Source: Bacillota bacterium | GTDB taxonomy: Bacteria > Planctomycetota > UBA8108 > UBA1146 | Length of the DNA stretch: 64,000 bases | Assembly: GCA_003973385.1 (NCBI GenBank) | Contig: QNYK01000010.1 | Coordinates: 4,519 to 68,518, forward strand | Direction: 5' to 3' | Shown here: piece by piece, positions 1 through 64,000 of the stretch | Layout of the letters: every line of letters starts with the position of its first letter | Position numbering within the stretch: the stretch's first letter is position 1 | Program-made: the position numbers and the translations under genes | Notes under the pieces: model-generated | Told to the model about the DNA's origin: nothing | What the model saw: only the letters and a program-made list of their open reading frames with translations | The model's database searches: none

Positions 1-2040
<2,040 letters not shown>

Positions 2041-2215
2041 AATCAATCACGCCCTGCACCGGGGAAGCCGGCACATGGCACAATCGAACGGCGCGCACGG
2101 GTCTCCTGTGATCCGGAGATTGTTTATGCGCTCTCGAGTTGAATCGAATTGCAGAGCATGTCGCTCACATTAATTATTGACCAACCACCGAATTTTCAAA
2201 GAACAGACCTCAAAA

Positions 2216-2288
2216 TGGAGATGAGGGGGATCGAACCCCTAACCTCTGCCTTGCAAAGGCAGCGCTCTCCCGATTGAGCTACATCCCC
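2216..2288 (-). tRNA. tRNA-Ala (anticodon TGC) in the 16S-23S spacer
   Basis: The reverse complement reads GGGGATGTAGCTCAATCGGGAGAGCGCTGCCTTTGCAAGGCAGAGGTTAGGGGTTCGATCCCCCTCATCTCCA, the canonical tRNA-Ala(UGC) including the G3:U70 pair. Confidence 0.9.
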
Positions 2289-2358
2289 TATTTCAGGTCA
2301 CCATCACGACATGAACAGAACTGCCAGGCAGTCCAGATTCACGAGAGGGTCGAGCGAA

Positions 2359-2433
2359 TGGGCTTAGGTGGACTCGAACCACCGACCTCATCCTTATCAG
2401 GGATGCGCTCTAACCAGCTGAGCTATAAGCCCC
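2359..2433 (-). tRNA. tRNA-Ile (anticodon GAT) in the 16S-23S spacer
   Basis: The reverse complement reads GGGCTTATAGCTCAGCTGGTTAGAGCGCATCCCTGATAAGGATGAGGTCGGTGGTTCGAGTCCACCTAAGCCCA. Confidence 0.9.
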
Positions 2434-2564
2434 TGGAATCACGCACGACAGATGTCCTGAATGGACCCGTGAATGGTAACCGGATCTAAAGATGGGCCCG
2501 CAACTGAAAGAAAGTCCCCAAGCGTTCCACTGGATGGTCACCCATCACAGCGGTCCAAGTTATC

Positions 2565-4100
<1,536 letters not shown>

Positions 4101-4546
4101 CCTTCAGTTTTATTCTGGCATACCGACAGTTCATCCAGTGAACCCGCACAAAGGCGAGAACAAGGGACACCCAGCCGGCGTGTCGCGTCACTAGTTAATT
4201 ACACTATTGTCAATTCACTGAACTCGCGTTCAGGTCAGTTGCACACCACACCCGGGGAGGCATGGCATGCGACCTTCTTCGCGTCACGGGCCCGAAATTT
4301 CAAAGAGCAATCTCGTAGTTCGTTACGGGACGAAAGTCCTCAGGCGACCCATCAAACAACACAAATCCATGCGCCGGTCGAGAAGCTCTCGCTCCGGTCT
4401 GGTCTGGAGTTGCCTGGGAGTGTCCCGAAGGGCGAACCACGAGCAGACCGGGATCCTACATATCGGATCGGTAACATCAACAGCGAATTGTCATTTTCTA
4501 TCAAATACAACCCCGCTGCAATTGGGGAGTTGGATCAATTGAAGGC

Positions 4547-5440
4547 TCAGCCGGAGGTGGGCGCTGAGGCGGCGTTCTGATCCGGGGCGGCGGCCTTCCG
4601 ATTCGGGGCCGAGAGCCATAACCAGGCCCCCAGTAGCAGTGCCGGGATAGAGGCTATCTGGGCCACCGTCCATTCTCCCGGGGCCGTGCCGTGATCGGAC
4701 CGAATCGTCTCGATGAGGGCTCTTCCGACGGCATACAGGCACAGAAAGACGCTGAAGGTACGCCCCGGCCGCGCCGCCAGCCTCGATCCAGCGTGCCACA
4801 GCAAGATGGCGAGGGCCGCCCCCATCAGAGAGGAATAGATCTGTGTCGGATGCAGTGTCGGACTCGGCAGACTGCCATCGCCGTGGTCGAGGGAAGGGGG
4901 GCTGCCAGGGGGGAAAATAGCCCCCACCGGCCAGTCCTCGGGGCAAACAGCACCCCAGCAACAGCCGTTGAGAAAACAACCGAGTCGCCCGAAGGCGATG
5001 CCGATCGCCAGCGCCGGCGCGATCAGGTCAAGCAGGTCGCGCCAGGGTCCGTAGTTTCGCCACCTCTGCATCAGGGCGAAGCCGAGCAGTCCTCCGCCGA
5101 TGGCTCCATAGAGAACCAGCCCACCTCGCCACAGACGAAACGTCTCGAACCAATCGCCACTGGCGTAGACCTGCTCGCGGAACTGTATCAGGTACCAGGC
5201 TCTTCCCCCGATGATTCCGAACAAGACCAGCACCACGGTCAGATCGGAAAGGGAATCGGGGTTCAGATCTCGGCGCCTGGCTCCGCGACGAAGAATCCAC
5301 AGGCCGGACAGGACTCCGAGCAGCACCATCGCTCCGTATCCAAATACGGGGAAGTCACCAAAGGGGGTCGGGATGCGAAACAGTTCTCGAAGCAGGTGCT
5401 CCTCCTTTCCCCCCTGCCTAACCGAGCGACACGGCACCAT
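4547..5440 (-). CDS. lgt: Prolipoprotein diacylglyceryl transferase
   Basis: Lgt signature motifs FGRLGCFLNGCCWG and HPTQIYS are present, with a multi-TM profile. The ATG at 5440 is preceded by GGAAAGGAGGAG. The long N-terminal extension of the 509-aa track ORF is GC-frame read-through and not protein-like. Confidence 0.8.
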   Translation of the reverse strand: MVPCRSVRQGGKEEHLLRELFRIPTPFGDFPVFGYGAMVLLGVLSGLWILRRGARRRDLNPDSLSDLTVVLVLFGIIGGRAWYLIQFREQVYASGDWFETFRLWRGGLVLYGAIGGGLLGFALMQRWRNYGPWRDLLDLIAPALAIGIAFGRLGCFLNGCCWGAVCPEDWPVGAIFPPGSPPSLDHGDGSLPSPTLHPTQIYSSLMGAALAILLWHAGSRLAARPGRTFSVFLCLYAVGRALIETIRSDHGTAPGEWTVAQIASIPALLLGAWLWLSAPNRKAAAPDQNAASAPTSG

Positions 5441-5594
5441 CAAGAGCGAGTTCTGCAGGATGGTCCCCATCCGATGGAACGCACAGGGACTGACCGACTC
5501 GATCGGCACACGCCGGAGAAGAGTCGTGCTGGATCTTCCATGCCAACGACCACGGACTTCCGTTACCCTGTCATCTGAGAGGAGACGGTCGTAG

Positions 5595-6767
5595 ATGTTC
5601 AGCGACTCCAGTACACCGCGACGCCGGATCGCCATCCTCGGCAGCACAGGCTCGATAGGCAGCCAGGCTCTCGAGGTCATTGCAGAGTCAGGGGGCGTCC
5701 TTGTCCCGGTGCTTCTGACTTCCGGGCGCAGAGTGGCTCCGATACTCGAACTGGCGAAGGAGTTCCGACCTGAACGTCTGGTCGTGATCGATCCCGATGA
5801 AACACACCTTCTCGAAGGCGCCGGAACCGCTGAGATCAGTGTCATGGCAGGGGAACTTGCACAACTGGAATCGATCGCCGAGATGGACCTCGACCTGGTC
5901 CTCAACGGAATCACCGGCGCTGCGGGACTGCGCGCCAGCCTCGCCACCCTCGAAGCTGGAATCGATCTTGCACTGGCCAACAAGGAATCGCTGGTCACGG
6001 CCGGTGTACTGCTCCGGAGCGCGGCGAAGAAGTCCGGCGCTCGTATCATCCCTGTGGATTCGGAACATGGTGCCATCAGTCAGTGCATCACGGGTTCGAA
6101 TAGAGATTCGATCCATCGCATCATCCTGACCGCTTCAGGCGGGCCCTTTCGAGGAATGACCCGTGACCAGCTCGCGACTGTCACACCAGCGGAGGCACTG
6201 CAACATCCTACCTGGAAGATGGGGCCACGGATCAGCATCGACAGTGCCACCCTGTTCAACAAACTGCTCGAAGTCGTGGAAGCTCAGGAGTTGTTCGGGA
6301 TGCCTCGAGGGGGCATCGAAGTCGTGATCCATCCTCAGTCGATTGTCCACGCCATCGTCGAATTCCAGGATGGGAGTAGCATCGCACATCTTGGCGAGCC
6401 TGACATGAAGGTGCCGATCCGCGATGCCCTGCACCGGGGGCAGCGAGCGCCAGGGAGATTCCAGCCTCTCGATCTGATCGGCCACGGGACGTTGAGTTTC
6501 GAGGCGATCGATGGGGCTACATTTCCGGCACTGGAGATCGGCAAGGTGGTCCTGGACAACCCGGGAACCACCCTGGGGGCAGTTCTCAACGCCGCGGACG
6601 AGGAAGCGGTCGCAGCATTCCTATCGGGTAGTGTAGGATTCCTGCAGATCTACGAACTCGTGGAGAGGGCGCTCGGAGAGCACCAGCCACACCGGGTAGA
6701 AAATCTCGAACAAGTCATCGAAGCGGACCACGTCACCCGCGAACAGGTCAGGAGCTGGAACCCTTGA
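5595..6767 (+). CDS. dxr: 1-deoxy-D-xylulose 5-phosphate reductoisomerase
   Basis: N-terminal RIAILGSTGSIGSQAL is the Dxr NADPH-binding motif, and the length is the usual ~390 aa. It is divergent from lgt. Confidence 0.85.
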   Translation: MFSDSSTPRRRIAILGSTGSIGSQALEVIAESGGVLVPVLLTSGRRVAPILELAKEFRPERLVVIDPDETHLLEGAGTAEISVMAGELAQLESIAEMDLDLVLNGITGAAGLRASLATLEAGIDLALANKESLVTAGVLLRSAAKKSGARIIPVDSEHGAISQCITGSNRDSIHRIILTASGGPFRGMTRDQLATVTPAEALQHPTWKMGPRISIDSATLFNKLLEVVEAQELFGMPRGGIEVVIHPQSIVHAIVEFQDGSSIAHLGEPDMKVPIRDALHRGQRAPGRFQPLDLIGHGTLSFEAIDGATFPALEIGKVVLDNPGTTLGAVLNAADEEAVAAFLSGSVGFLQIYELVERALGEHQPHRVENLEQVIEADHVTREQVRSWNP

Positions 6768-8857
6768 ATCTCTTGCTGGCCATCCTAGGCATCGGCTTTC
6801 TCATCTTTGTCCATGAACTGGGGCACTTTCTTGCCGCCAAGTTCGTGGGAGTCCGTGTCGATACTTTCGCCGTTGGATTTCAACCGACCATCTTTGGTTG
6901 GAAGGCCCGGTTGCTCGCCTTCAAGTATGGCGAAACAGAATATGTCATCGGCCTGGTGCCACTCGGTGGCTATGTCAAGATGGCTGGCGAAGAACCTGGC
7001 GGGGAGCGAACGGACTCCGACGACGAGTTCCATAAAAAGCCGATTCCCGGTCGACTGCTGATCCTTGTCGCCGGAGCGACCATGAACCTGATCTTCGGCT
7101 TCTTGCTCTTCATCCTCGCATTCACAGTGGGAGTCAAACAGCAAGCTCCAGTGGTCGGATCTGCAACTGCGCAGGGTCCAGCATGGACTGCAGGCGTCCA
7201 ATCCGGAGACCTGATCAAGAAGGTCAATGGTGAAGCCTGGAACGACTATTCCAATGTCGCCACCGCCATTGCTCTTTCGGGTGGGTCGAAGCCGGTCACC
7301 TTGACCATCAAACGCGACGAATACATTCGCCAGTTTTCCATCGACCCGAGCTGGGATTCAGATGCGGGCCGTTATCGCATCGGTATCGTCCCTGCCATCT
7401 CGGACCTGATCGTATCCGTCGCTCCTGACAGCCTCGCAGAAGGAGTCGGATTGCAAGCCGGGGATCGGTTACGGGGCGCTCGCCTTTCGATACCAGAATT
7501 GAATGTCACCGCTTCCATCGCTTCAGGACTTTCCCCTGATCGAACCCTCTACAGTCTCTGGACCCTCAGAAACGCCACTGTCAGCGGCAAGCTGAGCCTG
7601 GATATTCTCAGAGGGGATGAATCGCTGGTGGCCACCATCGACCTCACCCCACCTGCAACCACCGATGAGTCTGTTTCACCACAATCCAGTCGAGGAATAG
7701 GGGTGCTACCCCGATCTCGAACGGTGATGGCGATCCAGCCAGGATCCGCAGCCGCGGATCTGTTCCGGGTCGGCGAAGAGATCGTCTCGATACGAAATCT
7801 GGAGACCCAGGAGACCCAGTCGGTCGAGATCTTCGATCTCCTCACCATCGGAATGGTTGCCGGCGACTCGGATGCTGAACTGTTGCTGACCTCTCGCGAT
7901 ATGAAAAACACAGCCAGGGTGAATGCCGAACAACTTCGTAGATGGCTCGACGAAGAACTGCTGATCGGCTCCGGGACACGCACAGTGGTACAGGTCGGAG
8001 ATGAGGCTCGCCAACTTGGCATCGATGTCGGTGCAGAGATACTCGCCATCGGTGGCCAACCCGTCGGTGCCGGAGATTATATCGACGAGGAATTCACCGA
8101 GGGAACAGAGATCCGCTGGATCGATGCAGCCAATAATCCCGCCGTTCATGAGAGCGCTCTTTTCAGGAAGAACTCTCCCCCTCTCGGACTTGTACTGGGG
8201 ACCCCTGCTCGAATCGGTCGAGTTTTGTTCGGATCTCCTGCGCAGGAAGCAGGTCTCACGGGCGGTTGCACCATCGATGATGTCAACGGCATCCGAATCG
8301 ATCACTGGAGTGACCTGGTCGGCGCCATAGACTCTGACGACAAGTCTTCGGAAATCACCTTCACCGATCCATCCGGTCAGCAGCGTCAGATGAGCTTGAC
8401 CGCAAGGACATTGATGGAACCGCTGGGCATCATGATGTCAGCACTTCAATTCACGGAGAAGCACGCCATTACCGAGGCAGTGGTTCAGGGCGCTCGCCAA
8501 TCATGGATCTGGGGCGGTCGAATCTTCCTCACCCTCAAGGCACTCTTCTCAGGTGATGTTCATAGCAAGAACCTCAATGGGCCCGTCGGCATCGTAGACC
8601 TGGGTCGAAAGGTCTCGGAGGTGGGTCTCGGTAACCTGTTTTTCCTGCTCGCCCTGATCAGTATCAATCTGGGCGTCTTCAATCTGCTGCCCTTTCCGAT
8701 CCTCGATGGTGGGCACATTTTCTTCCTCACCATCGAAGGGATCCGGGGTCGGCCGGTTCCGGAGCGCATCCAGCAGTCCGTCCACATGGTGGCCTTTCTG
8801 CTGCTGATTTCACTGGCCCTGTTTGTCACCTACAACGATCTGTTGCGGCTCAGGTGA
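6764..8857 (+). CDS. rseP: RseP-type site-2 zinc metalloprotease (M50), enlarged (697 aa) with an extended PDZ region
   Basis: HELGHFLAAK HExxH motif is in the first TM, with a C-terminal M50 TM core (LNLLPFPILDGGHIFF). The dxr-rseP linkage is conserved. The TTG start overlaps the dxr stop. Confidence 0.8.
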   Translation: MNLLLAILGIGFLIFVHELGHFLAAKFVGVRVDTFAVGFQPTIFGWKARLLAFKYGETEYVIGLVPLGGYVKMAGEEPGGERTDSDDEFHKKPIPGRLLILVAGATMNLIFGFLLFILAFTVGVKQQAPVVGSATAQGPAWTAGVQSGDLIKKVNGEAWNDYSNVATAIALSGGSKPVTLTIKRDEYIRQFSIDPSWDSDAGRYRIGIVPAISDLIVSVAPDSLAEGVGLQAGDRLRGARLSIPELNVTASIASGLSPDRTLYSLWTLRNATVSGKLSLDILRGDESLVATIDLTPPATTDESVSPQSSRGIGVLPRSRTVMAIQPGSAAADLFRVGEEIVSIRNLETQETQSVEIFDLLTIGMVAGDSDAELLLTSRDMKNTARVNAEQLRRWLDEELLIGSGTRTVVQVGDEARQLGIDVGAEILAIGGQPVGAGDYIDEEFTEGTEIRWIDAANNPAVHESALFRKNSPPLGLVLGTPARIGRVLFGSPAQEAGLTGGCTIDDVNGIRIDHWSDLVGAIDSDDKSSEITFTDPSGQQRQMSLTARTLMEPLGIMMSALQFTEKHAITEAVVQGARQSWIWGGRIFLTLKALFSGDVHSKNLNGPVGIVDLGRKVSEVGLGNLFFLLALISINLGVFNLLPFPILDGGHIFFLTIEGIRGRPVPERIQQSVHMVAFLLLISLALFVTYNDLLRLR

Positions 8858-9720
8858 ACCCCTGGCTGCGTTTTTTCAGGCTCCGACTCGCTCCCACTGC
8901 GCTCTCAAATGTCATCGCTGGTGCGGCACTCGGAGGGTGGCGACTGAACACCACCGAGTGGCTGATCCTGCTCGGCTGGACCCTGGCACTCTACATGGTG
9001 GGGATGGCATTCAACGATGTCGTCGATCGGGACAAGGATGCCCGCAACGCTCCGCATCGACCGCTTCCCGCGGGTGAGATTTCGGTCGCCAAGGCGCACA
9101 TTTCCCTGATCCTGCTGGCGGTCCCCGTGGTGTTGCTATTGATCGGGATGCCCACCGATGCTCGCCTGTACGCAGTCGCCGCCATCGTTTGCGTGCTTCT
9201 CTACAATCTCGCTTTCAAGGAAGTTCCGGTTCTAGGGGCTGCTGTGATGGGCACTGTTCGATTCTGTATCGTGATGGTCGGTGCCAGTTTTGCTGGCCCA
9301 GCCATGAACGCTCTTCCACTCGCGCTCGATGTCTTGTTTTTCACCACTGCGGTCACCTACTACTCGCAGGAGGAAGAGAGGGGCCGGCCAGGAGTACTCA
9401 GATTGCGCTTCTTGCTCACCTGCATCGTCGCTTTCGCTTCCTACACGATCATCGACGCCCCCTCACCGATGCCACTGGCGATGACGTTTCTGCTGCTGTG
9501 CTGGCTATTCGGAGTGGCTTCGCCCAGGCCTGGAAAACCAGCGAGCCACACCACTTTCTCGATGTTGCTGGCACTGCCCTTGCTTGATCTGCGAGCCACC
9601 ATTACCTACCCTCAGGCGATGGTCCCCGTGCTCGTTGTGCTGGCGTGGCTCTCGCTCTGTCCCTGGACCATCTTTCGATCGGGCGCTGCCGCCATGACAC
9701 CACCAAGGAGGTCTGGATGA
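8854..9720 (+). CDS. UbiA-family aromatic/polyprenyl prenyltransferase (membrane)
   Basis: NDVVDRDKDARN, the first Asp-rich NDxxDxxxD UbiA motif, is present in a ~8-TM profile. The GTG start overlaps the rseP stop and the stop overlaps the purD ATG. Confidence 0.6.
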   Translation: MNPWLRFFRLRLAPTALSNVIAGAALGGWRLNTTEWLILLGWTLALYMVGMAFNDVVDRDKDARNAPHRPLPAGEISVAKAHISLILLAVPVVLLLIGMPTDARLYAVAAIVCVLLYNLAFKEVPVLGAAVMGTVRFCIVMVGASFAGPAMNALPLALDVLFFTTAVTYYSQEEERGRPGVLRLRFLLTCIVAFASYTIIDAPSPMPLAMTFLLLCWLFGVASPRPGKPASHTTFSMLLALPLLDLRATITYPQAMVPVLVVLAWLSLCPWTIFRSGAAAMTPPRRSG

Positions 9721-11024
9721 AGATCGTGGTCATCGGTTCCGGAGGTCGTGAACACGCCATCTGTCTTCAACTCGCCCGCTCTGCCAGAGTGCAACAGGTC
9801 ATCTGTTGCCCTGGAAATCCTGGAACGGCACCTCTGGGTCCACGCTGGCAGGACATCGATCCGATCCGTGAACCCGCTGGCTTCATCCAGCGCTGCATCG
9901 ATGCACGGATCGACCATGTCGTCGTCGGGCCGGAAGCACCGCTGGTGGCAGGTGTCGCCGATCGCATCCGGGAAGCGGGCATCCCATGCTTCGGACCCGG
10001 AGCTGCAGCGGCCCAGCTCGAGGGCTCGAAGGCTCACTCGAAGGACTTCATGCACAGGCATCAGATCCCGACCAGTGCCTATCGAACGATCGATGGCGTC
10101 GAAGACCTCGATGCTGCCCTCGACGCACTGCCACAGCAGGTGGTCGTCAAGGCCAGTGGTCTCGCTGCAGGTAAAGGTGTCATCGTCTGCGACGATCGCT
10201 CCCAGGCGCACCGAGCCGCCAGTGAAATGCTGTCCGGGGCTGCCTTCGGTGATAGTGGCAAGACGGTGGTGATCGAGCAGCGCATCTTCGGTCCCGAGGT
10301 CTCCGTCCTGATCGTGGTGAAAGGTACCGACTACCTGTTGCTTCCTACAGCACAGGACCACAAGCCATTGCTCGATGGCAACCATGGGCCCAACACGGGA
10401 GGCATGGGAGCATTTTGCCCGGGCACCATCGTCGGACCGGGCGAATTGAAGGAAATCCAGACCCAGATCATCGAACCCACACTCGAAGGTCTTGTCGCCG
10501 ATGGCGTCGAGTACTCCGGAATCCTGTATGTCGGCCTGATGATGACAGATTCCGGTCCCAGGGTACTGGAATACAACTGCCGTCTGGGCGACCCGGAAAC
10601 GCAGCCGGTCCTGATGCGAATGAAGAGCGATTTCGTGGAGATTCTCGAAGCCACGGCGGGAGACGGTCCCTCCGCTGTTTCAGTCGAATGGGATTCTCGC
10701 ACTGCTTTGTGCCTGGTGCTGGCTTCCGACGGTTACCCGACGTCTCCGGCCAAGGGCCAGGTCATCGAAGGCGAGATCTACAGTTCCGTCGATGACGACA
10801 TCCAGGTATTCCATGCTGGAACCGCGGATGGAGATGCAGGAAGTTGTCTCGTGTCGGGAGGACGGGTCCTCGGAGTCACTGCACTGGCGGATTCCCTGGA
10901 AGAAGCGAGGAAGCAGGCCTACGAAAGAGCATCCAGGATCCAGTTCGATGGAAAATTCTGTCGAGGAGATATTGGAACCTATCAAGAGATTCACGACAAA
11001 AGCGAGACGCTGGAGCAACAGTAG
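9717..11024 (+). CDS. purD: Phosphoribosylamine--glycine ligase
   Basis: MKIVVIGSGGREHAICLQLA is the classic PurD N-terminus and ATP-grasp body. The ATG at 9717 forms an ATGA overlap with the ubiA-like stop. The 24 upstream residues of the track ORF were discarded. Confidence 0.85.
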   Translation: MKIVVIGSGGREHAICLQLARSARVQQVICCPGNPGTAPLGPRWQDIDPIREPAGFIQRCIDARIDHVVVGPEAPLVAGVADRIREAGIPCFGPGAAAAQLEGSKAHSKDFMHRHQIPTSAYRTIDGVEDLDAALDALPQQVVVKASGLAAGKGVIVCDDRSQAHRAASEMLSGAAFGDSGKTVVIEQRIFGPEVSVLIVVKGTDYLLLPTAQDHKPLLDGNHGPNTGGMGAFCPGTIVGPGELKEIQTQIIEPTLEGLVADGVEYSGILYVGLMMTDSGPRVLEYNCRLGDPETQPVLMRMKSDFVEILEATAGDGPSAVSVEWDSRTALCLVLASDGYPTSPAKGQVIEGEIYSSVDDDIQVFHAGTADGDAGSCLVSGGRVLGVTALADSLEEARKQAYERASRIQFDGKFCRGDIGTYQEIHDKSETLEQQ

Positions 11025-11135
11025 CCTGCTGGCATCGACTCGAGAGCGTCAATTATCCGCGTCTCTCTGGTGCTTGAGAGATCCCCCCACCGTGCCATCC
11101 AGCCAGCTCACGCGGAATTCTTGCTGCTCGGCTGG

Positions 11136-11474
11136 TCAATCCTGGCCGATCGAGGAGGATTCTCCGGCTCCCAGATCCGAGGATATTTCAGTGTCTTCAT
11201 CGGCATCAAAGGTCCTGCGAAGAAACTGCCGCACCGGGCGAAAGACCGCCCCCAGCATCGCATAACGGTGCCCGGAATCCAGTCCGGCATCGATACGCGG
11301 GACCAGCCCCAGGGAATCATCGTGGCCAGTTTTTTCCCCGAACACGGGAGTCAGCAACAGCCCATCCTGATCCTCCGCCTGCGGTCTCTGAACCTGCACC
11401 AGAACAGACCGGTTCGCGACGATGCGAGCACGCGCCTGATCACCGGTAGAGGCCTCGGAACCGAAATCAGTCAT
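11136..11474 (-). CDS. Small acidic hypothetical protein (112 aa), last gene of the GspK-like operon
   Basis: The ATG forms an ATGA overlap with the stop of the upstream 316-aa gene. It has no signal peptide and is acidic. It competes with a 144-aa plus-strand ORF, which I judge less likely because it lacks coupling. Confidence 0.4.
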   Translation of the reverse strand: MTDFGSEASTGDQARARIVANRSVLVQVQRPQAEDQDGLLLTPVFGEKTGHDDSLGLVPRIDAGLDSGHRYAMLGAVFRPVRQFLRRTFDADEDTEISSDLGAGESSSIGQD

Positions 11475-12421
11475 GTGGATAATTTCGACATTTCAATCTT
11501 CTGACTCTCGCACAATCGTTCCACGGTTTTCTGGAGATTGGTGAGCCTGGTAGACCGGCAATTGATGTCGATCTTGGCTGGACTCAGATCATCAGGATCT
11601 GGACTCAGACCCAGTTCTCCGTAGAGGCTTCTCGACCTGTCAAACGACCGCTTTGCCACTGCATTGATGATCTCTACCAGGTACTTCATGTCGCGCGAGT
11701 GAGGCAACATGGTCAGCGTTTTTCTGGCTTCCTTGATCTCGCCCTGCAACTTCCTGATCGGATCTCTCACATCTTTCTTACAGAAGGCTTGCCAGCTCTT
11801 CGGATCGAACTTGCCGCCCTTCTGAAACCGGGCCCCATCGATGGACGCAGTGCGACCATCCTCGAATGCCCGCTGATGTTTCAAACTATCGCGGATCTTC
11901 GCCAGAAAAAACTCCTGCGCCTCTCCACGCACACGCTCGATGTCCTTGGCACTACCGAGGTCAAACTTGTTCTTCCAGAAGGATTGCTTCCAGGGAGCGG
12001 TGTCGACCGGGTACTTGGCCGGGTCCTTCTCCATGGCAATTTGAACCTCGCGCGGCTGGCTTCGGGGCCTGATCTCGGATCGTAATTGCAGACCAGAAAT
12101 CGATCCGTGCAACCCTTTCAACTCCACGACCTGGTCGATACGACGGGTGCCATCGAGTTCAACATTGAAGGAATAGACGATGTTGGTCCGCCAACGAATC
12201 TCGAATCCGATGATGGTCTTTGCCGGAAGGTCTGGAGCTTTTCCGACCAATCGCATGTGCCAGTCATCCTTCTTCTTTGTCGTCTGTATCGAGGTCAACT
12301 CGACAAATGTAGGTGGCGGCTTGGGTGGGCCAGAATCGTCCTGAGCTGGCAGCGGAGCTGCGCACAGGAGGACACTCAGCAGCGATGAGATCATCAGATG
12401 TGGCGATACTAGGACCTTCAT
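11471..12421 (-). CDS. Secreted hypothetical protein, paralog 2 (316 aa, signal peptide)
   Basis: N-terminal signal peptide MKVLVSPHLMISSLLSVLLCAAPLPAQD. It is clearly paralogous to the 344-aa upstream ORF (TFVELTSIQTTKKKD...IRWRTNIVYSFNVEL vs LVEFTAIEATKDEKT...LTWRSQLIQTFTMTV). It has a 4-nt overlap with its neighbour. Confidence 0.65.
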   Translation of the reverse strand: MKVLVSPHLMISSLLSVLLCAAPLPAQDDSGPPKPPPTFVELTSIQTTKKKDDWHMRLVGKAPDLPAKTIIGFEIRWRTNIVYSFNVELDGTRRIDQVVELKGLHGSISGLQLRSEIRPRSQPREVQIAMEKDPAKYPVDTAPWKQSFWKNKFDLGSAKDIERVRGEAQEFFLAKIRDSLKHQRAFEDGRTASIDGARFQKGGKFDPKSWQAFCKKDVRDPIRKLQGEIKEARKTLTMLPHSRDMKYLVEIINAVAKRSFDRSRSLYGELGLSPDPDDLSPAKIDINCRSTRLTNLQKTVERLCESQKIEMSKLST

Positions 12422-13452
12422 CCCTGGTTCTCCTCATTCTCGGGTGCAATCCCGATCAACTTGTTGATTTTCACGACGAGGTCGTTGAGGTCTGTACTTC
12501 GCGGGACTCGGCGACCGGAACGAACCTTGATCTCGAGTTTTTCAGGTTTCACATCCCTGGCAGAAGCGGGCAGACCCTGCGAGATATAGAGTTTCTTCGA
12601 TTCGTTGGTAGTCCTCTTGCCCACTGCGACCGACAACTCGAGCAAGTAGGAGAGCGCCAATCTGTGAGCGACAAATCGGGGCTCGTTGAAACCCTTTCGA
12701 ATCTCCTCCTGATAGGTCACGAGTCTCTTGATGACCTTCTTATCCATGAATTCGCGCCACTTCTTCTCGTCGAACTCACCCTTGGAGTTGACGTATTCGG
12801 TCGCCAACTCGACCGCCTTGACACCTTTTCGGACCGTGCCGTCGATCGTGGCCATCTCCGTATACCTGCTTGTGAACCACTCTCTGGTGGTATTGAGCGA
12901 CGCCTCGATCTCTTCCTTGGTCCCGAGTAAGAACTGGTGATTGAAGTGGAATTCGGTCCATGGTGCGGCGACTGCAGGAAACAGTTCTTTTTCCTTCTCG
13001 ATGGCAGTCATCACCTTTTTTGTCTGCTTCTTGGGATCGATCACGGTTCGGAACATGTACTTGTCCGCAGTCGGTTCAAGAGGTTTCACGGCAAGCTGTT
13101 CGCGAAATCGTTTGTTGCCAGGCACTGTCATGGTGAAGGTCTGGATCAACTGACTGCGCCAGGTCAAAAGCAGGTCAATTTTCGTACCTGCCGGGATCTG
13201 TGGGGTCTTCCCCAGAACGATCAGCGTATAGCGGCCCGTCTTCTCATCCTTGGTCGCTTCGATAGCTGTGAACTCGACCAGTCGCAGATCTGTTCCCCCC
13301 GGCCCCCTGCCTTCGCCTTGTGCGAGAATCACGGCTGGCAGCCACGAGAACATCACACCCAGTATCAAACCGATCCACAGGGAACTCCTGAGAACCGGTC
13401 CCGGAATGAAGTTCTCGCTCGGAGTCATCGCAGATCTCCCTGCAGGGTTCAT
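12418..13452 (-). CDS. Secreted hypothetical protein, paralog 1 (344 aa, signal peptide)
   Basis: Signal peptide/TM LWIGLILGVMFSWLPAVILAQGEG. It is a paralog of the 11471..12421 product. A TGATG overlap links it to the upstream giant gene. Confidence 0.65.
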   Translation of the reverse strand: MNPAGRSAMTPSENFIPGPVLRSSLWIGLILGVMFSWLPAVILAQGEGRGPGGTDLRLVEFTAIEATKDEKTGRYTLIVLGKTPQIPAGTKIDLLLTWRSQLIQTFTMTVPGNKRFREQLAVKPLEPTADKYMFRTVIDPKKQTKKVMTAIEKEKELFPAVAAPWTEFHFNHQFLLGTKEEIEASLNTTREWFTSRYTEMATIDGTVRKGVKAVELATEYVNSKGEFDEKKWREFMDKKVIKRLVTYQEEIRKGFNEPRFVAHRLALSYLLELSVAVGKRTTNESKKLYISQGLPASARDVKPEKLEIKVRSGRRVPRSTDLNDLVVKINKLIGIAPENEENQG

Positions 13453-16400
13453 CAGTCCATCACCTCCGTCAGCAGATACTCAGCAGACGGAAGATAAACC
13501 GACAGGGTCACATCGTCGAGAGCAGGTGTTACCAGAGCCTTGCCCGCAAAGGTACCAATTCCGGTTCCTGCACGCATCCTGAGTTCGTACGCCAGAAATC
13601 CGATGTTGAAGCGGCCAATAAAATCAGGGCTTCCCGTCGGGTACAGCCACCCCCCGGCGATCAACTGGTTATTACGGCCGCCATCGCCACGGATACCGCC
13701 TCCGGAATCTCCCAGTTGGCGGGCACTCTGCTGGCCATTGACGTTGATGACGCTCATCGTTTCGTCATTCCAATCGACCCGCTGTTGTGCGTACATCTTG
13801 GGCGAGTACATCGTCCAGGTCATGTTTCTCAGTCGCATACGCTGGATCCCATCGGGGAAGGGCACCATGAATGCTCCGGTGTAGATCCCTTCCTGGTCGG
13901 TGTAATAACCCTTCTGCCGGCTGTCATCCTGGGTGTACTGTCCAAGGTAAACGCGAAACTCATCGATGGTCGCATTCGCCAGTACGCGCTTGACCGAGGC
14001 TCCCTTGAGCAATCCCGTTGTCGTGTAGTTGGTTCCAAACTTGAACAGCCCCTCGGTGGCCACTGCCTGATCGCGGTGAAATCCAGCGATCTGGATCTGG
14101 TCCTTTGGCGCCTCCTCATTGAGAGCGCAGAACATCCCCTCGCCGATATTGTGATTGACGGCATCGACCGTTGTATGATCGACCCAGACACGGATTCCAT
14201 TGGTGGGAGAATTGTCATCATAAGCCACCGCCAGATGGTGCCACTCATGCGCCCGCCAATTCGAGATATCCACCGCCACATCAGTGCGAGCCCAGAACTT
14301 CTGAGGATCAGTTTCAGCTTCGTTGCCCTCCTCGACCTCATCCTGATTGCCGATCAGAGGGATGGCCTGGGCGGTGTATCCCTTGGCAAAAGCCTGGTGA
14401 TAGTAGAGGCGAGATACTCGAAGTTGCCCCTCCGTGTTCTTCCAGATCCAGAACTGGGAACCCTCGGAATCGGTGAGTTGCTGACCCACATTGGTCTGAA
14501 CCTGGGTGGCACCGATGAGTCCAGAAAAAGTAGGATCGTCGCCGTTGAACTCCATCTTGACCCAGAAAGAGACGGCTCCGTTGTAGTAGGGAAGATTTCC
14601 GATGTCATTGTTGTAGTTGCGGTTGACCGCCCCCTGATCGCTGGGATTCTGGCGATAGCGCTGGGCGGGCAGGCGCAGAAACCGACCTCCGAGAGCCGAA
14701 GTCCGGAACATGCTGCTATTGATGCCATCCGGCATCAGATCTGAATTCTGGGACGCCTCATCGACGAAAGGCTCGCCGATGTTCTCCTCCTCCACGGCAC
14801 TATCAGCGGCTCCCCAGACTGATTGGGAGTATCGCTGGCGGTAGATGGTGCCCTTCTGGCTGTATGTGGCATCCAGCACCTTGCCCAGTTCCTTGATCTT
14901 GGCTGTCGGATTGGAATTGGTCCGCATCAGGTTACCCAGCACGCGAAGTGATTCCTCGTCGCGGAAACGAAAGGTGTGCGCTAGCCGAAGCGTCGCTTCC
15001 CCCGACCATCGCGCAAGTCTCGCACTCGGATCCGATACCTGCATCACCGCATCGATCGCTCCGGAGAGTTCCACTCGGCCGTCCTGCCTCGATCCGGTGA
15101 AGAAGTCAGGATGCAGCGCGTCCATCGGATCGGGCCACGTGGTGATGTACTCCCGCGACCCGCCTCTGGCATTACTGGTGCGCCCGACTGCCCTGAACGG
15201 CTCCTCGAACTGCTCCTGGGTGGTATGATGATAAACTTCAAACACCTTCACGATGCTGCGCTGTTTCGATTCCGAGAAGACCTCGTTACTCGAGTTCCCT
15301 GCACCGGTGATCTCCGCAAGGCTGGTGATCTCGAAGATCCCCTTGCTGTCGAAGCAGAACTCGGTCGTGTGCCCCATCCTGACATCACTCCGGTCGCGAC
15401 CAGGGGGAAACTTGACGAGGTTCGATTTGTCGACCGCACGGTAAGCAGGAAAGTTTGGATTGACCTTGTTGATTCGAGTATTGGGATTGAAATTGGCGAT
15501 CAAGATCGAACGCATCATTTCGTAGTACCAGGCGTTATTTCGATCTGCAGGCAAACCCACATCCGAGCGCAGTCCCTGCTCCACCTGCGGAACTCCCCGC
15601 GTCCACAACTCGCGAGAACCCACATCATTGACGATCTTCGAGTAGTTGTTGTCTGTATTGGTCGATTGAGGGTTGATCACCCAGGCATTTTCGGCGTTGG
15701 GGAAGGGGAATATGTCCGGCGGCAGTCTATTGATGAAGTCCTCGAAGCCGATTTCTCCGCTGCCGACCGGCGCGGTCCAGAACTTGAAGGCTCGTTGCTT
15801 GCGCTGCCCGACGATCCCGCGAGCGATATTTCTGGCGACATCGTAGGTGAGAGGCTGAGAGTAGACCCAGACCGGAGTCTGTTGAATGCTCAGTTCCTCC
15901 CGCACTGGAGCCAATGTACCGCCACCAAAATCGATGGCTCCGACATTGCCACTCTCCAGCGATTGCGAGTTGATACTCATGTAGGGAAATGCTCGACGAC
16001 CACCCACTCCCTGCAAAGCGGCGATCAACAACGGTTCAGGGGCGGTATTGATGTTGATGGGAGCTCGCGGCTCCCCGACGACCTGAGCCGCACCGATGAC
16101 GGTCTGATTGCGCGGATCCTGAGGTAAATTTCGAGAGATCCCCGTGGCTCCCGCACCCTGACCCTGATTCGCCTGGCCCCCGACACGGTTGTTGACCTCT
16201 CGGCCGGCACCCGATCGTTGAGTGTATGGGTTGACCCAGGCATGAGCAGTGATGAAATCTGCGAGAAGGGCCAGGTTCTCGCGCCCGATCAGGGCTGCCA
16301 GCTCGGACTTTGAACTGAACAGCCCCCCGGGAAGGCGATTTCGAAATGCGATCACATCTTCGCCAAAAAGCTGCCGACCCGTTTCTCTCGGTCCGCTCCA

Positions 16401-16952
16401 CAGTGGATTTGTTCCGTAGCGAGTATCTTTCTCCAGGGCAGCCGCCAGATTGGTCAGCATCTGGGCCAGCGTATCCTGTCTGCCATTGATGTAGAGTTGC
16501 GCCGAGGTGTCGATCAACTTGACGCGGTAGCGGTCCTTGCCATCCGCTCCCCCGGCGATACCCGGGTAAGAACCCCGTGTCAGGTTGTCTCCGAGCGAGG
16601 TCTCATCCGGGGGCGCATGACGCAGATCGAGGATTCCTCCGATCCTCGACTCGCCATCGCCTCCTGTGATGCCGTAGATCCACGGAGCCCGAGCTCGGCT
16701 GGAAACGACGTATCCTTCCCAGAAGGGGCGACTCCTGAGCATCGAGATCACCTCGGACTCGGCTGAAGCGGACAGCAACTGGGCCTTGTTATGATCCCGG
16801 AAATTCTCGGTTGCTTTCAGTTCAAGGCGCATCAGAGCCACGAAAGTGACCGCGATGATCGAGATCAGTGTCAGCACAGCCAGTGCGATGAGCAACATCG
16901 ACCCGCGCTCGCGACAGGCGGGGCCATTCACCTCAGGCGTCTCTGGAAACAT
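13452..16952 (-). CDS. Giant (~1166 aa) GspK-like pseudopilin-domain protein with C-terminal LamG/concanavalin-A-like domain
   Basis: N-terminal hydrophobic segment MLLIALAVLTLISIIAVTFVALMRLE is like the T2SS minor pseudopilin GspK N-terminus. Motif ININTAPEPLLIAALQGVGG resembles the GspK helix-hairpin-helix (NxNTAs) region. The C-terminal WRAHEWHHLAVAYDDNSPTNGIRVWVDHTTVD resembles a LamG/ConA-like fold. The ATG at 16952 is preceded by GAGGAGAGGGAAAGGGAAACC, and an alternative TTG lies at 16979. Confidence 0.6.
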   Translation of the reverse strand: MFPETPEVNGPACRERGSMLLIALAVLTLISIIAVTFVALMRLELKATENFRDHNKAQLLSASAESEVISMLRSRPFWEGYVVSSRARAPWIYGITGGDGESRIGGILDLRHAPPDETSLGDNLTRGSYPGIAGGADGKDRYRVKLIDTSAQLYINGRQDTLAQMLTNLAAALEKDTRYGTNPLWSGPRETGRQLFGEDVIAFRNRLPGGLFSSKSELAALIGRENLALLADFITAHAWVNPYTQRSGAGREVNNRVGGQANQGQGAGATGISRNLPQDPRNQTVIGAAQVVGEPRAPININTAPEPLLIAALQGVGGRRAFPYMSINSQSLESGNVGAIDFGGGTLAPVREELSIQQTPVWVYSQPLTYDVARNIARGIVGQRKQRAFKFWTAPVGSGEIGFEDFINRLPPDIFPFPNAENAWVINPQSTNTDNNYSKIVNDVGSRELWTRGVPQVEQGLRSDVGLPADRNNAWYYEMMRSILIANFNPNTRINKVNPNFPAYRAVDKSNLVKFPPGRDRSDVRMGHTTEFCFDSKGIFEITSLAEITGAGNSSNEVFSESKQRSIVKVFEVYHHTTQEQFEEPFRAVGRTSNARGGSREYITTWPDPMDALHPDFFTGSRQDGRVELSGAIDAVMQVSDPSARLARWSGEATLRLAHTFRFRDEESLRVLGNLMRTNSNPTAKIKELGKVLDATYSQKGTIYRQRYSQSVWGAADSAVEEENIGEPFVDEASQNSDLMPDGINSSMFRTSALGGRFLRLPAQRYRQNPSDQGAVNRNYNNDIGNLPYYNGAVSFWVKMEFNGDDPTFSGLIGATQVQTNVGQQLTDSEGSQFWIWKNTEGQLRVSRLYYHQAFAKGYTAQAIPLIGNQDEVEEGNEAETDPQKFWARTDVAVDISNWRAHEWHHLAVAYDDNSPTNGIRVWVDHTTVDAVNHNIGEGMFCALNEEAPKDQIQIAGFHRDQAVATEGLFKFGTNYTTTGLLKGASVKRVLANATIDEFRVYLGQYTQDDSRQKGYYTDQEGIYTGAFMVPFPDGIQRMRLRNMTWTMYSPKMYAQQRVDWNDETMSVINVNGQQSARQLGDSGGGIRGDGGRNNQLIAGGWLYPTGSPDFIGRFNIGFLAYELRMRAGTGIGTFAGKALVTPALDDVTLSVYLPSAEYLLTEVMD

Positions 16953-16984
16953 GGTTTCCCTTTCCCTCTCCTCGGGCAATCCCC

Positions 16985-17007
16985 GTGAAGCACCGATGAC
17001 GCTTCAC
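16985..17007 (-). promoter_or_regulatory. Stem-loop (7-bp stem GTGAAGC/GCTTCAC, 9-nt loop) between the recA stop and the giant-gene start. No U-tract, so possibly a partial terminator or an RNA processing/attenuation element.
   Basis: A perfect inverted repeat was read directly in the sequence 19-40 nt downstream of the recA stop and overlapping the upstream region of the giant gene. Confidence 0.3.
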
Positions 17008-17025
17008 AAGGCCACTGCGATCGAC

Positions 17026-18189
17026 CTAGGCTTCCACCTCTGCCGGCGCAGTTTTCGTATCACCGGTCGTATCACCGGTCGTATCACCGGTCTTATCACC
17101 GGTCTCGTTACCATCTCCGAAGAAGCGCTGGCGTAGTTCGGTATCGAGACGGCCGGAGAGTTCTGGATGATCCCTCAGGAACTGGACAGCGCGCTCACGC
17201 CCCTGTCCGATCCGCTCCTTGCCGAGCGAGTACCAGGTTCCCGCCCTGCTCACCAGTCCCTCCTCCACACCGAGGTCGAGTATGTCTCCGTGATAGGAGA
17301 TCCCGACATTGAATATGATGTCGAACTCGGCCTTTCGAAATGGCGGGGCCATCTTGTTCTTGACGACCTTGACGACGGTACGGTTCCCACTCACATCGCC
17401 ATCGGTCTTGATGGAGCCGATACGGCGGATGTCGAGACGAATCGACGCATAGAACTTCAGCGCTCGTCCACCGGAAGTGGTCTCAGGACTGCCAAACATG
17501 ACACCGATCTTCTCGCGGATCTGATTGATGAAGACCACGGTGGTCTTGGAACGATGGATGACGCCAGTCAACTTTCGCAACGCCTGACTCATCAGTCGGG
17601 CCTGCAAGCCCATATGCGAATCCCCCATCGATCCTTCCAGTTCAGCTCGCGGAACCAGCGCTGCCACCGAATCGATGACGACGATATCCACGGCGCTCGA
17701 GGCCACCAGCATCTCGCAGATCTCGAGTGCCTGCTCACCACTGTCGGGCTGTGAGACGAGCAGATTATCCAGATCGACGCCGAGTTTCTCTGCATAGGTG
17801 GGATCGAGTGCATGCTCGGCATCGATGAAGGCCGCAACGCCACCATTCTTCTGAGCATTGGCGATGGCGTGCAGGGTCAGGGTCGTCTTTCCGGAGGCCT
17901 CCGGTCCATACACCTCGACCACTCTCGCACGAGGCAAGCCACCGATCCCCAGTGCTTTGTCGAGGGAAAGTGATCCGGTCCTGATCACATCGACCTTTCT
18001 CGACTCCTTGTCCCCCAGCATCATGATCGCACCCTGGCCGCATTTCTTGTGGATCTGCTGCAGGGCGAAGTCGAGCGCTTGCTTGCGCTGTGCGTCGAGT
18101 CCCTTGATTGAATCGGTCAGCGAAGGCTCAGCAGCCTCGGTCGATTTCTTGCTCGCTGAAGCGCGCGTCTTGCGTTGTCTGTCTACCAT
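17026..18189 (-). CDS. recA: Recombinase A with N-terminal extension and C-terminal Gly/Asp/Thr repeat tail
   Basis: [65 protein letters not shown] matches Walker A, L1/L2 and the RecA core. The ATG at 18189 is preceded by GGAGGAG. The C-terminus [16 protein letters not shown] is encoded by a 12-bp tandem repeat. Confidence 0.9.
17059..17106. repeat. 12-bp tandem repeat (ATCACCGGTCGT x4) encoding the RecA C-terminal GDTT repeat tail
   Basis: Four head-to-tail copies were read directly, in frame, inside the recA 3' end. Confidence 0.8.
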
Positions 18190-18304
18190 CTCACTCCTCC
18201 ATCCTGGCCCGAGATTCCGGCTCTCGCCGGTGGCCTTCATTCCCCCTGGAATTGTTCTCGCCTGTTGTTCGCATCATCATCTTCATCGATTCCACGGGGC
18301 TGAC

Positions 18305-18817
18305 TCAGTGGGAGCCATCCTCCCCGCTTGCTTCTTGTTGCAACGCATCGATTTCTTGTTGCAACGCCTCACGTGCTGCGTCCATCACTCGCGGACGGCC
18401 GAGTACGCGATGTCTCTGGAACTCCTCGGTTCCGTCTCGGTAGAGATCTCCTCGCTCGAGCAGCCGCTGTCGTGCCAGATCCACCTCGAATCCGGAGTTC
18501 CAGGGAATCTGCTGGAGCAGATGCAGTTGTTCCGGAGTCAGACCGCCACCCCGTGCACGAAGCCACTGCAACTGTGACCGAGCGTGCTGGGCGGGTGTAC
18601 TCCCGTTCGGTTGGGGAGCGGCACGGTAAGTCGACTGCTGACGTCCGCCGGCACAGCCGCTCGTGAATATCGGCAGCAACAGCAGCGCCACGCCACATGC
18701 CAACGATACCCATGTCGAGCTAGCCCTCCAGTTTGACCACGGATCGGATGTCAGACGCTTCACGCTGTATCCACTCCATTCCTGGAAAAACTGGACCCGC
18801 CGATTCGATGACCACAA
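18305..18817 (-). CDS. Hypothetical lipoprotein (lipobox-like FTSGC), upstream of recA
   Basis: Hydrophobic stretch VALLLLPIFTSGC followed by a Gln/Arg-rich soluble part. The true start may be internal (long n-region). Confidence 0.4.
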   Translation of the reverse strand: MWSSNRRVQFFQEWSGYSVKRLTSDPWSNWRASSTWVSLACGVALLLLPIFTSGCAGGRQQSTYRAAPQPNGSTPAQHARSQLQWLRARGGGLTPEQLHLLQQIPWNSGFEVDLARQRLLERGDLYRDGTEEFQRHRVLGRPRVMDAAREALQQEIDALQQEASGEDGSH

Positions 18818-19149
18818 GCAGACGCGATCGAAACCCGATCACGCAGCACCATCCTCGCGCCTTGCCATCGCCACGCAGTACCAACCCAGCGCCGTGAGGG
18901 CGCTGATTCATCACTGATCAGGAGGCTCGATCTCACGACCAAACCACCGGCATCAGATGTACCTACAGGGAGCGATCGAGGCTCTCGGGTGGATCCAGGG
19001 GACACCGGCTCCAGCCCCATTTTGCACTGCCTTGGGGTCGCTGTCAAAGCAGCGTATCGAGGCGATTCGTGACCGCCAGAGACCGATGGGCCCGGAAACG
19101 GCCATACCCCCGGTAACAGGTGGGAACCAGGGAGAGTCGCCGGCGGCGG

Positions 19150-19728
19150 CTAGAAGCGTCTCGGAAACAGGTTCGATCCACCGCCATAGGCGTGAGCGAT
19201 GCGGAGAATCGCGTCCATCACCTGCTCCTCGATGGATTCGAGGGTACGCAGGCCCGTCTCGGTATCGAGGCCGATCGCATCGTCGATCTGCTCGGAGAGC
19301 TGGCCTGCTGTATCAAAGAGCTGGATGATGAACTGGAGACTGGTCGGGCGATCGATCTGATCGGGGATGCATTCGATCAACTGCTCCAGATCCCCAGCCG
19401 TGACCTTCTCGGCGGCGGCGTTGGCAGCGAGCCCGGGTCGATGGATCGCCACCGTCAGACCTCGCAGCGGCAGTCCTGAGCGATTGAGGATGGAGTGGGG
19501 GGTGCCGGCGGGCACCATCACGGCATTGCCAGGCAGCAGATCGACCCGTTGCTCGCGCAATTGGACCAGTCCATGGCCCTCGAGCGAGATCACCATCTCC
19601 TCCTGGGCAGCGTGCTCGAACAGCGGCGTGCTCTCTCCGTGCTGAAGTGTCACTTCCCACAGTTCCAGGATACGGCTCGGGGAGGTGGCGTTGGGGTCGT
19701 CCAGGCGCTTCCAGGGTCGAATCTTCAT
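19150..19728 (-). CDS. Cupin-domain protein
   Basis: Cupin-like core (PLFEHAAQEEMVISLEGHGLV...GNAVMVPAGTPHSILN). The ATG at 19728 is preceded by GGAGGGA. The 21 upstream codons of the track ORF were rejected. Confidence 0.55.
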   Translation of the reverse strand: MKIRPWKRLDDPNATSPSRILELWEVTLQHGESTPLFEHAAQEEMVISLEGHGLVQLREQRVDLLPGNAVMVPAGTPHSILNRSGLPLRGLTVAIHRPGLAANAAAEKVTAGDLEQLIECIPDQIDRPTSLQFIIQLFDTAGQLSEQIDDAIGLDTETGLRTLESIEEQVMDAILRIAHAYGGGSNLFPRRF

Positions 19729-19842
19729 GGTGTACTCCCTCCGGAGAATCTCTCCGAAGAAGAATCCGATGAAATCGCCCCTGAGGTCCACTCCCGAGCC
19801 ACCGCAGTCTGATCTGCGAATCCGGGATCGATCCCAATCGCC

Positions 19843-20799
19843 TCAGGAAGGCCTCATGAGGACCTTCAGCACTCCAACCTCTGCCGCCCGCGAGAGCGCT
19901 GCCGGACCCTCTCCCAGGTCGTACACGGCGTCGATCAGATCGCGCGGGTCGATGCTACCCCCGGCCAGTGCCGCCAGCGCCGGAGCGAAGGGCCCACAGC
20001 GAGAACCGACCAGTTCGATCTCATCGACCACCAGTGCCGACGCGTCGCACTGCAACTGGCCGGCATAGGTGCTCTTCATCACCAGCGTCCCCAGCGGTCG
20101 AAGTGCCTGACGGGCGGCCTCGAATCCCGTCGAGTTGCCGCTGCACTCGATCGCCACATCGTACTGGCCCCCAACGACGGCCCGGGAATCGGTCGTGGTC
20201 TCGATACCGAGCCGGGTCAGCAGGGCCAGTTTGCGCTCGTGACGTCCCAGTACCGTCAGTGACACGCCGTGCCTCGACAGCACCCGCGCCACCAGTTGCC
20301 CCAGTCTTCCATCGCCCACCACCAGGCAGCGCACTGCCGGCGTCAGGTCGATCTGCTCGGGGATTCGCATCGCCGCCGCCAGCGGCTCGGTGAAGACGCT
20401 GCACTCATCGGGCACGCCATCGGGAACCTCGTGCAGATTGCGAGCCGGAAGCAAGAAGGAGTCGGCGAAGCAGCCGTCACGGCCGACGATGCCGAGCACG
20501 GTCCGCTCCGGGCAGTGGTGGCCACGCCCCGCCTGGCACGGCAGACAGTGACCACAGGGGGCATTGATCTCGCCCACCACCTTCTTGCCGAGCCATCGAT
20601 CCGGTCCCTCCTCGACGACGCCGACGAACTCATGACCGAGCACCCCGGTGAAGGGATAGTAGCCCGCCTTCAGTTCCAGATCGGTACCACAGACCCCCAG
20701 CAGCGTCGGACGGATGCGCACCTCATCATCGCAGACATCACCCGCGGGCAGATCATCGCGTAGGGTGACCGTTCCCTGCTCCAGGTAGATACCGCGCAT
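19843..20799 (-). CDS. Zinc-dependent medium-chain alcohol dehydrogenase (threonine/sorbitol dehydrogenase-like)
   Basis: Structural zinc motif CGHCLPCQAGRGHHC, catalytic GHEFVG, and Rossmann VVGDGRLGQL. The ATG is at 20799. Confidence 0.75.
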   Translation of the reverse strand: MRGIYLEQGTVTLRDDLPAGDVCDDEVRIRPTLLGVCGTDLELKAGYYPFTGVLGHEFVGVVEEGPDRWLGKKVVGEINAPCGHCLPCQAGRGHHCPERTVLGIVGRDGCFADSFLLPARNLHEVPDGVPDECSVFTEPLAAAMRIPEQIDLTPAVRCLVVGDGRLGQLVARVLSRHGVSLTVLGRHERKLALLTRLGIETTTDSRAVVGGQYDVAIECSGNSTGFEAARQALRPLGTLVMKSTYAGQLQCDASALVVDEIELVGSRCGPFAPALAALAGGSIDPRDLIDAVYDLGEGPAALSRAAEVGVLKVLMRPS

Positions 20800-20892
20800 G
20801 GTGAGATCCTTCCGCCAGTACGAGCGAAGCATCCTGCCCTCTCACCCACCCCTCGCCAACAGGAATTGCCCCGACCCGACCCACCGGGAAGG

Positions 20893-21040
20893 ATCGCTCT
20901 GCGGACGACGCAGGATGTTTGTCGCTCCCCTGATGGGGTGGGGAATAAAGTGTGGGTCCTGCAGGATCGCTCTGCGGGCGACGTAGGATGTTTGTCACTC
21001 CCCGGATGGGGTTGAGGAAAAAAAGTGTGGGTCCTGCAGG
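20893..21040. repeat. Two tandem ~75-bp direct repeats, each ending in a copy of the 3' terminal 13 nt of tRNA-Met plus 3 flanking nt. The last copy is the real tRNA 3' end. Each unit contains a small hairpin (CTGCGGACGACGCAG).
   Basis: 20893-20965 and 20966-21040 align with ~90% identity. Both end in GTGTGGGTCCTGCAGG, the reverse complement of the tRNA acceptor/T-stem 3' end. Confidence 0.8.
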
Positions 21041-21101
21041 ACTCGAACCTGCGACCAACGGATTATGAGTCCGTCGCTCTAACCAGCTGAGCTAAGGACC
21101 C
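21028..21101 (-). tRNA. tRNA-Met (anticodon CAT, elongator type; could alternatively be the lysidine tRNA-Ile2)
   Basis: The reverse complement reads GGGTCCTTAGCTCAGCTGGTTAGAGCGACGGACTCATAATCCGTTGGTCGCAGGTTCGAGTCCTGCAGGACCCA. It has a clean cloverleaf, a CUCAUAA anticodon loop and a G1:C72 pair. Confidence 0.85.
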
Positions 21102-21233
21102 ACCGATCCTTCATCGTTCCAGTTCCATCATGATCCAGTGCCGCCACCTCGATGCGGCCAGCAGCACAGGATGGCGTTTTGACGGCGGCGGAACAAGGGC
21201 AGGTTGGCCACTCCCGTATCGGTCCCTCAGATG

Positions 21234-22427
21234 TCAGGCCTCGAGCCGGATGCGCCCCAGCGATTCCTCCAGCGTCGCCACCACGTCGTCGATCTGGGCC
21301 GGCTTCAATCGGGGATGCAGCGGCAAAGCGAGCATCCTCGGCGAGATCTGATCGGTGACGGGAAGCGCTGCCGATGGGGCCTCGTCGTAGGGAGCAAAGG
21401 TGGCGATGGAGGGGAAGTAGAGACCGGTCTCGATGCCGTGCTCGGCCATCGCCTCGCGCAACGGATCTCGCCAGCGGCCATCTTCGAGCAGCACGACGAA
21501 GGCAAACCAGCTGCGACGGTCTCCCTCGCCGGAGATGGTCGGCGTCGGCGCAGCAACGACTCCCGGGATCGCCTCGATCCGCTCCAGGTACAGATCAGCC
21601 AGATGCTGACGTCGTTCGATCAGAGCGTCGAGTCGAAGCCACTGGCTGGCACCGAGCGCCGCCTGCATCTCTGTCAGGCGGAAGTTGTAGCCCTCCCCCT
21701 CGAAACTGAAGCCGGCAGCGGTGCGACCCTGATTGGCCAGTTGCCGCACGCGATCGGCGAGAGACGGATCGCGACAGCTGACCAGCCCCCCCTCGCCCAT
21801 CGTGATGATCTTGTTGGGGTAAAAGCCGAACACGGCGGCATCGGCGGCGGCGCCGCAGGGGCTGTCGCCGTGGCGAGAACCGAGCGCCTCGCAGGCATCT
21901 TCTATGACGGGAACATCGTGATGCTTCGCCCACTCGACGATGGCGTCGATGGGAACCTGGACTCCGAGCAGATCGACCGGGATCACGGCGCTGACATCGT
22001 CACTCCACGCCGCATCCAGCTGCTCGACGCCAGCACAGAGGGTCTCGGGGTCGACATCGCAGAAGCGAGGCGTGGCACCGACGGCGCGGATGGCGTGGGC
22101 CGTGGCGATGAATCCGAGCGCCGGCGTGATCACCTCGCCGCCGGAAACACCGAGAGCACGCAGTGCCAGGATCAGACCTGCGGTACCACTGCTGCAGGCG
22201 ACGGTGGGTCGGCCGAAGGTGTCAGAGGCGAGTTGTTCCAGTTGCTCGGTTGCCGGACCACCAGCGAGTCGGCCGCTACACAGCACTCGATCGACCGCCG
22301 CACGGTCGTCGTGATCGATGTCAGGAGATGAAAGAGAGATGCGCCAGTTGTCTACAACGCCATCGCGGGCGGATCCCACAGCCGTGGGATCGATGGGAAT
22401 CGAGGTGGGATCCTCGACCGGCATCAC
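21234..22427 (-). CDS. DegT/DnrJ/EryC1/StrS-family PLP-dependent sugar aminotransferase
   Basis: DIDHDDRAAVDRVLCSGRLAGGPATEQLEQ... is the typical DegT N-terminus. The body fits aspartate-aminotransferase fold type I. The start is probably a few codons inside the track ORF. Confidence 0.7.
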   Translation of the reverse strand: MMPVEDPTSIPIDPTAVGSARDGVVDNWRISLSSPDIDHDDRAAVDRVLCSGRLAGGPATEQLEQLASDTFGRPTVACSSGTAGLILALRALGVSGGEVITPALGFIATAHAIRAVGATPRFCDVDPETLCAGVEQLDAAWSDDVSAVIPVDLLGVQVPIDAIVEWAKHHDVPVIEDACEALGSRHGDSPCGAAADAAVFGFYPNKIITMGEGGLVSCRDPSLADRVRQLANQGRTAAGFSFEGEGYNFRLTEMQAALGASQWLRLDALIERRQHLADLYLERIEAIPGVVAAPTPTISGEGDRRSWFAFVVLLEDGRWRDPLREAMAEHGIETGLYFPSIATFAPYDEAPSAALPVTDQISPRMLALPLHPRLKPAQIDDVVATLEESLGRIRLEA

Positions 22428-22430
22428 CGG

Positions 22431-22796
22431 CTACGGTGCCGGAGCCGAGGGGGCATCTGGAGATCCAGTCTGCGGGAGGCCAGGATCTGGTGGAGTGGCT
22501 TCAGGCTTTGGAGTCCGCTGCATTTTTTCCTTCATCATGCGGCCCGCCTTGAACTTGACGGTGATTTTTTCAGGAACCTGGATGCGAGCACCGGTGCGTG
22601 GATTGCGGGCGGTGCGAGGTGCCTTCGCCTTCGGCTCGAAGACCCCGAAATCACGAAACTCGAGGCGATTGCCCGAGGCGAGTTCGGCGATGATCTCGTC
22701 GAGGAAACCCTGGATGACTTCCTTCGCCTTCTGCTGCTGAACCTTGGTGTTCTCCGAGATCCGCTGTACAAGATCGCGCTTGGTCACGGTGTTCAT
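22431..22796 (-). CDS. HU/IHF-family nucleoid DNA-binding protein with Pro-rich C-terminal tail
   Basis: MNTVTKRDLVQRISENTKVQQQKAKEVIQGFLDEIIAELASGNRLEFRDFGVFEPKAKAPRTARNPRTGARIQVPEKITVKFKAG shows the HU arm and signature. The ATG is at 22796. Confidence 0.8.
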   Translation of the reverse strand: MNTVTKRDLVQRISENTKVQQQKAKEVIQGFLDEIIAELASGNRLEFRDFGVFEPKAKAPRTARNPRTGARIQVPEKITVKFKAGRMMKEKMQRTPKPEATPPDPGLPQTGSPDAPSAPAP

Positions 22797-23083
22797 GGGG
22801 CGCGCTCCTTCCCGATATAACTGCCGTTTTCTCGATCTTTCGATCAAGCGTCACCGGAATCGAGGATCCGCCTGTAGATCCCGGTGCCACACGGGTTTGT
22901 GACAATCGAGGCTATCACGGGGAGCCGGGTGCTGCAACTGCCCCATTTGCCCTTTCCCCTTCCAAGGACAGGACTTACCGATTCCACGCAGGATTATCAA
23001 AAAACCACCCCTCTGAGCCGAAAGGGTGCCATTTGGCAGCCACGACCCAGAGGGGAGGCGGGGGAAGGATGCTGGTTGAGGGG

Positions 23084-23344
23084 CTAGGAAGCCACCTGCT
23101 TGGGGGCGGCCTTGCCGGAGACGGCCTTCTTGGCGGCTGCGGTCGCGGTCTTCCTGGCGGGCCTGGTCGGGGCGGCTGCACAACGGGCAGACCCTGTACG
23201 AGACTGAACCGGGCGGCTGTAGCCCAGTTTCTTGACGATGCCGAGTACTTCCGTCCAGGACAGGAACAGTTTGTCGTTCTTCTTCTTGTACTGCTCGATG
23301 GCACGCACGAACTCGAGTTCTTCCTGATTGAGCGACTTGGCCAC
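23084..23344 (-). CDS. Small (86 aa) protein with Lys/Ala-rich histone-H1-like C-terminal tail, immediately downstream of parA (candidate ParA partner or small nucleoid protein)
   Basis: MAKSLNQEELEFVRAIEQYKKKNDKLFLSWTEVLGIVKKLGY is followed by a K/A-rich tail (AAKKAVSGKAAPK). It lies 78 nt after the parA stop on the same strand. The start is non-ATG (GTG) and the coordinate is uncertain by ±1. Confidence 0.45.
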   Translation of the reverse strand: MAKSLNQEELEFVRAIEQYKKKNDKLFLSWTEVLGIVKKLGYSRPVQSRTGSARCAAAPTRPARKTATAAAKKAVSGKAAPKQVAS

Positions 23345-23422
23345 TGGGTCTCCTGACTGATCATCTGAGGTGGTTCTTCTCTACACCTTCCTCTTCGGCA
23401 CTCAGGAGAAAAAACTGAAGGG

Positions 23423-24247
23423 TCAAATGGCAGTATCCGGCTCGGGAATCGACAGCGAGAGACGCTCGATCAGTTCCTGGCACAGATCCTCGATCTCCCC
23501 CGCCGCCGGACCGGTCGGATCATGGCCGAAGATGGAGAGGCCAAAAGATGGCGCCTCCGCCACCTTGACCCGCGACGGGATCTGCGTACGGGTCAACTGA
23601 TCGGGGAAATGACGCCTGAGTTCCTCGACCACCTCACGTGACAGTCGCGTGCGAGGATCGACCATCGTCGGCACCACCGCGTTCCACTTCAGGCCGGGAT
23701 GGAGTCGCTGCTGAACCAGCGTGATGACCTTCATCAACTGAGCCATGCCCTGCAATGCCAGGTACTCCGCCTGCACCGGCACGACCACCTCGTCTGCGGC
23801 AGCGAGGGCGTTGAGCGACAGCAGGCCGAGCGAGGGAGGGCAATCGAGAAGTACCAGATCGAAGCTGTCATCGAGGGTATCGAGAGCATCGCGCAGCAAC
23901 AATTCACGACCCAGTTCCTGCGAGAGTTCCCCCTCGGCACCGGAGAGGTCGATATGGGACGGCACCAGCGACACCGCCTCGGCAGGAACCTCGAAGATAC
24001 ACTCCATCAGCGGCTTCTCGCGTCGCAAGGCAGCTTCGATGGTGCTGTTCTCGATCCGCTCGAGGCTGGCGTCGGTCAACGAATCGCCCAGGGAGAGAGT
24101 CAGGTGCGCCTGCGGATCGAGGTCGACCATCAGCACGCGAAAGCCGAGTCTCGCCCACCCCACCGCACAGTTGAGGGTCAGCGTCGTCTTGCCGACACCC
24201 CCCTTCTGGTTGATGAACGCGATCCGGACATCGCTGCGATCATTCAA
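23423..24247 (-). CDS. parA: ParA/Soj/MinD-family P-loop ATPase (no adjacent ParB)
   Basis: Deviant Walker A IAFINQKGGVGKTTLTLN and a ParA body of 274 aa. Confidence 0.85.
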   Translation of the reverse strand: MNDRSDVRIAFINQKGGVGKTTLTLNCAVGWARLGFRVLMVDLDPQAHLTLSLGDSLTDASLERIENSTIEAALRREKPLMECIFEVPAEAVSLVPSHIDLSGAEGELSQELGRELLLRDALDTLDDSFDLVLLDCPPSLGLLSLNALAAADEVVVPVQAEYLALQGMAQLMKVITLVQQRLHPGLKWNAVVPTMVDPRTRLSREVVEELRRHFPDQLTRTQIPSRVKVAEAPSFGLSIFGHDPTGPAAGEIEDLCQELIERLSLSIPEPDTAI

Positions 24248-24300
24248 GAAAACTTTCCCCCTTCAGCACGGTACAAGCAGCAAGGTGCAAGAAGCGCAGT

Positions 24301-24924
24301 TCAAAGTGCGTCGCCGTTGGCTCCATCACAACTGGGACAGGCCTGCCAATCACGATAGAAATCGAGATAGATATCCGGGCCCTCTTCCGACTGGAACTGA
24401 TACAGCAATCCCATGCCCTTTTTTCTCATCTCCTTCAACGCCATCGCCAGAGCTTCTCGCTGCTGATCATCGAATCCCGAGCTGGTGGTCCTCTCGGCGA
24501 CCCACCGATCGATCAACTGCTGGAGTGCGTCGCGACGCTGCAGGTTGTCATCGGAGAGGAGCCTGGCCTGAACTGCAGGATCGAGCCCGGAGCCGAAGGT
24601 ATCGCGACCGATCTTGTCTCGATAAAAACCGGGACGCGCCGCATAGACGCGCATCGCATCGAGGGCGGGCATGCAGATGGGACAGCCGTAGACGAAGTTG
24701 TGAGGAATCCCTGCCGGTTCATCGATGTTGGCGATGGCGCTGGCGACGCGGGTCTCGACACCATCCCTGTAAAGTCCCTCGAGGACGCCAAAGAAGATCA
24801 GTTGCTGCACCTGCTCGTGGGGAAGCGATCTGCGAACCTGGACGGTGCTATTTTGCTGCCAGCGGTCCTGGATCGGCTGGCAGGCGACGAGAATCAGCGG
24901 CAACCACAGTAGCATCTTCAGCAT
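24301..24924 (-). CDS. Hypothetical lipoprotein with two Cys pairs (CPICMP, CPSCDG)
   Basis: Signal peptide plus lipobox MLKMLLWLPLILVAC, with CxxC pairs that suggest a metal or redox site. The long opposite-strand ORF is low complexity and was rejected. Confidence 0.45.
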   Translation of the reverse strand: MLKMLLWLPLILVACQPIQDRWQQNSTVQVRRSLPHEQVQQLIFFGVLEGLYRDGVETRVASAIANIDEPAGIPHNFVYGCPICMPALDAMRVYAARPGFYRDKIGRDTFGSGLDPAVQARLLSDDNLQRRDALQQLIDRWVAERTTSSGFDDQQREALAMALKEMRKKGMGLLYQFQSEEGPDIYLDFYRDWQACPSCDGANGDAL

Positions 24925-25069
24925 CGATCACTCCTCCCCTGCCATCATCGAGCAGCAGTCCGATCATCGCTGCCTGACTTCCCCAAGTCCAGCGTGCAAC
25001 CTTTCGACCGGTGCCCTTTCAAATCAGCGATGACTGGATGGAGGGGACCTGAATCTCTACCCTCCGGTC

Positions 25070-25645
25070 ATGGAGATTCTCCCCTGCTGCCAACTCTCCT
25101 TCGCGCTCGCCGCTCCCGAACGGCTCGACCCCCGGATCGCCCTGGAGAGAGCCCTCGGCAGGTGCCCGCTCGCCGAGGTGGAAGAGACGATCCTGCAATC
25201 GATCCCCTACAGCGGCTTCCCGGCCGCAGTGGAGTCCCTCGGTTGGTTACGCGAACTGCACCCCGAGGCAGATCCCTTCCCTCGGAACGAAACGAGCCAG
25301 CCCGAGAGTTTCTTCGAGCAGATCTACGGCGACGGGCAAGAAAAAGTCCGAGCCTCCCTGCGAGATCGCCACGGGGATCTGGAGCGTTGGATCATCGAGT
25401 TCGCCTACGGCACGGTGATGGAATCCTCGTGGCTGTCCCCTGATGCCATCGAGGCGCTGGCGGTTTCATCGCTGATCGGCCAGGCACGACTGCGACCGCT
25501 GCATTCTCACCTGCGCGGCGCACTGAGAACCGGGCACACCAGGAAATCGTTGACGCTGCTGCTCGATTCGCTGCAAAAGGTGGCCGATCCGAAGGTGCTT
25601 CGCGCTGCCGCCAAGATGCTCGAACGAGAGTGCTCCAGCGACTAG
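25070..25645 (+). CDS. Carboxymuconolactone decarboxylase (CMD/AhpD-like) family protein
   Basis: ETILQSIPYSGFPAAVESLGWL resembles the CMD-family core helix pair. Assignment is weak. Confidence 0.4.
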   Translation: MEILPCCQLSFALAAPERLDPRIALERALGRCPLAEVEETILQSIPYSGFPAAVESLGWLRELHPEADPFPRNETSQPESFFEQIYGDGQEKVRASLRDRHGDLERWIIEFAYGTVMESSWLSPDAIEALAVSSLIGQARLRPLHSHLRGALRTGHTRKSLTLLLDSLQKVADPKVLRAAAKMLERECSSD

Positions 25646-26817
25646 TCAAGGCGCAGATGCTCGGCTATGGCGCCAGCGATCCGTTCACTCTCTTCCCAGG
25701 TAGCGACCATCGAGAGTCGAACGTACTGCTCGTCGGGTCCATGTCGCGAAGCATCCCCCACCAGCGCCGCCGATGGGATCGTCACGGCGAGGATCTTCTC
25801 GTCGAGCAGTGCCTCGGCCAGCGCCGTGCTGGTCACCCCCTCAGGTGCCCGCTGCCACACATACAGGCTCGCCTCCGGGTCACTGCGAGGCAGCCCCGCG
25901 GCTTCAAATGCAGATACGAACAGATCGCGTCGTTTTCTGTAGCCATCCCTCATCTCGGCGACATGACTCTCATCCGAATATGCTGCGATCGCCGCCTCCT
26001 GGATGAACCAGGGTGTACCGGTATCGATGTTGGCCTTCAACTTTCGATACAGCGCGATGATCCGTGCATCTCCTGCCACCCAGCCGACTCGATAGCCGGT
26101 CATGGCAGACCGCTTGGAGAGAGAGTTGAAGACCAGCACCCCCTGCTTGCCCTGTTCCAGCGCCGATGGCGGTGGCTGGTCAAAGTAGATCTCGGAGTAC
26201 GCCTCGTCGCTACAGGCGACGATGTCCCGGTCTCGGCACCACTGGACCCAGCTCTCGAGGAACTCCGATGATGCGATGCGACCCGACGGGCTCGACGGTG
26301 TCGTGAGCCAGAAGATACGAGCCCGCTCAGCGATGGAATCTGGAATCGAATCGAGGTCGGGAAGGAAGTCGGTGCGATTCTGGATGGGCACATAATACGG
26401 TTCCCCCTCGGCAAAGATGGTTCCTCCGCCGTAGGGCGGATAGCCAGGGTCGGGACAGATCACCACGTCCCCCGGATCGATCAACGCCTCCGGCAGGTGA
26501 AAGATCGATTCCTTCGAACCGACCGAAGAGACGATTTCGGTCTCGGGGTCGATGGCCACCCCGAAGCGACCCTCGACCCAGTCGACGACCGCCTGACGAA
26601 AAGGAGCACTTCCTGCGAAAGGTGGATAGCCGCTGGCAGCGTGGCGCTCGATCCCCTCGGCACAGGCTCTGCGGATGAACTCGGGTGTCGGGGCGGAAGG
26701 ATCCCCCATGCCAAAGTCGACGGGAGTGAGGCCTCTGGCTCGCAACTGCTCGGTGCGCTCGCGCACGGCGGCCATGGCATAGGTGCCGATCTGTGCGATT
26801 CTGTTCGATCCGACCAC
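25642..26817 (-). CDS. Class I/II PLP-dependent aminotransferase (DapC/LL-DAP/aspartate aminotransferase-like)
   Basis: PLP-lysine motif SLSKRSAMTGYRVGWVAGD, an N-terminal GDPSAPTP substrate-loop region, and 391 aa. Confidence 0.75.
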   Translation of the reverse strand: MVGSNRIAQIGTYAMAAVRERTEQLRARGLTPVDFGMGDPSAPTPEFIRRACAEGIERHAASGYPPFAGSAPFRQAVVDWVEGRFGVAIDPETEIVSSVGSKESIFHLPEALIDPGDVVICPDPGYPPYGGGTIFAEGEPYYVPIQNRTDFLPDLDSIPDSIAERARIFWLTTPSSPSGRIASSEFLESWVQWCRDRDIVACSDEAYSEIYFDQPPPSALEQGKQGVLVFNSLSKRSAMTGYRVGWVAGDARIIALYRKLKANIDTGTPWFIQEAAIAAYSDESHVAEMRDGYRKRRDLFVSAFEAAGLPRSDPEASLYVWQRAPEGVTSTALAEALLDEKILAVTIPSAALVGDASRHGPDEQYVRLSMVATWEESERIAGAIAEHLRLD

Positions 26818-26929
26818 GCTCGCATCCTTTCAGGTTCGTGCCATCGCCTCGCTACTGGCGCCATCCATCGTCATCTCGAAGCAGTTCGCTGGCAAGAGGC
26901 TCAGCAACAACTCTCACCTCTGGGTCGGT

Positions 26930-28111
26930 TCAGTCTTTAAGCGAATTCGAATGCCACACGACCAGCCCGCGCAACAGGTGGCAGCCATCTCCGAAGGCCC
27001 GTTCCCACGTCTCGGTATCGCTCTCCTGCGTGTCGCCAGAGAGCAGAATCCCGGAGGGGTCCACCTCCTCGACCAGCCTTTTCTTGACCTGGCTCGCCGC
27101 AGCGAGGCAACTGTCAGCGGCCTCGGCGACCTGCTTCTTCGTCAGCAGATCGAGTGCCCGGCAACGTCCCAGCAGATCGAGGCCATGGCCCGCCAGTTTC
27201 ATGCGCGCGAGCACGGCATGCCGCGCCGCACGACGCGGCGAGATCCCCGCCGCCAGAGCTCTCTGCTCCTCGTCGAGTCGAAACTGCAACTCCCAGGAGA
27301 GGCGCCTTGTCATCAGCAACAGGCTCCTGATCACGCGATCTTGATCCGCCTCCTGCAGATATCCCGCATCGACCGACTCCGCCAGTGCTGACAGGAGGTG
27401 CATGCCACCGCAGGTGTAGGCCCAGGTGCCGGCAATCGCAGGACCCTGCATTCCATCGGGACGCTGGTCGCCCTGTTCGAGGCAACGCTTGACGACCTGA
27501 TCCGATTCCTCGACCGCCGCCACCAGGATCCTCGCCAGGGATGCCAGATCTCCATCCACAGTCGGGGTCGTGGCGGCAAGTTTCAGCACCGCAGCGGCTT
27601 CGATCAGCCATGCGAGATCATTGATCTGCTGCCAGCTTGTTGGCGTACCCTTGCGGGCGAGGGCTCGCTCGATTCGATGCTTCAGGTGCGGTGTGTGAGT
27701 CGATGGAAGCACCCAGGCTGCGGTGCGAAGCATCAGATGCGGGTGTTGCTCTCCTCGATGGCCGTCATCGCCATGGAGTGGGATCCGGGCCTTGTCGTCC
27801 TGGATCAGGTCGACCCATCTTGACCTCAGGCTGGAGAGGCGCTGGGCAGCGGGAAACGCCAGCATCAGGTGAGCCCCGGCCCATGGATCGGAACTGGCGA
27901 GACCAGCGTCAAGAATCCGCGCCGAGAAAACCGCTTCCGGTTGCACAGGGATCACTGAAGTACAGCCGATCAACAGCATCAGCAGCGTTACACCGCAGTA
28001 AAGCCCAGGCCGCCTCTGCGGCGTCAGGTCCTCTGATGGGGATCGAGATGGTGCCGCCAAGTCGCGCCTCCCTTGTGCTGGCATCAGATCGTATCGAGAT
28101 CGATGGGGCAA
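26930..28111 (-). CDS. Hypothetical lipoprotein (393 aa); weak LanC-like/alpha-toroid hints (TWAYTCGG, GDGCHLLRG)
   Basis: Lipobox LLMLLIGC. It is helical-repeat rich. The motif resemblance is speculative. Confidence 0.4.
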   Translation of the reverse strand: MPHRSRYDLMPAQGRRDLAAPSRSPSEDLTPQRRPGLYCGVTLLMLLIGCTSVIPVQPEAVFSARILDAGLASSDPWAGAHLMLAFPAAQRLSSLRSRWVDLIQDDKARIPLHGDDGHRGEQHPHLMLRTAAWVLPSTHTPHLKHRIERALARKGTPTSWQQINDLAWLIEAAAVLKLAATTPTVDGDLASLARILVAAVEESDQVVKRCLEQGDQRPDGMQGPAIAGTWAYTCGGMHLLSALAESVDAGYLQEADQDRVIRSLLLMTRRLSWELQFRLDEEQRALAAGISPRRAARHAVLARMKLAGHGLDLLGRCRALDLLTKKQVAEAADSCLAAASQVKKRLVEEVDPSGILLSGDTQESDTETWERAFGDGCHLLRGLVVWHSNSLKD

Positions 28112-28165
28112 GGATCCTTGCCCGCACCCCGGTCACGGGGCACTCTCTTGCCGGAAGGAGTACGG

Positions 28166-29800
28166 ATGAATCCGTCCCTGCTGCTGGCGGCACAATCGCT
28201 GCCACTACTCGATGACCTGCTGCTACTGTTGCTGGGAGCGATGCTGGTCGCGCTGGTCACCCGCAGACTTCGTATCCCGTATACCGTCGGTCTCGTCGTC
28301 GCCGGAACCGCGATCGGGTTCCTGCGCCACCAGGGTATCCTGCCGAGTGGTGCCGGGCACTTTGAACTGACCAAAGAGGTCATCCTGCTGATCCTGTTAC
28401 CGCCGCTGCTCTTCGACGGCGCGATGAACACGTCCTTCGCCAAACTACGAGAAAATGCCGCCCTGATCGGCACGATGGCGATTCTCGGCACATTCGGCTG
28501 CATCCTGATCACCACCGCAGCGATCCGTTCACTGACCGGCTGGGACTGGGATGTCTCGCTGTTGCTGGGCGTGATAGTGAGTCCCACCGATCCGGTCAGC
28601 GTGATCGCCATCTTTCGTGAGCAGGGGGTAGAGAAGCGACTCTCCACCATCGTCGAGGGTGAATCGCTCTTCAACGACGGCCTCGTGGTCGTGATGTACA
28701 TCCTGCTGATGCGTGGCATGGAACAGGGCTGGGATGGAATCACTGCCAGTGAAGGAGTTCTGACCTTCCTGCGCATGATCGGCGTCGGGGCGTTCATCGG
28801 TCTGTCACTGGGAGCTCTCGTCAACTGGCTGATCGAGCGAATCAATGAGCACCTGGTCGAGGTACTCTTCTCGATACTGCTGGCGTACGGCTCCTATCAA
28901 CTGGCAGAACATCTGGAAGCTTCAGGAGTGATCGCCGTGGTCTTTGCCGGATTGATGGTGGGAAATATCGGTCGACGTTCCTCGATGAGTGCGACTGCCA
29001 TCCTGAGCCTGGGTCTGACCTGGGAGGTGATCGCCTTCGTCGCCAACTCACTCGCTTTCATCGCCCTCGGATTCGCCGTCGATCCGATGCTGGTGGTCGA
29101 GAATTTCCCCACGGTGGTACTGGTCTGGCTCGCCAGCACGGCGGCCAGGGCATTGATGACATACGCCATCGCAGGCGCAGATCAGGCGATTCGCGGCGCC
29201 TATCCTCGCTCATGGCTGCACATCATCCACTGGGGAGGTCTCAAGGGCACGGTGCCCGTCGCCCTCGCCCTCGGTATCGCTGAATCGACAACCCTGTTCG
29301 AGATTGCGCCGAGGATCCAGGCGATCGTCGCAGGTGTTGTGATGCTCTCGATGTTGATCCAGGGCACCACAGTCAAACCTCTGCTGAGACGCCTCAATAT
29401 CGTCAGGCCGCGCGAAGCGAGACGGCGCTGGGAACGGCATCAGGCCCGCTCCATCGCGGTCGAGACCGCACTTGAAGAACTCGCAGATGCAGTTTCCAGC
29501 ACCGAGATCGCCCCTGACCGGGTTGCATCGTTACGTGAGAGGCTGCTGACGATCCGGGGGACGATCCACGAGGACCTCAACCAGGTGCTGCAAGATCATC
29601 CCGAGTTTGCTGCCGAACAGGTTCGAGATGTGGTGATCCGTCTGCTGCACCGTCAACGCAGCGCCGTCGAGGACGCATACCGCGAGGGGATCCTGTCGGA
29701 TGAAGCGCTGCAGGATGTTCAGGCGGAGATTGACATCTTGCTGCTGGAAGAATTTCCTGATCCGGTACCTGGAGCCCACGGCGAGGAGTCGACCCCTTGA
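28166..29800 (+). CDS. nhaP: Na+/H+ antiporter, CPA1 (NhaP-type) with C-terminal cytoplasmic regulatory domain
   Basis: ~12 TM segments with CPA1 motifs (LFDGAMNTS, IVSPTDPVSV). The ATG at 28166 is preceded by GGAAGGAG. The upstream 31 codons of the track ORF were discarded. Confidence 0.75.
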   Translation: MNPSLLLAAQSLPLLDDLLLLLLGAMLVALVTRRLRIPYTVGLVVAGTAIGFLRHQGILPSGAGHFELTKEVILLILLPPLLFDGAMNTSFAKLRENAALIGTMAILGTFGCILITTAAIRSLTGWDWDVSLLLGVIVSPTDPVSVIAIFREQGVEKRLSTIVEGESLFNDGLVVVMYILLMRGMEQGWDGITASEGVLTFLRMIGVGAFIGLSLGALVNWLIERINEHLVEVLFSILLAYGSYQLAEHLEASGVIAVVFAGLMVGNIGRRSSMSATAILSLGLTWEVIAFVANSLAFIALGFAVDPMLVVENFPTVVLVWLASTAARALMTYAIAGADQAIRGAYPRSWLHIIHWGGLKGTVPVALALGIAESTTLFEIAPRIQAIVAGVVMLSMLIQGTTVKPLLRRLNIVRPREARRRWERHQARSIAVETALEELADAVSSTEIAPDRVASLRERLLTIRGTIHEDLNQVLQDHPEFAAEQVRDVVIRLLHRQRSAVEDAYREGILSDEALQDVQAEIDILLLEEFPDPVPGAHGEESTP

Positions 29801-30771
29801 CCGAACTGGAGTGGATCGAGACCTTCATATCTCCTCGAAGTGGCCGTCACGAGGCTGGACAGCTGGGTCCAGGGGATGATGCGGCACTCTCTCCTTCACT
29901 CGGTGGCGACCGTGCCGTGCTCACCGTCGATGCTCTGGTCGAGGGACAGCACTTCCTCGACCACTGGCTAGATGATCAGACACTGGCGAGGCGAGTGATT
30001 CGATCGAGCGTCAGCGACCTGGCAGCGATGGGCGCCACGCCGGTCGGTTTTCTTCTCTCTGTCGAGAGCGCGAAGTTGCCCGGGCGACTCGGCGATCAGT
30101 TCTGGCTCGCCATCGATGAAGAATGCCGGGCCCTGGATGTTCAGTTGCTCGGCGGCAATGTGACTCGCAGCGACGGCCCCCTCTCGATCCACTGCACCTT
30201 TCTCGGCAGGGTCTCCGCCGGTCGAGAGTGGCGCCGGAGCGGTGCCCGAGTGGGAGATCTACTGGTAGTGACGGGAGATCCGGGCCACGCCTCGAGAGCG
30301 ATGCAGGAGATCTCATGGGGGCTGCTGCCTGCCGCCCATGACCGCTGGAGCGAACCCATCCCCAGAGTCGATCTTGCGGTTGCGCTCGCTGCGGTGGCGC
30401 CGAAGGACAGCATCGTCACCGCCGCCATCGACATCAGTGACGGGTTACTGCTCGATCTTCGCCGGCTCTGCAAGGCCAGTGGCTGTGCGGCAAACATCGA
30501 TATCGATGCCCTGGTAACGGAGGAAATTTCGAAGCAGATGGTCCTGGCAGGGGGTGAAGATTACGAGTTACTGCTCGCCATCGACGCAGCATCGATGACG
30601 CACTTCGAGGAGATTGCCAGCGAACAGGGAACGGATTGGCATCTGCTCGGGACCACCGAGGATGGCACCGCTGGCGAGGTCGCCGTGAAGATCGGCGGAC
30701 AATCGCTGGCATCGGATGAACTCGGTGCACAGATCTCCGGAGGGTGGGATCCATTCGACCAGCAGCACTGA
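29797..30771 (+). CDS. thiL: Thiamine-monophosphate kinase
   Basis: AIR-synthase-related fold: GDDAALS...LTVDALVEGQHF...SVSDLAAMGATP. A non-ATG start overlaps the nhaP stop. Confidence 0.7.
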   Translation: MTELEWIETFISPRSGRHEAGQLGPGDDAALSPSLGGDRAVLTVDALVEGQHFLDHWLDDQTLARRVIRSSVSDLAAMGATPVGFLLSVESAKLPGRLGDQFWLAIDEECRALDVQLLGGNVTRSDGPLSIHCTFLGRVSAGREWRRSGARVGDLLVVTGDPGHASRAMQEISWGLLPAAHDRWSEPIPRVDLAVALAAVAPKDSIVTAAIDISDGLLLDLRRLCKASGCAANIDIDALVTEEISKQMVLAGGEDYELLLAIDAASMTHFEEIASEQGTDWHLLGTTEDGTAGEVAVKIGGQSLASDELGAQISGGWDPFDQQH

Positions 30772-30782
30772 CGGTGTAAATC

Positions 30783-32552
30783 TCAGGCGTCCGCGCCCTC
30801 GATGGCGGGAGCCTCTTCACCCGCTTCCAGGATGGCATCCTCGACGGCGCTGCCCTCTTCTGGTTTCAACAGGGGAAACAGCACCACATCACGAAGATTT
30901 TCGGCACCACACAGGAGTGCCACCATCCGATCGATCCCCATCCCCCAGCCAGAGATGGGTGGCATGCCATGCTCCATCGCCATCAGATAATCCTCGTCCA
31001 TCACCATCGCTTCGCTGTCACCTTCGGCATTCAATGCCGCCTGCTCTTCAAGGCGACCGCGCTGATCGATGGGGTCGACCAGTTCGGAGTAAGCGTTGAT
31101 CACTTCCCAGCCGTGGATCACCAGTTGAAACCGATCAGAGATGTTTGCTTCATCATCGTTTCGACGCGCCAGAGGTGACAGATCGACCGGGTGAGAGGTG
31201 ACGAATGTGGGAGATGTGATGCGGGGGCGAACCGTCTTCTTGTACAACTGGTCGATGAGGGTTCCACGGCCAAACTTCTCTGCACCATCGATGGTAATCT
31301 CTGCGGCTCCGAGCGCGCTCCGGAGTGAATCTGCATCGGGACAAGCATTGACATCGATCCCGGAATGCTCCTGGATCAGATCGAGCAAGGGTCGGCGAGG
31401 CCACTCCCCCGAGAAATCGATCTCGCCAGCGGCATGAGTCACCTGCAATGAGCCGGTTGATGCTTCTATCGCCTGGCGAAGCAATCTCTCGGTGAAGTCC
31501 ATGTTGTCGATGTAGTTCCAGTACGAAGCATAGTACTCGAGCATGGTGAAATCCTGCAGGTGTGAAGGATCCATACCCTCGTTGCGGAAGACGCGAGCAA
31601 ACTCGTAGACACGATCAAAACCGGCCACAACACAGCGTTTCAGGTAGGTCTCGGGAGCGATCCGGAGGTAGACCGGAATATCGAGTGCCGCATGATGCGT
31701 CTCGAAGGGTCGCGCGAGTGCACCCGAAGGCTTGGTCTGCAGTACCGGAGTTTCGACCTCATCAAATCCCGCCTCATCCAGCCCCTTGCGCAACGCACGA
31801 ATAAAATCGTGGCGCAATCGAAATCGTGCGCGCGAGTCTGCATCTGTGATCAGGTCGAGATAGCGTCGTCGGTATCGAATCTCACGATCGGCGATGGCAT
31901 GAAACTTCTCAGGCATGGGGCGCAACATCTTGCCAAGAATTTGCCAGTTCGACCCACGCACCGTCAGTTGACCGATCTTGGTGTGATAGGTCTCGCCCTC
32001 GATCCCGACGAAATCGCCGACATCGACCAATTTTATGAAATCGGTGTACGACTCCTTGCCAAGATCATCGCGCTGCAGTGAGCACTGCATGCGCCCACCG
32101 ACATCCTGCACATCGAAGAAGGTCAACTTGCCGAAGTCGCGACGGCTGACGATCCGACCACAAACTCGAACGCCACCGACTCCCGCTTCCAGCTGTGAAG
32201 CCTGCCCCGGTGTATGCGTACGCTGCCACCGCTCCGGATAGGGCTGGAGGCCCTTGTCACGCAATTTCTGGATCTTCTCGATCTTGATCTCGCGGATCCG
32301 GTCCTCGGCCACGATTCCCCCCACTCCGGCGCAGGTAAGCCGTTGCTGTGCTTCTGCGTACTCGTATCCTGGCGTCGGTGCCACCGGAAGGGGGGCGCCG
32401 ACTGCCAGGCTCGCCGGGATCCTAGCCCGCACCGGGTCGGCGGTCAAAGAGACCTGAGCGGGTTCGTTGACTTGGACGCTGCAGGGATTTACCCTTCTTC
32501 CTGCCTCCAGACGCCTGAATTGGCGCCAGAGGAGCCTCGGAAGGAAACCCAC
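30783..32552 (-). CDS. lysS: Lysine--tRNA ligase (class II)
   Basis: Class II motifs 1-3 (FLEVETP-like VETPVLQ, ...FRNEGMD..., GWGMGIDRMVALL) plus an anticodon-binding OB domain. The true start is probably internal (around ...VAEDRIREIKIEK). The stop is only 11 nt from the convergent thiL stop. Confidence 0.8.
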   Translation of the reverse strand: MGFLPRLLWRQFRRLEAGRRVNPCSVQVNEPAQVSLTADPVRARIPASLAVGAPLPVAPTPGYEYAEAQQRLTCAGVGGIVAEDRIREIKIEKIQKLRDKGLQPYPERWQRTHTPGQASQLEAGVGGVRVCGRIVSRRDFGKLTFFDVQDVGGRMQCSLQRDDLGKESYTDFIKLVDVGDFVGIEGETYHTKIGQLTVRGSNWQILGKMLRPMPEKFHAIADREIRYRRRYLDLITDADSRARFRLRHDFIRALRKGLDEAGFDEVETPVLQTKPSGALARPFETHHAALDIPVYLRIAPETYLKRCVVAGFDRVYEFARVFRNEGMDPSHLQDFTMLEYYASYWNYIDNMDFTERLLRQAIEASTGSLQVTHAAGEIDFSGEWPRRPLLDLIQEHSGIDVNACPDADSLRSALGAAEITIDGAEKFGRGTLIDQLYKKTVRPRITSPTFVTSHPVDLSPLARRNDDEANISDRFQLVIHGWEVINAYSELVDPIDQRGRLEEQAALNAEGDSEAMVMDEDYLMAMEHGMPPISGWGMGIDRMVALLCGAENLRDVVLFPLLKPEEGSAVEDAILEAGEEAPAIEGADA

Positions 32553-32613
32553 CGCAGCCAGGAACTTCGATCAGATCCTGTCTCCGGCAACCAGAGAGAA
32601 AGAGGGAGGGGCC

Positions 32614-32841
32614 ATGAGTCCGAACTCCAAACGTCGTACCATTCGTACATTTGCCATGCTTCTTTGTCTGAGTCTGGCACTTGCGATGTCTGGCTGCGCC
32701 ACTGGACCCAAGAGCACCGTTGCATCGAGCCTCTACTGGAAGCGCGTCTTCCGTCAGATGGGCAATGATCTTCGTGCGGCTCGCACCGACATCGATCGCA
32801 TCGTCTGGGATCTCGACGACCGTCCCATCGAGCAGTACTAG
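32614..32841 (+). CDS. Small lipoprotein (75 aa)
   Basis: MSPNSKRRTIRTFAMLLCLSLALAMSGC lipobox, preceded by GAGGGAGGGG. It lies in the lysS-miaA intergenic region. Confidence 0.5.
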   Translation: MSPNSKRRTIRTFAMLLCLSLALAMSGCATGPKSTVASSLYWKRVFRQMGNDLRAARTDIDRIVWDLDDRPIEQY

Positions 32842-32966
32842 TCTCGAACATTTCGTCGGTCAGTCCTCGTACCAAGGGGGAAGGTCCATCCGGGTCCGGC
32901 TGCCAACGGCGGTCGGACCTGCTTTTCATCCGGTTCAGATCTTGCTTGATCGAGGTTGTTCTGTGA

Positions 32967-33950
32967 TCAGAGCTGCTGCTGAAGTGCCAGTCTCGAATCC
33001 TCTGCATCAGCGATCGCGTCTCCAGCGACGACCGCCGCGTGCGCCTTCCGAACTCGATCGAGTGCAAGGTGCTGCTGGTCGGGAGAATACCATTCGATCG
33101 GCAGTTTGCGTGCCCACGCCAGTTGCGAACGAACCAGCGCTCGAGTTCGGGCCTGGATCGTCTCGATCTGATCGGCAGGGTCGGTCCCGTCGACCAGCGC
33201 CTGCGAAATCTGCTGGTAGCCGATCGACTGTCTGGCCGTGACACTCCAGGGAGGATCGTGATCCGCGAGAAGTTGTTTCACTTCATCCACCCAACCCGCC
33301 TCGAACATTCGCAGCACCCGATCCTCGATCCTCTGGTGCATCTCATCGCGCGGCCGAAAAACACCGAGCAACACGGTGCGCCGGGGATCGAGGATCGGAA
33401 CTCTTCTTCGATGCCAGAGTGTGATGGGCTCGCCACTGATCTCGAACACCTCCAGGGCTCGGATGATGCGCTTGGCGTTATTTGGATGAATTTCCGCTGC
33501 TGCGCGCGGATCGACCTTCGCCAGGCGACGATGAAGCGCTCCCTCTGGCAACTCGCTGGCGAGTGCGGAGAGTCGCTGACGAATTTGCGGATCGGCACCC
33601 GGTCCGGCGAAGATCCCCTCCAGCAGGGCATGGAGGTAGAAACTGGTGCCGCCACTCAGAAGCCAAGGTTGACGGGAGGATGTCGACTCGGAGAGCGCTG
33701 CGAGCCAGTCGACCACCGTGAACTCCTGCCATGGATCGACGAGATCGACCAGCGAGAACGGATTTCCTCGTCGGAGTTCTGGTGCCGGCTTGGCGGTCCC
33801 GATGCTCATCTGGCGATAGACCTTCATCGAATCCATCACCTGAATGGGCCAGTCCATCTGCTCGGCGATCCTGGTCGCCAGCTGGGATTTCCCACCGCAG
33901 GTTGGTCCTGCGATGACCACCGCCAGTGGCGGCGCAGCAATTGATGTCAT
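32967..33950 (-). CDS. miaA: tRNA dimethylallyltransferase
   Basis: P-loop VIAGPTCGGKSQLATRIA and the MiaA body. Confidence 0.85.
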   Translation of the reverse strand: MTSIAAPPLAVVIAGPTCGGKSQLATRIAEQMDWPIQVMDSMKVYRQMSIGTAKPAPELRRGNPFSLVDLVDPWQEFTVVDWLAALSESTSSRQPWLLSGGTSFYLHALLEGIFAGPGADPQIRQRLSALASELPEGALHRRLAKVDPRAAAEIHPNNAKRIIRALEVFEISGEPITLWHRRRVPILDPRRTVLLGVFRPRDEMHQRIEDRVLRMFEAGWVDEVKQLLADHDPPWSVTARQSIGYQQISQALVDGTDPADQIETIQARTRALVRSQLAWARKLPIEWYSPDQQHLALDRVRKAHAAVVAGDAIADAEDSRLALQQQL

Positions 33951-33952
33951 CT

Positions 33953-34714
33953 CTACTCCAGGTAACGCACTTCCATCTCACCGTCCTCGATGAAGAGGTG
34001 AGCACCTCGGTCCTCAAACGCTTCCAGAACCGTGAAGGTACCGGCTCCCTCCGACTGATCCAGTTTCTCCTCGAAGGGTCGATGGTAGTGACCGCAGACG
34101 ACTCTATCGAAACCATCCTTCAGCAGGTCTCCGACAACTCTCCGGTCCGGCTCCATCAGAATCTGTGCCTTTCCCTCCAGAGATCGTCTTGAACTACGCC
34201 GTAGAATACGGGCCAACCCCTTGCACATGAACATCGGCAGGTGTCTGACCACGAACCGGAACAAGTTACTTCGGAGAACCGTGCGCAAGCGCTGGTAGCC
34301 GCGGTCTGCAGTTCCAAATAGATCGCCGTGAGAAAGGTGCCACCTCTGGCCGCCTGTCTCCAGCAACAGATGATCTCCACCGACCGCCACGCCTGTAGCC
34401 CGTTCGAAACTTGAATCGAGAAGAAAATCGCGATTGCCAGGAATCACCACCACATCGATTTCTGATTCGCAGGCGTGACGTAGCGCGTCGAGTTCACGAC
34501 GAGTCTGGGACAGGGAGATCTGGCCAGGGCCGAGCCAGACATCGAACAGATCGCCGAGCAGATAGCAGTCGGCGCCATTCTCCTGGCAACTGCGAAGCAA
34601 CTCCTCCAGCATCGCAAGCCGGCGAGCAGATCCATCGCAGTGCAGGTCGGCGGCTATGATGCACCGTTGCGATGTCGATACGCTCCCCACATCAGCAGTG
34701 CCTGGCTGGCTCAT
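33953..34714 (-). CDS. LpxH-like calcineurin-type metallophosphoesterase (UDP-2,3-diacylglucosamine diphosphatase-like)
   Basis: IAADLHCDGS and CYLLGDLFDVWLGPG match the LpxH motifs (ISDLHL / LYILGDLFEAWIGDD). It forms an ATGA overlap with the upstream ATPase gene. Confidence 0.6.
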   Translation of the reverse strand: MSQPGTADVGSVSTSQRCIIAADLHCDGSARRLAMLEELLRSCQENGADCYLLGDLFDVWLGPGQISLSQTRRELDALRHACESEIDVVVIPGNRDFLLDSSFERATGVAVGGDHLLLETGGQRWHLSHGDLFGTADRGYQRLRTVLRSNLFRFVVRHLPMFMCKGLARILRRSSRRSLEGKAQILMEPDRRVVGDLLKDGFDRVVCGHYHRPFEEKLDQSEGAGTFTVLEAFEDRGAHLFIEDGEMEVRYLE

Positions 34715-37488
34715 GCTTCCGGAATCGTCCAGTCGTCCGGATCGAAATGGGTTTCGGAGGACTTCTTCTCGCGCGGGGGAACAGATTTTTCAGATCGCTC
34801 CCTCTCTGCGGGCCGCTCCTTGACTGCCGGTGGGCGAGGTCTGGACTCTTCCTTCTGCGGTGGCGGGGAAGGTCTCGACTCTTCCTTCTGCGGTGGCGGG
34901 GAAGGTCTCGACTCTTCCTTCTGCCGTGGCGGGCGAGGTCTGGATTCTTCCTGCTGCCGTGGCGGGCGAGGTCTGGACTCTTCCTTCTGCCGTGGCGGTC
35001 GAGGTCTGGACTCTTCCTTTTGCCGTGGCGGGGACTCTGGAGGTTGCGGTCGCGGCGCCTTGCTCTTGACCGGCGGCGTCGGCTGATGCGGTGCTGGCGC
35101 CTGTGATCTGCGCCGCTCCGGTGACTCAGATCTGCGAGCTTCCTGCCGTCGCGGACGGCGTGGAGACGGAGCCGGCCCATCTTTTTTCGGGGATTTTCGA
35201 AGCGGAGGTGACAACTCCTGAGAAGGCTCACGACTGGGTGCCGAGACCTCGGGCAACGACATGTCCTCGAGGTCGATCTCGAGACGATCCGCATCCTGAT
35301 CGGTCTCTATCAACAGATCAAAACATTTGCGAGCAGCCGGGTCGAGGTCAGGATGCGTAACGATCACCTGCGAAAGTTCCCGGCTCAATCGAGGTAGCGC
35401 TTGCAGGGTGCGCAACACCCTCCCCCGATCCATGGCAGGGAATGGTTCGTCGAGGAACAGGAACTGAGGAGCTCCCGTGACGGCCCTGACAAAGGCCTGA
35501 GCGAAGGCGAGGCGAAAACCGAAGGACAATCCCTGCAAGGTTCCACCCGACAACTCATGCGTCTGAAGAAAATCACTCTTCTCTCCCGTGAAGAGGCGAA
35601 TCTCGAAGTCCGGGGTCACCTGCGCATCCCGATAGCGACCACCGGTCAGATGCGGAAGCAGGCGACAGAGCCCTTTTCCGAGACTGGGGCCGGCACGCAT
35701 TCGCACCGACTCGATGGTTTCATCGAGCAGTTCCAGTAGTAGTCGGTGAATATCCATCTCGTCGCGGATCGCCAGGGACTTCTTTCGCCGACCATCGGAA
35801 ACTTCCTCGAGAGCTCTGCGACGGCCCTCCTGATTCTGGTACTCACGAATCTCGGACTGGATACGTTCCCGCTTGGAGCGAAGTCGCTTGACCGAATCCT
35901 TGGCCTCATCGAGCGATTTTCGGCGTTCTTTCATCGTCTGGCGAACACGGTCGAGCGGGCTCTTCAACTTCTGGGCCAGGAAGTCACCGGGCTTGTCGCC
36001 CAGTTTCGTGTGAATCTCCCGTCGAGCCTTTCGTAGCGCCTCCAGTTTCTCCTGGACGCCACGAACTCGACATTCTCCGATGTCGTCACCAGGATCGAGT
36101 CCCCCCGAGGAGCGAGACAGGTGGGCGATCGTCGCTTCCAGAGAACTGGTCCCGACATCCTTCTCCATCTGCAGTCTCGACAGGATTCCCTCGGCATCGA
36201 AGATCTGCTGTCGACAGTGCGAGGCGCGTGACGAAAGCCAGCAGCCGAGCCCGAATAACAACGCTCCAGAGGCTGCAACCAGGTATCCGACTCCCGGTAC
36301 CGGAGAAATCCGCACCAGCAGCGGAATTTGCTCTCCGATTCCCCAGCCCTGTTCGTGATCGATTCCCAGCACGATGCCCGCCAGCCCGACCAGGAAGATC
36401 ACCAGTGCGCCGGCTCGGTTTCTCACCCTGGACGCGCTGATGGTATGGATGATCAGTTCCTGTTCACTCACCTCCGATTGAATCGAGCCCTCGCCGTCGC
36501 TCTCGATGCGTCGCTTCAACTGTTCCTTCGCCTCCCGCGCACTCTCTTCGAGAGAGAGGCGGATCTTGCACGCCTGGGAGACCTGATCGAGACCGTCTTG
36601 AATAGGCGTGGTGATGGAATCCTGGTCACGCAACGGCTCGGGGCTCAGATCCGCCTGGAGCAATCCAATCAGTCCATTGCATGTACGCATCGCTTCGGCA
36701 GCGTCGCTGGAATCGATCGACCGAAGTTCATGCTGAATCTTCTGCACCTCGTCACGCTTCTTCTGCTCAAGTTCCACCTGACGCTGCATCTGGCGATCGC
36801 GCGACCGCGCCTCATCGACCTTGTTGTCCCGATTCTTCAGTTCTTCCTCGAGGTCCGGAATCTTATCGATATTGGGCTGAAGCCGAGCGATGTGCAGGTC
36901 GTTGCGCTGGATCTCTTCCTGTACCCCGGTGAAATCGATCTCCAGGGCATCGAGTGCCTTATTCGCGGTTCGTCTCGCCCCTTGCAACACATCGATTCCG
37001 GCCACCCTGTCCAGGAATGTGCGGAACTGTTCCGGGGTCGTCACCGACTCCCGCTCGGCGAGATAGAAGGAGTGCATCGTTTCGCTTGCGCCGAGGTGGA
37101 AGCGCCTCTGAACCTCACGTTGCACCTGCAATGCCCCGGATGCGATCTCCTCCCCGGGTGGTGCGCCTGACTTCTCGATTCGAACCATCCGTGCGAAGGA
37201 GGTGCCGAACCGGTCCATCTCGCGCCAGATTCGATATCCCTCACCGGCGTGTTCAAAATCGAGTTCCACGACGCAGTGGTCATCATCCCAGTGGATCAGA
37301 TCGGTGATGGAACCACGCACCATGTGCTGGGTGGATCCAAACAGGGCGAACTGGAACAGCTGGCCGATACTCGACTTGCCACTCTCATTGGGCCCGACGA
37401 TGCCGATCAGGGCCCGGCGCGGAAAGTTCTCGATGCGGAGTTTCCTGAACTTCAGAAATCCCTCGGCTCGGAGGCTACGGATCAGCAA
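34711..37488 (-). CDS. SMC/SbcC/RecF-like ABC ATPase (925 aa) with long coiled coils, a central two-TM hairpin and a C-terminal Pro/Glu/Lys-rich 11-aa tandem-repeat tail
   Basis: Walker A GPNESGKSS, signature plus Walker B LSGGTLQGLSFGFRLAF...FLFLDEPFPAMD, and an H-loop VIVTHP. The central hydrophobic segments are LVIFLVGLAGIVLGI and YLVAASGALLFGLGCWL. The tail is (SRPRPPRQKEE)x6. Confidence 0.7.
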   Translation of the reverse strand: MLIRSLRAEGFLKFRKLRIENFPRRALIGIVGPNESGKSSIGQLFQFALFGSTQHMVRGSITDLIHWDDDHCVVELDFEHAGEGYRIWREMDRFGTSFARMVRIEKSGAPPGEEIASGALQVQREVQRRFHLGASETMHSFYLAERESVTTPEQFRTFLDRVAGIDVLQGARRTANKALDALEIDFTGVQEEIQRNDLHIARLQPNIDKIPDLEEELKNRDNKVDEARSRDRQMQRQVELEQKKRDEVQKIQHELRSIDSSDAAEAMRTCNGLIGLLQADLSPEPLRDQDSITTPIQDGLDQVSQACKIRLSLEESAREAKEQLKRRIESDGEGSIQSEVSEQELIIHTISASRVRNRAGALVIFLVGLAGIVLGIDHEQGWGIGEQIPLLVRISPVPGVGYLVAASGALLFGLGCWLSSRASHCRQQIFDAEGILSRLQMEKDVGTSSLEATIAHLSRSSGGLDPGDDIGECRVRGVQEKLEALRKARREIHTKLGDKPGDFLAQKLKSPLDRVRQTMKERRKSLDEAKDSVKRLRSKRERIQSEIREYQNQEGRRRALEEVSDGRRKKSLAIRDEMDIHRLLLELLDETIESVRMRAGPSLGKGLCRLLPHLTGGRYRDAQVTPDFEIRLFTGEKSDFLQTHELSGGTLQGLSFGFRLAFAQAFVRAVTGAPQFLFLDEPFPAMDRGRVLRTLQALPRLSRELSQVIVTHPDLDPAARKCFDLLIETDQDADRLEIDLEDMSLPEVSAPSREPSQELSPPLRKSPKKDGPAPSPRRPRRQEARRSESPERRRSQAPAPHQPTPPVKSKAPRPQPPESPPRQKEESRPRPPRQKEESRPRPPRQQEESRPRPPRQKEESRPSPPPQKEESRPSPPPQKEESRPRPPAVKERPAERERSEKSVPPREKKSSETHFDPDDWTIPEA
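34838..35035. repeat. 33-bp tandem repeat x6 (GGTCTGGACTCTTCCTTCTGCSGTGGCGGSSAA), in frame in the ATPase C-terminus
   Basis: Read directly. Copies start at 34838, 34871, 34904, 34937, 34970 and 35003 with few substitutions. Confidence 0.85.
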
Positions 37489-37742
37489 GGGTCCCCCCCT
37501 TGCGGGCTGCCCTGTTCGAACTTTTCATCGGAGATGAACTGCTCGCCGAGACGACGAGCCATCTCATACTTGCGCAGACTCTCTGCATCCACCTTGCCCT
37601 CGAAGGCGCGTTTCTTCATCTCGAAGAGGCGACGGAACTCCTCCAGGGGCGGCCGGATGGCTAAACCATCGAGGAGCCAACCGTCCTCATCGGACTCTGG
37701 CGAGGGAGCACTGTTGTCTCCGCCTTGGCGGTCTCTGTTCAT
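37482..37742 (-). CDS. Small (86 aa) acidic hypothetical protein overlapping the start of the SMC-like ATPase
   Basis: Its ORF end overlaps the ATPase start by 7 nt (coupling). It has no recognisable motifs. Confidence 0.4.
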   Translation of the reverse strand: MNRDRQGGDNSAPSPESDEDGWLLDGLAIRPPLEEFRRLFEMKKRAFEGKVDAESLRKYEMARRLGEQFISDEKFEQGSPQGGDPC

Positions 37743-37827
37743 GTTGACTCGATCCAGCCCGGGTCATCGATCCAGCGGCAACCGGGCCTCATGATTGTGA
37801 AGCCCACGGGATCGCTTTCAAGTTGCT

Positions 37828-38391
37828 TCAAGAAACGATCGCGGCGCGAAAGGCACGATGGACCGGGTCATCTGAGCCGATGCCTATCGCCTGGATCTGG
37901 CCCAACCGCACTCCATCTGCTTCATGGGCCAGATCGATTCGCAGGCACCGATCCGGCAGGATCGCCTCGACACGATCAGCCCATTCGACCGCGATCACCC
38001 CCTCCTGGTGCCACTCGTGCCAGCCGTGCAGTTCCAGTTCGGTCGGATCGTCGAGACGATAGGCATCGACATGGATCAATGGCAGTACTCCAGGATGCAG
38101 GGACGCGACGGTGAATGTGGGACTGCGTACCCTGCCCTCGACACCCATTCCTCGGGCCAGTCCACGGACCAGTGCGGTTTTTCCAGCGCCCAGTTCACCG
38201 CACAGACCGATCACAAGACCCGCCATCGCGGCGGCCCCGATGCGCTCCCCCAGGGCTTCCGTTTCGTCCACGGAGGCCAGTTTCAGGGCAGCAGAGGTCG
38301 GTTTCGATCCTGACACTTCGGTACACCTTTCCGAACAGGCGAGCCTATCGGGCACCTTGAAGGGGTACAACCCTGCTGGCGATGGGACCAT
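37828..38391 (-). CDS. tsaE: tRNA threonylcarbamoyladenosine biosynthesis protein TsaE (YjeE ATPase)
   Basis: P-loop LCGELGAGKTALVRGLA and the YjeE core ...SPTFTVASLHPG...HVDAYRL. The start is probably internal to the track ORF. Confidence 0.75.
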   Translation of the reverse strand: MVPSPAGLYPFKVPDRLACSERCTEVSGSKPTSAALKLASVDETEALGERIGAAAMAGLVIGLCGELGAGKTALVRGLARGMGVEGRVRSPTFTVASLHPGVLPLIHVDAYRLDDPTELELHGWHEWHQEGVIAVEWADRVEAILPDRCLRIDLAHEADGVRLGQIQAIGIGSDDPVHRAFRAAIVS

Positions 38392-38476
38392 CTAGACGCA
38401 AAGATGGAGTACACGGTGCCGGTCTGACCACTCCCCGCCAGATCCAGGGCACCTTCTGAAAGTTCAGGTATCAAAA

Positions 38477-40561
38477 TTGAGACGCCCACTGCCGATCCTG
38501 GTCACACTTCTGCTGCTGTCGCTGACGCTCTTCGGCGCAGATCCCAAGGAATTTGAACTGCCCGGCCCTCCAGCCGCGGGGCCAGGTCGCATTCCCCATC
38601 ACCACGGCGCCATCGAATCTCTCTCCGGCATCTCCGAACTCTCCAGAGAGAACCGTTCATCGGCAGCCATGTTGTTGCGGAAGTGGCTCGAAACACGCGA
38701 TGGGCTGCTGGTGCTGCCCCCCGCGGGAGTATCGGTGGGCAGCCGCGGAACCGTCCGCATCGAGCCCGCTCATCGACAGTTGGCGCGCTTCGCCAGGTCG
38801 CTCCCCGATGGGTTCCTCGACCTCGCCCTGGAACGGTTGGCCCCGATCCCCATCGATGGAGTCCACCCATGGGTATGGCATCCGGAACAACTTCCGCAGG
38901 CCAACCACGCCTTGCACGAGGCACTCGAGCGCGCCGATCGAGCAGCGGCCTGGGCACTGCTGGAGCGACCGGGGATCGCGGTCGGGATCGATCCCGAATT
39001 ACTCCGATGGCTCGATGGCCAGGAATTGCCTCGTGGGCCGTGGCACCGGAGCGATGGCCCCCTCACCGAGGAGCCAGAACAAACAGCGGGAGGCTCGGTC
39101 GAGGGAGCGTTGACGATCCCGATGCCCAGGACCGGACCCGAACGAAAGAGAAGAATCAATTCCAGGGTCCAGCTGACCCGGCGCCATCCGCTGTCTGATC
39201 TGTTTCCGCTGATCGGCGATCGGATGGCGTTGCTCGGTAACGGCGACAGGGTCATCGCCATCGACATCGATGATCCGACGCTGGAAGCGTGGCAATGGTC
39301 GATCCATCGACCCGAGATCGATCACGCCAGCAAGGCCCCCGAGAGGCCATTGCCTCTGATCAGTGTTCCCGAGATCCCCGTCAGTAGCGGTGACCGGTGC
39401 GTATTCTTGCTCCGAACACCGCGCAAATACCACCGCCCATCGACCAATCTCATCATGGAAAGCGGACCCTGGAAGGACAAGGGATGGCTGGAAGCGGTGG
39501 TTCTCGAGATCCCCGATCCGACCAGACCGCCGGTTTCCTCCTGGGTTGCGCCCATCGCAACCGAGGGCTTCACCGCCTGCCCGACTCCGTTGATCGAAGG
39601 CGACCGGATGTGGCTGCTGGCCACTCGCGGTTGGGCCCAGCTGGAGACATGGGTGTTCGCGTTTGACCTGGCCGCTGGCAAGGAGTTGTGGCGTCGCCAG
39701 GTCGAGGTGCGGGATCTGGAAGCCCACGCACTCAATGACCTGCGCGACAAGATACTGCACGCGTCGCTGGTGCGAGATGGGGACGATCTGCTCGTGTGTC
39801 GCTCCGGCGGTGCCATCGATAGCCTGTCAGCGATCACCGGGGAGCATCAGGCAGCTCTGTACCTACCACGATGGCGGTTCGAGGAATTACCGAGTCTCAG
39901 CGACATCCGCTGGGGTCACTACCGGTTCCTCGCTTATCCAGGACTGAGACCACGATCGATGGCACCGATCCAGCGGCCCGCCGATGCCGAAACCCCGTGG
40001 CTGTTACTTCCTCCCGATGGCCGCCTGCTGATCGCACTCGACAAGGAGTCGTGGCAGATCCGCTGGAGTTATCCGACCAGCCGCCAGATGTCGCTGCTGG
40101 GCATCGTCGATGGTGTCGCCTGGCTGGTAGATCTGGCGACACCTCCGGGAACCCGGAATGTTCAGCTGGTGGGTCTGGATCCGCGCAGCGGCAGCATCGT
40201 GGCGGGACCCTGGACCATTCCACTGGAGACGGAGGATGATTCCGAGGGGAGCGCTGAATACCAGCGACACGCACCGTTGCTCAGAGGGCAACCGAGGATT
40301 TTTCCCGGACGCATCTGGTTCCCTGCAGCAAGGGGAATCGAGGTCGTATCGCTGGAGGACGGCAGCCGGATCGGCCTGCTTCCCTGGCCTGAAGGATCCA
40401 GAGGTGGCACTCCGCTACCGCTTCCAGGGGGCGAACTGTTGCTGGCTCGACGCGCAGATAGCGCACTTCCCTCCAGCAGCGTGATCGAGGTGATCCGGCC
40501 CACCGCAACAGATGAGATCAAGAAACCTGAACCGCAACAACCTGAACCGCAAAAAGATTAG
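38477..40561 (+). CDS. Secreted hypothetical protein (694 aa), probable beta-propeller (PQQ/BamB-like WxxQ repeats), C-terminal PEPQ repeats
   Basis: Signal peptide MRRPLPILVTLLLLSLTLFGA, with repeated W..(R/E) strands and a C-terminal KKPEPQQPEPQKD. Confidence 0.5.
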   Translation: MRRPLPILVTLLLLSLTLFGADPKEFELPGPPAAGPGRIPHHHGAIESLSGISELSRENRSSAAMLLRKWLETRDGLLVLPPAGVSVGSRGTVRIEPAHRQLARFARSLPDGFLDLALERLAPIPIDGVHPWVWHPEQLPQANHALHEALERADRAAAWALLERPGIAVGIDPELLRWLDGQELPRGPWHRSDGPLTEEPEQTAGGSVEGALTIPMPRTGPERKRRINSRVQLTRRHPLSDLFPLIGDRMALLGNGDRVIAIDIDDPTLEAWQWSIHRPEIDHASKAPERPLPLISVPEIPVSSGDRCVFLLRTPRKYHRPSTNLIMESGPWKDKGWLEAVVLEIPDPTRPPVSSWVAPIATEGFTACPTPLIEGDRMWLLATRGWAQLETWVFAFDLAAGKELWRRQVEVRDLEAHALNDLRDKILHASLVRDGDDLLVCRSGGAIDSLSAITGEHQAALYLPRWRFEELPSLSDIRWGHYRFLAYPGLRPRSMAPIQRPADAETPWLLLPPDGRLLIALDKESWQIRWSYPTSRQMSLLGIVDGVAWLVDLATPPGTRNVQLVGLDPRSGSIVAGPWTIPLETEDDSEGSAEYQRHAPLLRGQPRIFPGRIWFPAARGIEVVSLEDGSRIGLLPWPEGSRGGTPLPLPGGELLLARRADSALPSSSVIEVIRPTATDEIKKPEPQQPEPQKD

Positions 40562-40980
40562 GCCGCGTCTTCTGGCTCAGAGCTGATGGTTGAACTCCGA
40601 AATTCGATCTCCACACGAGGTGCCCTCGCCCATAGATTTTCCAGATCATAGTACTCGCGTGCCTCTTGCTCGAAGAGATGCAACACGATCTCACCGTGAT
40701 CGAGACAGAACCAGCGCGCATCATCGCGACCGTGAAAGCCGAGTCTGGGCAGATGCATCGGTTTCAGGAATCGCTCGGCAGAGTCCCCCATCATACGAAC
40801 CTGCCGAGAAGATCGGCCCGACGCGAGGATGAAAAATGAGGAGATATGAATCATCTCCCTGACTCGAAGAACCACGATTCTGTCCGCCTTCAGTTCGTCG
40901 AGATGGCGCGCAACATCTATGGCGAGTTGTTCCAGTTCTTCAATGCCCCGATTCGGGACCTGATCAGCAAAATAGTCCAT
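40558..40980 (-). CDS. rsfS: Ribosomal silencing factor RsfS (Iojap)
   Basis: Iojap core DELKADRIVVLRVREMIHISSFFILASGRSSRQVRMM...HLFEQEAREYYDLENLW. The ATG is at 40980. Confidence 0.8.
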   Translation of the reverse strand: MDYFADQVPNRGIEELEQLAIDVARHLDELKADRIVVLRVREMIHISSFFILASGRSSRQVRMMGDSAERFLKPMHLPRLGFHGRDDARWFCLDHGEIVLHLFEQEAREYYDLENLWARAPRVEIEFRSSTISSEPEDAA

Positions 40981-41103
40981 TCCGTACCTTTCGATCCGAT
41001 CGAGGGTAGCAGTCTTCTGGCGGGCTACAAGACAAGATGAAGAGAGGCCGCCCACCGGAAACCGGCGGGCGGCCCCTCGAGGATGGATCGTTGTCAGCGC
41101 TGC

Positions 41104-43239
41104 CTAATCAGCCATCTTTTCAGCCACCTTCAGGAACAGAGGCACGAATACAAGACTGACGATGGTCATCAACTTGATCAGGATGTTCAGTGAAGGACCG
41201 CTGGTGTCCTTGAATGGATCGCCAACGGTATCACCGACAACAGAAGCCTTGTGAGCATCTGATCCCTTGCCTCCATGCTGTCCCGTTTCGATGTATTTCT
41301 TTGCGTTGTCCCAGGCACCACCGGCATTTGCCATGAAGATGGCGAACAGCACACCGGTGACGAGAGCTCCCGCCAGAAGACCACCGAGTACCTGCATCGA
41401 CCAGCAGCCGACCGCAACAGGAACCACGATGGCGAGGAAGCCGGGCAACACCATTTCCCGCAGCGATCCCTTGGTCGAGATCTCGACGCAGGCGGCATAG
41501 TCAGGTTTTCCGGTGCCCTCGAGGATTCCCGGAATTTCACGGAACTGACGACGCACCTCTTCGATCATCGAGCCCGCCGCCTTTCCTACCGCCTTCATCG
41601 TCAATGCGGAGAAGAGGAAGGTCATGGCAGCCCCGAGGAACAGTCCGATGGTCACGTTGACATCGAGGATGTCGAGATTCTCGAAAATCGAAGCATCGAG
41701 TCCGAGGTCTTGGAGCCCTGCCTTCACCTCGTTGGAATAGGTGTTGAACAGTGCCAGTGCAGTGAGCGCTGCAGAACCGATGGCGAATCCCTTGCCGATC
41801 GCTGCAGTGGTATTTCCGACCGCATCGAGTGCATCGGTACGTTGACGAACTTCTGGATCGCAGCCCGCCATCTCGGCGATCCCGCCGGCATTGTCGGCGA
41901 CCGGTCCGTAGGCGTCGATGCCAAGCGAGATGCCCAGCGTCGAGAGCATGCCGACGGCACTGAGTGCGATTCCATAGAGACCACCAAAGTGATGTGCGAA
42001 GTAGATCGCAACACAGATCCACAACACCGGCCACACCGTCGACTGCATGCCGATGGCAAGACCACTGATGATGTTGGTTGCTGTTCCCTGCTCCGAATCT
42101 GCGGCAATCTTGCGCGCATGAGGCCCCTGCTCGGAGGTGTAATGCTCGGTGATCTTTCCGATGATGATTCCCAGAACGAGTCCTCCGACAAGGGTGCCGT
42201 AGACACCCCACTTGGTCGCTCCATCGGCAAACGGAAGGCTGTCCGCGGGCAACTTGGTGAACACGAAGGCGGCGAGAGCGGCAAAGATCACGCTGGCAGT
42301 CAGAAGACCATTGAAGAGCGCCGAATGAATCTTGCTCTCATCATTGGTCTTGACCACGGAGATTCCGATGATCGAGGAAATGGTTCCGAGCGCGCACAGC
42401 ACGATCGGAAGAGCCACCCACGGCATCACATCCGCGAGCATGTCTGCACCCTCGACCGTCGCGAAAGCCGCGATCCCGAGAGCCATGCATGCGATGATCG
42501 AACCGACATAGGACTCGAACAGGTCGGCACCCATGCCGGCAACATCGCCAACGTTATCACCAACGTTGTCCGCGATGGTCGCAGGGTTGCGCGGGTCATC
42601 CTCGGGGATTCCCGCCTCCACCTTGCCGACCAGGTCGGCGCCCACATCGGCAGCCTTGGTGAAGATGCCTCCGCCCACCCGGGCAAAGAGCGCGATGCTG
42701 GAAGCACCGAAGGAGAATCCGAACAGCGGCTTGATGAAGTTTTCACCGATTGCGGTATTGCCATGCCAGTAGTTGAACAGGATCGAGACTCCCATGAGAC
42801 CCAGGCCCACAACCGTCAATCCCATCACAGCACCCGATCTGAAGGCCACGGTGAGTGCGCCGGTGAGACTTTTCTTGGCAGCCTCGGTGGTCCTGACCGC
42901 ACTCATGGTTGCGGTCCTCATGCCGATCCAGCCCGCGACACCACTGGCGAGGGCACCCACGACGTACGAGATGGCGGTGGCTCCTTCATCTTCGACACCG
43001 AAGTAGAGGGCGATCGCCACGCACCCGGCGAACATTCCCAGCATCTTGTATTCCGTCTTGAGGAATGCCATCGCTCCCTGCTGGACGAATCCAGCCAGTT
43101 CCTGCATCCGCTCCGTTCCTGGAGATTGCTTCTTGATCCAGCCATTGAGGTAAAAGGCGTAGATCAATGAAACAACTGAGATGCCGATGCCGAGCATGGC
43201 ACCCTTCTCGCTGGTCAGGTAACTGACGATCAGATCCAT
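41104..43239 (-). CDS. hppA: Membrane-bound proton-translocating pyrophosphatase (H+-PPase)
   Basis: 711 aa, ~16 TM segments. Signature motifs: [52 protein letters not shown]. Confidence 0.9.
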
Positions 43240-43438
43240 GTTGGTTTTCCTCCATCACGATGGTCATTGCTGATGCCCTGTGCCGGGCACCGACTGAACT
43301 GCGCTTGACCGGTGGCCGCGCCCCTCTTCAGGAATGGGTGCTTCTACCAGAAACCGAGATGCGCAGCAACCAGAACCGAGTCGCCGCGATGGAGACAAAC
43401 CGTTTAGTGATAAGGACTTGTGTGTAAATGCGTTGTTT

Positions 43439-44869
43439 TCAGCGCAGTTCGATGTACTGGCCGTTGTTCTGGACTGCCAGGGATCTCATGAATACCCGCA
43501 GTTTCCTCCCCGCCTGCTCGAATCCAACGGTGTTGACACGAATTCGCCGAAACCGATTCGCCTCACGCACCCACCTGAGGATGGGGACGGTATCGAGGAG
43601 CTTGTTGTCGCGACGCGGCGCTCCGTCCGAGAGCAGAAAGATCGCCTTCAGATTAGCAGCGCCAAAAGCTTCTCGGAGGGCGTGATCGGTCCAGGTTTCT
43701 CCCTGGGCATTGAACTTGCGCACGTACTGGATCGCCTCCCTCTTGCGCCTGGCCGATGCCAAGACAAGATTTTTTGACATGGCATGAACCTCGTGGTTGA
43801 AGGTGATGATATTGAACCGAACATCACCTGGCAACTTCTCGATGGTCCGGATCAGCTCATTCTGAACGCGCCGGATCCGCTGCCTCGACTCCTGCTGTGC
43901 TGGCGTTGGCGTTGGTTTTGGAGAACCATCAGGATTACCGACGTCGGTACCTCCGCCACCTCCGGGAGCGTCACCTGGATCCTCGGGCAGATCATCGACC
44001 ACTTCCATGCTTCCGGAAACATCCAGCAGGAACAGGACGTTCTTTGCCGCCACCTCCATGCCGAAGAACGCCGGCGGATCGCGCCGAACCGATGTCATGC
44101 CTTCCTTTCGCTCACTCGGATCAGGCCTTACATAGTCCTTCTTTCGGGGAGCCCAGAAATTCCTCCAGTCAGCAGCCACTCTGAAATCCTCGCCGACCAG
44201 TTTCAGCAGACACTTGCGAATCTCGTACGCGAGTAGGGTGCCACTGCGACCCACCTTCTCCTGCCTCGCCAACGCCTCGATCAGGTGGTCGACTGCGCCG
44301 AGATCATCTTTCTTGGCGAGTGCCTCGATGGCGGTCAAGGCCACCGCGTCCTCGGAATCGTAGAGGTTGGTCAGGACTGCGGTATAGGCGTCTCGTTCAG
44401 GGCGAGAGGAAAGCACCAGGGTCAGGATGACTCGCGCCGAGATTCGCTTGTCCCTTGTCGCGAGTTGACAGACCCGCTCGAATCCAGCACCTGGCTTCAA
44501 TCCGACCAGTTTGGATCCGATGTAGCGCTCGATGGCATATGAGTTGCCACCGAGACCGATCTGGACGACCGCTTCGATGGCCTTCTTGCTTCCATCGAGG
44601 ATCAGCGCATCTACCGCCCGTGAGGCCTCGTCAAAGCGGTCCTGCTGGATGGCCGAGGCGAGTTGAACTTTTGCACGGGAGATATCGCTGAGCAACGGCG
44701 CTTCGCCGGCGTCCGAGACTCCACACAGCAGAAAAATGGACACCAGGCACAGGAGAGATGCCTGTTTCTGCAGCGAAAGTTTCACGACGGCCGCAGCCCG
44801 TGCACCAATTCCCCACTCGAGGGGCGTACACAGGCTGGAGGCCGGTAGAGAGCGTATGGCGTGGGACAT
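43439..44869 (-). CDS. Secreted HEAT-repeat protein with C-terminal von Willebrand factor A domain
   Basis: Signal/TM LLCLVSIFLLCGVS, followed by HEAT-like helical repeats. The vWA MIDAS-containing segment is NVLFLLDVSGSM...ITFNHEV...IFLLSDGAP. The ATG is at 44869. Confidence 0.65.
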   Translation of the reverse strand: MSHAIRSLPASSLCTPLEWGIGARAAAVVKLSLQKQASLLCLVSIFLLCGVSDAGEAPLLSDISRAKVQLASAIQQDRFDEASRAVDALILDGSKKAIEAVVQIGLGGNSYAIERYIGSKLVGLKPGAGFERVCQLATRDKRISARVILTLVLSSRPERDAYTAVLTNLYDSEDAVALTAIEALAKKDDLGAVDHLIEALARQEKVGRSGTLLAYEIRKCLLKLVGEDFRVAADWRNFWAPRKKDYVRPDPSERKEGMTSVRRDPPAFFGMEVAAKNVLFLLDVSGSMEVVDDLPEDPGDAPGGGGGTDVGNPDGSPKPTPTPAQQESRQRIRRVQNELIRTIEKLPGDVRFNIITFNHEVHAMSKNLVLASARRKREAIQYVRKFNAQGETWTDHALREAFGAANLKAIFLLSDGAPRRDNKLLDTVPILRWVREANRFRRIRVNTVGFEQAGRKLRVFMRSLAVQNNGQYIELR

Positions 44870-45126
44870 CGCCAGCTTCCTTCCGGTGATCGGATCGAAA
44901 CGATGCCGACCCGATGGCATTGTAAACGCCTGCCCCATCGAAGGATAGCACCCAACATGCTGGTCGATTGGGCGCTTCCAGTGGATTGTCGTATTCTTTC
45001 CTGTCGGAGTGCCCCAGTGGCCACGACCCGTGGTGATGGTCTCTCGGGCGACCTCGTGGCCCGATCCTGTTTTTCGGCGTTGCCGAGCTGACTATTGCGC
45101 GCCATTCCCGTTTTGAGAGGGGGGGA

Positions 45127-47250
45127 TTGGAGCGTGAGGATGAGGATACAGTGGTTCGCTCCCTCTTCTTACGATCGCTGCTGCTGCTGCTCATCCTCAG
45201 CACCTGGTCCGGCTGCCACCGCAAGGGCGCCACTGCAGCAGCCACCAGTCCACTCATCGAGAACCTGTCGGTCCTGATCGAAACAAACTCTGCTTTCGTA
45301 CACTTCGATGTCATCGATCCAATCGAACGCACCTGGGATGCACAGATCTTCTTCAGCGACGACCTGGGTCAACAATGGCAACCTGCCACGCCAATCGCTG
45401 GCAGTCAGGGATATATCGAGTTGATCCCACCCTTCGAACCGGTCGTCACCGAATGGTCTTTTCGAGGTGATCTGATCACCTTGCCTCAGGCTGACATCCT
45501 CGTGGAAGTGCGCCTGTACGATCTCGAAGGAGTGTTGCACGCCTCCAGTAGAAGTGAACCATTAGCCATCGGTGACCCCACCACGCCATCGGTCGACTCC
45601 GTGACGATTCCATCTGGCCCCGTGGGTGGCCCCATCTCCATCGGTTGTCTCATCTCCGATGCGGATGATGATTTCGTGATGGTTCACATGGAGTGGTCCC
45701 TCGATGGAAATGAGCCCTGGAATCTGTCTACTCTTGATGCTCCGGGAGATGTCATCGTTGCGTGCGATAACGGGGTTACTTCCATCGAACTGATATGGCT
45801 CTCCCACATCGATACGCCGGGAGTTTTCAGTCCGTTCGCCAGGGTCCGCATTGTCGCCACCGACGCAGTGGGATCATCCCAGGCCACCAGCAACTACCTC
45901 GCTCTCAATACCATCCGACCGAGAATTGACGCCGTCACCATCGGTGAGGTCCCCGATTACCTCAATGGAAGCGAGCCATACAACGATGGATCTGCCGAAG
46001 CTGTGCCATTCCGGCTGTCGGTTCCGACTGTCGGCACGCAGATCAAGATCGCATGGAGTGCCGGAGTCGGCGGTGCTGCCCCCGACTCCGCGACAGTTGC
46101 CATCTCCGCAGACCGACCCATCGCAGGGCGAGGAAGCGGCGAACCACTTGAGGACCTGTTCGTCATCGAAGGATCGACCGCCTCCTGGAGAGTTTCGGAA
46201 CTGCACCCTCTGCCATTGGGCTTACTGACATTGACCGCCAACATCGACGACATCCGCGGCAACCCTGCCGAGGATCGGTTGTTCGAGGTACTGGTCACTC
46301 CCGGAGCTGCCTCGGCACGACCCTTCGACTGGCAGGACCGTTGGCATGTCGATTTCCAGCGCGACAATTACAGCGTCGGATTGCAATTGGACCAGTTCGG
46401 CAATTTCAGTCCCTTCGCAACTCCAGGTGCTGATGGTGAGGCTGACCACAGACAGGATCTGTTGACCGTCGGACTGCAGTCTGATCAGCCGACATCGGCA
46501 GCAGTGGCTGCAGGTACCGACATGCGGGTTCGCATGTGGGTCGAGCAGGCCATCATCGACCGGATGAAGTTCATTTTTGGTGAATCACCTCAAACTGGTG
46601 GAGAAGGCCTACAATCTCAATTGCAGATTCAGACCAGTGCCGTCGGTGCGACCAGCGCCATCGGCATCGGCGGCGATGATGTGGATCCGTACAGTTACGC
46701 ACTGGGGCGAGCAGCCTTCGACCACCGCAACAGTAGAGCCAATGATGAACGCGCCTCCAACCGTGGCGTTTTCTCCAGCAACATGGTGCAGTTCTACTGG
46801 AACTCATGGACCTTCAGGAATCGGTTTCAGGAGGTTCTCCCGCACCTGGGTGTACCGGTGGGAGAGCATTCCCTCGATTCCCTCGTCCTCGGTTTCGGTT
46901 TCGAGAGACTCGATCCGACCAACTCCGCTGCACAGAATCTGAGATACGACGGCGTCTGGGACGCGGTGGATGCCTGGAGCCGAATCAATGCAGTAGTGGC
47001 AGCCCATGAGGTGGGACATGCTGTCGGACTGTGCGCCAACGGCGCCCCTCCGACGGGACTGTTCGGGGGTGTCTCCAGCGCTGATTTCGCCGGCCCCTAC
47101 ACCACTTCATTTCACATCGATACACCAGGTTTGAATGTGATGTCATCTGCGCTAGGCCTGACCTCCGCACTCGTCGAGGGAGATGTCGGGTATCACCTCA
47201 ACCCATTGAACGAGGCATACATCGCCGAGTGGACCACGCTGGAGCCCTAG
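45127..47250 (+). CDS. Lipoprotein with Ig-like repeat region and C-terminal zincin-like HEVGHAVG motif (putative zinc metalloprotease)
   Basis: Signal plus lipobox-like LLLLLILSTWSGC, then repetitive beta-rich segments. The C-terminal AAHEVGHAVGLCANG is an HExxHxxG metzincin-like motif. The TTG start at 45127 has alternatives at GTG 45151. Confidence 0.55.
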   Translation: MEREDEDTVVRSLFLRSLLLLLILSTWSGCHRKGATAAATSPLIENLSVLIETNSAFVHFDVIDPIERTWDAQIFFSDDLGQQWQPATPIAGSQGYIELIPPFEPVVTEWSFRGDLITLPQADILVEVRLYDLEGVLHASSRSEPLAIGDPTTPSVDSVTIPSGPVGGPISIGCLISDADDDFVMVHMEWSLDGNEPWNLSTLDAPGDVIVACDNGVTSIELIWLSHIDTPGVFSPFARVRIVATDAVGSSQATSNYLALNTIRPRIDAVTIGEVPDYLNGSEPYNDGSAEAVPFRLSVPTVGTQIKIAWSAGVGGAAPDSATVAISADRPIAGRGSGEPLEDLFVIEGSTASWRVSELHPLPLGLLTLTANIDDIRGNPAEDRLFEVLVTPGAASARPFDWQDRWHVDFQRDNYSVGLQLDQFGNFSPFATPGADGEADHRQDLLTVGLQSDQPTSAAVAAGTDMRVRMWVEQAIIDRMKFIFGESPQTGGEGLQSQLQIQTSAVGATSAIGIGGDDVDPYSYALGRAAFDHRNSRANDERASNRGVFSSNMVQFYWNSWTFRNRFQEVLPHLGVPVGEHSLDSLVLGFGFERLDPTNSAAQNLRYDGVWDAVDAWSRINAVVAAHEVGHAVGLCANGAPPTGLFGGVSSADFAGPYTTSFHIDTPGLNVMSSALGLTSALVEGDVGYHLNPLNEAYIAEWTTLEP

Positions 47251-48357
47251 ATGCATGACAACATGAAACAGTTCAAGATCCTTCTGGTCATCGCAGGCTG
47301 TTGCCTGCACGGACTTCCATCAGTGGCCGCGGAAGATCCATGGCCACTGTTTAGCCACTCCGATCACGTCCTTCATGGCACCGTGGTCGAGATCATCGAA
47401 GGAGAGAGGGACCGCCTCTACAGGATCGCCATCGATCCAGGTACCGGAAGCGCCGGACCGGAGAGTTGGTGGCTGAGAGAGCCGGAAGGTGAGGGCACCG
47501 AGGGAATCGGAGCACTCCCTGGACACCGCGGGGCATGGCTCGTGGCTGACTATGCAGGAGGTGAATTTCCTGCTGCAGACGCCACGCTCCTGCCCGGCGG
47601 TCTTTTTTCCATCCAGGATCCGTCCGTTTTTCCAGCACTACAGCAACTCCTGGAACCCGATGTGGATCCAGCAATCCCTCTCGCACTTCTTGAAGCGACG
47701 GATGCCACGGTACGCCGGATCGCCATCGGCTGGTGGCGAGTTCGCGGCCCCGAACCTGACGTCAGACAGTTCAAGTTCATCTCGAATGCCTTTGGCCACG
47801 AGACCGACGCTGCAACACAAAGATCCTGGCTGGAATTATTCCTGCAACACGGTTGGAAATTCGAGCCAACGGGTCTTGCTGATCTGGTTCCCCACTCAAA
47901 GGATCCTGCAGTCTCGATGTTGACGCTGCAATATCTGAAAACGCACGGTACGCCCCGCCATTTCGCAAGATTGGTCAGTGCCTGGCCCGCTGCCGATTCA
48001 GCAGCAAAAATACGCCTTGCAACCGCCTATCGAGATCTTGGCATCGAAGAAGCGAGCCCCTGGCTGCTCCAGGGGATCACCGCGGATGATCCGTCATTGC
48101 GTCGCCATTGCATGGAGTCGCTGGGCATCTCGGATACTGCACCCTGCCGCAGTGCCATCCATTCGCTGTTGCACTCCACATCCGATGAAATTCGAACAGC
48201 AGCGCTCTACGGACTTGCGCGCAGCAGAAACCCCTGGGCATGGCAGTTGCTCGACATCACCATTTCGAATCTGTCCGGGTCAGATCCCCTGCTTCCACTC
48301 GCTACCGCTCTTCGAAAGCACCCGTGGAAGGTCCTCAACACGAGAGGAACACACTGA
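47251..48357 (+). CDS. Secreted HEAT/PBS-repeat protein
   Basis: Signal peptide MKQFKILLVIAGCCLHGLPSVAAE plus HEAT-like repeats (IRTAALYGLARSRNPWAW). It starts one nucleotide after the upstream stop. Confidence 0.55.
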   Translation: MHDNMKQFKILLVIAGCCLHGLPSVAAEDPWPLFSHSDHVLHGTVVEIIEGERDRLYRIAIDPGTGSAGPESWWLREPEGEGTEGIGALPGHRGAWLVADYAGGEFPAADATLLPGGLFSIQDPSVFPALQQLLEPDVDPAIPLALLEATDATVRRIAIGWWRVRGPEPDVRQFKFISNAFGHETDAATQRSWLELFLQHGWKFEPTGLADLVPHSKDPAVSMLTLQYLKTHGTPRHFARLVSAWPAADSAAKIRLATAYRDLGIEEASPWLLQGITADDPSLRRHCMESLGISDTAPCRSAIHSLLHSTSDEIRTAALYGLARSRNPWAWQLLDITISNLSGSDPLLPLATALRKHPWKVLNTRGTH

Positions 48358-48359
48358 CC

Positions 48360-50483
48360 GTGAACACCGAACTGAAGAGAATCCTCGACCAGAAGATACA
48401 CCTGAAGACTCCAGGTACCTTTCATCTGGGAACTGGCCGATGGGCACGGAAAGTCCTCTTCGATGGAGAGTTCTTCCAGTTCGCCAGTGACCAGACCCCG
48501 CTCCACTTTCCAGTATCCGACCTCTGGCAAGAGCATCTGGAACCGGCCCAGCTCGATTCCTTGCTGGCGCGCTGGTATTCAGAGACACGAGACATCGAAT
48601 TGCTGCTTGCGACGGTCGAGGAGCTGGATCCAGCGATATGTACAGAACTTTGCCTGAGCCAGGATTGCTGGGTGCTGGTCGATGCGTTTCTTTCATGCGG
48701 AGAAATATTCCTGTTTGAAGAAGTAGCCGCAGAACCGATCGAGATCAGCAAGGGAATCCACACGAAGTCGCTGTTGTCTGAACTCACTCAGCAACTCAAG
48801 ATGGTGGATACAGCCCTCAGCATCTTGCCGTCAGAAAAGGAATTGTTGCTGCTCTCCCCGATGGGAGTGCATGCCAGAGACGAACACCATTGCTGGTTCT
48901 TCTCTCGCATAGGGATGCTGATCGATGGATTCAGAACCATCCGCGAGATCGAATCGGACTCCCCCTTCTGCTGGACCTGGACCCGTCATCACCTCGCAGA
49001 AGCCGCCAGATCCGGGTGGGTCCTCAAGAAGAAGTTCCCTGAGCTGTCTCGAGTTCAACTCGATCAACTCGATGCCAGTGCCCGATCCGAGATGCTCCAC
49101 CAACTGGAGCAGGCAACACCGATGGCGGTCGAGCCCGTGAAGATCCTCGACCGATTGCGTCAACTTCACCGCATCTCCGGGGATCAGGAGGCCAAACGCT
49201 CCGTCGAGATACGCCTCGTCGAAGCTCACCGATCTGCCAGAGAACCAGAATCTGCCATTGCCATTCTCGACCACCTGCTTGCGGGAAAACCAGGGGACGA
49301 GGAAGCGTCCGGGATCCGCATCGAGATCCTCGTGGAACGAGCAGAGCAACTGCTCGCTGGAAGCCAGCCTGAAGAGGGTCGTCGTTATCTTCGAAGAGCG
49401 ATTGAAGTCTCCGACGATGACCAGTTGAGATTACAACTGATCGCATCGCACGACACTCCCCCGATGCAGATCCGCGAAGGGATCCGCATCGCATCTCTGT
49501 TGCACAGAAACTCACATCGAGAGAGATCTCTGAGGTTGGTGGACAGCCTCGAGGCTCTTCACCCGGAGAATGACCAGATGCAACGGGCCAGGATTGACTT
49601 CCTGCTCGATCACGGCGAGGAACAAGCATCGGAAGCCGCACTTGAGCGGCTCGCAGCACGCCATGCAGCAGAAGGAAACATCCAGCGCGCAAGACAGATC
49701 GCTGACAGCGTCAGAAAACTGCGCAGAAAGCGCGGGGTCGAGGATCAGCAGTCAAAAAAGGGGCGGATCGCACTCAGGAGAATTCGCCTGTTCTGCATGG
49801 TCGCGCCCTTCATCGCCATCGCCATCATCATCTCGGTAGCGGAGTTCTCGCTCCAGGGAGTGATTGCCAGCGCAGACACCTTGCCTCCCGATCAGTGGCG
49901 GCAGGAAGCTCAACCCTGGTTGCAATGGCTTCCTCCCGGACCCTGGAAGGAGGGCATCGAAAGCGCGGCCTTGCTCGTCGATGAACGAACCAAGGACAGC
50001 CGACGCAATTACGCCAGCGCTGCACAGGATGCACTCCAGGACGCACGCGGAGCACGGCTCCTCGGCAACCACCTTCAGGCGAGACAGCAGCTGGAGACCG
50101 CCATGAAGTTCGGAGCAGCCACTCAGGCCAAGCAACTGCTCGCCAGCTGGCGACAGCAAGATCGTGCCGCAGCAGATCTGCGCATTCTGGTTGAAAAGGC
50201 GCGAGACGTGACAGATCTACCGGCAGCTCGTCGCTGGAGTTTACTGCTCCTGGAACAATTTCCTTCCAATGATGCGACGATGGGATTGACCATCCCCGTT
50301 CGCATCGATTCAGGTGCGCAGACCAGGATGGTCCTGGAATCCGGTGAACGGATCGACCTCCCGACATGGATCGAGATCCCACCCTTCGGATCCAGAAAGG
50401 TGACGCTCGATCTGGGTGGAAGGCTCAGTGAATTTGTGATCACCGCCCAGGGGCCCGAATCGATCGTGCTGCCGAGGCCTTGA
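48360..50483 (+). CDS. Hypothetical membrane-anchored protein (707 aa): cytoplasmic helical/TPR-like repeats, one TM, extracytoplasmic C-terminal domain
   Basis: A GTG at 48360 lies immediately after the upstream stop. The track ORF's upstream 120 nt overlap the preceding gene. The TM is LFCMVAPFIAIAIIISVAEF. Confidence 0.5.
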   Translation: MNTELKRILDQKIHLKTPGTFHLGTGRWARKVLFDGEFFQFASDQTPLHFPVSDLWQEHLEPAQLDSLLARWYSETRDIELLLATVEELDPAICTELCLSQDCWVLVDAFLSCGEIFLFEEVAAEPIEISKGIHTKSLLSELTQQLKMVDTALSILPSEKELLLLSPMGVHARDEHHCWFFSRIGMLIDGFRTIREIESDSPFCWTWTRHHLAEAARSGWVLKKKFPELSRVQLDQLDASARSEMLHQLEQATPMAVEPVKILDRLRQLHRISGDQEAKRSVEIRLVEAHRSAREPESAIAILDHLLAGKPGDEEASGIRIEILVERAEQLLAGSQPEEGRRYLRRAIEVSDDDQLRLQLIASHDTPPMQIREGIRIASLLHRNSHRERSLRLVDSLEALHPENDQMQRARIDFLLDHGEEQASEAALERLAARHAAEGNIQRARQIADSVRKLRRKRGVEDQQSKKGRIALRRIRLFCMVAPFIAIAIIISVAEFSLQGVIASADTLPPDQWRQEAQPWLQWLPPGPWKEGIESAALLVDERTKDSRRNYASAAQDALQDARGARLLGNHLQARQQLETAMKFGAATQAKQLLASWRQQDRAAADLRILVEKARDVTDLPAARRWSLLLLEQFPSNDATMGLTIPVRIDSGAQTRMVLESGERIDLPTWIEIPPFGSRKVTLDLGGRLSEFVITAQGPESIVLPRP

Positions 50484-50488
50484 GATCA

Positions 50489-51919
50489 TCAGGACTGCTG
50501 AATCAAGCGCTGCAGGATCTGCTGCACCTTGCGGGGATTGGCCGCTCCTTTACTTGCCTGCATCACCTGCCCGGTAAGAAATCCCATCAACCTGGCATCT
50601 CCCGCACGGATCTTGTCCACAACATCCGGATGTGACTCGAGCACACCCTGAACCCACGCCATCAGTGTCGACTCGTCGCTGACCTGCTCACTGGTCCCGG
50701 CCAGGATCTCGGTCGGAGATCTTCCATCGGCGATGGACTGCTGAAGAATCTCGCGCCCCTTCGCGACACTGATTCGATCCTCCTCCACCGACTTCACCAC
50801 TGCCGCAATCGACTCCGCCGTCAACGGGTAATCATCCAGATTCAATTCCAGCTCATTGAGGTGTCTCAGCACCTCCCCACGAAACCAATTGGATGCGGAA
50901 GCCGCGGATAACCCGGCAGCCATCATCGCATCGAAGAAATCGCCGAACTCTCTCCTGGCGAGAATTGACTCGGCCTCGCGCGGAGCGATCTGCAACTGCT
51001 CGACGAGTCGCACTCGTCTGCTCGCTGGAGTCTCGGGTAAGGACGAGCGTTCACGCTCGATGTCAGTCAACTCGATGATCACCACCGGAAGGTCCGGATC
51101 GGGGAAGTAGCGGTAATCTGGAGAATCTTCCTTGCCCCTCATCTCTTCGGTCACCTCATCCTCTTGATGCCACAGGCGCGTCTCCTGCCGGATGACGCCT
51201 CCCGCTTCCAGAACCTGGATCTGGCGTGCGGATTCCACCTCGACAGATCGCTGGATCGACACGAAGGAGTTCAGATTTTTCAGTTCGGTTCTGGTGCCGA
51301 GTGGATCGGATCCTGTCGGTCGGACAGAGACGTTGACGTCGGCCCTGAGGTTGCCCTTTTCCATGTCTGCATCACTGACCCCGATCCAGCGCAAGATCTC
51401 GCGGGTCGATCTGACACAGTTCGCTGCCTCGACTCCGCTCATCGGTAAAGGCTCGGTGACGATCTCGAGCAGTGGACTGCTACAACGATTCAGATCGATC
51501 CTGCTGGTCTGATCGTCTGCGTGGATGGATTTCCCTGCATCCTCTTCCATGTGGATGCGCACCAGCGGAAGTACTGCATCGGTACCGTCCTCGCGTGGGA
51601 AGTGAATCTCGCCTCCCAGTGCATACGGGCGGTAAAACTGGCTGATCTGGTATCCCTTCGGCAGATCGGGATAGAAGTAATTCTTGCGATCGAACCTGCT
51701 TTCTGGCTGGATCTGACACCCGAGACTGATGGCGGCCCGGATCGCGCGTCGGACCGCTTCCGCGTTGAGCACCGGCAACGCTCCAGGCCAGCCGGTGCAA
51801 ACGGGGCAGATATTGTGATTGGCCTCGGCACCCGTTTCACGGACGCAGGCGCAGAACATCTTGGTTTCGGTCGACATCTGGGCATGAATCTCCAGCCCGA
51901 CAACTGTTTGCCAAGTCAT
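50489..51919 (-). CDS. gatB: Asp/Glu-tRNA(Asn/Gln) amidotransferase subunit B
   Basis: MTWQTVVGLEIHAQMSTETKMFCAC is the GatB N-terminus. It has a C-terminal YqeY-like tail. It forms an ATGA overlap with gatA. Confidence 0.9.
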   Translation of the reverse strand: MTWQTVVGLEIHAQMSTETKMFCACVRETGAEANHNICPVCTGWPGALPVLNAEAVRRAIRAAISLGCQIQPESRFDRKNYFYPDLPKGYQISQFYRPYALGGEIHFPREDGTDAVLPLVRIHMEEDAGKSIHADDQTSRIDLNRCSSPLLEIVTEPLPMSGVEAANCVRSTREILRWIGVSDADMEKGNLRADVNVSVRPTGSDPLGTRTELKNLNSFVSIQRSVEVESARQIQVLEAGGVIRQETRLWHQEDEVTEEMRGKEDSPDYRYFPDPDLPVVIIELTDIERERSSLPETPASRRVRLVEQLQIAPREAESILARREFGDFFDAMMAAGLSAASASNWFRGEVLRHLNELELNLDDYPLTAESIAAVVKSVEEDRISVAKGREILQQSIADGRSPTEILAGTSEQVSDESTLMAWVQGVLESHPDVVDKIRAGDARLMGFLTGQVMQASKGAANPRKVQQILQRLIQQS

Positions 51920-53379
51920 GCCGCCCCTCCATCCGGAAGCGCCCGATGATGATCGGTCCACTGTTGCCAGCGTGATCCCAGTTCAAGGAGTCGATGATCG
52001 CTGCCTCTGGCCCCCATCAGTTGCATGCCGATCGGCAATCCGGAGGCGTCAAACCCGCATGGAAGTGCCAGCGCCGGAACACCAGCGAGATTGGCAATCA
52101 CCGTCAGGATATCGCAGGCGTACAGTGCGATCGGGTCATCGATTCTTTCGCCGATCGGGAAGGGGGCGAAGGGAGATACAGGTAACAGCAGCGCATCACA
52201 CTCCTCGAGCACCTGGTCGATGCCTTCCCTGATCAGATCGCGCACCGCTTGAGCTCTGGTGTAGTAGGCTTCCCGGTACCCTGCCGACAGCACGAAGGTT
52301 CCCAGCAAGATGCGTCTTCTCACCTCACTGCCGAAGCCTCGATGACGACTGGTCTCGTACAGTGATTGGAGGTCCTTGGAGGATTCTCTGGCCCCGACAT
52401 GAACGCCGTCGTAACGAGCCAGATTCGAAGAGGCCTCGGCAGTGGCGATCACCTGGTAGCAGGCATTTGCCGCCTCGATGTGAGGGAGCGATCGCTCGAT
52501 GATCTCGATGCCCTGGTCCGCCATCTGGCCGGCTGCAGCCTGTACGGCGGTCGCGATTTGCTCATCGATAGCGGGGCCGAAACCCTCGGAAACCAGCGCC
52601 ACCCTCGAGATGGGCTGCACAGTTTCGTCATCCAGGGTCAGGCTGGTGGCATCGAGGGGGTCGTGTCCTTCCATCACCTGCAGCACCTGGCGACAGTCTT
52701 CAGAGTCGCGTGCCACCGGACATATCTGGTCGAGGCTCGACCCGAAGGCGATCAGACCTCGTCTTGAAACCCGGCCCCAGGTCGGCTTGAAGCCAGTCGC
52801 ACTGCAGAATGCTGCCGGCTGGCGGATCGAGCCACCGGTGTCGCTGCCGAGGTGAAATGCCCAGCCATGGCTTCCTGCCAGCGCCGCCGCCCCACCACTC
52901 GAACCGCCGGGCACCCGACTTCGATCCCACGGGTTCGACACCACTCCATGGCATGATGTCTCGTTGGAAGCGCCCATGGCGAACTCATCGCAATTGCTCT
53001 TGCCGGTGAGAACGGCCCCTGCCGCCCGTAGCCGACGAACTGCTGTAGCGTCCTCGTGGGCTCGAAATCCCTTCAAGATCGAACTGGAGGCATCGCTGGT
53101 GCCCTGTTCGGTAGTGATGTTCATCTTGGCAGTGAATGGGATGCCATCGAGCGGTCCCAGAATCTCTCCTGCCGCTCTTCTTTGATCACTCTGATCTGCG
53201 GCCGCACGCGCCTGTTCGGGAAAGGTCTCCACCACTGCACCGATTTCCCGCCCCAGGTGCTCGAGAAAATCGAGGTATCCATCGATCAACTGCCGCGCAC
53301 TGCATCGATGCTCTCCAAGCCATCGGGTCACCTCACCGACGGTGGCGTCGCGAGGAGGCAGTGAAGGAGGACTCGACAT
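51916..53379 (-). CDS. gatA: Glutamyl-tRNA(Gln) amidotransferase subunit A (amidase signature family)
   Basis: Amidase signature GGSSGGAAALAGSHGWAFHLGSDTGGSIRQPAAFC with the catalytic Ser-cisSer-Lys. Confidence 0.9.
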   Translation of the reverse strand: MSSPPSLPPRDATVGEVTRWLGEHRCSARQLIDGYLDFLEHLGREIGAVVETFPEQARAAADQSDQRRAAGEILGPLDGIPFTAKMNITTEQGTSDASSSILKGFRAHEDATAVRRLRAAGAVLTGKSNCDEFAMGASNETSCHGVVSNPWDRSRVPGGSSGGAAALAGSHGWAFHLGSDTGGSIRQPAAFCSATGFKPTWGRVSRRGLIAFGSSLDQICPVARDSEDCRQVLQVMEGHDPLDATSLTLDDETVQPISRVALVSEGFGPAIDEQIATAVQAAAGQMADQGIEIIERSLPHIEAANACYQVIATAEASSNLARYDGVHVGARESSKDLQSLYETSRHRGFGSEVRRRILLGTFVLSAGYREAYYTRAQAVRDLIREGIDQVLEECDALLLPVSPFAPFPIGERIDDPIALYACDILTVIANLAGVPALALPCGFDASGLPIGMQLMGARGSDHRLLELGSRWQQWTDHHRALPDGGAA

Positions 53380-53389
53380 CGGTGGCCTC

Positions 53390-53698
53390 CTACCCGACGA
53401 CTCGCGGCGTCACAAATGTGCCATCGCGCCAGTCCGGAGCATTTTCGCCGATCGAAGTGGCATCTCTCGGTCCTCCGGGGTCGTTCTGCTTGGCCGGTAG
53501 ATCGGGGCGAGCGTCCGATATGCGGACCGAACCGACCGTGGCATCGGTCTGGTGATCTTCAGGGATCTCGACTGATCTCAGCACATCGACCAGATCGAGG
53601 ATCTTCTCCATGTGATCTACCAGCCCCGCGACCTCCTCGTCAGAGACTTCGAGCCTTGCCAGATGCGCGGTGGATCGGACCAGGGCCTCGTCGATGAC
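53390..53698 (-). CDS. gatC: Asp/Glu-tRNA amidotransferase subunit C; conserved N-terminus lies upstream of the first ATG (non-canonical start or frame problem)
   Basis: The ATG ORF 53390..53611 encodes MEKILDLVDVLRSVEI... The same frame continues upstream as IDEALVRSTAHLARLEVSDEEVAGLVDH, the classic GatC helix. The frame is open to the stop at ~53774 with no ATG, GTG or TTG. The 5' coordinate is approximate. Confidence 0.6.
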   Translation of the reverse strand, partial: VIDEALVRSTAHLARLEVSDEEVAGLVDHMEKILDLVDVLRSVEIPEDHQTDATVGSVRISDARPDLPAKQNDPGGPRDATSIGENAPDWRDGTFVTPRVVG

Positions 53699-53835
53699 AG
53701 GCCGATCTGGATCGGTGGGAGTTGGCTCTTCAGAATTGATACGGTCCCCCTTCCCGACCTCGAAGTTGGCCCTTCAGTTGCACTCAACTCCGCTGTGCCG
53801 CAAGAGATCGTGCATCGGATGCGGTCGTAGATCGA

Positions 53836-53871
53836 TGAAAAACTCCCGATCGACCTGGCCGACCGGGAGTC
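53836..53871 (-). terminator. Rho-independent terminator after tRNA-Met (7-bp GC-rich stem ACTCCCG/CGGGAGT, 15-nt loop, followed by UUUUU on the minus transcript)
   Basis: Read directly. The plus strand has AAAAACTCCCGATCGACCTGGCCGACCGGGAGTCTCTTTTC, 12 nt downstream of the tRNA 3' CCA. Confidence 0.65.
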
Positions 53872-53882
53872 TCTTTTCAAAA

Positions 53883-53959
53883 ATGGTACCGGCGCAGGGA
53901 CTCGAACCCCGGACCCAAGGATTATGATTCCTTTGCTCTACCAACTGAGCTACACCGGC
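53883..53959 (-). tRNA. tRNA-Met (anticodon CAT, elongator type; CCA encoded)
   Basis: The reverse complement reads GCCGGTGTAGCTCAGTTGGTAGAGCAAAGGAATCATAATCCTTGGGTCCGGGGTTCGAGTCCCTGCGCCGGTACCA. It forms a cloverleaf with a G1·U72 wobble. Confidence 0.8.
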
Positions 53960-54784
53960 ATGGGCACCGACGATAGCGGTATTGCCTCGGGCTGTCCAGA
54001 TCGACGGTCCAGTTCCGCTCCCGTGGACGTCCATCGACCGGATTCGGTACTCGCTTCCCTGGTGGCGTTACTGTGGCCCGAATCCTGTAGACTCTGTGCC
54101 TGTCCGCCCCGGCCAGGAAGATCGCTCTGTGGCGACTGCCAGACGCGGCTCCCACCCCTCTCGCCAGACTGCTGCCGCTGCCTGCACAGCGGCCCCGATC
54201 GTGCCGGCGGCTGTCGCGGCTGCCGTGCAGGCGCTCCTCTTCGACCGATGATTCACCTCTCGACACACGAGGGAGCCTTGCGGGAGTTGATCCTGCTCGG
54301 AAAGCGCCAGCACCGTGACGATGTTGCAGAACTGCTCTCGACGGCGTTGTCGGCGATCATTCCGTTTCGATGGCCAGGCATCCGGCACGCATCCGCAGTG
54401 GTCCCCGTGCCGAGGCACTGGCTGCGGCGTTGCACTCAGGGAGTCTCCTTTGCCGAGAGACTTGCGATTCCGCTGGCCAGCAAGCTCGAACTCAGATGTC
54501 GACACCTGCTGCGAAGACGCCGCGGGCCGACCCAGGTGAGTTTGAGCGTGGGCCGCAGAAAAAGCCTCGCAGCAGGCGCGTTTCAACCCAGGAGCCCTCG
54601 GCATCTCGCGCTGGCTCGGCCCAACAAGGTGGTCTTGATCGACGATGTCTACACCACCGGCGCCACACTTCGAGCGGCGACCCGTGCCCTCGAAGCCTCG
54701 GGTCTGGAGGTCCAGTTGTGGATTGTCGCCAGCGTCAGTCCAGGATCAGATCCGGGTCGGGATTACGGGATGGCGACCAGATAG
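53960..54784 (+). CDS. ComF-family protein (zinc-finger plus phosphoribosyltransferase domain)
   Basis: An N-terminal four-Cys cluster CRLCACPP...CGDCQ and a C-terminal PRTase motif VVLIDDVYTTGATL. The track ORF starts inside the tRNA, so the start was moved to the first ATG after the tRNA and remains uncertain. Confidence 0.6.
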   Translation: MGTDDSGIASGCPDRRSSSAPVDVHRPDSVLASLVALLWPESCRLCACPPRPGRSLCGDCQTRLPPLSPDCCRCLHSGPDRAGGCRGCRAGAPLRPMIHLSTHEGALRELILLGKRQHRDDVAELLSTALSAIIPFRWPGIRHASAVVPVPRHWLRRCTQGVSFAERLAIPLASKLELRCRHLLRRRRGPTQVSLSVGRRKSLAAGAFQPRSPRHLALARPNKVVLIDDVYTTGATLRAATRALEASGLEVQLWIVASVSPGSDPGRDYGMATR

Positions 54785-55653
54785 GCGATCCAGGCATCGG
54801 TATTTTCGGCTTGATGTTCGAGTGTGAACTCACCATCGCCTTCCCCATCCTCATCGGTCCCCTCCCAGTAGACCTCGACCGAGGAGAAACCGGCATCGAT
54901 CAAGATGTCCTGACTCTCCTTCATGCCGTAGCGACGCCAGTCGTAGGTGAAGGCGCGCTTCATCTTGGATCCGTCCGGAAAGTGGAAAGAGATGTGGCAG
55001 AGAATCTCATCGCTGATCCCACAGACCTTGTCCTGGTCCCAGATATAATCGAAGCCGTCCTTCTCGTGCTCCTCCTCCATCTCCTCGTAGGCTTCCTTGC
55101 CACCGTAGATGTCGAGGACGAAGAGGCCACTTCCAGCGAGGCTTTCGCGAACCGAACTGAAGTACTCGATGAGTTGCCTGCGCTGCTTGAAGATCCACCA
55201 TGAAAAGTTCATGGCACATACGATATCCACGGGGTCATTGGGTGCGTCGAGAACATTGGCGATGCGGAGATCAACTCGAGAGCGTTGCTCGCTGTCGAGT
55301 TTGGTCAGGTTGTGTTCGACACCCCAGTTGACTGTATCGGAATCAAGGTCGTAGCCGATGGCCCTGTAAGTCGGATTGTGCTGAGCCCATGTCGCAGAGA
55401 GAAACCCCGTACCGCAAAAATCTTCACGTAACAGGATTGGATCACGCTTGAACTTGCTACGGAATATCTCTTCCATGAACTCGATATCCGCCTCCGGCTC
55501 CTGCACCGCCCGCTGGTAAAGGTCATGTTTGTTGGCCAGAAATGCCTGTCGATCCGGTTTCTTCTTCTTGTTCTTCTTCGCCCCGGCCACCAATGGCCCC
55601 CTAATCAGTTCTGTTCTCTGGTGATCAACCTGTCCGTATGATCTGCAGATCAT
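54763..55653 (-). CDS. Class I SAM-dependent methyltransferase-like protein
   Basis: The EDFCGTGFLSATWA Gly-rich SAM motif I region and a DIVCAMNFSWWIF motif II/III-like region. The N-terminus has a poly-Lys stretch. The start codon sits inside a 16-bp perfect palindrome. Confidence 0.5.
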   Translation of the reverse strand: MICRSYGQVDHQRTELIRGPLVAGAKKNKKKKPDRQAFLANKHDLYQRAVQEPEADIEFMEEIFRSKFKRDPILLREDFCGTGFLSATWAQHNPTYRAIGYDLDSDTVNWGVEHNLTKLDSEQRSRVDLRIANVLDAPNDPVDIVCAMNFSWWIFKQRRQLIEYFSSVRESLAGSGLFVLDIYGGKEAYEEMEEEHEKDGFDYIWDQDKVCGISDEILCHISFHFPDGSKMKRAFTYDWRRYGMKESQDILIDAGFSSVEVYWEGTDEDGEGDGEFTLEHQAENTDAWIAYLVAIP

Positions 55654-55858
55654 CGGCTCTTCATGCCACTTCTCAAGGCATCAGCCGCCACTTCTCGGCG
55701 AGAACTGCCCTGCTGGATATCGCTTTCCGCCGCCACTGAAGGGCTTCGAAGCCCGACCCCGGCACCCGAGTCGATAAATCAACTGGAGTGTTCGATATCT
55801 CCCCCGTTATCCTCTCACCCTACACGCAGGGACCGAGGGCTCGCAATGAAGAGCGCCG

Positions 55859-57730
55859 ATGAAATCGGAGTGGGCTCCTTGGCGAGGCGTTCGAAGAGAG
55901 CGAAGGGAAGGCAGAGTGACACCGGAAATCATCGAGGTCCTGATCGTGCTCGCAATCACATTGATCTTTTTTGCCAGTGAAATCCTGGCGGTCGATGTCA
56001 TCGCCGTGCTCGTTCTTATCTACCTGGTAGTTCCCGTGCCCTGGCGAGACCTTCCCTTGCTCCCCCTCGAAGATGCTCTGCTGGGATTCGGGCACCCTGC
56101 GGTGATCGGAGTGGGTGCTCTGTTCATCGTCAGTGAGGGACTGCTACGAACAGGGGCCCTCGGTTTCCTCTCTAACCACCTGCATGAGTGGAGCCGCGGC
56201 AGTAACCGGCTGCTGACCGCCTTGATGCTCCTGATCGTGCTGGTCTCCAGTGCCTTCCTCAACAACACGCCTGTCGTTGCGATGTTCATCCCGGTGGCCC
56301 TGGGAGCGTGCCTTCGCAGCGGTATGAATCCATCTTCGATTCTGATCCCTCTCTCGTATGCAGCGATTCTTGGCGGGACCTGTACTCTCATCGGAACCTC
56401 GACCAACATCCTGGTCGCATCCATCGCACGAGAAAGCAATCCTGACATCCAGCTGGGAATGTTCGAGTTCACGAAACTGGGCTTCATCCTGGCAGCGATC
56501 GGATTCGTCTATCTGCTGACCGTGGCGCCCAGGTTGTTGCCGGAAAGGCAAACGATCACATCGCTCGCCAGCCTGGGCGGCGACCGGAGACACCGGGAGT
56601 ACATCACCGAGATCGAGGTTCGCGGTGGCGATCTGATCGGCCAGCGATTTGGCGACACGATGCTCGCCATCCCGGGCAAGGTACGAATACTCCAGATCAT
56701 CCGTGGCGAGGAGATCATCTGGCCACCCCTGGAAGATGAGAAACTTCAGCTCGGAGACGCTCTGGTGATCTCAGGGTCCATCGAGGACCTGATGGAAGTT
56801 CAAGAGGAACAAGGAGTTGCGAGTCTCTCCGAGATCGTTTCCGAGACCGAGGGAAGCGCATCTCAGCGAGAGTCTCAACTCGCAGAGTTACTGGTTCTGC
56901 CGAGTAGTCCTTATGTCGGCCAGCTGCTCGGGTCGGTCGAGTTGCGCCGCCGCTTCGGGCTCAATGTCATCGGACTCCAGCGTCACGGCATGCACATGCG
57001 TAGCAAGATCAGCGAGCACCCCCTGAGGACCGGTGACGTGTTGCTGATCCAGGGCACTCCGGAGGGCCTCGACCGCATTCGCGGTGAAGAGGGAGTAGTG
57101 CTGATGTCGGGTGTCGACGATGTCGTGGTACGAAAAGAAAAGGCGCCTCTGGCGATCTTCGTGCTGATCGCCGTGATCGGTTTGCTGGCAACCCAGATGC
57201 TCCCGATGGCCACGGTGGCGCTTGCGGGAGCCGTCGCGATGGTTGTGACCGGCTGTATCAGTGGCACGAAGATCTACGAGGCGGTGCAGTGGAAGATCCT
57301 GGTGTTGATCGCAGGCACCCTCGCCCTGGGAAAAGCGATGGAATCGAGCGGTACCGCCGACTGGCTGGCACTCCTGGTCGTGGATCTGAAACCATTTCTA
57401 GGCGCACACGGCCTGGTCGTGGTCACCCTGATCGTCGCCGCCCTGTTGACCGAGATGGTTTCCAATGCAGCGGTCGCTGCAGTGCTGGTGCCGGTGGCTC
57501 TGAAGATCGCTACCGAGGTGCAGGCCTCCCCCTACCCATTTGTCATGGCGGTGGCCTTTGGTGCCTCTCTGTCGTTCTTGACGCCGATAGGGTATCAGAC
57601 CAACACCCTCGTCTATGGCGCCGGAGGCTATCGCTTTGGCGACTTTGCCCGGGTCGGAGCCCCCTTGGTGGTGATCATCTGGACCGTGGCAGGTCTATTG
57701 ATCCCCTACTTCTGGCCGCTGACTGGCTGA
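55859..57730 (+). CDS. SLC13/DASS-type anion permease with two central TrkA-C (RCK_C) domains
   Basis: N- and C-terminal transporter halves (LNNTPVVAMFIPV..., TNILVA / ...SNAAVAAVLVPV) flank two TrkA_C-like segments (GDALVISGSIEDL, GDVLLIQGTPEGL). Confidence 0.65.
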   Translation: MKSEWAPWRGVRRERREGRVTPEIIEVLIVLAITLIFFASEILAVDVIAVLVLIYLVVPVPWRDLPLLPLEDALLGFGHPAVIGVGALFIVSEGLLRTGALGFLSNHLHEWSRGSNRLLTALMLLIVLVSSAFLNNTPVVAMFIPVALGACLRSGMNPSSILIPLSYAAILGGTCTLIGTSTNILVASIARESNPDIQLGMFEFTKLGFILAAIGFVYLLTVAPRLLPERQTITSLASLGGDRRHREYITEIEVRGGDLIGQRFGDTMLAIPGKVRILQIIRGEEIIWPPLEDEKLQLGDALVISGSIEDLMEVQEEQGVASLSEIVSETEGSASQRESQLAELLVLPSSPYVGQLLGSVELRRRFGLNVIGLQRHGMHMRSKISEHPLRTGDVLLIQGTPEGLDRIRGEEGVVLMSGVDDVVVRKEKAPLAIFVLIAVIGLLATQMLPMATVALAGAVAMVVTGCISGTKIYEAVQWKILVLIAGTLALGKAMESSGTADWLALLVVDLKPFLGAHGLVVVTLIVAALLTEMVSNAAVAAVLVPVALKIATEVQASPYPFVMAVAFGASLSFLTPIGYQTNTLVYGAGGYRFGDFARVGAPLVVIIWTVAGLLIPYFWPLTG

Positions 57731-57752
57731 CTTCTGGCCGCTGACTGGCTCA
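57709..57752. repeat. 22-bp tandem duplication (CTTCTGGCCGCTGACTGGCTGA x2) spanning the transporter stop codon
   Basis: Read directly. The first copy encodes the terminal FWPLTG* and the second copy lies immediately after the stop. Confidence 0.7.
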
Positions 57753-57765
57753 ATCTGCACCGATC

Positions 57766-60700
57766 TCAGGGACAAACCGTCTCCATGCACTGCAAGGTGT
57801 CGCCGGTCAGATCCTCCCCACACGTCGCTCCCGGGGCCGGCAATTCTGCGCCACCGGAGAAGAGATATGTCAGTACTGTGATGGGATCCGCAACATCGAT
57901 GCTGCCATCGTCGTTACTGTCGTGACCATCTTCACAGCTGGTGAGAGAAGTGCCTCCTCCGAACAGAAGTTGCAGCGTCGAGATCGCATCCGAGATATCG
58001 AGCGAACCGTCTCCATTTCCATCGCCACGGACGAAGAAGACGCCAGAGCAGGATCCAGGTTGAGACAGTGCGTCAGCAGGATCGGAACATGCAAGACGCT
58101 CGTCCCCATCAAAGTGGCCGTCGAGATCACGATCGATGCCCATCCGTAGGGCCGATTCGGTGGGGACCACGGTGAAGGTCACTTCCGCACCCGCTACCGC
58201 CGAGTTGAGAAGTTCGGTGAAGGTGGTGCCTTCGGTGAGGATGTCGGACTGGAATATGCCGGTGCCGGCACCCACCAGTACCCAGCCACGAAGGAAACCG
58301 CCTTGCCATGCCTTGGCGATCACACCGACCCTGCCCAGGCTCGCCTCCTCGAGGATGATCTGCGCAACTGCGAGCACTTGCGGGTCATCTCTATTGGTCT
58401 CGTCGAAGGTGATCTGCATACCCACTGCAGCGTGCGAATCCTGGCTTGGCGATCCGAGAGGTTCGAACGGTGTCTGGTTGCTTCCATCAGGGAGGTCGGA
58501 TCCAGAGAACGCGAGCATGAAGGCGGTCAGATCGGCAATCTGCTGATCATTGATCACCGAGAAGGCAGGTTCACTGATGAAGCGCTCGACAGAATCCACC
58601 GACCCGTCGTGCAGGAATCCAAATCCGGTGGTGTTGAGCAGTTGAGTCGTATTGAAGCCGGAGCGCTTGTAGACGTTTCGCAACTGAGGAATCTTAATGT
58701 TCCTCTGGGCGGAACCGTCGACACTGACCATGCCGTGGTGCTTTTCCCCCATCGGACCGTCCGGAATCTCTTCCATGACAAAGCCAGCACTGAATACCGA
58801 GTTGGGTCCGATTCCGATGGGCAACGCGTGGCAGGTCACACACTGCAGACCTCCATCGAGGCCAGCATTGCGGTAGAGATCCAGCCCAGTCACTGCGTTT
58901 CCTGGTCCCAGTGATTCACCTTCAGACCCGAAGCGACCGGTCGTGTAATGCCCATCGAGTGGCAATGCCGTCGGCAGTTCATTCCTGAGGCCGCGGAACG
59001 GATTGGGAGGAAAATAGATGCTGGCGAGGAACGCCTCGAAATCCTGCATCGAATTGCCTCCAAGCGGGAGATCATCTCCATTGATCGACATGAATGCGCC
59101 ACCAAAGGCCTCGATACCAAATTTATCTCCACGCCAGTGATGAGGTTCCTTGCCGATGATGTCCTGCAATGTCTGCGTCAACATCGGTCCCTTCATCGGA
59201 TGGAAATCATCACACGGAGGTACTCCCGGCAGCGGCAAACCCATGTTGCAGACATCCACAAATGGAGCCACCTCCCCGGCAGGATCTCCCAGATCCCATG
59301 CCAGGCGGTCGGTCCTGGCATCGACATGGCAAGAAGCACAGGAGACCTGGCCCATTCCGGAGGTGAGGTGTGTGTCGTAGAGGAACTTTCGGCCCGCGCG
59401 CACCACTTCACCGGTCGGATCGTGATATGTGTCTCGACCACTGATGGTGCCGGTCTGTATATCGATGGAAGCCACCGATGCATCGAAGTGCTCGTGTACA
59501 TAGAGCTTCCCCCTCGATTCATCGAGGGCGAGACCGGTCGCTCCCGCGCCCACGTCGATGGGGTCCGCAACAAGGTTTCGGGTTCCGTCGGCCTGCAGCC
59601 TGACGACATTTCCTGATCCCTTACCGGCGACAAAAGCCTCGGTACCCGCGGCATTCCAGACGATGGCACGCGGATCTCCGATGCTCAGTAACTGCTGATC
59701 GGGGGGAACACTGACACCACCGGCGGGTAGATGAGGATTGAGATCCTCGATCTGTGCGCTGGCCGTACCTCCCGGGGTGATCATCGCATGCAGCACATCG
59801 ATGAAGTGCCCGTTGAGATTGTGTTCGTAGCGGATGTGATTGAATGCCTCTGTTCCGACCACCGAGATGGCTCCATCGGTCGGACGAACACCGATCGCCA
59901 TGCAGATGTTCATCAGGGACTGGATGTATGTGACCGAGTTGTCCGCAGTATCGATGACCGCGACATCATGATCTGCCAGATCCCAGCCGACCTGACGACC
60001 CGAAAGGTCTGCCTGTGGCCCGCTGACGAAATCTCCCCAGTCGCTTCCATTGTCATCGACCCACACATCCTGGTCGATCTTCTTCACGATCAGTGCCACG
60101 GGTGGAGGTGTACCTATGCTGGGGTTCAGTGGTGGCTCAAAGTCGCCATTGGCATTGGGCGGAGGATTGACGCCACCATAAGGCCCCGCTGGATCACTGA
60201 CGATGTTGGGAGGGAAAGCGATGACATTGAGTCCGCCGTCAAATCCTCCACCGAGCACGGTGGTGCCATTGCCGGATTCAAAGATGGCGCAGTAGACGGT
60301 CGATCCGTCGGGGCTTTTTGCAAGTGCCCGAGGCTCCTCACCGATCAAAGCTATGATCTCGGGGGAGGCTGTCACATCGGATGGATCGAACACCATGATC
60401 TCATCGGTCCCCGAGCAGGAAACATAAGCCCGTTCCGGAGTACCTGCAAAGATCACATCCGCAGGTTCATCCGCTGTCATCAATGTCCATCGCACATAGC
60501 CATTTTGTAGATCGACGATGCTGATGGTGTCGGAAATTCGATTCACCACCCACGCCTCGGTCGCATTGCGAGCTCGCACCGATACAGGATCCAGCCCTAC
60601 CGGCACCGACAGCAACGGCACCGGGACACCGGAACTGATGTCGTAGATTTCCAGGTGGGAATCTGCAGTGTTGGTCGCCAGCAACAGGTCACTGCCCGAA

Positions 60701-60828
60701 ACCAGTTCAAGCGGATGTACCGGGGGGCTTTCCCAGTTGATCCAGGATTCACTGGTGACCTGTGCTGAAAGTGCTGAACAGAAGATCAGCAAGGATACCA
60801 ATACTGCCATCATTGTAGTCGTTCTCAT
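57766..60828 (-). CDS. Giant secreted protein: N-terminal beta-propeller, di-haem cytochrome c peroxidase/MauG-like domain (CASCH, CVTCH), C-terminal dockerin-type calcium-binding repeats
   Basis: Signal peptide MRTTTMMAVLVSLLIFCSALSAQ. Haem-binding motifs SCASCHVDARTD and CVTCHALPIG. The C-terminal DGNGDGSLDISDAISTLQLLFGG and DDGSIDVADPITVLTYLFSGG are dockerin-like duplicated EF-hand segments. The ATG is at 60828. Confidence 0.65.
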   Translation of the reverse strand: MRTTTMMAVLVSLLIFCSALSAQVTSESWINWESPPVHPLELVSGSDLLLATNTADSHLEIYDISSGVPVPLLSVPVGLDPVSVRARNATEAWVVNRISDTISIVDLQNGYVRWTLMTADEPADVIFAGTPERAYVSCSGTDEIMVFDPSDVTASPEIIALIGEEPRALAKSPDGSTVYCAIFESGNGTTVLGGGFDGGLNVIAFPPNIVSDPAGPYGGVNPPPNANGDFEPPLNPSIGTPPPVALIVKKIDQDVWVDDNGSDWGDFVSGPQADLSGRQVGWDLADHDVAVIDTADNSVTYIQSLMNICMAIGVRPTDGAISVVGTEAFNHIRYEHNLNGHFIDVLHAMITPGGTASAQIEDLNPHLPAGGVSVPPDQQLLSIGDPRAIVWNAAGTEAFVAGKGSGNVVRLQADGTRNLVADPIDVGAGATGLALDESRGKLYVHEHFDASVASIDIQTGTISGRDTYHDPTGEVVRAGRKFLYDTHLTSGMGQVSCASCHVDARTDRLAWDLGDPAGEVAPFVDVCNMGLPLPGVPPCDDFHPMKGPMLTQTLQDIIGKEPHHWRGDKFGIEAFGGAFMSINGDDLPLGGNSMQDFEAFLASIYFPPNPFRGLRNELPTALPLDGHYTTGRFGSEGESLGPGNAVTGLDLYRNAGLDGGLQCVTCHALPIGIGPNSVFSAGFVMEEIPDGPMGEKHHGMVSVDGSAQRNIKIPQLRNVYKRSGFNTTQLLNTTGFGFLHDGSVDSVERFISEPAFSVINDQQIADLTAFMLAFSGSDLPDGSNQTPFEPLGSPSQDSHAAVGMQITFDETNRDDPQVLAVAQIILEEASLGRVGVIAKAWQGGFLRGWVLVGAGTGIFQSDILTEGTTFTELLNSAVAGAEVTFTVVPTESALRMGIDRDLDGHFDGDERLACSDPADALSQPGSCSGVFFVRGDGNGDGSLDISDAISTLQLLFGGGTSLTSCEDGHDSNDDGSIDVADPITVLTYLFSGGAELPAPGATCGEDLTGDTLQCMETVCP

Positions 60829-60846
60829 CAAGAGCCCTTCGGTCTT

Positions 60847-60856
60847 GGGGGGGGGG
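60847..60856. repeat. Homopolymeric tract G10 (C10 on the coding strand) 19-28 nt upstream of the giant dockerin protein start codon
   Basis: Read directly (GGTCTTGGGGGGGGGGAGCA). Confidence 0.85.
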
Positions 60857-60908
60857 AGCACGCAATCCGCTGTACACCATCGATGATAGGGGATGAGGCC
60901 CTGAGTCA

Positions 60909-61820
60909 CTAGCGCGAAGATACCTCATCCATGCGTCGAGAAATCTCTGCAAGACGCTCTTTGCCGCCTCCAGAGACCTCTGCAGATCCCCATCCGCGGT
61001 AGCCAACCTCGTCGAGAGCCTTCATCGTCTCGGCCCACTCGACCGAGGACTCGGGATCGCCGATCTTGCACTTGAACCCTGCCCAGGGACCGTCCTTTTC
61101 CATCAGAGCGCGAGAGTAATCCTTGATATCGACCTTGATGGTACGACTTCCGAGTTTGCGGACCCATTCCGGAGGACTTCCATAGCGCACGATGTTTCCG
61201 GTATCGAAATACCACCCGACCCAGGGGCTCTCGAACTGATCGACATACTTGACCGCTTCATCCGCGTCGGTGATGAAATCGTTCCAGACATTTTCGAAGG
61301 CGATGCGAACCTTCAACTCTGCGGCGAGGGGAATCAGTTCCTTGATCGCCTCGGTCGAACGTTGCCAGGCATCTTCGTAGGTCGCCGCTCCATTGGTACA
61401 GGTTCCCGGGACCAGCAGGACGGTGGTACCACCGAAGAGACGACAGTCTCGTAAGGCGGTCTCGACTCCATCGATCCCGGCACGCCGGGTCGCTTCGTCA
61501 GCGGCAGAAAGCGGCTTGCCCCAGTGTGTGGAACAGACCACTCCCGGGATCTCCAGACCACTCTCCGCCTTCGCTCTCAGCACCTCTCGCCAATCGAGGC
61601 CCGATGGAGAATCGAGTTCGATGCCGTCGAAACCGAGACCCTTGAGAATCTGGAACTTCTCCAGCAGCGTGTCTCCCACCTTCGCCATGCCGATCTTGAG
61701 GGATTTCTTGAGCCTGGGTGCTCGACCATGAAACCCTGGAATCGACATCTCCATCGCCTTTCCCAGCGAACTCCCGATCACAGCCAGCGAAGTCGCCGTG
61801 ATAAATGTCCTGCGGTCCAT
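60909..61820 (-). CDS. TAT-exported sugar phosphate isomerase/epimerase (xylose isomerase-like TIM barrel)
   Basis: Twin-arginine signal MDRRTFITATSLAVIGSSLG. The TIM-barrel core is ...GFDGIELD...VRIAFENVWN. The ATG is at 61820. Confidence 0.65.
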   Translation of the reverse strand: MDRRTFITATSLAVIGSSLGKAMEMSIPGFHGRAPRLKKSLKIGMAKVGDTLLEKFQILKGLGFDGIELDSPSGLDWREVLRAKAESGLEIPGVVCSTHWGKPLSAADEATRRAGIDGVETALRDCRLFGGTTVLLVPGTCTNGAATYEDAWQRSTEAIKELIPLAAELKVRIAFENVWNDFITDADEAVKYVDQFESPWVGWYFDTGNIVRYGSPPEWVRKLGSRTIKVDIKDYSRALMEKDGPWAGFKCKIGDPESSVEWAETMKALDEVGYRGWGSAEVSGGGKERLAEISRRMDEVSSR

Positions 61821-61834
61821 CTCGGCACTCCTGC

Positions 61835-63100
61835 CTAGACCAGTGCAGTCCGTCCGGGAACCGCCACCTCGGGCATGGCAAGATCTCCAAACTCCCACCT
61901 CTCCGGCAGCAGGTCCAACTGCGAGTTGAGGGCGAAGTCGAGGGTGACCTCCTTACCGGTGTAGGCACTCATGCGACCCATGATGGCGGTCAGCGTACTC
62001 ATCGCGACTCGCTCCGCCTCGTTGAGGGGATCGTTGGCGCGGATGCTTGCGATCAGGTCAGCGTGTTCCTGGACATATGGATTCTTACCGCCACCGGGGG
62101 CGCTCCAGTTGGTCTCACCGGTGATCCGGCCCGATGGGTTGGCCACTCCCTTGGTTCCGATGATCTTCTCCGAGACCCGGTTCCAGCAGCCGTCGATCTG
62201 ACGGCATTCACTGAGGGTTCGGACGCCACCGGGATAGACATACTCGACCGCAAAATGGTCGAAGACGTGACCGTATTCAGCTCCGGTTCGGACCTGACGC
62301 CCCCCCATCGCATTGGCCTTTTCAGGCGGACCTCCGAAGGCCCAGTTCATGACATCGATGTTGTGGATGTGTTGTTCGACGATGTGGTCTCCACTGGCCC
62401 AGGCGAAGTAGAGCCAGTTCCTGACCTGCCACTCCATGTCCGACATCTGGGGCGTCTTGCGAGCCACCCACAGTCCACCCTGATTCCAGTACACCTGTGC
62501 TGCGACCAGATCTCCGATGGCGCCATCGTGAATCTGCTGCATCGTCTCGATGTAACCCTTCTGATGCCGGCGCTGGGTGCCCGCAACGACTGCGAGCCCC
62601 TTGTGCTTGGCAACCTTGGCTGCTTCCAGCACCTTGCGAATCCCGGGCCCATCGGTGGCGACCGGTTTCTCCATGAAGACATTCTTGCCAGCAGCCACAG
62701 CGGCCTCGAAGTGGATCGGACGGAAGCCAGGGGGGGTGGCCAGGATCACCATGTCGACATCGGAGGTGAGCAGTTGCTGGTAGGCATCGAAGCCGACGAA
62801 GCAGCGTTCTTCAGGAACATCGAAGCCGTCGCCGAGTTTCTTGAGGTTATTGCGACTCGAGTCGAGACGGTCCCGGAACAGATCCGCCATGGCGGTGATC
62901 TTGACACCCGGGGAGGAATTCACGCAGTTGTTGGCAGCGCCCGAACCACGGCCACCACAGCCGATCAGTCCGACGCGGATGATATCCGAGCCACCGGCAT
63001 GAACCGAACCGGGCAAGGATGTCAGCAGGGTGGCTGCAGAAGCGGCGGCCGCTCCCTTCAAGAAGTCTCTACGGGTCGCACCAGGATCCTGCTCGCTCAT
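61835..63100 (-). CDS. TAT-exported Gfo/Idh/MocA-family NAD(P)-dependent oxidoreductase
   Basis: Twin-arginine signal ATRRDFLKGAAAASAATLL. The Rossmann motif is RVGLIGCGGRGSGAA, and the C-terminal region is GFO_IDH_MocA-like. Confidence 0.75.
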   Translation of the reverse strand: MSEQDPGATRRDFLKGAAAASAATLLTSLPGSVHAGGSDIIRVGLIGCGGRGSGAANNCVNSSPGVKITAMADLFRDRLDSSRNNLKKLGDGFDVPEERCFVGFDAYQQLLTSDVDMVILATPPGFRPIHFEAAVAAGKNVFMEKPVATDGPGIRKVLEAAKVAKHKGLAVVAGTQRRHQKGYIETMQQIHDGAIGDLVAAQVYWNQGGLWVARKTPQMSDMEWQVRNWLYFAWASGDHIVEQHIHNIDVMNWAFGGPPEKANAMGGRQVRTGAEYGHVFDHFAVEYVYPGGVRTLSECRQIDGCWNRVSEKIIGTKGVANPSGRITGETNWSAPGGGKNPYVQEHADLIASIRANDPLNEAERVAMSTLTAIMGRMSAYTGKEVTLDFALNSQLDLLPERWEFGDLAMPEVAVPGRTALV

Positions 63101-63906
63101 CGGTCCTCCTTGTTAGACTGTCCTTTAGAGTTCGGTTTCGATTCGGCTCTGCTGGGCCACCAGAGATCGGCCAGTACCAGCGCCAGCAAGATCGCCTGGC
63201 CGATGCTGTAGCCGACCCCGGAGATCACGATGCACAGCGCCCAGGATGGACTGAAACGGGCCAGCCACCAACCCCCTATATCCCCCAGCAATCCGAGCCC
63301 CATCACCGCTACCAGCAGCGAGATGGTTCGAACAGGCCAGCGCGTCAGCAACGCCAGAGCCACTACCACGATGCCCTGAATCGACATGCTGAGGGCGTGA
63401 GCATGGGTCGACATCGTCAGAACAGTGTCGGGAGTGGCGCGAATCTCGCGCGAAAATGCGATCGATTTGATGTCGTCAAAGTACTCGAGGGGTGGCAGGG
63501 GCGTCCCCGTCTCCGCTCCCGTCTGACGTGTATGGCAATCCAGGCAGCGGCTTGCGATGATCTCGGCAGGCGGGATCTCCAGATCGAGACTGTCGTAATC
63601 CTCGACGATCCGGGTGCCCGCGAGCCAGTCGAGCAGGATCTGTTTCTCGGCAGCAGGAAGTTCCGCAGGATGCCCTCGCTCGAGCGCCGAATTGAGCAGC
63701 GAGGGAGTGTTGATGCCGTGGTAAGCACCCTTGATGTCATCGAGAGTAAACTCCGGTCGCTCGTCGCGGTTCGCGTAGTGATTCACGAGGTGAGATGCGC
63801 TCGCCGCCAATCCCCCCAGTAACACCAGTACCAGCCCGGTCAATCCGAGGCGAATCCCGATCGGTTGAGTGTGAAGCCCGTTGCCCACGGTGTGGCTCCC
63901 AGCCAT
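63097..63906 (-). CDS. Membrane protein with one CxxCH c-type haem motif (CLDCH) followed by ~4 TM helices
   Basis: N-terminal TM, a periplasmic segment with RCLDCHTRQ, and C-terminal hydrophobic helices. It overlaps the Gfo/Idh/MocA start by 4 nt. Confidence 0.5.
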   Translation of the reverse strand: MAGSHTVGNGLHTQPIGIRLGLTGLVLVLLGGLAASASHLVNHYANRDERPEFTLDDIKGAYHGINTPSLLNSALERGHPAELPAAEKQILLDWLAGTRIVEDYDSLDLEIPPAEIIASRCLDCHTRQTGAETGTPLPPLEYFDDIKSIAFSREIRATPDTVLTMSTHAHALSMSIQGIVVVALALLTRWPVRTISLLVAVMGLGLLGDIGGWWLARFSPSWALCIVISGVGYSIGQAILLALVLADLWWPSRAESKPNSKGQSNKEDR

Positions 63907-63909
63907 CGA

Positions 63910-64000
63910 ATTAGGCCTCTTTCAGATCATCGGGGGAGATCTCGACGACCCCTCCCTCGACGATGGCACGCTGCGCAGCGATGCCCACCGCAGTGGCTCT
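63910..64000 (-). CDS. 3' end of an unidentified minus-strand CDS (…RATAVGIAAQRAIVEGGVVEISPDDLKEA*), truncated by the window edge
   Basis: Open frame to the window end with a stop at 63910-63912. Confidence 0.3.

Follow-up and report, generated by a model that had tools for sequence, protein, structure and literature searches.

A recA-linked operon of an uncultured marine planctomycete encodes a candidate GspK-type modular minor pseudopilin of 1,166 residues

What a pilus or pseudopilus binds or secretes is decided at the tip of the type IV filament. GspK/XcpX (PDB 3CI0 chain K and 5VTM chain X), the minor pseudopilin capping the type II secretion pseudopilus, has about 330 residues, and canonical GspK acts with GspI and GspJ. 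The Verru_Chthon cassette protein A (TIGR02600), of roughly 1,300 aa, belongs to a pseudopilin-like cassette of four genes found in Verrucomicrobia and Chthoniobacter; according to the TIGRFAMs description, its partners B–D carry prepilin motifs. Other oversized minor pilins with extra beta-rich domains are known from the literature, namely CofB/TcpB of type IVb pili and ComZ of Thermus, which are considered to be tip-located and to have a ligand-binding role. In modular type IV pilins, an N-terminal pilin module is joined to an extra module that is not specific to type IV filament biology, and pilins onto which lectin or vWA modules have been grafted form an established class, exemplified by S. 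sanguinis PilC (pilin plus ConA-like lectin; PDB 7OA7/7OA8) and PilB (pilin plus vWA) (PMC8179133).

The window analyzed here (the whole 64-kb stretch of DNA, from an uncultured marine planctomycete) contained four chained minus-strand genes just 3′ of recA, as the preliminary description had stated: A (13452–16952), B (12418–13452), C (11471–12421), and D (11136–11474). The junctions, read directly from the sequence, were cTGATGa between the stop of A and the start of B, with a 1-nt overlap at 13452, and ATGA both between B and C (12418–12421) and between C and D (11471–11474). In the ORF list, gene A started at TTG 16979, giving 1175 aa. This start was rejected in favor of ATG 16952, which was kept in 13 related loci and was preceded by a conserved GGAAAGGGAAAC purine block; the resulting length of 1166 aa matches the one first proposed. 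The other genes of the window were housekeeping genes.

The leader and N-terminal helix of protein A (residues 1–72; 16737–16952, minus strand) were delimited by conservation, an NCBIfam match, hhalign, and the structure model. A 17-aa basic leader ending in ERG is followed by SMLLIALAVLTLISIIAVTFVAL and then by a 55-residue helix, placed at residues 18–72 in the predicted model. This is a class III signal peptide of the GspK type (putative cleavage site ERG↓SMLLIALAVLTLISIIAV), with Gly at −1 and without Glu at +5; the Gly and the hydrophobic segment were conserved in all members of the A family. A search with the regular expression G[FM..][TS]LxE for the canonical N-terminal methylation motif of IPR012902 (GFTLxE) was negative for A and for the whole window. 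NCBIfam T2SS_GspK (NF037980) matched residues 15–74 with an E-value of 3e-8, but the score of 33.4 bits, far below the family cut-off of 130, came from the N-terminal 60 residues only. The N-terminal segment aligned with QRG↓VALLIVLMLL of E. coli GspK, and hhalign of the A profile against this single sequence covered 24 N-terminal residues only, with a probability of 13%.

The helix-hairpin-helix-like motif of the GspK alpha-domain was located at residues 296–317 (RAPININTAPEPLLIAALQGVGG; 16002–16067, minus strand) by homolog alignment and Pfam T2SSK, and the ININTAPEPLLIAALQGVGG string on which the comparison with GspK was originally based was present in A. Five of its residues (R296, P298, N300, N302, and A304) were invariant in 45 homologs. 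Pfam T2SSK (PF03934) was not reported for A itself; in A homologs its match, at positions 1–18, was to the 18-residue motif only. The predicted structure of A retained the whole GspK fold beyond the helix, with a pilin fold and an inserted alpha-domain as in solved GspK structures. No curated Pfam or NCBIfam model reached its threshold with A. The anticipated profile similarity to GspK was thus found at the N-terminus in weak form but remained below every curated cut-off, whereas sub-threshold yet consistent matches to GspK, T2SSK, PilX_N, and Laminin_G_3 profiles were seen across A homologs. PDB chain sequence searches with A and its 45-sequence profile gave nothing useful.

The class III signal, the long N-terminal helix, and the NxNTA motif are common to A and GspK, whereas A is 3.5-fold longer and carries about 750 extra residues after the pilin-plus-alpha-domain core. 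These include a large middle region (about residues 400–780) without a fold match and a ConA/LamG-like beta-sandwich at about residues 785–1050 (13803–14600, minus strand; approximate boundaries, from the strand pattern of the model). The sandwich was predicted to be a jelly roll of the ConA-like lectin/Laminin_G_3 (PF13385) type, and among its fold matches was the lectin module of PilC, a minor pilin of S. sanguinis. The WHHLAVAYDD...IRVWVDHT string, noted earlier as LamG/ConA-like, was found in A; the fold proposed from it was matched by the structure model, but Laminin_G_3 scored 13.7 bits against a Pfam gathering score of 27.6. The same model matched 15 of the 42 A homologs weakly, with a best E-value of 5.7e-5. 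A PilY1/PilC tip adhesin identity was rejected for A, in which the C-terminal beta-propeller domain (IPR008707) is absent.

With a GspK-type pilin core and a ConA/LamG module predicted in one chain, A has the composition of a modular pilin. It differs from the described members in that its carrier is a GspK-type pseudopilin, where those have a small canonical pilin bearing the IPR012902 motif, in its large additional middle region, and in being unlinked from pil genes. The Verru_Chthon cassette protein A is likewise very large, has a GspK-like N-terminus, and belongs to the same bacterial superphylum. TIGR02600 matched the N-terminus weakly in 39 of the 42 A homologs; with A itself, it scored 19.6 bits against a cut-off of 332, over residues 28–83 only, and distant relatives behaved likewise. 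This identity was also rejected, since only about 60 N-terminal residues matched and A has no prepilin-type neighbors: the cassette partners carry prepilin motifs, whereas B and C have Sec signals and beta-sandwich and helical-bundle folds.

Gene B (minus strand) encodes a 344-aa exported protein with a signal peptide that is probably cleaved at LAQ↓GE, followed by a predicted beta-sandwich (residues 60–138) and three-helix bundle (179–291). Gene C (minus strand) encodes a 316-aa protein with its own signal peptide and the same predicted domains. The two had been described as secreted paralogs, and a comparison gave 28% identity over 290 residues (E = 1e-38). Neither matched a known family, and the structure of B offered no functional clue. 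Separate orthologs of B and of C were present in one related locus (L002), indicating that the duplication is old; C was present in loci where A was at least about 38% identical. Gene D (minus strand) encodes a small acidic protein of 112 aa, which has the conserved core GLVPRIDAGLDSGHRYAMLGAVFRPVRQFLRRTFD and no signal peptide. Its ORF stayed intact in 17 non-duplicate related loci, where the indels were in frame, and D was 55% identical over the core to the product of a 109-aa gene in locus L005. Compared with the other three proteins, D evolves at a much higher rate; judged by these sequence comparisons, it is a genuine small protein.

The A+B pair was a conserved feature of uncultured Planctomycetota: in at least 50 of the 68 loci B lay downstream of A, and the pair was kept down to 25–27% identity of A in differing genomic contexts; one locus (L031) had A without B or C. 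The four-gene order was conserved in relatives, so the genes are clustered and not scattered, as had been expected from the operon. Hundreds of full-length homologs were found, and the A family comprised 548 clusters at 50% identity (E ≤ 1e-30), none of which was covered by a curated model. A literature search covering the Verru_Chthon cassette, GspK-like proteins, and pseudopilins of planctomycetes turned up no paper on this family. The lack of above-threshold Pfam/NCBIfam matches is what would be expected if the ORFs encoded unrelated hypothetical proteins or had arisen by chance in GC-rich DNA. The homologs, the conserved gene order, and the in-frame conservation of D refute this reading, whose probability we regard as negligible, and the two structure models predicted from the operon were both confident.

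We favor the explanation that A is a minor (pseudo)pilin of the GspK family, enlarged into a modular, tip-located protein displaying a lectin-like module, with B and C as its exported partners; taken as a whole, we rate this as somewhat better than an even chance. The leader ending in Gly would probably be removed by a prepilin peptidase encoded elsewhere, and the hydrophobic helix would anchor A in the cytoplasmic membrane. Like GspK, A would dock on top of a type IV filament, which could be a type IV pilus or the pseudopilus of a T2SS, and there the modeled beta-sandwich may act as a tip adhesin whose ligand would most probably be a glycan. B, and in this lineage C, would be made in fixed proportion with A through translational coupling and exported by the Sec pathway. 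Their most probable role would be to bind A, in the periplasm or at the filament tip, as chaperones or tip-complex partners, standing in for the missing GspI/GspJ-type neighbors. D may be a small cytoplasmic accessory protein. Counted in favor of this explanation were the overlapping start and stop codons joining the four genes, the family-wide Gly(−1)/hydrophobic N-terminus without Glu at +5, the fold match to the S. sanguinis PilC lectin together with the weak profile matches, the conservation of the A+B pair, and the existence of a modular pilin class. Counted against it were the below-cut-off models, the folds being predictions, the uninformative fold of B, and the locus without B and C, as well as the absence of GspI/GspJ and of pilin or Gsp genes nearby.

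The last point concerns the machinery. The preliminary description had reported no Gsp partners, and tblastn with E. coli GspC–O indeed found nothing in the 64-kb window or in 86 related loci; no other pilin-type N-termini and no T2SS/T4P genes were detected in the window or within 8–10 kb of these loci. A thus lies outside any gsp operon, without GspH/I/J neighbors or genes for GspG, a secretin, an ATPase, or a platform protein, and is followed instead by the non-pilin secreted partner B. With no pilin or GspC/D/E/F/G/L/M/O near A, the loci therefore offer no candidate for a filament that A could cap. This constant orphan state would fit A lying outside any filament, its GspK-derived N-terminus being only a membrane anchor or uncleaved signal-anchor and A, B, and C forming an independent complex of the envelope or periplasm. 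This might, for example, be a housekeeping structure that is peculiar to this clade of planctomycetes and binds polysaccharide or is associated with the cell wall. The ordinary signal peptides of B and C agree with such a complex, as does the apparently single-copy, recA-linked A gene in a conserved housekeeping block of recA, purD, ubiA, rseP, dxr, and lgt, a setting suggestive of a core role in the cell. However, the invariant, strongly conserved Gly at −1 after charged residues is what a prepilin peptidase requires, the whole GspK fold is kept in the model and not the helix alone, and genes for minor pilins often lie apart from those for the machinery. We consider this reading, including the example given, unlikely but a serious contender.

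The upstream neighbor (17026–18240, minus strand), which is context only, was a true RecA (PF00154, E = 2e-136). recA lay directly upstream of A, on the same strand, in every locus with upstream DNA in which A was at least 32% identical. The distance of 46 nt originally given holds up to TTG 16979 but becomes 73 nt up to the conserved ATG 16952. As described previously, the gap contains a hairpin without a U tract (GUGAAGC/GCUUCAC). Its role as a regulatory element was rejected, because the 101-nt stretch containing it showed no folding advantage over shuffled sequence (z = −0.98) and conservation of the hairpin reached only as far as the closest relative, L007. Because the gap is short and contains no terminator-like or promoter-like site, the A operon may here be co-transcribed with recA. 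This arrangement could point to a DNA-receptor tip of a competence (DNA-uptake) pilus co-expressed with recA, in which DNA would be bound, by analogy with ComZ, through the PININTA region, which resembles a helix-hairpin-helix, or through the extra domains; one A homolog had a weak ComEA-type HHH_3 match, and DNA-binding tip minor pilins have reportedly been found before. However, the whole neighborhood is syntenic, so that the adjacency to recA may be inherited gene order and not a functional link. More distant A+B pairs did not adjoin recA, and the gap between the aligned RecA and A regions widened to roughly 190–700 nt in distant relatives. Furthermore, the same motif occurs in GspK, where it is not known to bind DNA, and no com genes were seen in the window. 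A DNA receptor, with either DNA-binding part, is very unlikely in our view.

A bolder form of the favored tip-complex explanation would be that A–B(–C–D) constitutes an unrecognized type IV filament tip complex of uncultured marine Planctomycetota, in which an orphan giant GspK-type cap works with non-pilin secreted partners replacing GspI/GspJ and, in the recA-linked lineage, is expressed together with recA and forms the receptor end of a filament that serves DNA uptake or another housekeeping task; we regard this as quite unlikely. The strict recA linkage provides a simple, testable hypothesis on regulation. The favored explanation describes a GspK-type cap that has been enlarged 3.5-fold with a lectin-like module, stands apart from all machinery genes, is tied to a new partner protein family (B/C), and represents a large, completely unannotated family. 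If A caps a filament, the modular pilin principle would extend to pseudopilins, and the family would offer a way into the surface biology of planctomycete lineages that have never been cultured.

Directly downstream of recA (17026-18240, minus strand; PF00154, E = 2e-136), the four minus-strand ORFs A (13452-16952), B (12418-13452), C (11471-12421), and D (11136-11474) were chained by start/stop overlaps, as the preliminary description had claimed: the sequence read cTGATGa at the A/B junction (1-base overlap) and ATGA at both the B/C and C/D junctions (4-base overlaps). TTG 16979, chosen by the ORF finder as the start of A, was rejected: when the recA-A spacers of 13 related loci were aligned, both ATG 16952 and the purine-rich GGAAAGGGAAAC block just 5' of it proved to be conserved. 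Because of this conservation, A was assigned 1,166 amino acids, the length originally proposed, and a start 73 nt past the recA stop codon, which replaces the 46-nt gap first described. The spacer did contain the hairpin reported earlier (GUGAAGC/GCUUCAC, without a U tract); the stretch bearing it showed no folding advantage over shuffled sequence (z = -0.98), and the alignment showed no conservation of the hairpin past the nearest relative. No sigma-70-like promoter or intrinsic terminator pattern was found in the spacer. Downstream of D lies the convergent purD. The G+C content of the window is about 59%, and its remaining genes are housekeeping genes.

RecA consists of 404 amino acid residues, compared with 374-389 at the related loci. 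The 5' end of the gene (18090-18240) encodes about 50 additional residues at the N-terminus, and its 3' end (17055-17104) carries 4.2 copies of a 12-nt tandem repeat encoding a C-terminal tail that contains TGD(T/K). A 170-aa ORF directly upstream of recA (18305-18817) had no Pfam match and possibly encodes a lipoprotein, judging from its hydrophobic segment ending in SGC; an unannotated 173-aa gene occupied the matching position at L005, one of the related loci. The window also contained a minus-strand gene pair (33953-37488), one member sbcD-like (Metallophos) and the other sbcC-like (AAA_23/SMC_N, 925 aa), and two long ORFs with no Pfam match at E ≤ 0.001 (38477-40561, 694 aa; 26930-28111, 393 aa).

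Searches of curated libraries with A yielded nothing above threshold. Below threshold, A matched NCBIfam T2SS_GspK over the N-terminal 60 residues only (E = 3e-8, 33 bits against a cut-off of 130), Verru_Chthon_A (E = 1.7e-4), and Laminin_G_3 (E = 0.07). These weak signals were consistent across 42 A homologs: T2SS_GspK and Verru_Chthon_A each matched 39 of them, and Pfam T2SSK, Laminin_G_3, and PilX_N matched 26, 15, and 8, respectively, the T2SSK matches being limited to the 18 residues of the PININTA motif. The N-termini, and only these, of seven distant representatives gave below-cut-off matches to the GspK and Verru_Chthon_A models. Identification of A as the Verru_Chthon cassette A protein was rejected, because the match covers only about 60 N-terminal residues and the partners are of a different kind; PilY1 was rejected for want of a propeller.

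The N-terminus was the clearest sequence feature of the family. In all members, a variable, charged leader ended in an invariant Gly, followed by [SAT][MIV]L[IL][IV]A[LM] and a hydrophobic stretch of about 20 residues; position +5 was occupied by Ile or Val, not Glu. For homologs that gene callers started at 'MLIIAL', the xRG motif was still encoded in the DNA upstream. NEQRG/VALLIVL of E. coli K-12 GspK aligned with CRERG/SMLLIAL of A. The AlphaFold2 model of A, based on 45 homologs, was confident (mean pLDDT 84.3, pTM 0.85) and comprised an N-terminal helix of 55 residues, a mixed alpha/beta region, and a C-terminal third rich in strands. The predicted jelly roll resembled the lectin-like subdomain of botulinum and tetanus toxin Hc, laminin LG and neurexin LNS domains, pentraxins, and CBM40, and Foldseek likewise returned a jelly roll; structure comparison yielded no fold match in the middle of A (about residues 400-780). 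The initial GspK and LamG reading of A held in the predicted structure and motifs and did not hold at curated family thresholds.

B and C are divergent paralogs, as first thought (28% identity, E = 1e-38), and in a relative with an A of 50% identity B and C each had a separate ortholog, which makes the duplication an old one. Distant lineages carried only one B-like gene, of 350-490 aa. The model of B (pLDDT 83, pTM 0.70) contained a signal-like N-terminal helix, a beta-sandwich of six to seven strands (residues 60-138), and three long helices (residues 179-291); Q45-G46, at the likely LAQ/GE cleavage site, was invariant. D, which lacks a signal peptide, is a real gene: an ORF with in-frame indels persisted at its position in 17 related, non-duplicate loci, and two motifs, AR..A.R.VL and GLVP.ID.GLD.GHRF..LG.IFRP..QFLRRT, were conserved. 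D diverged much faster than A, B, or C.

Wherever A was at least 32% identical and its upstream DNA was available, recA lay directly upstream on the same strand; the estimated distance from the aligned RecA region to the A start was about 77 nt in the closest relative and reached about 700 nt in distant ones. A was followed by B, C and D where present, and then by convergent purD and ubiA. Below about 31% identity, the recA link was gone and a B-family gene still lay 3' of A. The B HMM matched 3' of A in at least 50 of the 68 loci with room, and other searches found a B-family gene after A at L075, L084, L086, L039, L045, and L046; the genes are clustered rather than scattered. The adjacency to recA is striking and might suggest that A is a DNA receptor of a competence pilus, co-expressed with recA; however, the entire block is syntenic and recA is absent beside the distant A+B pairs, and we regard this role as improbable.

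At L031 (8001-13143), where A is 44% identical, convergent purD comes directly after A, and genes B and C are absent; the partner was either lost or moved elsewhere. Distant members occurred in several copies per genome, some in tandem (L077, at 444 and 5927), as in the MAGs OFTM393 (L067, L072, L082), NC_groundwater_1472 (L066, L077), and NC_groundwater_805 (L069, L079). The recA-linked form seems to be single-copy. Distant A+B loci often had VWA/HEAT proteins and small secreted VWA-like proteins nearby. At L084 (15049-16764) and L003 (8685-9839), small secreted proteins with VWA MIDAS-like motifs (DRSGSM/DRTGSM) flanked the A+B pair, which they and VWA/HEAT proteins immediately adjoined; the two at L084 were tandem paralogs with 61% identity. 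A cluster in the window (43439-50483) encodes a minus-strand VWA protein of 499 aa, a protein of 707 aa without a Pfam match, a HEAT-repeat protein, and a TPR protein. At L086, a partial ORF (3-641) preceding a distant A homolog had its own LamG-like sequence (WHHIVG...VYVDG...DDVRVYNRPL).

The model with the best support casts A as a modular minor pseudopilin and B and C as its exported partners. A prepilin peptidase encoded elsewhere would process A at Gly17, and the N-terminal helix would insert A atop a type IV filament in a GspK-like manner. The tip would thereby display the lectin-like module, which may bind a ligand, and about 400 residues without a fold match. B and C would be exported and may bind A, their synthesis being kept in step with that of A by translational coupling. 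The main weakness of the filament model is that neither filament machinery nor a companion pilin is linked to any copy of A. No other pilin-type N-terminus was found in the window or any related locus, and tblastn with E. coli GspC, D, E, F, G, H, I, J, K, L, M, and O detected no homolog there, which bears out the early remark that Gsp partners are not nearby. With such genes missing from its surroundings, A might instead belong to a membrane-anchored envelope complex outside any filament, which we consider rather unlikely. As a modular minor pseudopilin, A would fit the known principle of pilins bearing grafted lectin (PF13385) or vWA modules; the paper on this principle names GspK itself as a pilin into which a domain is inserted (PMC8179133). 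By analogy, A may be likened to GspK and to modular pilins such as S. sanguinis PilC; it falls outside GspK on model score and operon context.

Full-length A homologs came solely from uncultured Planctomycetota MAGs and metagenomes. A word-indexed search gave 61 clusters, and 154 stretches were confirmed in GTDB species representatives. An exhaustive HMMER search of 1.84 billion representatives assigned 548 clusters to the family at E ≤ 1e-30 and 1,134 at E ≤ 1e-10; among the 150 best matches, full-length members were mostly about 850-1,600 aa. The family is large, and it is unannotated. New here is a giant orphan GspK-type protein, a putative cap, that carries a lectin-like module and is paired with a novel partner family of its own; in one planctomycete lineage, it is fixed beside recA.

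Follow-up and report, generated by a model that had tools for sequence, protein, structure and literature searches.

Do the gene for an SMC-like ATPase in the window (the whole stretch of DNA analyzed here, 64,000 nucleotides), the small ORF preceding it and the phosphoesterase gene following it encode one machine? The original prediction proposed such a triad, with the phosphoesterase as effector, by analogy with SbcCD/Mre11-Rad50 and Lamassu systems. The features on which it drew (the 86-aa ORF, the motifs of the 925-aa ATPase, hydrophobic helices, six repeats, an ATGA overlap and a 2-nt gap before miaA) were all found in place on the minus strand (Table 1). Conservation in homologues puts these features beyond chance; for example, the small ORF was 35–87% identical across 22 related loci of the window clade.

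Table 1. Features of the locus, in window coordinates (aa, residues of the ATPase).
Feature	Position	Strand	Details
Small partner ORF	37482..37742	(-)	86 aa, acidic, predicted helical
Rad50/SbcC-like ATPase, predicted membrane-anchored	34711..37488	(-)	925 aa, TTG start
ATPase head, N-terminal half (aa 1-164)	36997..37488	(-)	From alignments; contains Walker A
Walker A, GPNESGKS (aa 32-39)	37372-37395	(-)	
Modeled ascending coiled-coil arm (aa 165-358)	36415..36996	(-)	DSSP on AF2 models
Predicted transmembrane helix 1 (aa 359-377)	36358..36414	(-)	AGALVIFLVGLAGIVLGID; Kyte-Doolittle 19-mer mean 2.34
Inter-helix loop (aa 378-399)	36292..36357	(-)	Predicted non-cytoplasmic; poorly conserved
Predicted transmembrane helix 2 (aa 400-418)	36235..36291	(-)	VGYLVAASGALLFGLGCWL; Kyte-Doolittle 19-mer mean 1.76
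Modeled descending coiled-coil arm (aa 419-615)	35644..36234	(-)	DSSP on AF2 models
ATPase head, C-terminal half (aa 616-740)	35269..35643	(-)	LTGGRY, signature, Walker B, D-loop, His712
Signature, LSGGT (aa 646-650)	35539-35553	(-)	
Walker B, FLFLDEP (aa 676-682)	35443-35463	(-)	
Disordered Pro/Arg/Glu/Ser-rich tail (aa 741-925)	34714..35268	(-)	pLDDT <50
Tandem repeat in tail	34832..35032	(-)	Tandem Repeats Finder: 33-nt period, 6.1 copies, 91% matches
C-terminal motif DDWTIP, closing the tail	34720-34737	(-)	Conserved
Predicted LpxH (UDP-2,3-diacylglucosamine diphosphatase)	33953..34714	(-)	253 aa

The 925-aa protein belongs to the ABC ATPases of the Rad50/SbcC type, and its nucleotide-binding site is intact. 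The TTG start was confirmed by the N-terminus MLIR, which is common to all homologues. In Pfam the protein matched AAA_23 (52 bits) and SMC_N (41 bits); Rad50 was the best match in NCBIfam and in the PDB sequence search, and Rad50 and SbcC were the best Foldseek matches of its model in the PDB. The AlphaFold2 model comprised residues 1–745 as a monomer, with a mean pLDDT of 88.2 and block means in the N-terminal half of the head of ~85–97 (aa 1–140), falling to ~72–86 (aa 141–164). With Rad50 and SbcC the protein shares the bipartite ABC head, the order LTxGxY–signature–Walker B and the antiparallel coiled coil; however, it lacks both a zinc hook and an Mre11/SbcD partner and reached only 70.7 bits against the NCBIfam equivalog cut-off of 847 bits. 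In the alignment, Walker A, the signature, Walker B and the D-loop were kept across the family. The H-loop histidine (His712 within VTHP in the window protein) varied, and the Q-loop position, Gln in most of the family, is Glu in the window clade (Glu145 in the window protein). Some members may hydrolyze ATP slowly.

In the model, an antiparallel coiled coil with ~190 residues per arm links the two halves of the head; DSSP placed helix breaks near aa 258–262, 279–289 and 330–335 in the ascending arm and near aa 459–475 and 497–508 in the descending one. The coiled coils of E. coli SbcC and eukaryotic Rad50 are longer. In place of a zinc hook or hinge, the apex has a predicted hairpin made up of two transmembrane helices, with both ends probably cytoplasmic and an outer loop of ~20 residues, as called from hydropathy and charge bias. 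Helix 1, whose position was conserved throughout the family, is preceded by an Arg-rich flank and was continuous with helix 336–380 in the AF2 model; helix 2 is followed by the basic flank SSRASHCRQ, and the loop between them had the lowest pLDDT of the model (64–68). Over 140 proteins, the K+R fraction was 0.30 in the N flank, 0.07 in the loop and 0.24 in the C flank, a strong positive-inside pattern, and the median loop length was 23 aa. Two central hydrophobic 19-mers were present in 13/13 clade members, and the central hairpin in 117 of the 131 distant representatives; among complete metagenome ORFs, 44/47 had it. Comparable segments were absent from four unrelated Rad50/SMC-like matches. 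The replacement of the SMC hinge by a predicted membrane hairpin, as originally proposed, is thus borne out. The hairpin of 3/21 members weakly resembled the Pfam holin family PF07332 (best E 2e-4).

The bacterial family of the window ATPase is large and unstudied, and Pfam, NCBIfam and PADLOC give it no specific name. A profile search yielded 338 representative clusters at E ≤ 1e-30, from Planctomycetota, Tectomicrobia and sulfur-oxidizing Gammaproteobacteria, with Thiogranum, Sedimenticola, Chromatiaceae and Endothiovibrio diazotrophicus among the named members. The genes were chromosomal and kept lineage-specific synteny in other groups too; no full-length homologue occurred among 72,556 plasmids or 50,697 phage records.

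The upstream small ORF is a real, translationally coupled partner of the ATPase and encodes a short protein, predicted to be helical. A 7-nt overlap between its stop and the ATPase start (ccTTGCTGA) lies just downstream of a GGGGGGA stretch; this overlap recurred in all 22 clade loci, and the conserved core of the protein is WLLDGLAIRPPLEEFRRLFEMKKRAFEGKVDAESLRKYEMARRLGEQFI. A coupled ORF with a median length of 68 aa preceded the ATPase gene in 73/73 distant metagenome loci with enough upstream sequence (52/73 with a 4-nt overlap), as well as in 9/9 distinct loci examined individually. No matches of the small ORF were found in Pfam, NCBIfam, PADLOC or PDB. Profile–profile comparison gave good support for a relation to the intermediate group (82%, P 1e-5) and a weak signal between the planctomycete and gammaproteobacterial groups (P 2e-4 and 0.012); homology of the latter two is statistically insecure at the sequence level, and their equivalence is positional. 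Both the membrane hairpin and the coupled small ORF are therefore marks of the large family, not peculiarities of the window, and the unit conserved across it is the small ORF–ATPase pair and nothing else. Of the proposed undescribed, membrane-associated SMC-like machine, the hairpin ATPase and the coupled small ORF are thus supported, and the phosphoesterase as a component is not.

By its sequence, the adjacent phosphoesterase is an orthologue of the lipid A enzyme LpxH in which every catalytic motif is present and the cap is intact. All nine PDB matches were solved LpxH structures; residues 22–248 aligned full-length with LpxH chain residues 7–234 across the five metallophosphoesterase motifs (DLH, GDLFxxW, GNRDFL, HGD, GHxHRP) and, without gaps, the LpxH-specific cap. 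The enzyme is a divergent planctomycete orthologue, scoring 131.3 bits against the NF003743 cut-off of 134 (3 bits short) and well below that of TIGR01854; its own orthologues are named LpxH by NCBI.

The two-gene module sits in a housekeeping operon, tsaE / small ORF–ATPase–lpxH–miaA. The ATPase stop and the lpxH start share an ATGA overlap (gcATGAgc), and the lpxH stop TAG is separated from the miaA ATG by 2 nt. The coupling of miaA to lpxH is as tight as that of lpxH to the ATPase gene; the overlaps here come from the compactness of the operons and not from a common function. In outgroup Planctomycetota, lpxH was flanked by the genes of a sigma-54 activator and a pseudouridine synthase and had no ATPase gene nearby, and outgroup lpxH genes likewise overlapped unrelated genes by 4 nt. 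Four relatives (L049, L050, L052 and L054) carried miaA directly after the ATPase gene, more distant ones miaA or unrelated genes, and a phosphoesterase adjoined the ATPase in none of nine distinct loci outside the window clade. Thus, lpxH is co-transcribed with the module yet is no part of it, its adjacency being lineage-specific operon packing, and the proposed triad falls together with the SbcCD/Mre11-Rad50 and Lamassu analogies resting on it. Within the clade, the order small ORF–ATPase–phosphoesterase was found in every locus of sufficient extent, at ATPase identities as low as 38%, so a lineage-specific functional link between the ATPase and LpxH may exist. The window also contains lgt, rseP, purD, recA, lysS and hppA; the neighborhood of the module was syntenic across the clade, and no mobile-element genes were present in the section of the window that was analyzed for them (~4.5–48 kb). 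A BamB-like PQQ-repeat ORF (weak match, below threshold) lies near the module, and the ATPase sequence diverged faster than those of the neighboring genes.

The closest precedent of the window ATPase is SbcE (YhaN) of B. subtilis. This SbcC-like ATPase has long arms of heptad repeats and lacks a CxxC hook; its unique central domain is hydrophobic in its first half, insoluble on expression and not described as membrane-spanning (PMC2811018). The two proteins have in common the SbcC-like ATPase, the long arms, the missing hook and the hydrophobic center. The AAA_27-type (YhaN-type) proteins P0027 and P0028 also contain central hydrophobic segments, like the window family, and the C-terminal head of P0027 aligned with that family at 99.8% hhalign probability. 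However, the window ATPase scored below the AAA_27 threshold (16.6 vs. 22 bits) and much more strongly with AAA_23, the hosts of its family are Gram-negative phyla, and its partner is a helical protein of ~65–90 aa encoded upstream, not an SbcD-like nuclease. SbcE itself is paired with SbcF (YhaO), an SbcD-like phosphoesterase (PMC2811018); this pairing, the ATGA overlap and the gene order fixed through the clade favor a three-part machine in which the calcineurin-type enzyme would be a nuclease or effector of the SbcCD/Mre11-Rad50 or SbcE/SbcF kind. The identity of the enzyme as LpxH rather than Mre11/SbcD, the equally tight coupling of miaA, the overlaps of outgroup lpxH and the loci without a phosphoesterase largely refute this reading, which we regard as very improbable.

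A role in anti-phage or anti-plasmid defence of the Lamassu or abortive-infection kind, in which the ATPase would be a sensor of foreign DNA and the hairpins would oligomerize and damage the membrane, is also improbable. It could draw on weak PADLOC matches (mad3, 81 bits, C-terminal half; one LmuB model, 70 bits), on LmuB and JetC structures among the fold-search matches, on the holin likeness and on the faster divergence of the ATPase. Yet the resemblance to LmuB (Lamassu), JetC (Wadjet) and mad3 (MADS) is that of generic SMC/Rad50-like heads and coiled coils, LmuB and JetC were outscored by Rad50/SbcC in every comparison, and no LmuA, LmuC, other effector or kleisin-like partner gene accompanies the module. 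These families are not known to contain a membrane hairpin. Defence genes are usually patchy and island-like in distribution, whereas this chromosomal module holds a single fixed position among syntenic housekeeping genes across the clade, with no mobile-element genes at ~4.5–48 kb of the window and no full-length copy among the plasmid and phage records. Unlikely, too, is an envelope mechanotransmitter or scaffold akin to FtsEX or MacB. Such a protein would not act on DNA; ATP-driven movement of its heads would travel along the coiled coil to the membrane or periplasm, perhaps in connection with lipid A or envelope biogenesis in this lineage. The predicted membrane anchoring, the adjoining lpxH and the BamB-like ORF would suit that role, but with an outer loop that is short and unconserved the protein has no periplasmic domain as a target, its head belongs to the Rad50/SMC and not the transporter type (ABC_tran 17.5 bits, cut-off 25 bits), and the adjacency to an envelope gene is limited to one lineage.

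We therefore favor, with a probability of about 60%, a two-gene module in a housekeeping operon, comprising a Rad50-like, membrane-anchored ATPase that would tether DNA, with LpxH as an incidental neighbor. Our best guess is that the module clamps or tethers DNA at the inner membrane, with ATP as the gate. Two protomers would lie in this membrane, their hairpins replacing the hook or hinge as the dimerizing apex, and ATP binding would engage the heads, as in Rad50 and SMC. With the arms at full extension, the heads would reach ~25–29 nm into the cytoplasm, and both arms together with the membrane would enclose a compartment able to hold or tether DNA there. The small protein may be a stoichiometric regulator bound to the head or neck.

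The Pro/Lys/Glu-rich repeat tail, taken originally as distinctive, is a fast-evolving disordered linker and not a conserved functional repeat. The tandem repeat encodes units of the SRPRPPRQKEE type and was not found in the homologues aligned with the window ATPase, which makes it a local expansion. Among relatives the tail ranged from 100 to 304 aa and its net charge from -20 to +16; in the window lineage it might offer a C-terminal peptide for the docking and recruitment of a further factor. Only the end motif was kept: near relatives have DDW[TV]IP, deeper ones [QG]FLAGIFD.

The small ORF and the ATPase gene that follows it are best read as a two-gene module, which we describe as a Rad50-like ATPase with a predicted membrane hairpin and a coupled small partner in a chromosomal setting; we put the probability of this overall description at about 0.6. 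The original prediction had regarded the small ORF, the ATPase, and the neighboring phosphoesterase as possible parts of one membrane-associated SMC-like machine. Its hairpin ATPase and small ORF were retained as predicted components, while the phosphoesterase was dropped as the third; the three-gene system is not real.

Positions of the five co-directional genes, taken from the ORF list and read directly on the strand
Gene	Product length	Position	Strand	Remark
tsaE		37828-38391	minus	
small ORF	86 aa	37482-37742	minus	
ATPase	925 aa	34711-37488	minus	TTG start
phosphoesterase (LpxH)	253 aa	33953-34714	minus	
miaA		32967-33950	minus	

The start of the ATPase gene overlaps the stop of the small ORF by 7 nt (ccTTGCTGA), and a purine-rich GGGGGGA is located just 5' of this start; the two genes are translationally coupled. 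The stop of the ATPase gene and the start of the phosphoesterase gene share gcATGAgc, and 2 nt separate the phosphoesterase stop from the ATG of miaA. These three junctions were as originally predicted, and the quoted ATPase motifs, the two hydrophobic stretches, and the six-repeat C-terminal tail (34832-35032; period 33 nt, 6.1 copies, 91% matches) were all found in the sequence. Scanning for promoters and terminators revealed one weak promoter-like site in the gap between tsaE and the small ORF, at a frequency equal to chance, and no credible internal terminator. The ORFs scanned with Pfam (about 31, covering ~4.5-48 kb of the window) were ordinary chromosomal housekeeping genes, e.g., lgt, rseP, purD, recA, lysS, and hppA.

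A bipartite ABC head with intact ATP-binding motifs was encoded in the ATPase gene: GPNESGKS, LSGGT, FLFLDEP, the D-loop Asp, and His712 were all present, and the Q-loop Gln was replaced by Glu145. The protein matched AAA_23 (52 bits) and SMC_N (41 bits) in Pfam, and its best NCBIfam and PDB sequence matches were Rad50. The score against the best NCBIfam Rad50 equivalog was 70.7 bits (cut-off 847), and that against Pfam SbcC_Walker_B was 19.1 bits (cut-off 27). No CxxC motif of a zinc hook was found anywhere in the translation; the apex consists of two hydrophobic helices (aa 359-377 and 400-418). Walker A (GxNExGKS/T), the signature, Walker B (DEP), and the D-loop were conserved throughout the family. 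In alignment A4, the H-loop His, present in the window (His712, 35353-35355), is Gln, Pro, or Leu in many other family members, and at the Q-loop, Glu takes the place of Gln in the window's clade, i.e., the close Planctomycetota relatives with the same neighborhood (Glu145 of the window, 37054-37056). These substitutions hint at slow or regulated ATP hydrolysis.

With 13 sequences, AlphaFold2 modeled the head poorly (mean pLDDT 63), and the coiled coil alone was good. When the alignment comprised 80 sequences from distant relatives, residues 1-745 reached a mean pLDDT of 88.2, with most head blocks at ~85-97. The arms of this model are formed by ascending helices (165-358) and descending helices (419-614) with matching breaks; the long helices 336-380 and 400-458 bear the hydrophobic segments, and the 19-residue loop between them is the part of lowest confidence. 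A Foldseek search against PDB placed Rad50 on top (7zr1, 5dny, 3av0) together with E. coli SbcC (7yzp), followed by Smc5/6, MukB, LmuB, and JetC.

A word-indexed search returned about 26 close relatives of the ATPase, all from marine Planctomycetota MAGs. An exhaustive profile search, built on a trimmed 7-sequence alignment, returned 5261 clusters at E<=1e-3, 1397 at E<=1e-10, and 338 at E<=1e-30 (counted by representatives); many matches were colinear over the whole profile and ~600-1000 aa long. Two central hydrophobic 19-mers (Kyte-Doolittle mean of at least 1.6) were present in 117 of the 131 representatives of at least 590 aa, one in 12, and none in 2. Two such segments were also found in 44 of 47 complete ORFs of metagenome loci, and none in any of four unrelated Rad50/SMC-like matches. 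In 140 proteins, the K+R fraction was 0.30 in the 15 residues before helix 1, 0.07 in the loop, and 0.24 in the 15 residues after helix 2; since this pattern fits a hairpin with both ends inside, the heads are predicted to be cytoplasmic. The loop is short (median of 23 aa in the same 140 proteins) and unconserved, and the hairpin would therefore be an anchor or a dimerization element, not a sensor domain. In 3 of 21 family members, the hairpin region weakly matched Pfam PF07332 (Holin-X, holin superfamily III; best E 2e-4), a match that the composition of two neighboring membrane helices would probably explain. Among the weak matches there was also a 966-aa protein (P0032) that bears Metallophos (PF00149), AAA_23, and SMC_N domains and no hydrophobic segments; judging by its domains, it looks like a fusion of the Mre11-Rad50 type.

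Named gammaproteobacterial members belong to Thiogranum, Sedimenticola, Chromatiaceae, Chromatiales, and Endothiovibrio diazotrophicus, and other named members to Candidatus Tectomicrobia and Planctomycetota; their labels are all generic, e.g., "AAA family ATPase" or "SbcC". Literature searches for transmembrane SMC-like or SbcC-like proteins returned nothing relevant, and no description of the family was found in the searchable literature, the coverage of which excluded the ABC ATPase classification of Krishnan et al. 2020, where such a clade may be mentioned.

Among the neighboring genes, only the small ORF accompanies the ATPase universally. In the window's clade, the small proteins are 35-87% identical, and the 7-nt overlap was observed in 22 of 22 readable loci. 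In distant subfamilies (distinct looked-up loci), a 62-164-aa ORF lies directly upstream of the ATPase gene, mostly with a 4-nt overlap. Where 150 nt or more of upstream sequence was available (73 metagenome loci), a co-directional ORF (median 68 aa) always ended within -16 to +11 nt of the ATPase start, with a 4-nt overlap in 52 of the 73. The small proteins are mainly acidic to neutral; no match to the small ORF was found in Pfam, NCBIfam, PADLOC, or PDB, and an HMM of those from the window's clade recovered planctomycete relatives only. Homology between the planctomycete small ORFs and those of the intermediate group is well supported by profile alignment (hhalign 82%, P 1e-5). For the planctomycete and gammaproteobacterial small ORFs, two hhalign comparisons gave P 2e-4 and 0.012 and were not significant, and both sets bear the pattern (G)P-x-E-E-F ... 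Y/F-x-x-A-x-x-L in the same register, which is suggestive of homology. No further universally conserved neighbors were revealed: RNB RNase, GCV_T, and CxxCxxCC genes are each subgroup-specific.

The C-terminal tail of the ATPase is missing from the ~600-800-aa versions of the family. Within the window's clade, its length ranges from 100 to 304 aa and its net charge from -20 to +16, and it is rich in proline. Its only conserved part is a short end motif: DDW[TV]IP at the extreme C-terminus (34720-34737 in the window) or, in deeper members, [QG]FLAGIFD close to the C-terminus (tails of the homologs P0018-P0023). We read the tail as a flexible tether with a putative docking peptide for a partner, and it may resemble the tip of SSB, which is acidic-hydrophobic. 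The alternative that the tail is a conserved basic domain for DNA binding was rejected on account of this range of charge and of the repeat, which is unique to the window.

The phosphoesterase is, from its motifs and alignments, clearly assigned to LpxH. The motifs ADLH, GDLFDVW, GNRDFLL, SHGD, and GHYHRP, noted as LpxH-like in the original prediction, all aligned to their counterparts in solved LpxH chains, and nine of nine PDB matches were LpxH, residues 22-248 aligning to residues 7-234 of an LpxH chain. The cap, which was to be checked for integrity, proved intact: the stretch after HGD (residues 137-185), which we take to be the LpxH cap, aligned without gaps to residues 122-170 of P. aeruginosa LpxH and likewise to the 8qjz chain. 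The full-length score against NF003743 was a near miss (131.3 bits, cut-off 134), and that against TIGR01854 was 111.8 bits (cut-off 190.35); orthologues are named UDP-2,3-diacylglucosamine diphosphatase by NCBI. No second metallophosphoesterase was found among the ~31 window ORFs scanned with Pfam (~4.5-48 kb). An Mre11/SbcD-like nuclease was ruled out by the exclusive LpxH matches and the intact cap.

The position of lpxH beside the ATPase gene is incidental. Conservation of the triad across relatives was not borne out: none of the nine distinct looked-up loci outside the window's clade had a phosphoesterase next to the ATPase gene. Intermediate relatives keep rsfS-tsaE upstream of the ATPase gene and miaA downstream; miaA follows the ATPase gene directly in loci L049, L050, L052, and L054, and lpxH lies between them only in L058. 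In other looked-up loci, the downstream gene encodes DAHP synthase, a convergent phosphofructokinase or glutaredoxin, a CxxCxxCC-domain protein, or an unknown ORF. In outgroup Planctomycetota, the neighbors of lpxH on its two sides are genes for a sigma-54 activator and for a pseudouridine synthase, again with 4-nt overlaps, and no ATPase gene is located nearby. In the window's clade, the three-gene order says little because the entire hppA-rsfS-PQQ-tsaE-small-ATPase-lpxH-miaA-lysS-thiL neighborhood is syntenic, a setting that is chromosomal and vertically inherited. Triad conservation as a sign of function was rejected on the basis of this synteny and the lack of LpxH there in more distant relatives. 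The case also serves as a caution: start-stop overlaps in compact operons, e.g., lpxH-miaA, are no evidence of a common function.

Rad50/SbcC and the window ATPase have the bipartite ABC head in common, save for the Q-loop Glu145. However, Rad50/SbcC possesses a CxxC zinc hook, whereas a membrane-helix apex is predicted in its place in the window ATPase, and Rad50/SbcC is adjoined by the Mre11/SbcD nuclease, whereas the window ATPase adjoins LpxH; the proposed resemblance to an SbcCD/Mre11-Rad50 pair thus failed for want of an SbcD-like partner. The nearest precedent is SbcE/YhaN of B. subtilis, an SbcC-like protein with a "unique" hydrophobic insoluble central domain, which functions in double-strand-break repair and transformation (PMC2811018). 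A hydrophobic central domain replacing the hinge or hook is common to both proteins; AAA_27-type proteins recovered here also bear central hydrophobic segments, and the C-terminal head of one of them, P0027, matched the window family with an hhalign probability of 99.8%. The window ATPase itself scored 16.6 bits against AAA_27 (PF13514; cut-off 22), and AAA_27 matched 17 of 21 family members at E<0.01, each more weakly than their own AAA_23 match. Unlike SbcE/YhaN, which is adjoined by the SbcD-like SbcF/YhaO, the window family has no such partner and possesses its own small subunit of no known family.

A Lamassu-type module, also envisaged originally, would contain the LmuA effector and the LmuC partner in the operon, whereas the window neighbors are the small ORF, LpxH, MiaA, and TsaE. 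One PADLOC LmuB model (these profiles have no cut-offs given) matched with 70 bits over aa 13-712; the others gave at most 29 bits, and Rad50 scored comparably or higher. Neither neighboring protein matched PADLOC, and no LmuA or LmuC genes were present, which did not sustain the Lamassu reading. A defence system in general was rejected on the weak and generic character of the PADLOC matches and on the lack of a full-length homolog of the ATPase in the plasmid and phage collections searched with tblastn. The ATPase is not a Rad50/SbcC orthologue and probably not a component of Lamassu, Wadjet, or MADS.

By analogy with Rad50 and SMC proteins, ATP would sandwich two heads of the hairpin ATPase, the hairpins would stand in for the hook or hinge, and the small protein would regulate or bridge the heads. 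Arms of ~190 residues each (~25-29 nm if fully extended) would bring the heads well inside the cytoplasm, and two arms together with the bilayer would enclose a compartment able to hold DNA. A specific DNA-clamp function, drawn from this analogy, is a rather doubtful proposal. Equally tentative is the wider suggestion that the small ORF and the hairpin ATPase represent a distinct, widespread, and undescribed SMC/Rad50-like class, in which the hairpin would replace the hinge or hook, a ~65-aa subunit would replace the kleisin or nuclease, and an ATP-gated clamp would keep DNA, whether chromosomal or incoming, at the inner membrane.

To our knowledge, all well-studied SMC/Rad50-type machines are soluble, with arms closed by a hinge or zinc hook. 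In this family, the arm is predicted to close in the membrane, and the ring could consist of two arms and the bilayer. If true, this would be a new kind of chromosome-membrane link in Gram-negative bacteria; if confirmed, DNA and the inner membrane would be linked physically in a direct and testable way, and the hydrophobic central domain that is unexplained in B. subtilis SbcE would gain a framework. Experiments are feasible because at least one named cultured species, Endothiovibrio diazotrophicus, has the module. For annotation, it matters that the genes are labeled "SbcC" or "AAA family ATPase" and that the small partner gene is easily missed. The family is large and conserved, and its architecture and size make the interest moderate.

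Several neighbors are specific to subgroups. In relatives with an ATPase ~28% identical to that of the window (L049, L050, L052, L054, L058, L061, L066), the small ORF and the ATPase gene lie between rsfS-tsaE and miaA; the window has the same tsaE ... miaA flanking (32967-38391), and both flanking enzymes act on tRNA A37 (t6A, i6A). This flanking, absent from gammaproteobacterial members, may either reflect a real link or be a gene order inherited from long ago. Two distinct subfamilies of the long form (963 and 926 aa) have a CxxCxxCC-domain gene (PF03692, putative Zn/Fe-chelating) with a 4-nt overlap at the stop of the ATPase gene (L042:6212-6700 and L046:7778-8302, respectively), and its product may be a third component specific to them. 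In deeper planctomycete relatives, tsaE and the small ORF are separated by genes for a DRTGG/AAA_26 protein and a Ser/Thr kinase (L035:1357-3811, L043:2245-4664), and lpxH and miaA by one for a STAS-domain protein (L035:7762-8115, L043:8116-8472). In 17 metagenome loci of the P0186 type (e.g., L122:1898-3718), a gene of the RNB family (RNase II/R-like, ~606 aa) is located 230-570 nt upstream of the ATPase gene, just before the small ORF, and the same arrangement was found in L038:3615-5429; 10 of the 17 also have a GCV_T/YgfZ-like gene further upstream. The synteny with RNB and GCV_T/YgfZ-like genes is specific to the P0186-type subgroup.

Elsewhere in the window, a 1175-aa ORF (13452-16979, minus) directly downstream of recA (17026-18240) and the 344-aa and 316-aa ORFs following it (12418-13452 and 11471-12421, both minus) had no Pfam match at E<=1e-5. 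A 694-aa ORF (38477-40561, plus), divergent from tsaE, has a signal-peptide-like N-terminus and only a weak sub-threshold PQQ_2/BamB-like match; its position is kept throughout the window's clade, with 27-86% identity. A 124-aa ORF (32467-32841, plus) carries a lipoprotein-like signal sequence, LALAMSGC, and a strong 14-bp hairpin with a T-rich tail (32891-32921) is located between this ORF and the end of miaA.

Follow-up and report, generated by a model that had tools for sequence, protein, structure and literature searches.

RoxA is an expanded di-haem enzyme of the bCCP type. In the MauG/BthA branch the Met ligand of bCCPs is absent (PMC6405878). Fused beta-gamma homologues of hydrazine synthase (HZS) have been reported outside the anammox bacteria (Hagglund et al. 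2025, PMC12758564), and in freshwater Planctomycetes non-cellulosomal cohesin/dockerin pairs have been proposed as a "planctosome" (PMC6461901). Here we describe a protein encoded in a window of 64,000 nucleotides, the whole stretch of DNA that was analysed. In overall architecture it comes closest to hydrazine synthase beta+gamma, an analogue that an earlier note on this DNA did not mention.

Gene start and domain architecture

The longest open reading frame begins at a GTG (60909) that overlaps the stop codon of the upstream gene. The sequence GAAGGG sits 6 nt upstream of an ATG at 60828, and the start and length obtained with this ATG agree with the closest homologues, P0001 (97% identity), P0002 and P0003, all of 1020 aa. 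We take this ATG as the start because the homologues support it. This yields the 1020-aa product given in the earlier note, but "giant" overstates a protein of about 107 kDa.

The protein consists of a signal peptide, a propeller, a di-haem module, an alpha/beta domain, a TSP3-like linker, a dockerin-like module and a disulfide-rich tail. The features are:

57766..60909, minus strand: full open reading frame, 1047 aa counted from the first GTG
57766..60828, minus strand: coding sequence, 1020 aa plus stop; homologues of 1020 aa share the same Met start
60763..60828, minus strand: Sec-type signal peptide read from the sequence, residues 1-22, MRTTTMMAVLVSLLIFCSALSA, predicted cleavage before Gln23
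59428..60747, minus strand: YVTN-type beta-propeller, residues ~28-467 (PDB profile matches, Foldseek, pLDDT mostly >90)
58444..59427, minus strand: divergent di-haem c module of the bCCP/MauG/HZS-gamma superfamily, residues ~468-795 (Pfam, PDB profile, hhalign, Foldseek)
59326..59340, minus strand: first haem c attachment motif CASCH, residues 497-501 (C497, C500, H501), invariant in 96/96
59284..59298, minus strand: WDLGD motif, residues 511-515, with W511, D512 and G514 invariant (conservation, PDB profile alignments)
59125..59142, minus strand: HHWRGD, residues 563-568, with H564, W565 and D568 invariant (homologue alignments)
58828..58842, minus strand: second haem c attachment motif CVTCH, residues 663-667 (C663, C666, H667), invariant
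58600..58695, minus strand: bCCP C-domain signature block, KIPQLRN (712-718) to LHDGS (739-743), aligned to 3o5c and E. coli Ccp
58135..58443, minus strand: family-specific alpha/beta domain, residues ~796-898, pLDDT 88-97
58072..58134, minus strand: TSP3-like Ca-binding linker DRDLDGHFDGDERLACSDPAD, residues 899-919, with D899, D901 and D903 invariant
57853..58041, minus strand: dockerin-like module with two F-hand Ca loops, residues ~930-992 (clade profile, Foldseek)
57769..57846, minus strand: Cys-rich C-terminal tail ELPAPGATCGEDLTGDTLQCMETVCP, residues 995-1020, read from the sequence

The full-length AF2 model has a pLDDT of 86.7 and a pTM of 0.87, with the lowest confidence around both haem sites. 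The signal peptide is modelled as a low-confidence N-terminal helix (residues 2-21, AlphaFold model), and in the alignment the N-termini of the homologues are hydrophobic without sequence conservation. Judged from its sequence, the protein is predicted to be Sec-exported and multi-module. Six cysteines lie in the C-terminal region (C914, C927, C965 and the rest in the tail), in addition to a C527/C539 pair; together with the signal peptide they fit with an oxidising compartment.

The propeller

The N-terminal half matches the propeller 1l0q with an E-value of 4.9e-14 and, when a profile is used, 9.8e-29, in agreement with the beta-propeller predicted earlier. The closest structure is that of hydrazine synthase beta (5c2v_B, Foldseek E 3.2e-15, TMt 0.78), followed by 1l0q (YVTN) and YncE propellers. 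A conserved Pro/Trp/Asp-rich insertion (NPPPN, WxDDNGxDW, SGRxxGWDLxDHD) is found at residues ~193-286. Four Trp residues (W93, W256, W264, W282) are invariant, the surface is highly conserved, and the charged and aromatic residues are conserved about as strongly as the haem module.

The di-haem module

CASCH and CVTCH, which had been pointed out before, are separated by 166 residues. CCP_MauG, HZS-gamma and MbnH each have a CxxCH that aligns with CASCH, and in 3o5c, 1iqc and E. coli Ccp the second such motif aligns with CVTCH. In an alignment of 96 homologues neither the two Cys nor the His of either motif ever varies, and the motifs are likewise invariant in 29 more divergent ones (38-50% identity), a conservation far beyond chance.

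The assignment to a CCP/MauG-like module, also made in the earlier note, holds. Pfam CCP_MauG matches just above its cutoff (26.9 bits; cutoff 25.6), over the first ~28 residues only; in homologues it scores 20-28 bits, extending to profile position ~77 and reaching as far as the HHWRGD motif. The module profile finds bCCP 3o5c (E 6.8e-4), HZS-gamma 5c2v_C (7.6e-4) and MbnH 6e1c (4.8e-3) in the PDB, and hhalign places the second haem domain on E. coli Ccp with a probability of 93.6% (E 2.2e-7). Foldseek with the C-terminal half gives bCCPs or HZS-gamma as its six best long matches, with probabilities up to 0.98, and for the module itself the similarity to bCCPs is remote (E ~2e-3, TM ~0.4).

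The HHWRGD, KxPxLRN and HDG motifs are invariant in the family. The KIPQLRN...LHDGS block pairs with KVPTLRN...YFHDGS in 3o5c and with KVPGLRN...YFHRGD in E. coli Ccp. We propose from the alignments that W565 is the counterpart of the inter-haem Trp in the FWDGRA motif of bCCP/MauG; an ungapped register with E. coli Ccp sets W565 on that Trp, at a score that is not significant. Among the PDB profile alignments, WDLGD has a counterpart only in HZS-gamma (LIWDLGDE).

In the loop where haem 2 would canonically find its distal ligand, SVDSVERFISEPAFSVIN, there is no Met, Tyr, His, Lys or Cys. This loop supplies Met in bCCPs, Tyr in MauG and, as we infer, His in HZS-gamma. In the profile and hhalign alignments the bCCP Met falls on a gap or on Pro754, and no Tyr is found at or near the MauG/BthA ligand position, where Phe750 and Phe756 are conserved instead; the protein is thus neither a canonical peroxidase nor a MauG. 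No counterpart of the bCCP distal Glu/Gln could be placed in the module in the alignments, including that to E. coli Ccp.

The C-terminal region

The alpha/beta domain has no PDB or Pfam match. It is followed by the linker, for which Pfam TSP3_bac matches 4/9 family members (best E 4.3e-4), and by two Ca-loop repeats, DGNGDGSLDISD (936-947) and DSNDDGSIDVAD (970-981), each with a predicted helix after it. Pfam Dockerin_1 gives 13.8 bits, below its cutoff of 22.9, and reaches E<=0.01 in 7/32 clade members (best 3.8e-6). The clade profile A4 finds the solved dockerins 2y3n_B (E 3.7e-5), 5m2o_B and CelS, and in Foldseek the modelled fold superposes on 4uyq_B (TMt 0.78, rmsd 1.7 Å) and 2ccl_B (TMt 0.82). 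The dockerin-like repeats noticed earlier are therefore real, though below the Pfam cutoff.

The tail ending in ..CP also terminates unrelated Planctomycetota proteins (PKD, PA14 and FG-GAP proteins). Across the family the tails are classic dockerin pairs, GC-type dockerin, FN3 or other Cys-rich sequences, and Myxococcus members have none. The tag is thus exchangeable or absent while the propeller and di-haem core (~900 aa) stays fixed, which marks it as an accessory localisation module.

Family and gene neighbourhood

The family is very large, well conserved, bacterial and uncharacterised. The homologue search gave 3944 matches among 8000 candidates scored and 2105 clusters at 50% identity (E<=1e-3), nearly all with the module at residue ~460-500. 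Members occur in at least 576 species, mostly Planctomycetota and also cultured Myxococcus; the carrier lineages (Planctomycetota, Myxococcus, Verrucomicrobiota, Acidobacteriota) are mostly aerobic heterotrophs. Public names are "YncE/lactonase family" ("YncE family protein") or hypothetical, and the literature searched contains no experimental data on any member.

The gene neighbourhoods, in the window and in the 86 loci clustered, showed no conserved partner, substrate gene or regulator. A peroxiredoxin lies directly upstream in 7/86 loci, and one further locus has a GSH peroxidase next to the gene, a weak link to peroxide; the peroxiredoxin loci all come from one syntenic clade and are therefore not independent evidence.

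Proposed function and alternatives

We favour, with a probability of about 0.55, an extracytoplasmic haem oxidoreductase with a propeller and di-haem core, peroxide chemistry and a tag for localisation. After export, the Ccm/Ccs machinery would attach two c-type haems. Haem 1 (His501) would be the catalytic site and haem 2 (His667) might relay electrons via Trp565, a redox role made uncertain by the loop that offers no ligand-capable residue. The propeller may serve to hold the substrate, or a partner, against the haem domain, much as HZS beta packs on gamma. The chemistry is probably peroxide-dependent: the enzyme would most likely oxidise or reduce its substrate in the periplasm or on the cell surface. 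The dockerin-like tail would solely localise the enzyme, by Ca-dependent binding of a cohesin-like or other envelope receptor.

The earlier note suggested a surface-anchored oxidative or peroxidatic enzyme complex; in this reading the dockerin would dock the enzyme on a cohesin scaffold, in a cellulosome-like "oxidative" multi-enzyme complex at the surface. The tail is dockerin-like in both sequence profile and modelled fold, it is shared with several unrelated secreted proteins, as expected of a common docking tag, and the planctosome proposal (PMC6461901) offers a precedent. However, no cohesin is found among the 30 ORFs scanned in the window, as that note had itself stated, and the tail is below the Pfam dockerin cutoff and has an additional Cys-rich extension that cellulosomal dockerins lack. 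The core is the same in members whose tail differs or is missing, so that it can function without any complex. An exchangeable tail reused on unrelated proteins indicates a generic localisation tag and gives no evidence for a dedicated oxidative complex, and we consider a scaffolded enzyme unlikely. The earlier note is partly supported: its three domain assignments hold, and its functional reading stays a suggestion.

It is quite improbable that the protein is a stand-alone N-oxide enzyme related to hydrazine synthase beta-gamma, in which the di-haem module would, like HZS-gamma, reduce NO to hydroxylamine or handle NH2OH or related small N-O species, with the propeller serving for structure and gating as HZS-beta does. 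No structure matches the propeller better than HZS-beta, and HZS-gamma is the second-best fold match of the haem module (probability 0.98); the profile match to HZS-gamma (E 7.6e-4) is accompanied by shared WDLGD and PFRN.D.SL motifs, fused homologues have been reported beyond anammox bacteria (PMC12758564), and the few models matched include NCBIfam hydrazine_BC, hydrazine_beta and hydrazine_gamma. However, these three reach 44, 38 and 16 bits where the cutoffs are 1250, 560 and 625. By our own Trp assignment, Trp565 stands where HZS-gamma has His144, and no Cys occurs between residues 540 and 662, which makes a third thioether impossible. Neither in the window nor in the 86 clustered loci does an alpha-subunit-like gene lie next to it, and the hosts belong mostly to aerobic heterotroph lineages.

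A further reading is a maturase like MauG, MbnH or BthA: the di-haem module would form a high-valent bis-Fe(IV)-type species and, by oxidising aromatic residues in a protein substrate that may be the fused propeller itself, build a protein-derived cofactor. The superfamily is shared, the module lacks the bCCP Met ligand as the MauG/BthA branch does (PMC6405878), and the invariant propeller Trp residues and highly conserved surface would suit such a role. We nevertheless regard it as very improbable: conserved Phe750 and Phe756 stand where the ligand Tyr would be, no substrate-protein gene is conserved near the 86 loci, unlike in the mau and mbn operons, and the MADH heavy chain is absent from the top 50 Foldseek matches of the propeller.

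Least probable of all is a RoxA-like extracellular oxygenase that cleaves with O2 an insoluble or polymeric substrate bound by the propeller: the protein is secreted and large, with big insertions in a bCCP-derived core (a module of ~330 aa plus an extra domain), and its carrier lineages are known polymer degraders or predators, but RoxA is absent from the PDB sequence and fold matches of the module, Pfam detects no carbohydrate- or polymer-binding module, and no conserved catabolic genes lie near the 86 loci clustered.

Comparison with known systems

Type I dockerins (PF00404) and planctosome dockerins have the same duplicated DxNxDGxxDxxD loop plus helix and are likewise C-terminal on secreted enzymes. 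Our module differs in falling below the Pfam cutoff, in its conserved Cys, in a ~26-residue ..CGxDPTxDxLxCxxxxCP extension, in having no known cohesin partner and in being carried by a redox enzyme, not a glycoside hydrolase. The YncE/YVTN surface-layer propellers (PDB 3VGZ, 1L0Q) have the same repeat type without a haem module, so the public name covers less than half of the protein.

MauG, BthA and MbnH are di-haem proteins that also lack the Met ligand, and the match to MbnH (6e1c) is joined by weak NCBIfam MbnH and MauG-like matches. Our protein lacks their Tyr ligand and an adjacent substrate-protein gene, and has a fused propeller. The bCCPs (PF03150; Shewanella 3O5C, Pseudomonas 2VHD, Nitrosomonas 1IQC, E. 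coli Ccp/YhjA 9QDT) are the top fold matches of the module. Shared are the two CxxCH motifs, the CxxCH...KxPxLRN...(F/L)HDGS...AFLxxLxG block (probability 93.6%) and, between the haem motifs, a Trp that is part of a WxG(D/R) motif. In contrast to bCCPs, our protein has no Met sixth ligand, no distal Glu/Gln was found, and it carries large insertions, the propeller and further domains.

Hydrazine synthase (Kuenenia 5C2V; fused beta-gamma in Scalindua) has its modules in the same order, first a YVTN-like propeller free of cofactors and then a di-haem c module like that of bCCPs, and the non-anammox beta-gamma homologues (PMC12758564) share the Trp at the assigned gamma-His144 position. Unlike hydrazine synthase, our protein has neither an alpha-subunit gene nearby nor a third haem-binding Cys, and in a partial alignment no His falls in the presumed second gamma-II ligand loop. 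It is encoded by a single gene in non-anammox, mostly aerobic lineages, and adds the alpha/beta domain and the C-terminal tag.

Gene, start codon and export

The ORF at 57766..60909 (-) is real; its longest form begins at a GTG overlapping the stop of the gene before it. An ATG at 60828, with GAAGGG 6 nt upstream, yields the 1020-aa product that the earlier note had described. The nearest homologous proteins, P0001 (97% identity), P0002 and P0003, have the same length of 1020 aa, and P0001 and P0003 share the start methionine of the target. We rejected the longer form from the GTG at 60909, as the homologues begin at the ATG and the signal peptide starts there. This signal peptide is of the Sec type (MRTTTMMAVLVSLLIFCSALSA, followed by Q). 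As a secreted multidomain protein of a Planctomycete the target is ordinary.

Family size and conservation

Relatives of about 1000 aa number in the thousands: 3944 of the 8000 candidates scored have E<=1e-3, and the best 120 are all at least 51% identical to the target. When the haem module (residues 470-915) was used on its own in an exhaustive search, 2105 clusters at 50% identity reached E<=1e-3 and 461 reached E<=1e-30. The module begins at residue ~460-500 in nearly all full-length matches, so the combination of propeller and di-haem module is fixed.

In a scan of one genome per species, the family was found in at least 576 species. Most carriers are Planctomycetota MAGs (Planctomycetia, Phycisphaerae); the remainder comprises cultured Myxococcus, Corallococcus and Pyxidicoccus together with MAGs of Verrucomicrobiota, Acidobacteriota, Sumerlaeota, Omnitrophota and Gammaproteobacteria. 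Carriers outside Planctomycetota are ~50% identical to the target across residues ~1-925, and a core of ~900 residues is ~50% identical across Planctomycetota, Myxococcota, Verrucomicrobiota, Acidobacteriota and some Gammaproteobacteria. The genomes nearest to that of the target are the Planctomycetota MAGs XB_MAG1214 (JAYZBV01, 94% identity) and SI037S4_bin26 (JABHOG01, 90%).

In public databases the members are named "YncE family protein", "beta-propeller fold lactonase family protein", "Cytochrome c domain-containing protein" or hypothetical. We rejected "Lactonase" and "DNA-binding YncE" as functions, since these names reflect the propeller fold only; labels of the "YncE/lactonase family" or hypothetical kind mean that the two haems have been overlooked. 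Literature searches for the family returned no study. The target is notable for its membership of a large and highly conserved di-haem family with unannotated haems and cultured representatives, and Myxococcus with the tag-less WP_163866139.1 makes it experimentally accessible.

Both CxxCH motifs are invariant in an alignment of 96 sequences, as are W511-D512-L513-G514, M545-K546-G547, H564-W565-R566, D568, P608-N609-P610, R612, R717 and H740. In a divergent set, in which identity falls as low as 38% and which includes the Myxococcus proteins, the invariant positions are C497/C500/H501, W511/D512/G514, K546/G547, T551, H564/W565, D568, C663/C666/H667 and G742.

The beta-propeller

The N-terminal beta-propeller of the earlier note is confirmed by sequence and by a modelled structure. 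The single sequence matches the YVTN protein 1l0q in the PDB with an E-value of 4.9e-14, which becomes 9.8e-29 with a profile; the profile also matches YncE (2.6e-12) and the beta subunit of hydrazine synthase (HZS-beta, 7.9e-13). Using Pfam on the single target sequence, the propeller families stay below threshold.

A full-length AlphaFold model, built from the 96-sequence alignment, has a mean pLDDT of 86.7 and a pTM of 0.87. In a Foldseek search against the PDB, HZS-beta (5c2v_B) ranked first, E 3.2e-15 and TMt 0.78, and the top dozen also includes the YVTN S-layer protein 1l0q, Lp49, YncE, NirF and cd1 nitrite reductase. TMt of the propeller matches lies between 0.64 and 0.78. Residues 40-467 contain 30 modelled strands, a number compatible with seven or eight blades, and the proteins matched best have seven.

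Conservation in the propeller is similar to that in the haem module, and many charged and aromatic propeller residues are invariant (R85, W93, D100, E121, D124, N187, W256, D258, W282, R333, E335, N364, R387). This conservation argues that the propeller may be functionally engaged and not just a scaffold.

The di-haem module

The superfamily of bacterial cytochrome c peroxidases (bCCP), MauG and the gamma subunit of hydrazine synthase (HZS-gamma) is characterised by two CxxCH motifs ~145-170 residues apart in a single chain. The target has CASCH at residues 497-501 (haem 1, His501) and CVTCH at 663-667 (haem 2, His667), as the earlier note had read them, with a spacing of 166 residues, and both are invariant in the 96 sequences and in 28 further homologues.

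On the single sequence, the profile scores that the earlier note had looked to are borderline, with Dockerin_1 below its cutoff and CCP_MauG (PF03150) barely above, at 26.9 bits against 25.6 and only over residues 476-504; family-level evidence is therefore needed. The homologues score 20-28 bits with CCP_MauG, straddling the Pfam cutoff, and in them the match spans the first CxxCH to about profile position 77, stopping at the motif HHWRGD. NCBIfam gives only weak matches on the target: the HZS beta-gamma fusion (44 bits, cutoff 1250), PQQ_ABC_repeats, YncE and the MbnH family. Against the PDB, the target sequence finds dockerins and MbnH marginally.

A profile of the module alone matches bCCP 3o5c (6.8e-4), HZS-gamma 5c2v_C (7.6e-4), MbnH 6e1c (4.8e-3) and the Nitrosomonas CCP 1iqc. 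With hhalign, the second haem domain aligns to E. coli Ccp with a probability of 93.6% and E 2.2e-7, pairing CVTCH with CATCH, KIPQLRNV with KVPGLRNV, FLHDGSV with YFHRGDV, and ADLTAFMLAFSG with DDIVAFLHSLNG. The signature of the bCCP C-terminal domain (CxxCH ... KxPxLRN ... HDGS ... AFLxxLxG) is present.

In the full-length model, confidence dips near both haem sites, as expected for a model without cofactors. The C-terminal half (468-1020) was also modelled separately, with a pLDDT of 80.5. Searched with Foldseek, this half finds as its top long matches only di-haem peroxidases of bacteria and HZS-gamma: 3o5c_B (E 1.9e-3, probability 0.97), 5c2v_C (probability 0.98), YhjA 9qdt, Geobacter CcpA, Pseudomonas 2vhd and Neisseria CCP. 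Each long alignment of the haem module covers ~365 columns, yet the TM-score is only ~0.4. The CCP/MauG-like module proposed at first reading thus stands, and we place the target in the bCCP/MauG/HZS-gamma superfamily, as neither a canonical peroxidase, nor a MauG, nor a hydrazine synthase.

Haem ligands and the inter-haem tryptophan

The loop after HDGS supplies a methionine ligand in bCCPs and a tyrosine in MauG/BthA (PMC6405878). In the target, the position of the bCCP methionine pairs with Pro754 (alignment to 3o5c) or falls in a gap between E753 and P754 (E. coli Ccp), and residues 743-770 contain no Met. None of the 25 residues that follow HDGS (VDSVERFISEPAFSVINDQQIADL) is a Met, Tyr, His, Lys or Cys. 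In the homologue alignment, no Tyr is conserved downstream of the HDG motif, whereas F750 and F756 are. Haem gamma-II of hydrazine synthase is bis-His ligated (PMC12607021), and judging from a partial alignment to HZS-gamma the corresponding loop would supply its second His. H697 of the target is 94% conserved, not invariant. H740 is part of the HDG motif, the histidine of which is not known to be a haem ligand in bCCPs. That the loop offers no Met, Tyr or His ligand suggests that haem 2 is tuned differently in its redox properties.

The invariant W565 in HHWRGD is the likely, if unproven, counterpart of the inter-haem Trp in the FWDGRA motif of bCCP/MauG, an assignment that the end of the Pfam match at HHWRGD fits. 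The first haem domain aligns to E. coli Ccp with a probability of only 28.6%, with FWDGRA in an insertion; a restricted alignment placed Trp on Trp in a non-significant register. By their conservation, H543, K546 and H564 are candidate distal residues of haem 1.

The C-terminal region

The haem module is followed by a confidently modelled alpha/beta domain (~796-898), for which we found no relative in the PDB or Pfam; Foldseek matches to cysteine proteases and deubiquitinases were dismissed, their probability being 0.3 or lower. Next comes a linker, DRDLDGHFDGDE..SDPAD, that matches Pfam TSP3_bac in four of nine members.

Type I dockerins consist of two tandem F-hand segments of ~22 residues, each a calcium loop (DxNxDGxxxxxD) plus a helix. 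The tail of the target has two such segments, with calcium loops at 936-947 and 970-981, the pair of repeats that had been noticed in the sequence, and then helices at 945-955 and 980-990. Pfam Dockerin_1 (PF00404) scores 13.8 bits on the target (E 0.07), below its cutoff of 22.9, and reaches E<=0.01 in seven of 32 clade members taken singly (best 3.8e-6). A profile built from the 32 members of the clade with this tail matches solved dockerins (2y3n_B 3.7e-5, 5m2o_B 7.8e-4, CelS 1.5e-3 and many more), and these matches span both repeats. Foldseek matches the tail to 4uyq_B (probability 1.00, TMt 0.78, rmsd 1.7 Å over 68 columns) and to 2ccl_B (TMt 0.82). The dockerin-like assignment thus holds in profile homology, modelled fold and the two F-hands, but misses the Pfam cutoff.

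The module also has conserved cysteines and a ..CGxDPTxDxLxCxxxxCP extension. This Cys-dockerin tail is present in 33 of the 96 sequences. The other tails among them are a classic dockerin pair, a GC-type dockerin, an FN3-containing tail and two Cys-rich types without Pfam hits, one of ~175 aa (FCFGDGS..CPC.N..GC.NS ... YRD; P0051, P0060, P0120) and one of ~137 aa (ending ..ASN(G/A)(L/V)..(T/V)(T/V)P; P0052, P0069, P0071). The Myxococcus members (914-928 aa), such as WP_163866139.1, have no tail. Unrelated Planctomycetota proteins with PKD, PA14, FG-GAP or TSP3 parts also end in the Cys-dockerin, and some are named "dockerin type I repeat-containing protein" at NCBI. At the C-termini of the proteins P0341, P0373, P0330, P0311, P0353 and P0342 we observed it as a ~98-aa variant, FxRGDxNxDG...CGxDPTxDxLxC....CP. 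It looks like a distinct, portable C-terminal module mostly missed by Pfam Dockerin_1.

Since the tail is variable or absent within the family and occurs on unrelated proteins, we take that of the target as a putative portable localisation tag. Such exchangeable tags provide a natural data set on how Planctomycetota place enzymes on the envelope. In the window, the Cys-dockerin tail is on the target ORF only, and a Pfam scan of 30 other ORFs found no cohesin, in agreement with the first reading. Non-cellulosomal use of cohesin and dockerin has been proposed before in Planctomycetes (PMC6461901).

Genomic context

Three genes precede the target on the same strand, and the target gene converges on a CitMHS/TrkA-C transporter.

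63097-63906, minus strand: membrane protein of 269 aa with a single CxxCH (CLDCH), heading the run; its syntenic orthologue is Pfam Aq_1264_TM
61835-63100, minus strand: TAT-signal Gfo/Idh/MocA oxidoreductase
60909-61898, minus strand: xylose-isomerase-like TIM barrel, just upstream of the target

A possible role for the 269-aa protein is that of a membrane cytochrome taking up electrons from sugar dehydrogenases in the periplasm. This arrangement is retained only in close relatives; the seven contexts of more distant members all differ.

When all flanking ORFs of 86 family loci were clustered, no cluster occurred in more than seven loci, and the gene therefore behaves as a stand-alone unit. 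The commonest neighbour is a peroxiredoxin (AhpC/Redoxin type, WYPLDWSPTCEKENC), upstream on the same strand in 7/86 loci; it is adjacent in six (L006, L018, L024, L032, L041, L044) and ~3.5 kb away in L035. In one further locus (L009, 5188-5865) a glutathione peroxidase adjoins the family gene. The peroxiredoxins hint at a link to peroxide, and only weakly because all seven loci come from one syntenic clade.

We rejected a 915-aa ORF upstream of the gene in Myxococcus: it is rich in Arg and an artefact lying antisense to a GH15-like gene. Such Arg-rich "ORFs" (L076 1112-3859 (+), L058 1066-3204 (+)) are antisense shadows conserved between two Myxococcus loci, and illustrate how a long ORF in high-GC DNA may be spurious.

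Elsewhere, the window starts with a linked rRNA operon (1-4110, minus strand), the 16S of which could place the organism taxonomically.

2571-4110, minus strand: complete 16S rRNA
2359-2432, minus strand: tRNA-Ile
2216-2288, minus strand: tRNA-Ala
1-2018, minus strand: 23S rRNA, cut by the window start

A 1175-aa ORF at 13452-16979 (-) has no Pfam domain, its sole match being a GspK-like/Verru_Chthon-cassette N-terminal pseudopilin signal at residues 24-83; the ORFs downstream of it, 12418-13452 and 11471-12421, are also without Pfam hits. Four more large, putatively coding ORFs lack a Pfam match, 45127-47250 (+), 38477-40561 (+), 26930-28111 (-) and 23745-24977 (+), the first two having no NCBIfam match either.

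Proposed function

The domain architecture of the target is secure; the mechanism we infer as follows. The protein would be exported and carry two covalently attached c-type haems. Catalysis would take place at haem 1, with electrons relayed via W565 to or from haem 2. The propeller would serve as a platform for a substrate or partner, as in the HZS beta-gamma unit, and the dockerin-like tail would position the enzyme in the envelope. The earlier note had proposed a surface-anchored oxidative complex. Peroxide-dependent chemistry is the default of the superfamily and has weak contextual support here. N-oxide chemistry and MauG-type oxidation are kept as open alternatives because of the unusual environment of haem 2 and the HZS-gamma-like motifs.

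The family might even form a fourth, unrecognised branch of the superfamily, in which haem 2 has the canonical loop without Met, Tyr or His and an obligatorily fused propeller supplies the substrate site. We regard this as improbable, with roughly one chance in eight. It would allow a chemistry so far unassigned to di-haem enzymes to take place on the surface of cells in Planctomycetota, Myxococcus and others, for example NO/NH2OH conversion by a free-standing HZS-like beta-gamma unit, or the oxidation at long range of a propeller-bound substrate or of a residue of the propeller itself; in the source organism, the enzyme would be displayed through the Cys-stabilised dockerin variant.

Comparison with known di-haem systems

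Membership of MauG/BthA, with ligands as defined in PMC6405878, was rejected: the Tyr sixth ligand is missing and no gene for a substrate protein is conserved next to the family gene. The target is not a canonical bCCP either, as the sixth-ligand Met of the high-potential haem is absent (Pro754 or gap).

Hydrazine synthase is the closer comparison, and membership was rejected on its defining features. The curated NCBIfam cutoffs are far from reached (hydrazine_BC 44.4 against 1250 bits, beta 37.6 against 560, gamma 15.7 against 625). Hydrazine synthase is distinguished by an adjacent alpha-subunit gene, a third thioether at gamma-Cys165 and a His at gamma-144 (PMC12758564). Across the 86 loci there is no alpha-like gene or any recurrent neighbour; no Cys lies between residues 540 and 662, and thus there is no third thioether; and Trp565 stands in place of gamma-His144, if the Trp assignment holds. 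On the other hand, two motifs are common to the family and HZS-gamma: PFRN.D.SL, and a WDLGD that closely follows the first haem motif; among the alignments of the module profile to the PDB, WDLGD is matched only in HZS-gamma. The family is the closest widespread look-alike of the HZS beta-gamma unit outside anammox bacteria, and therefore bears on the origin of hydrazine synthase and on the range of di-haem chemistry.
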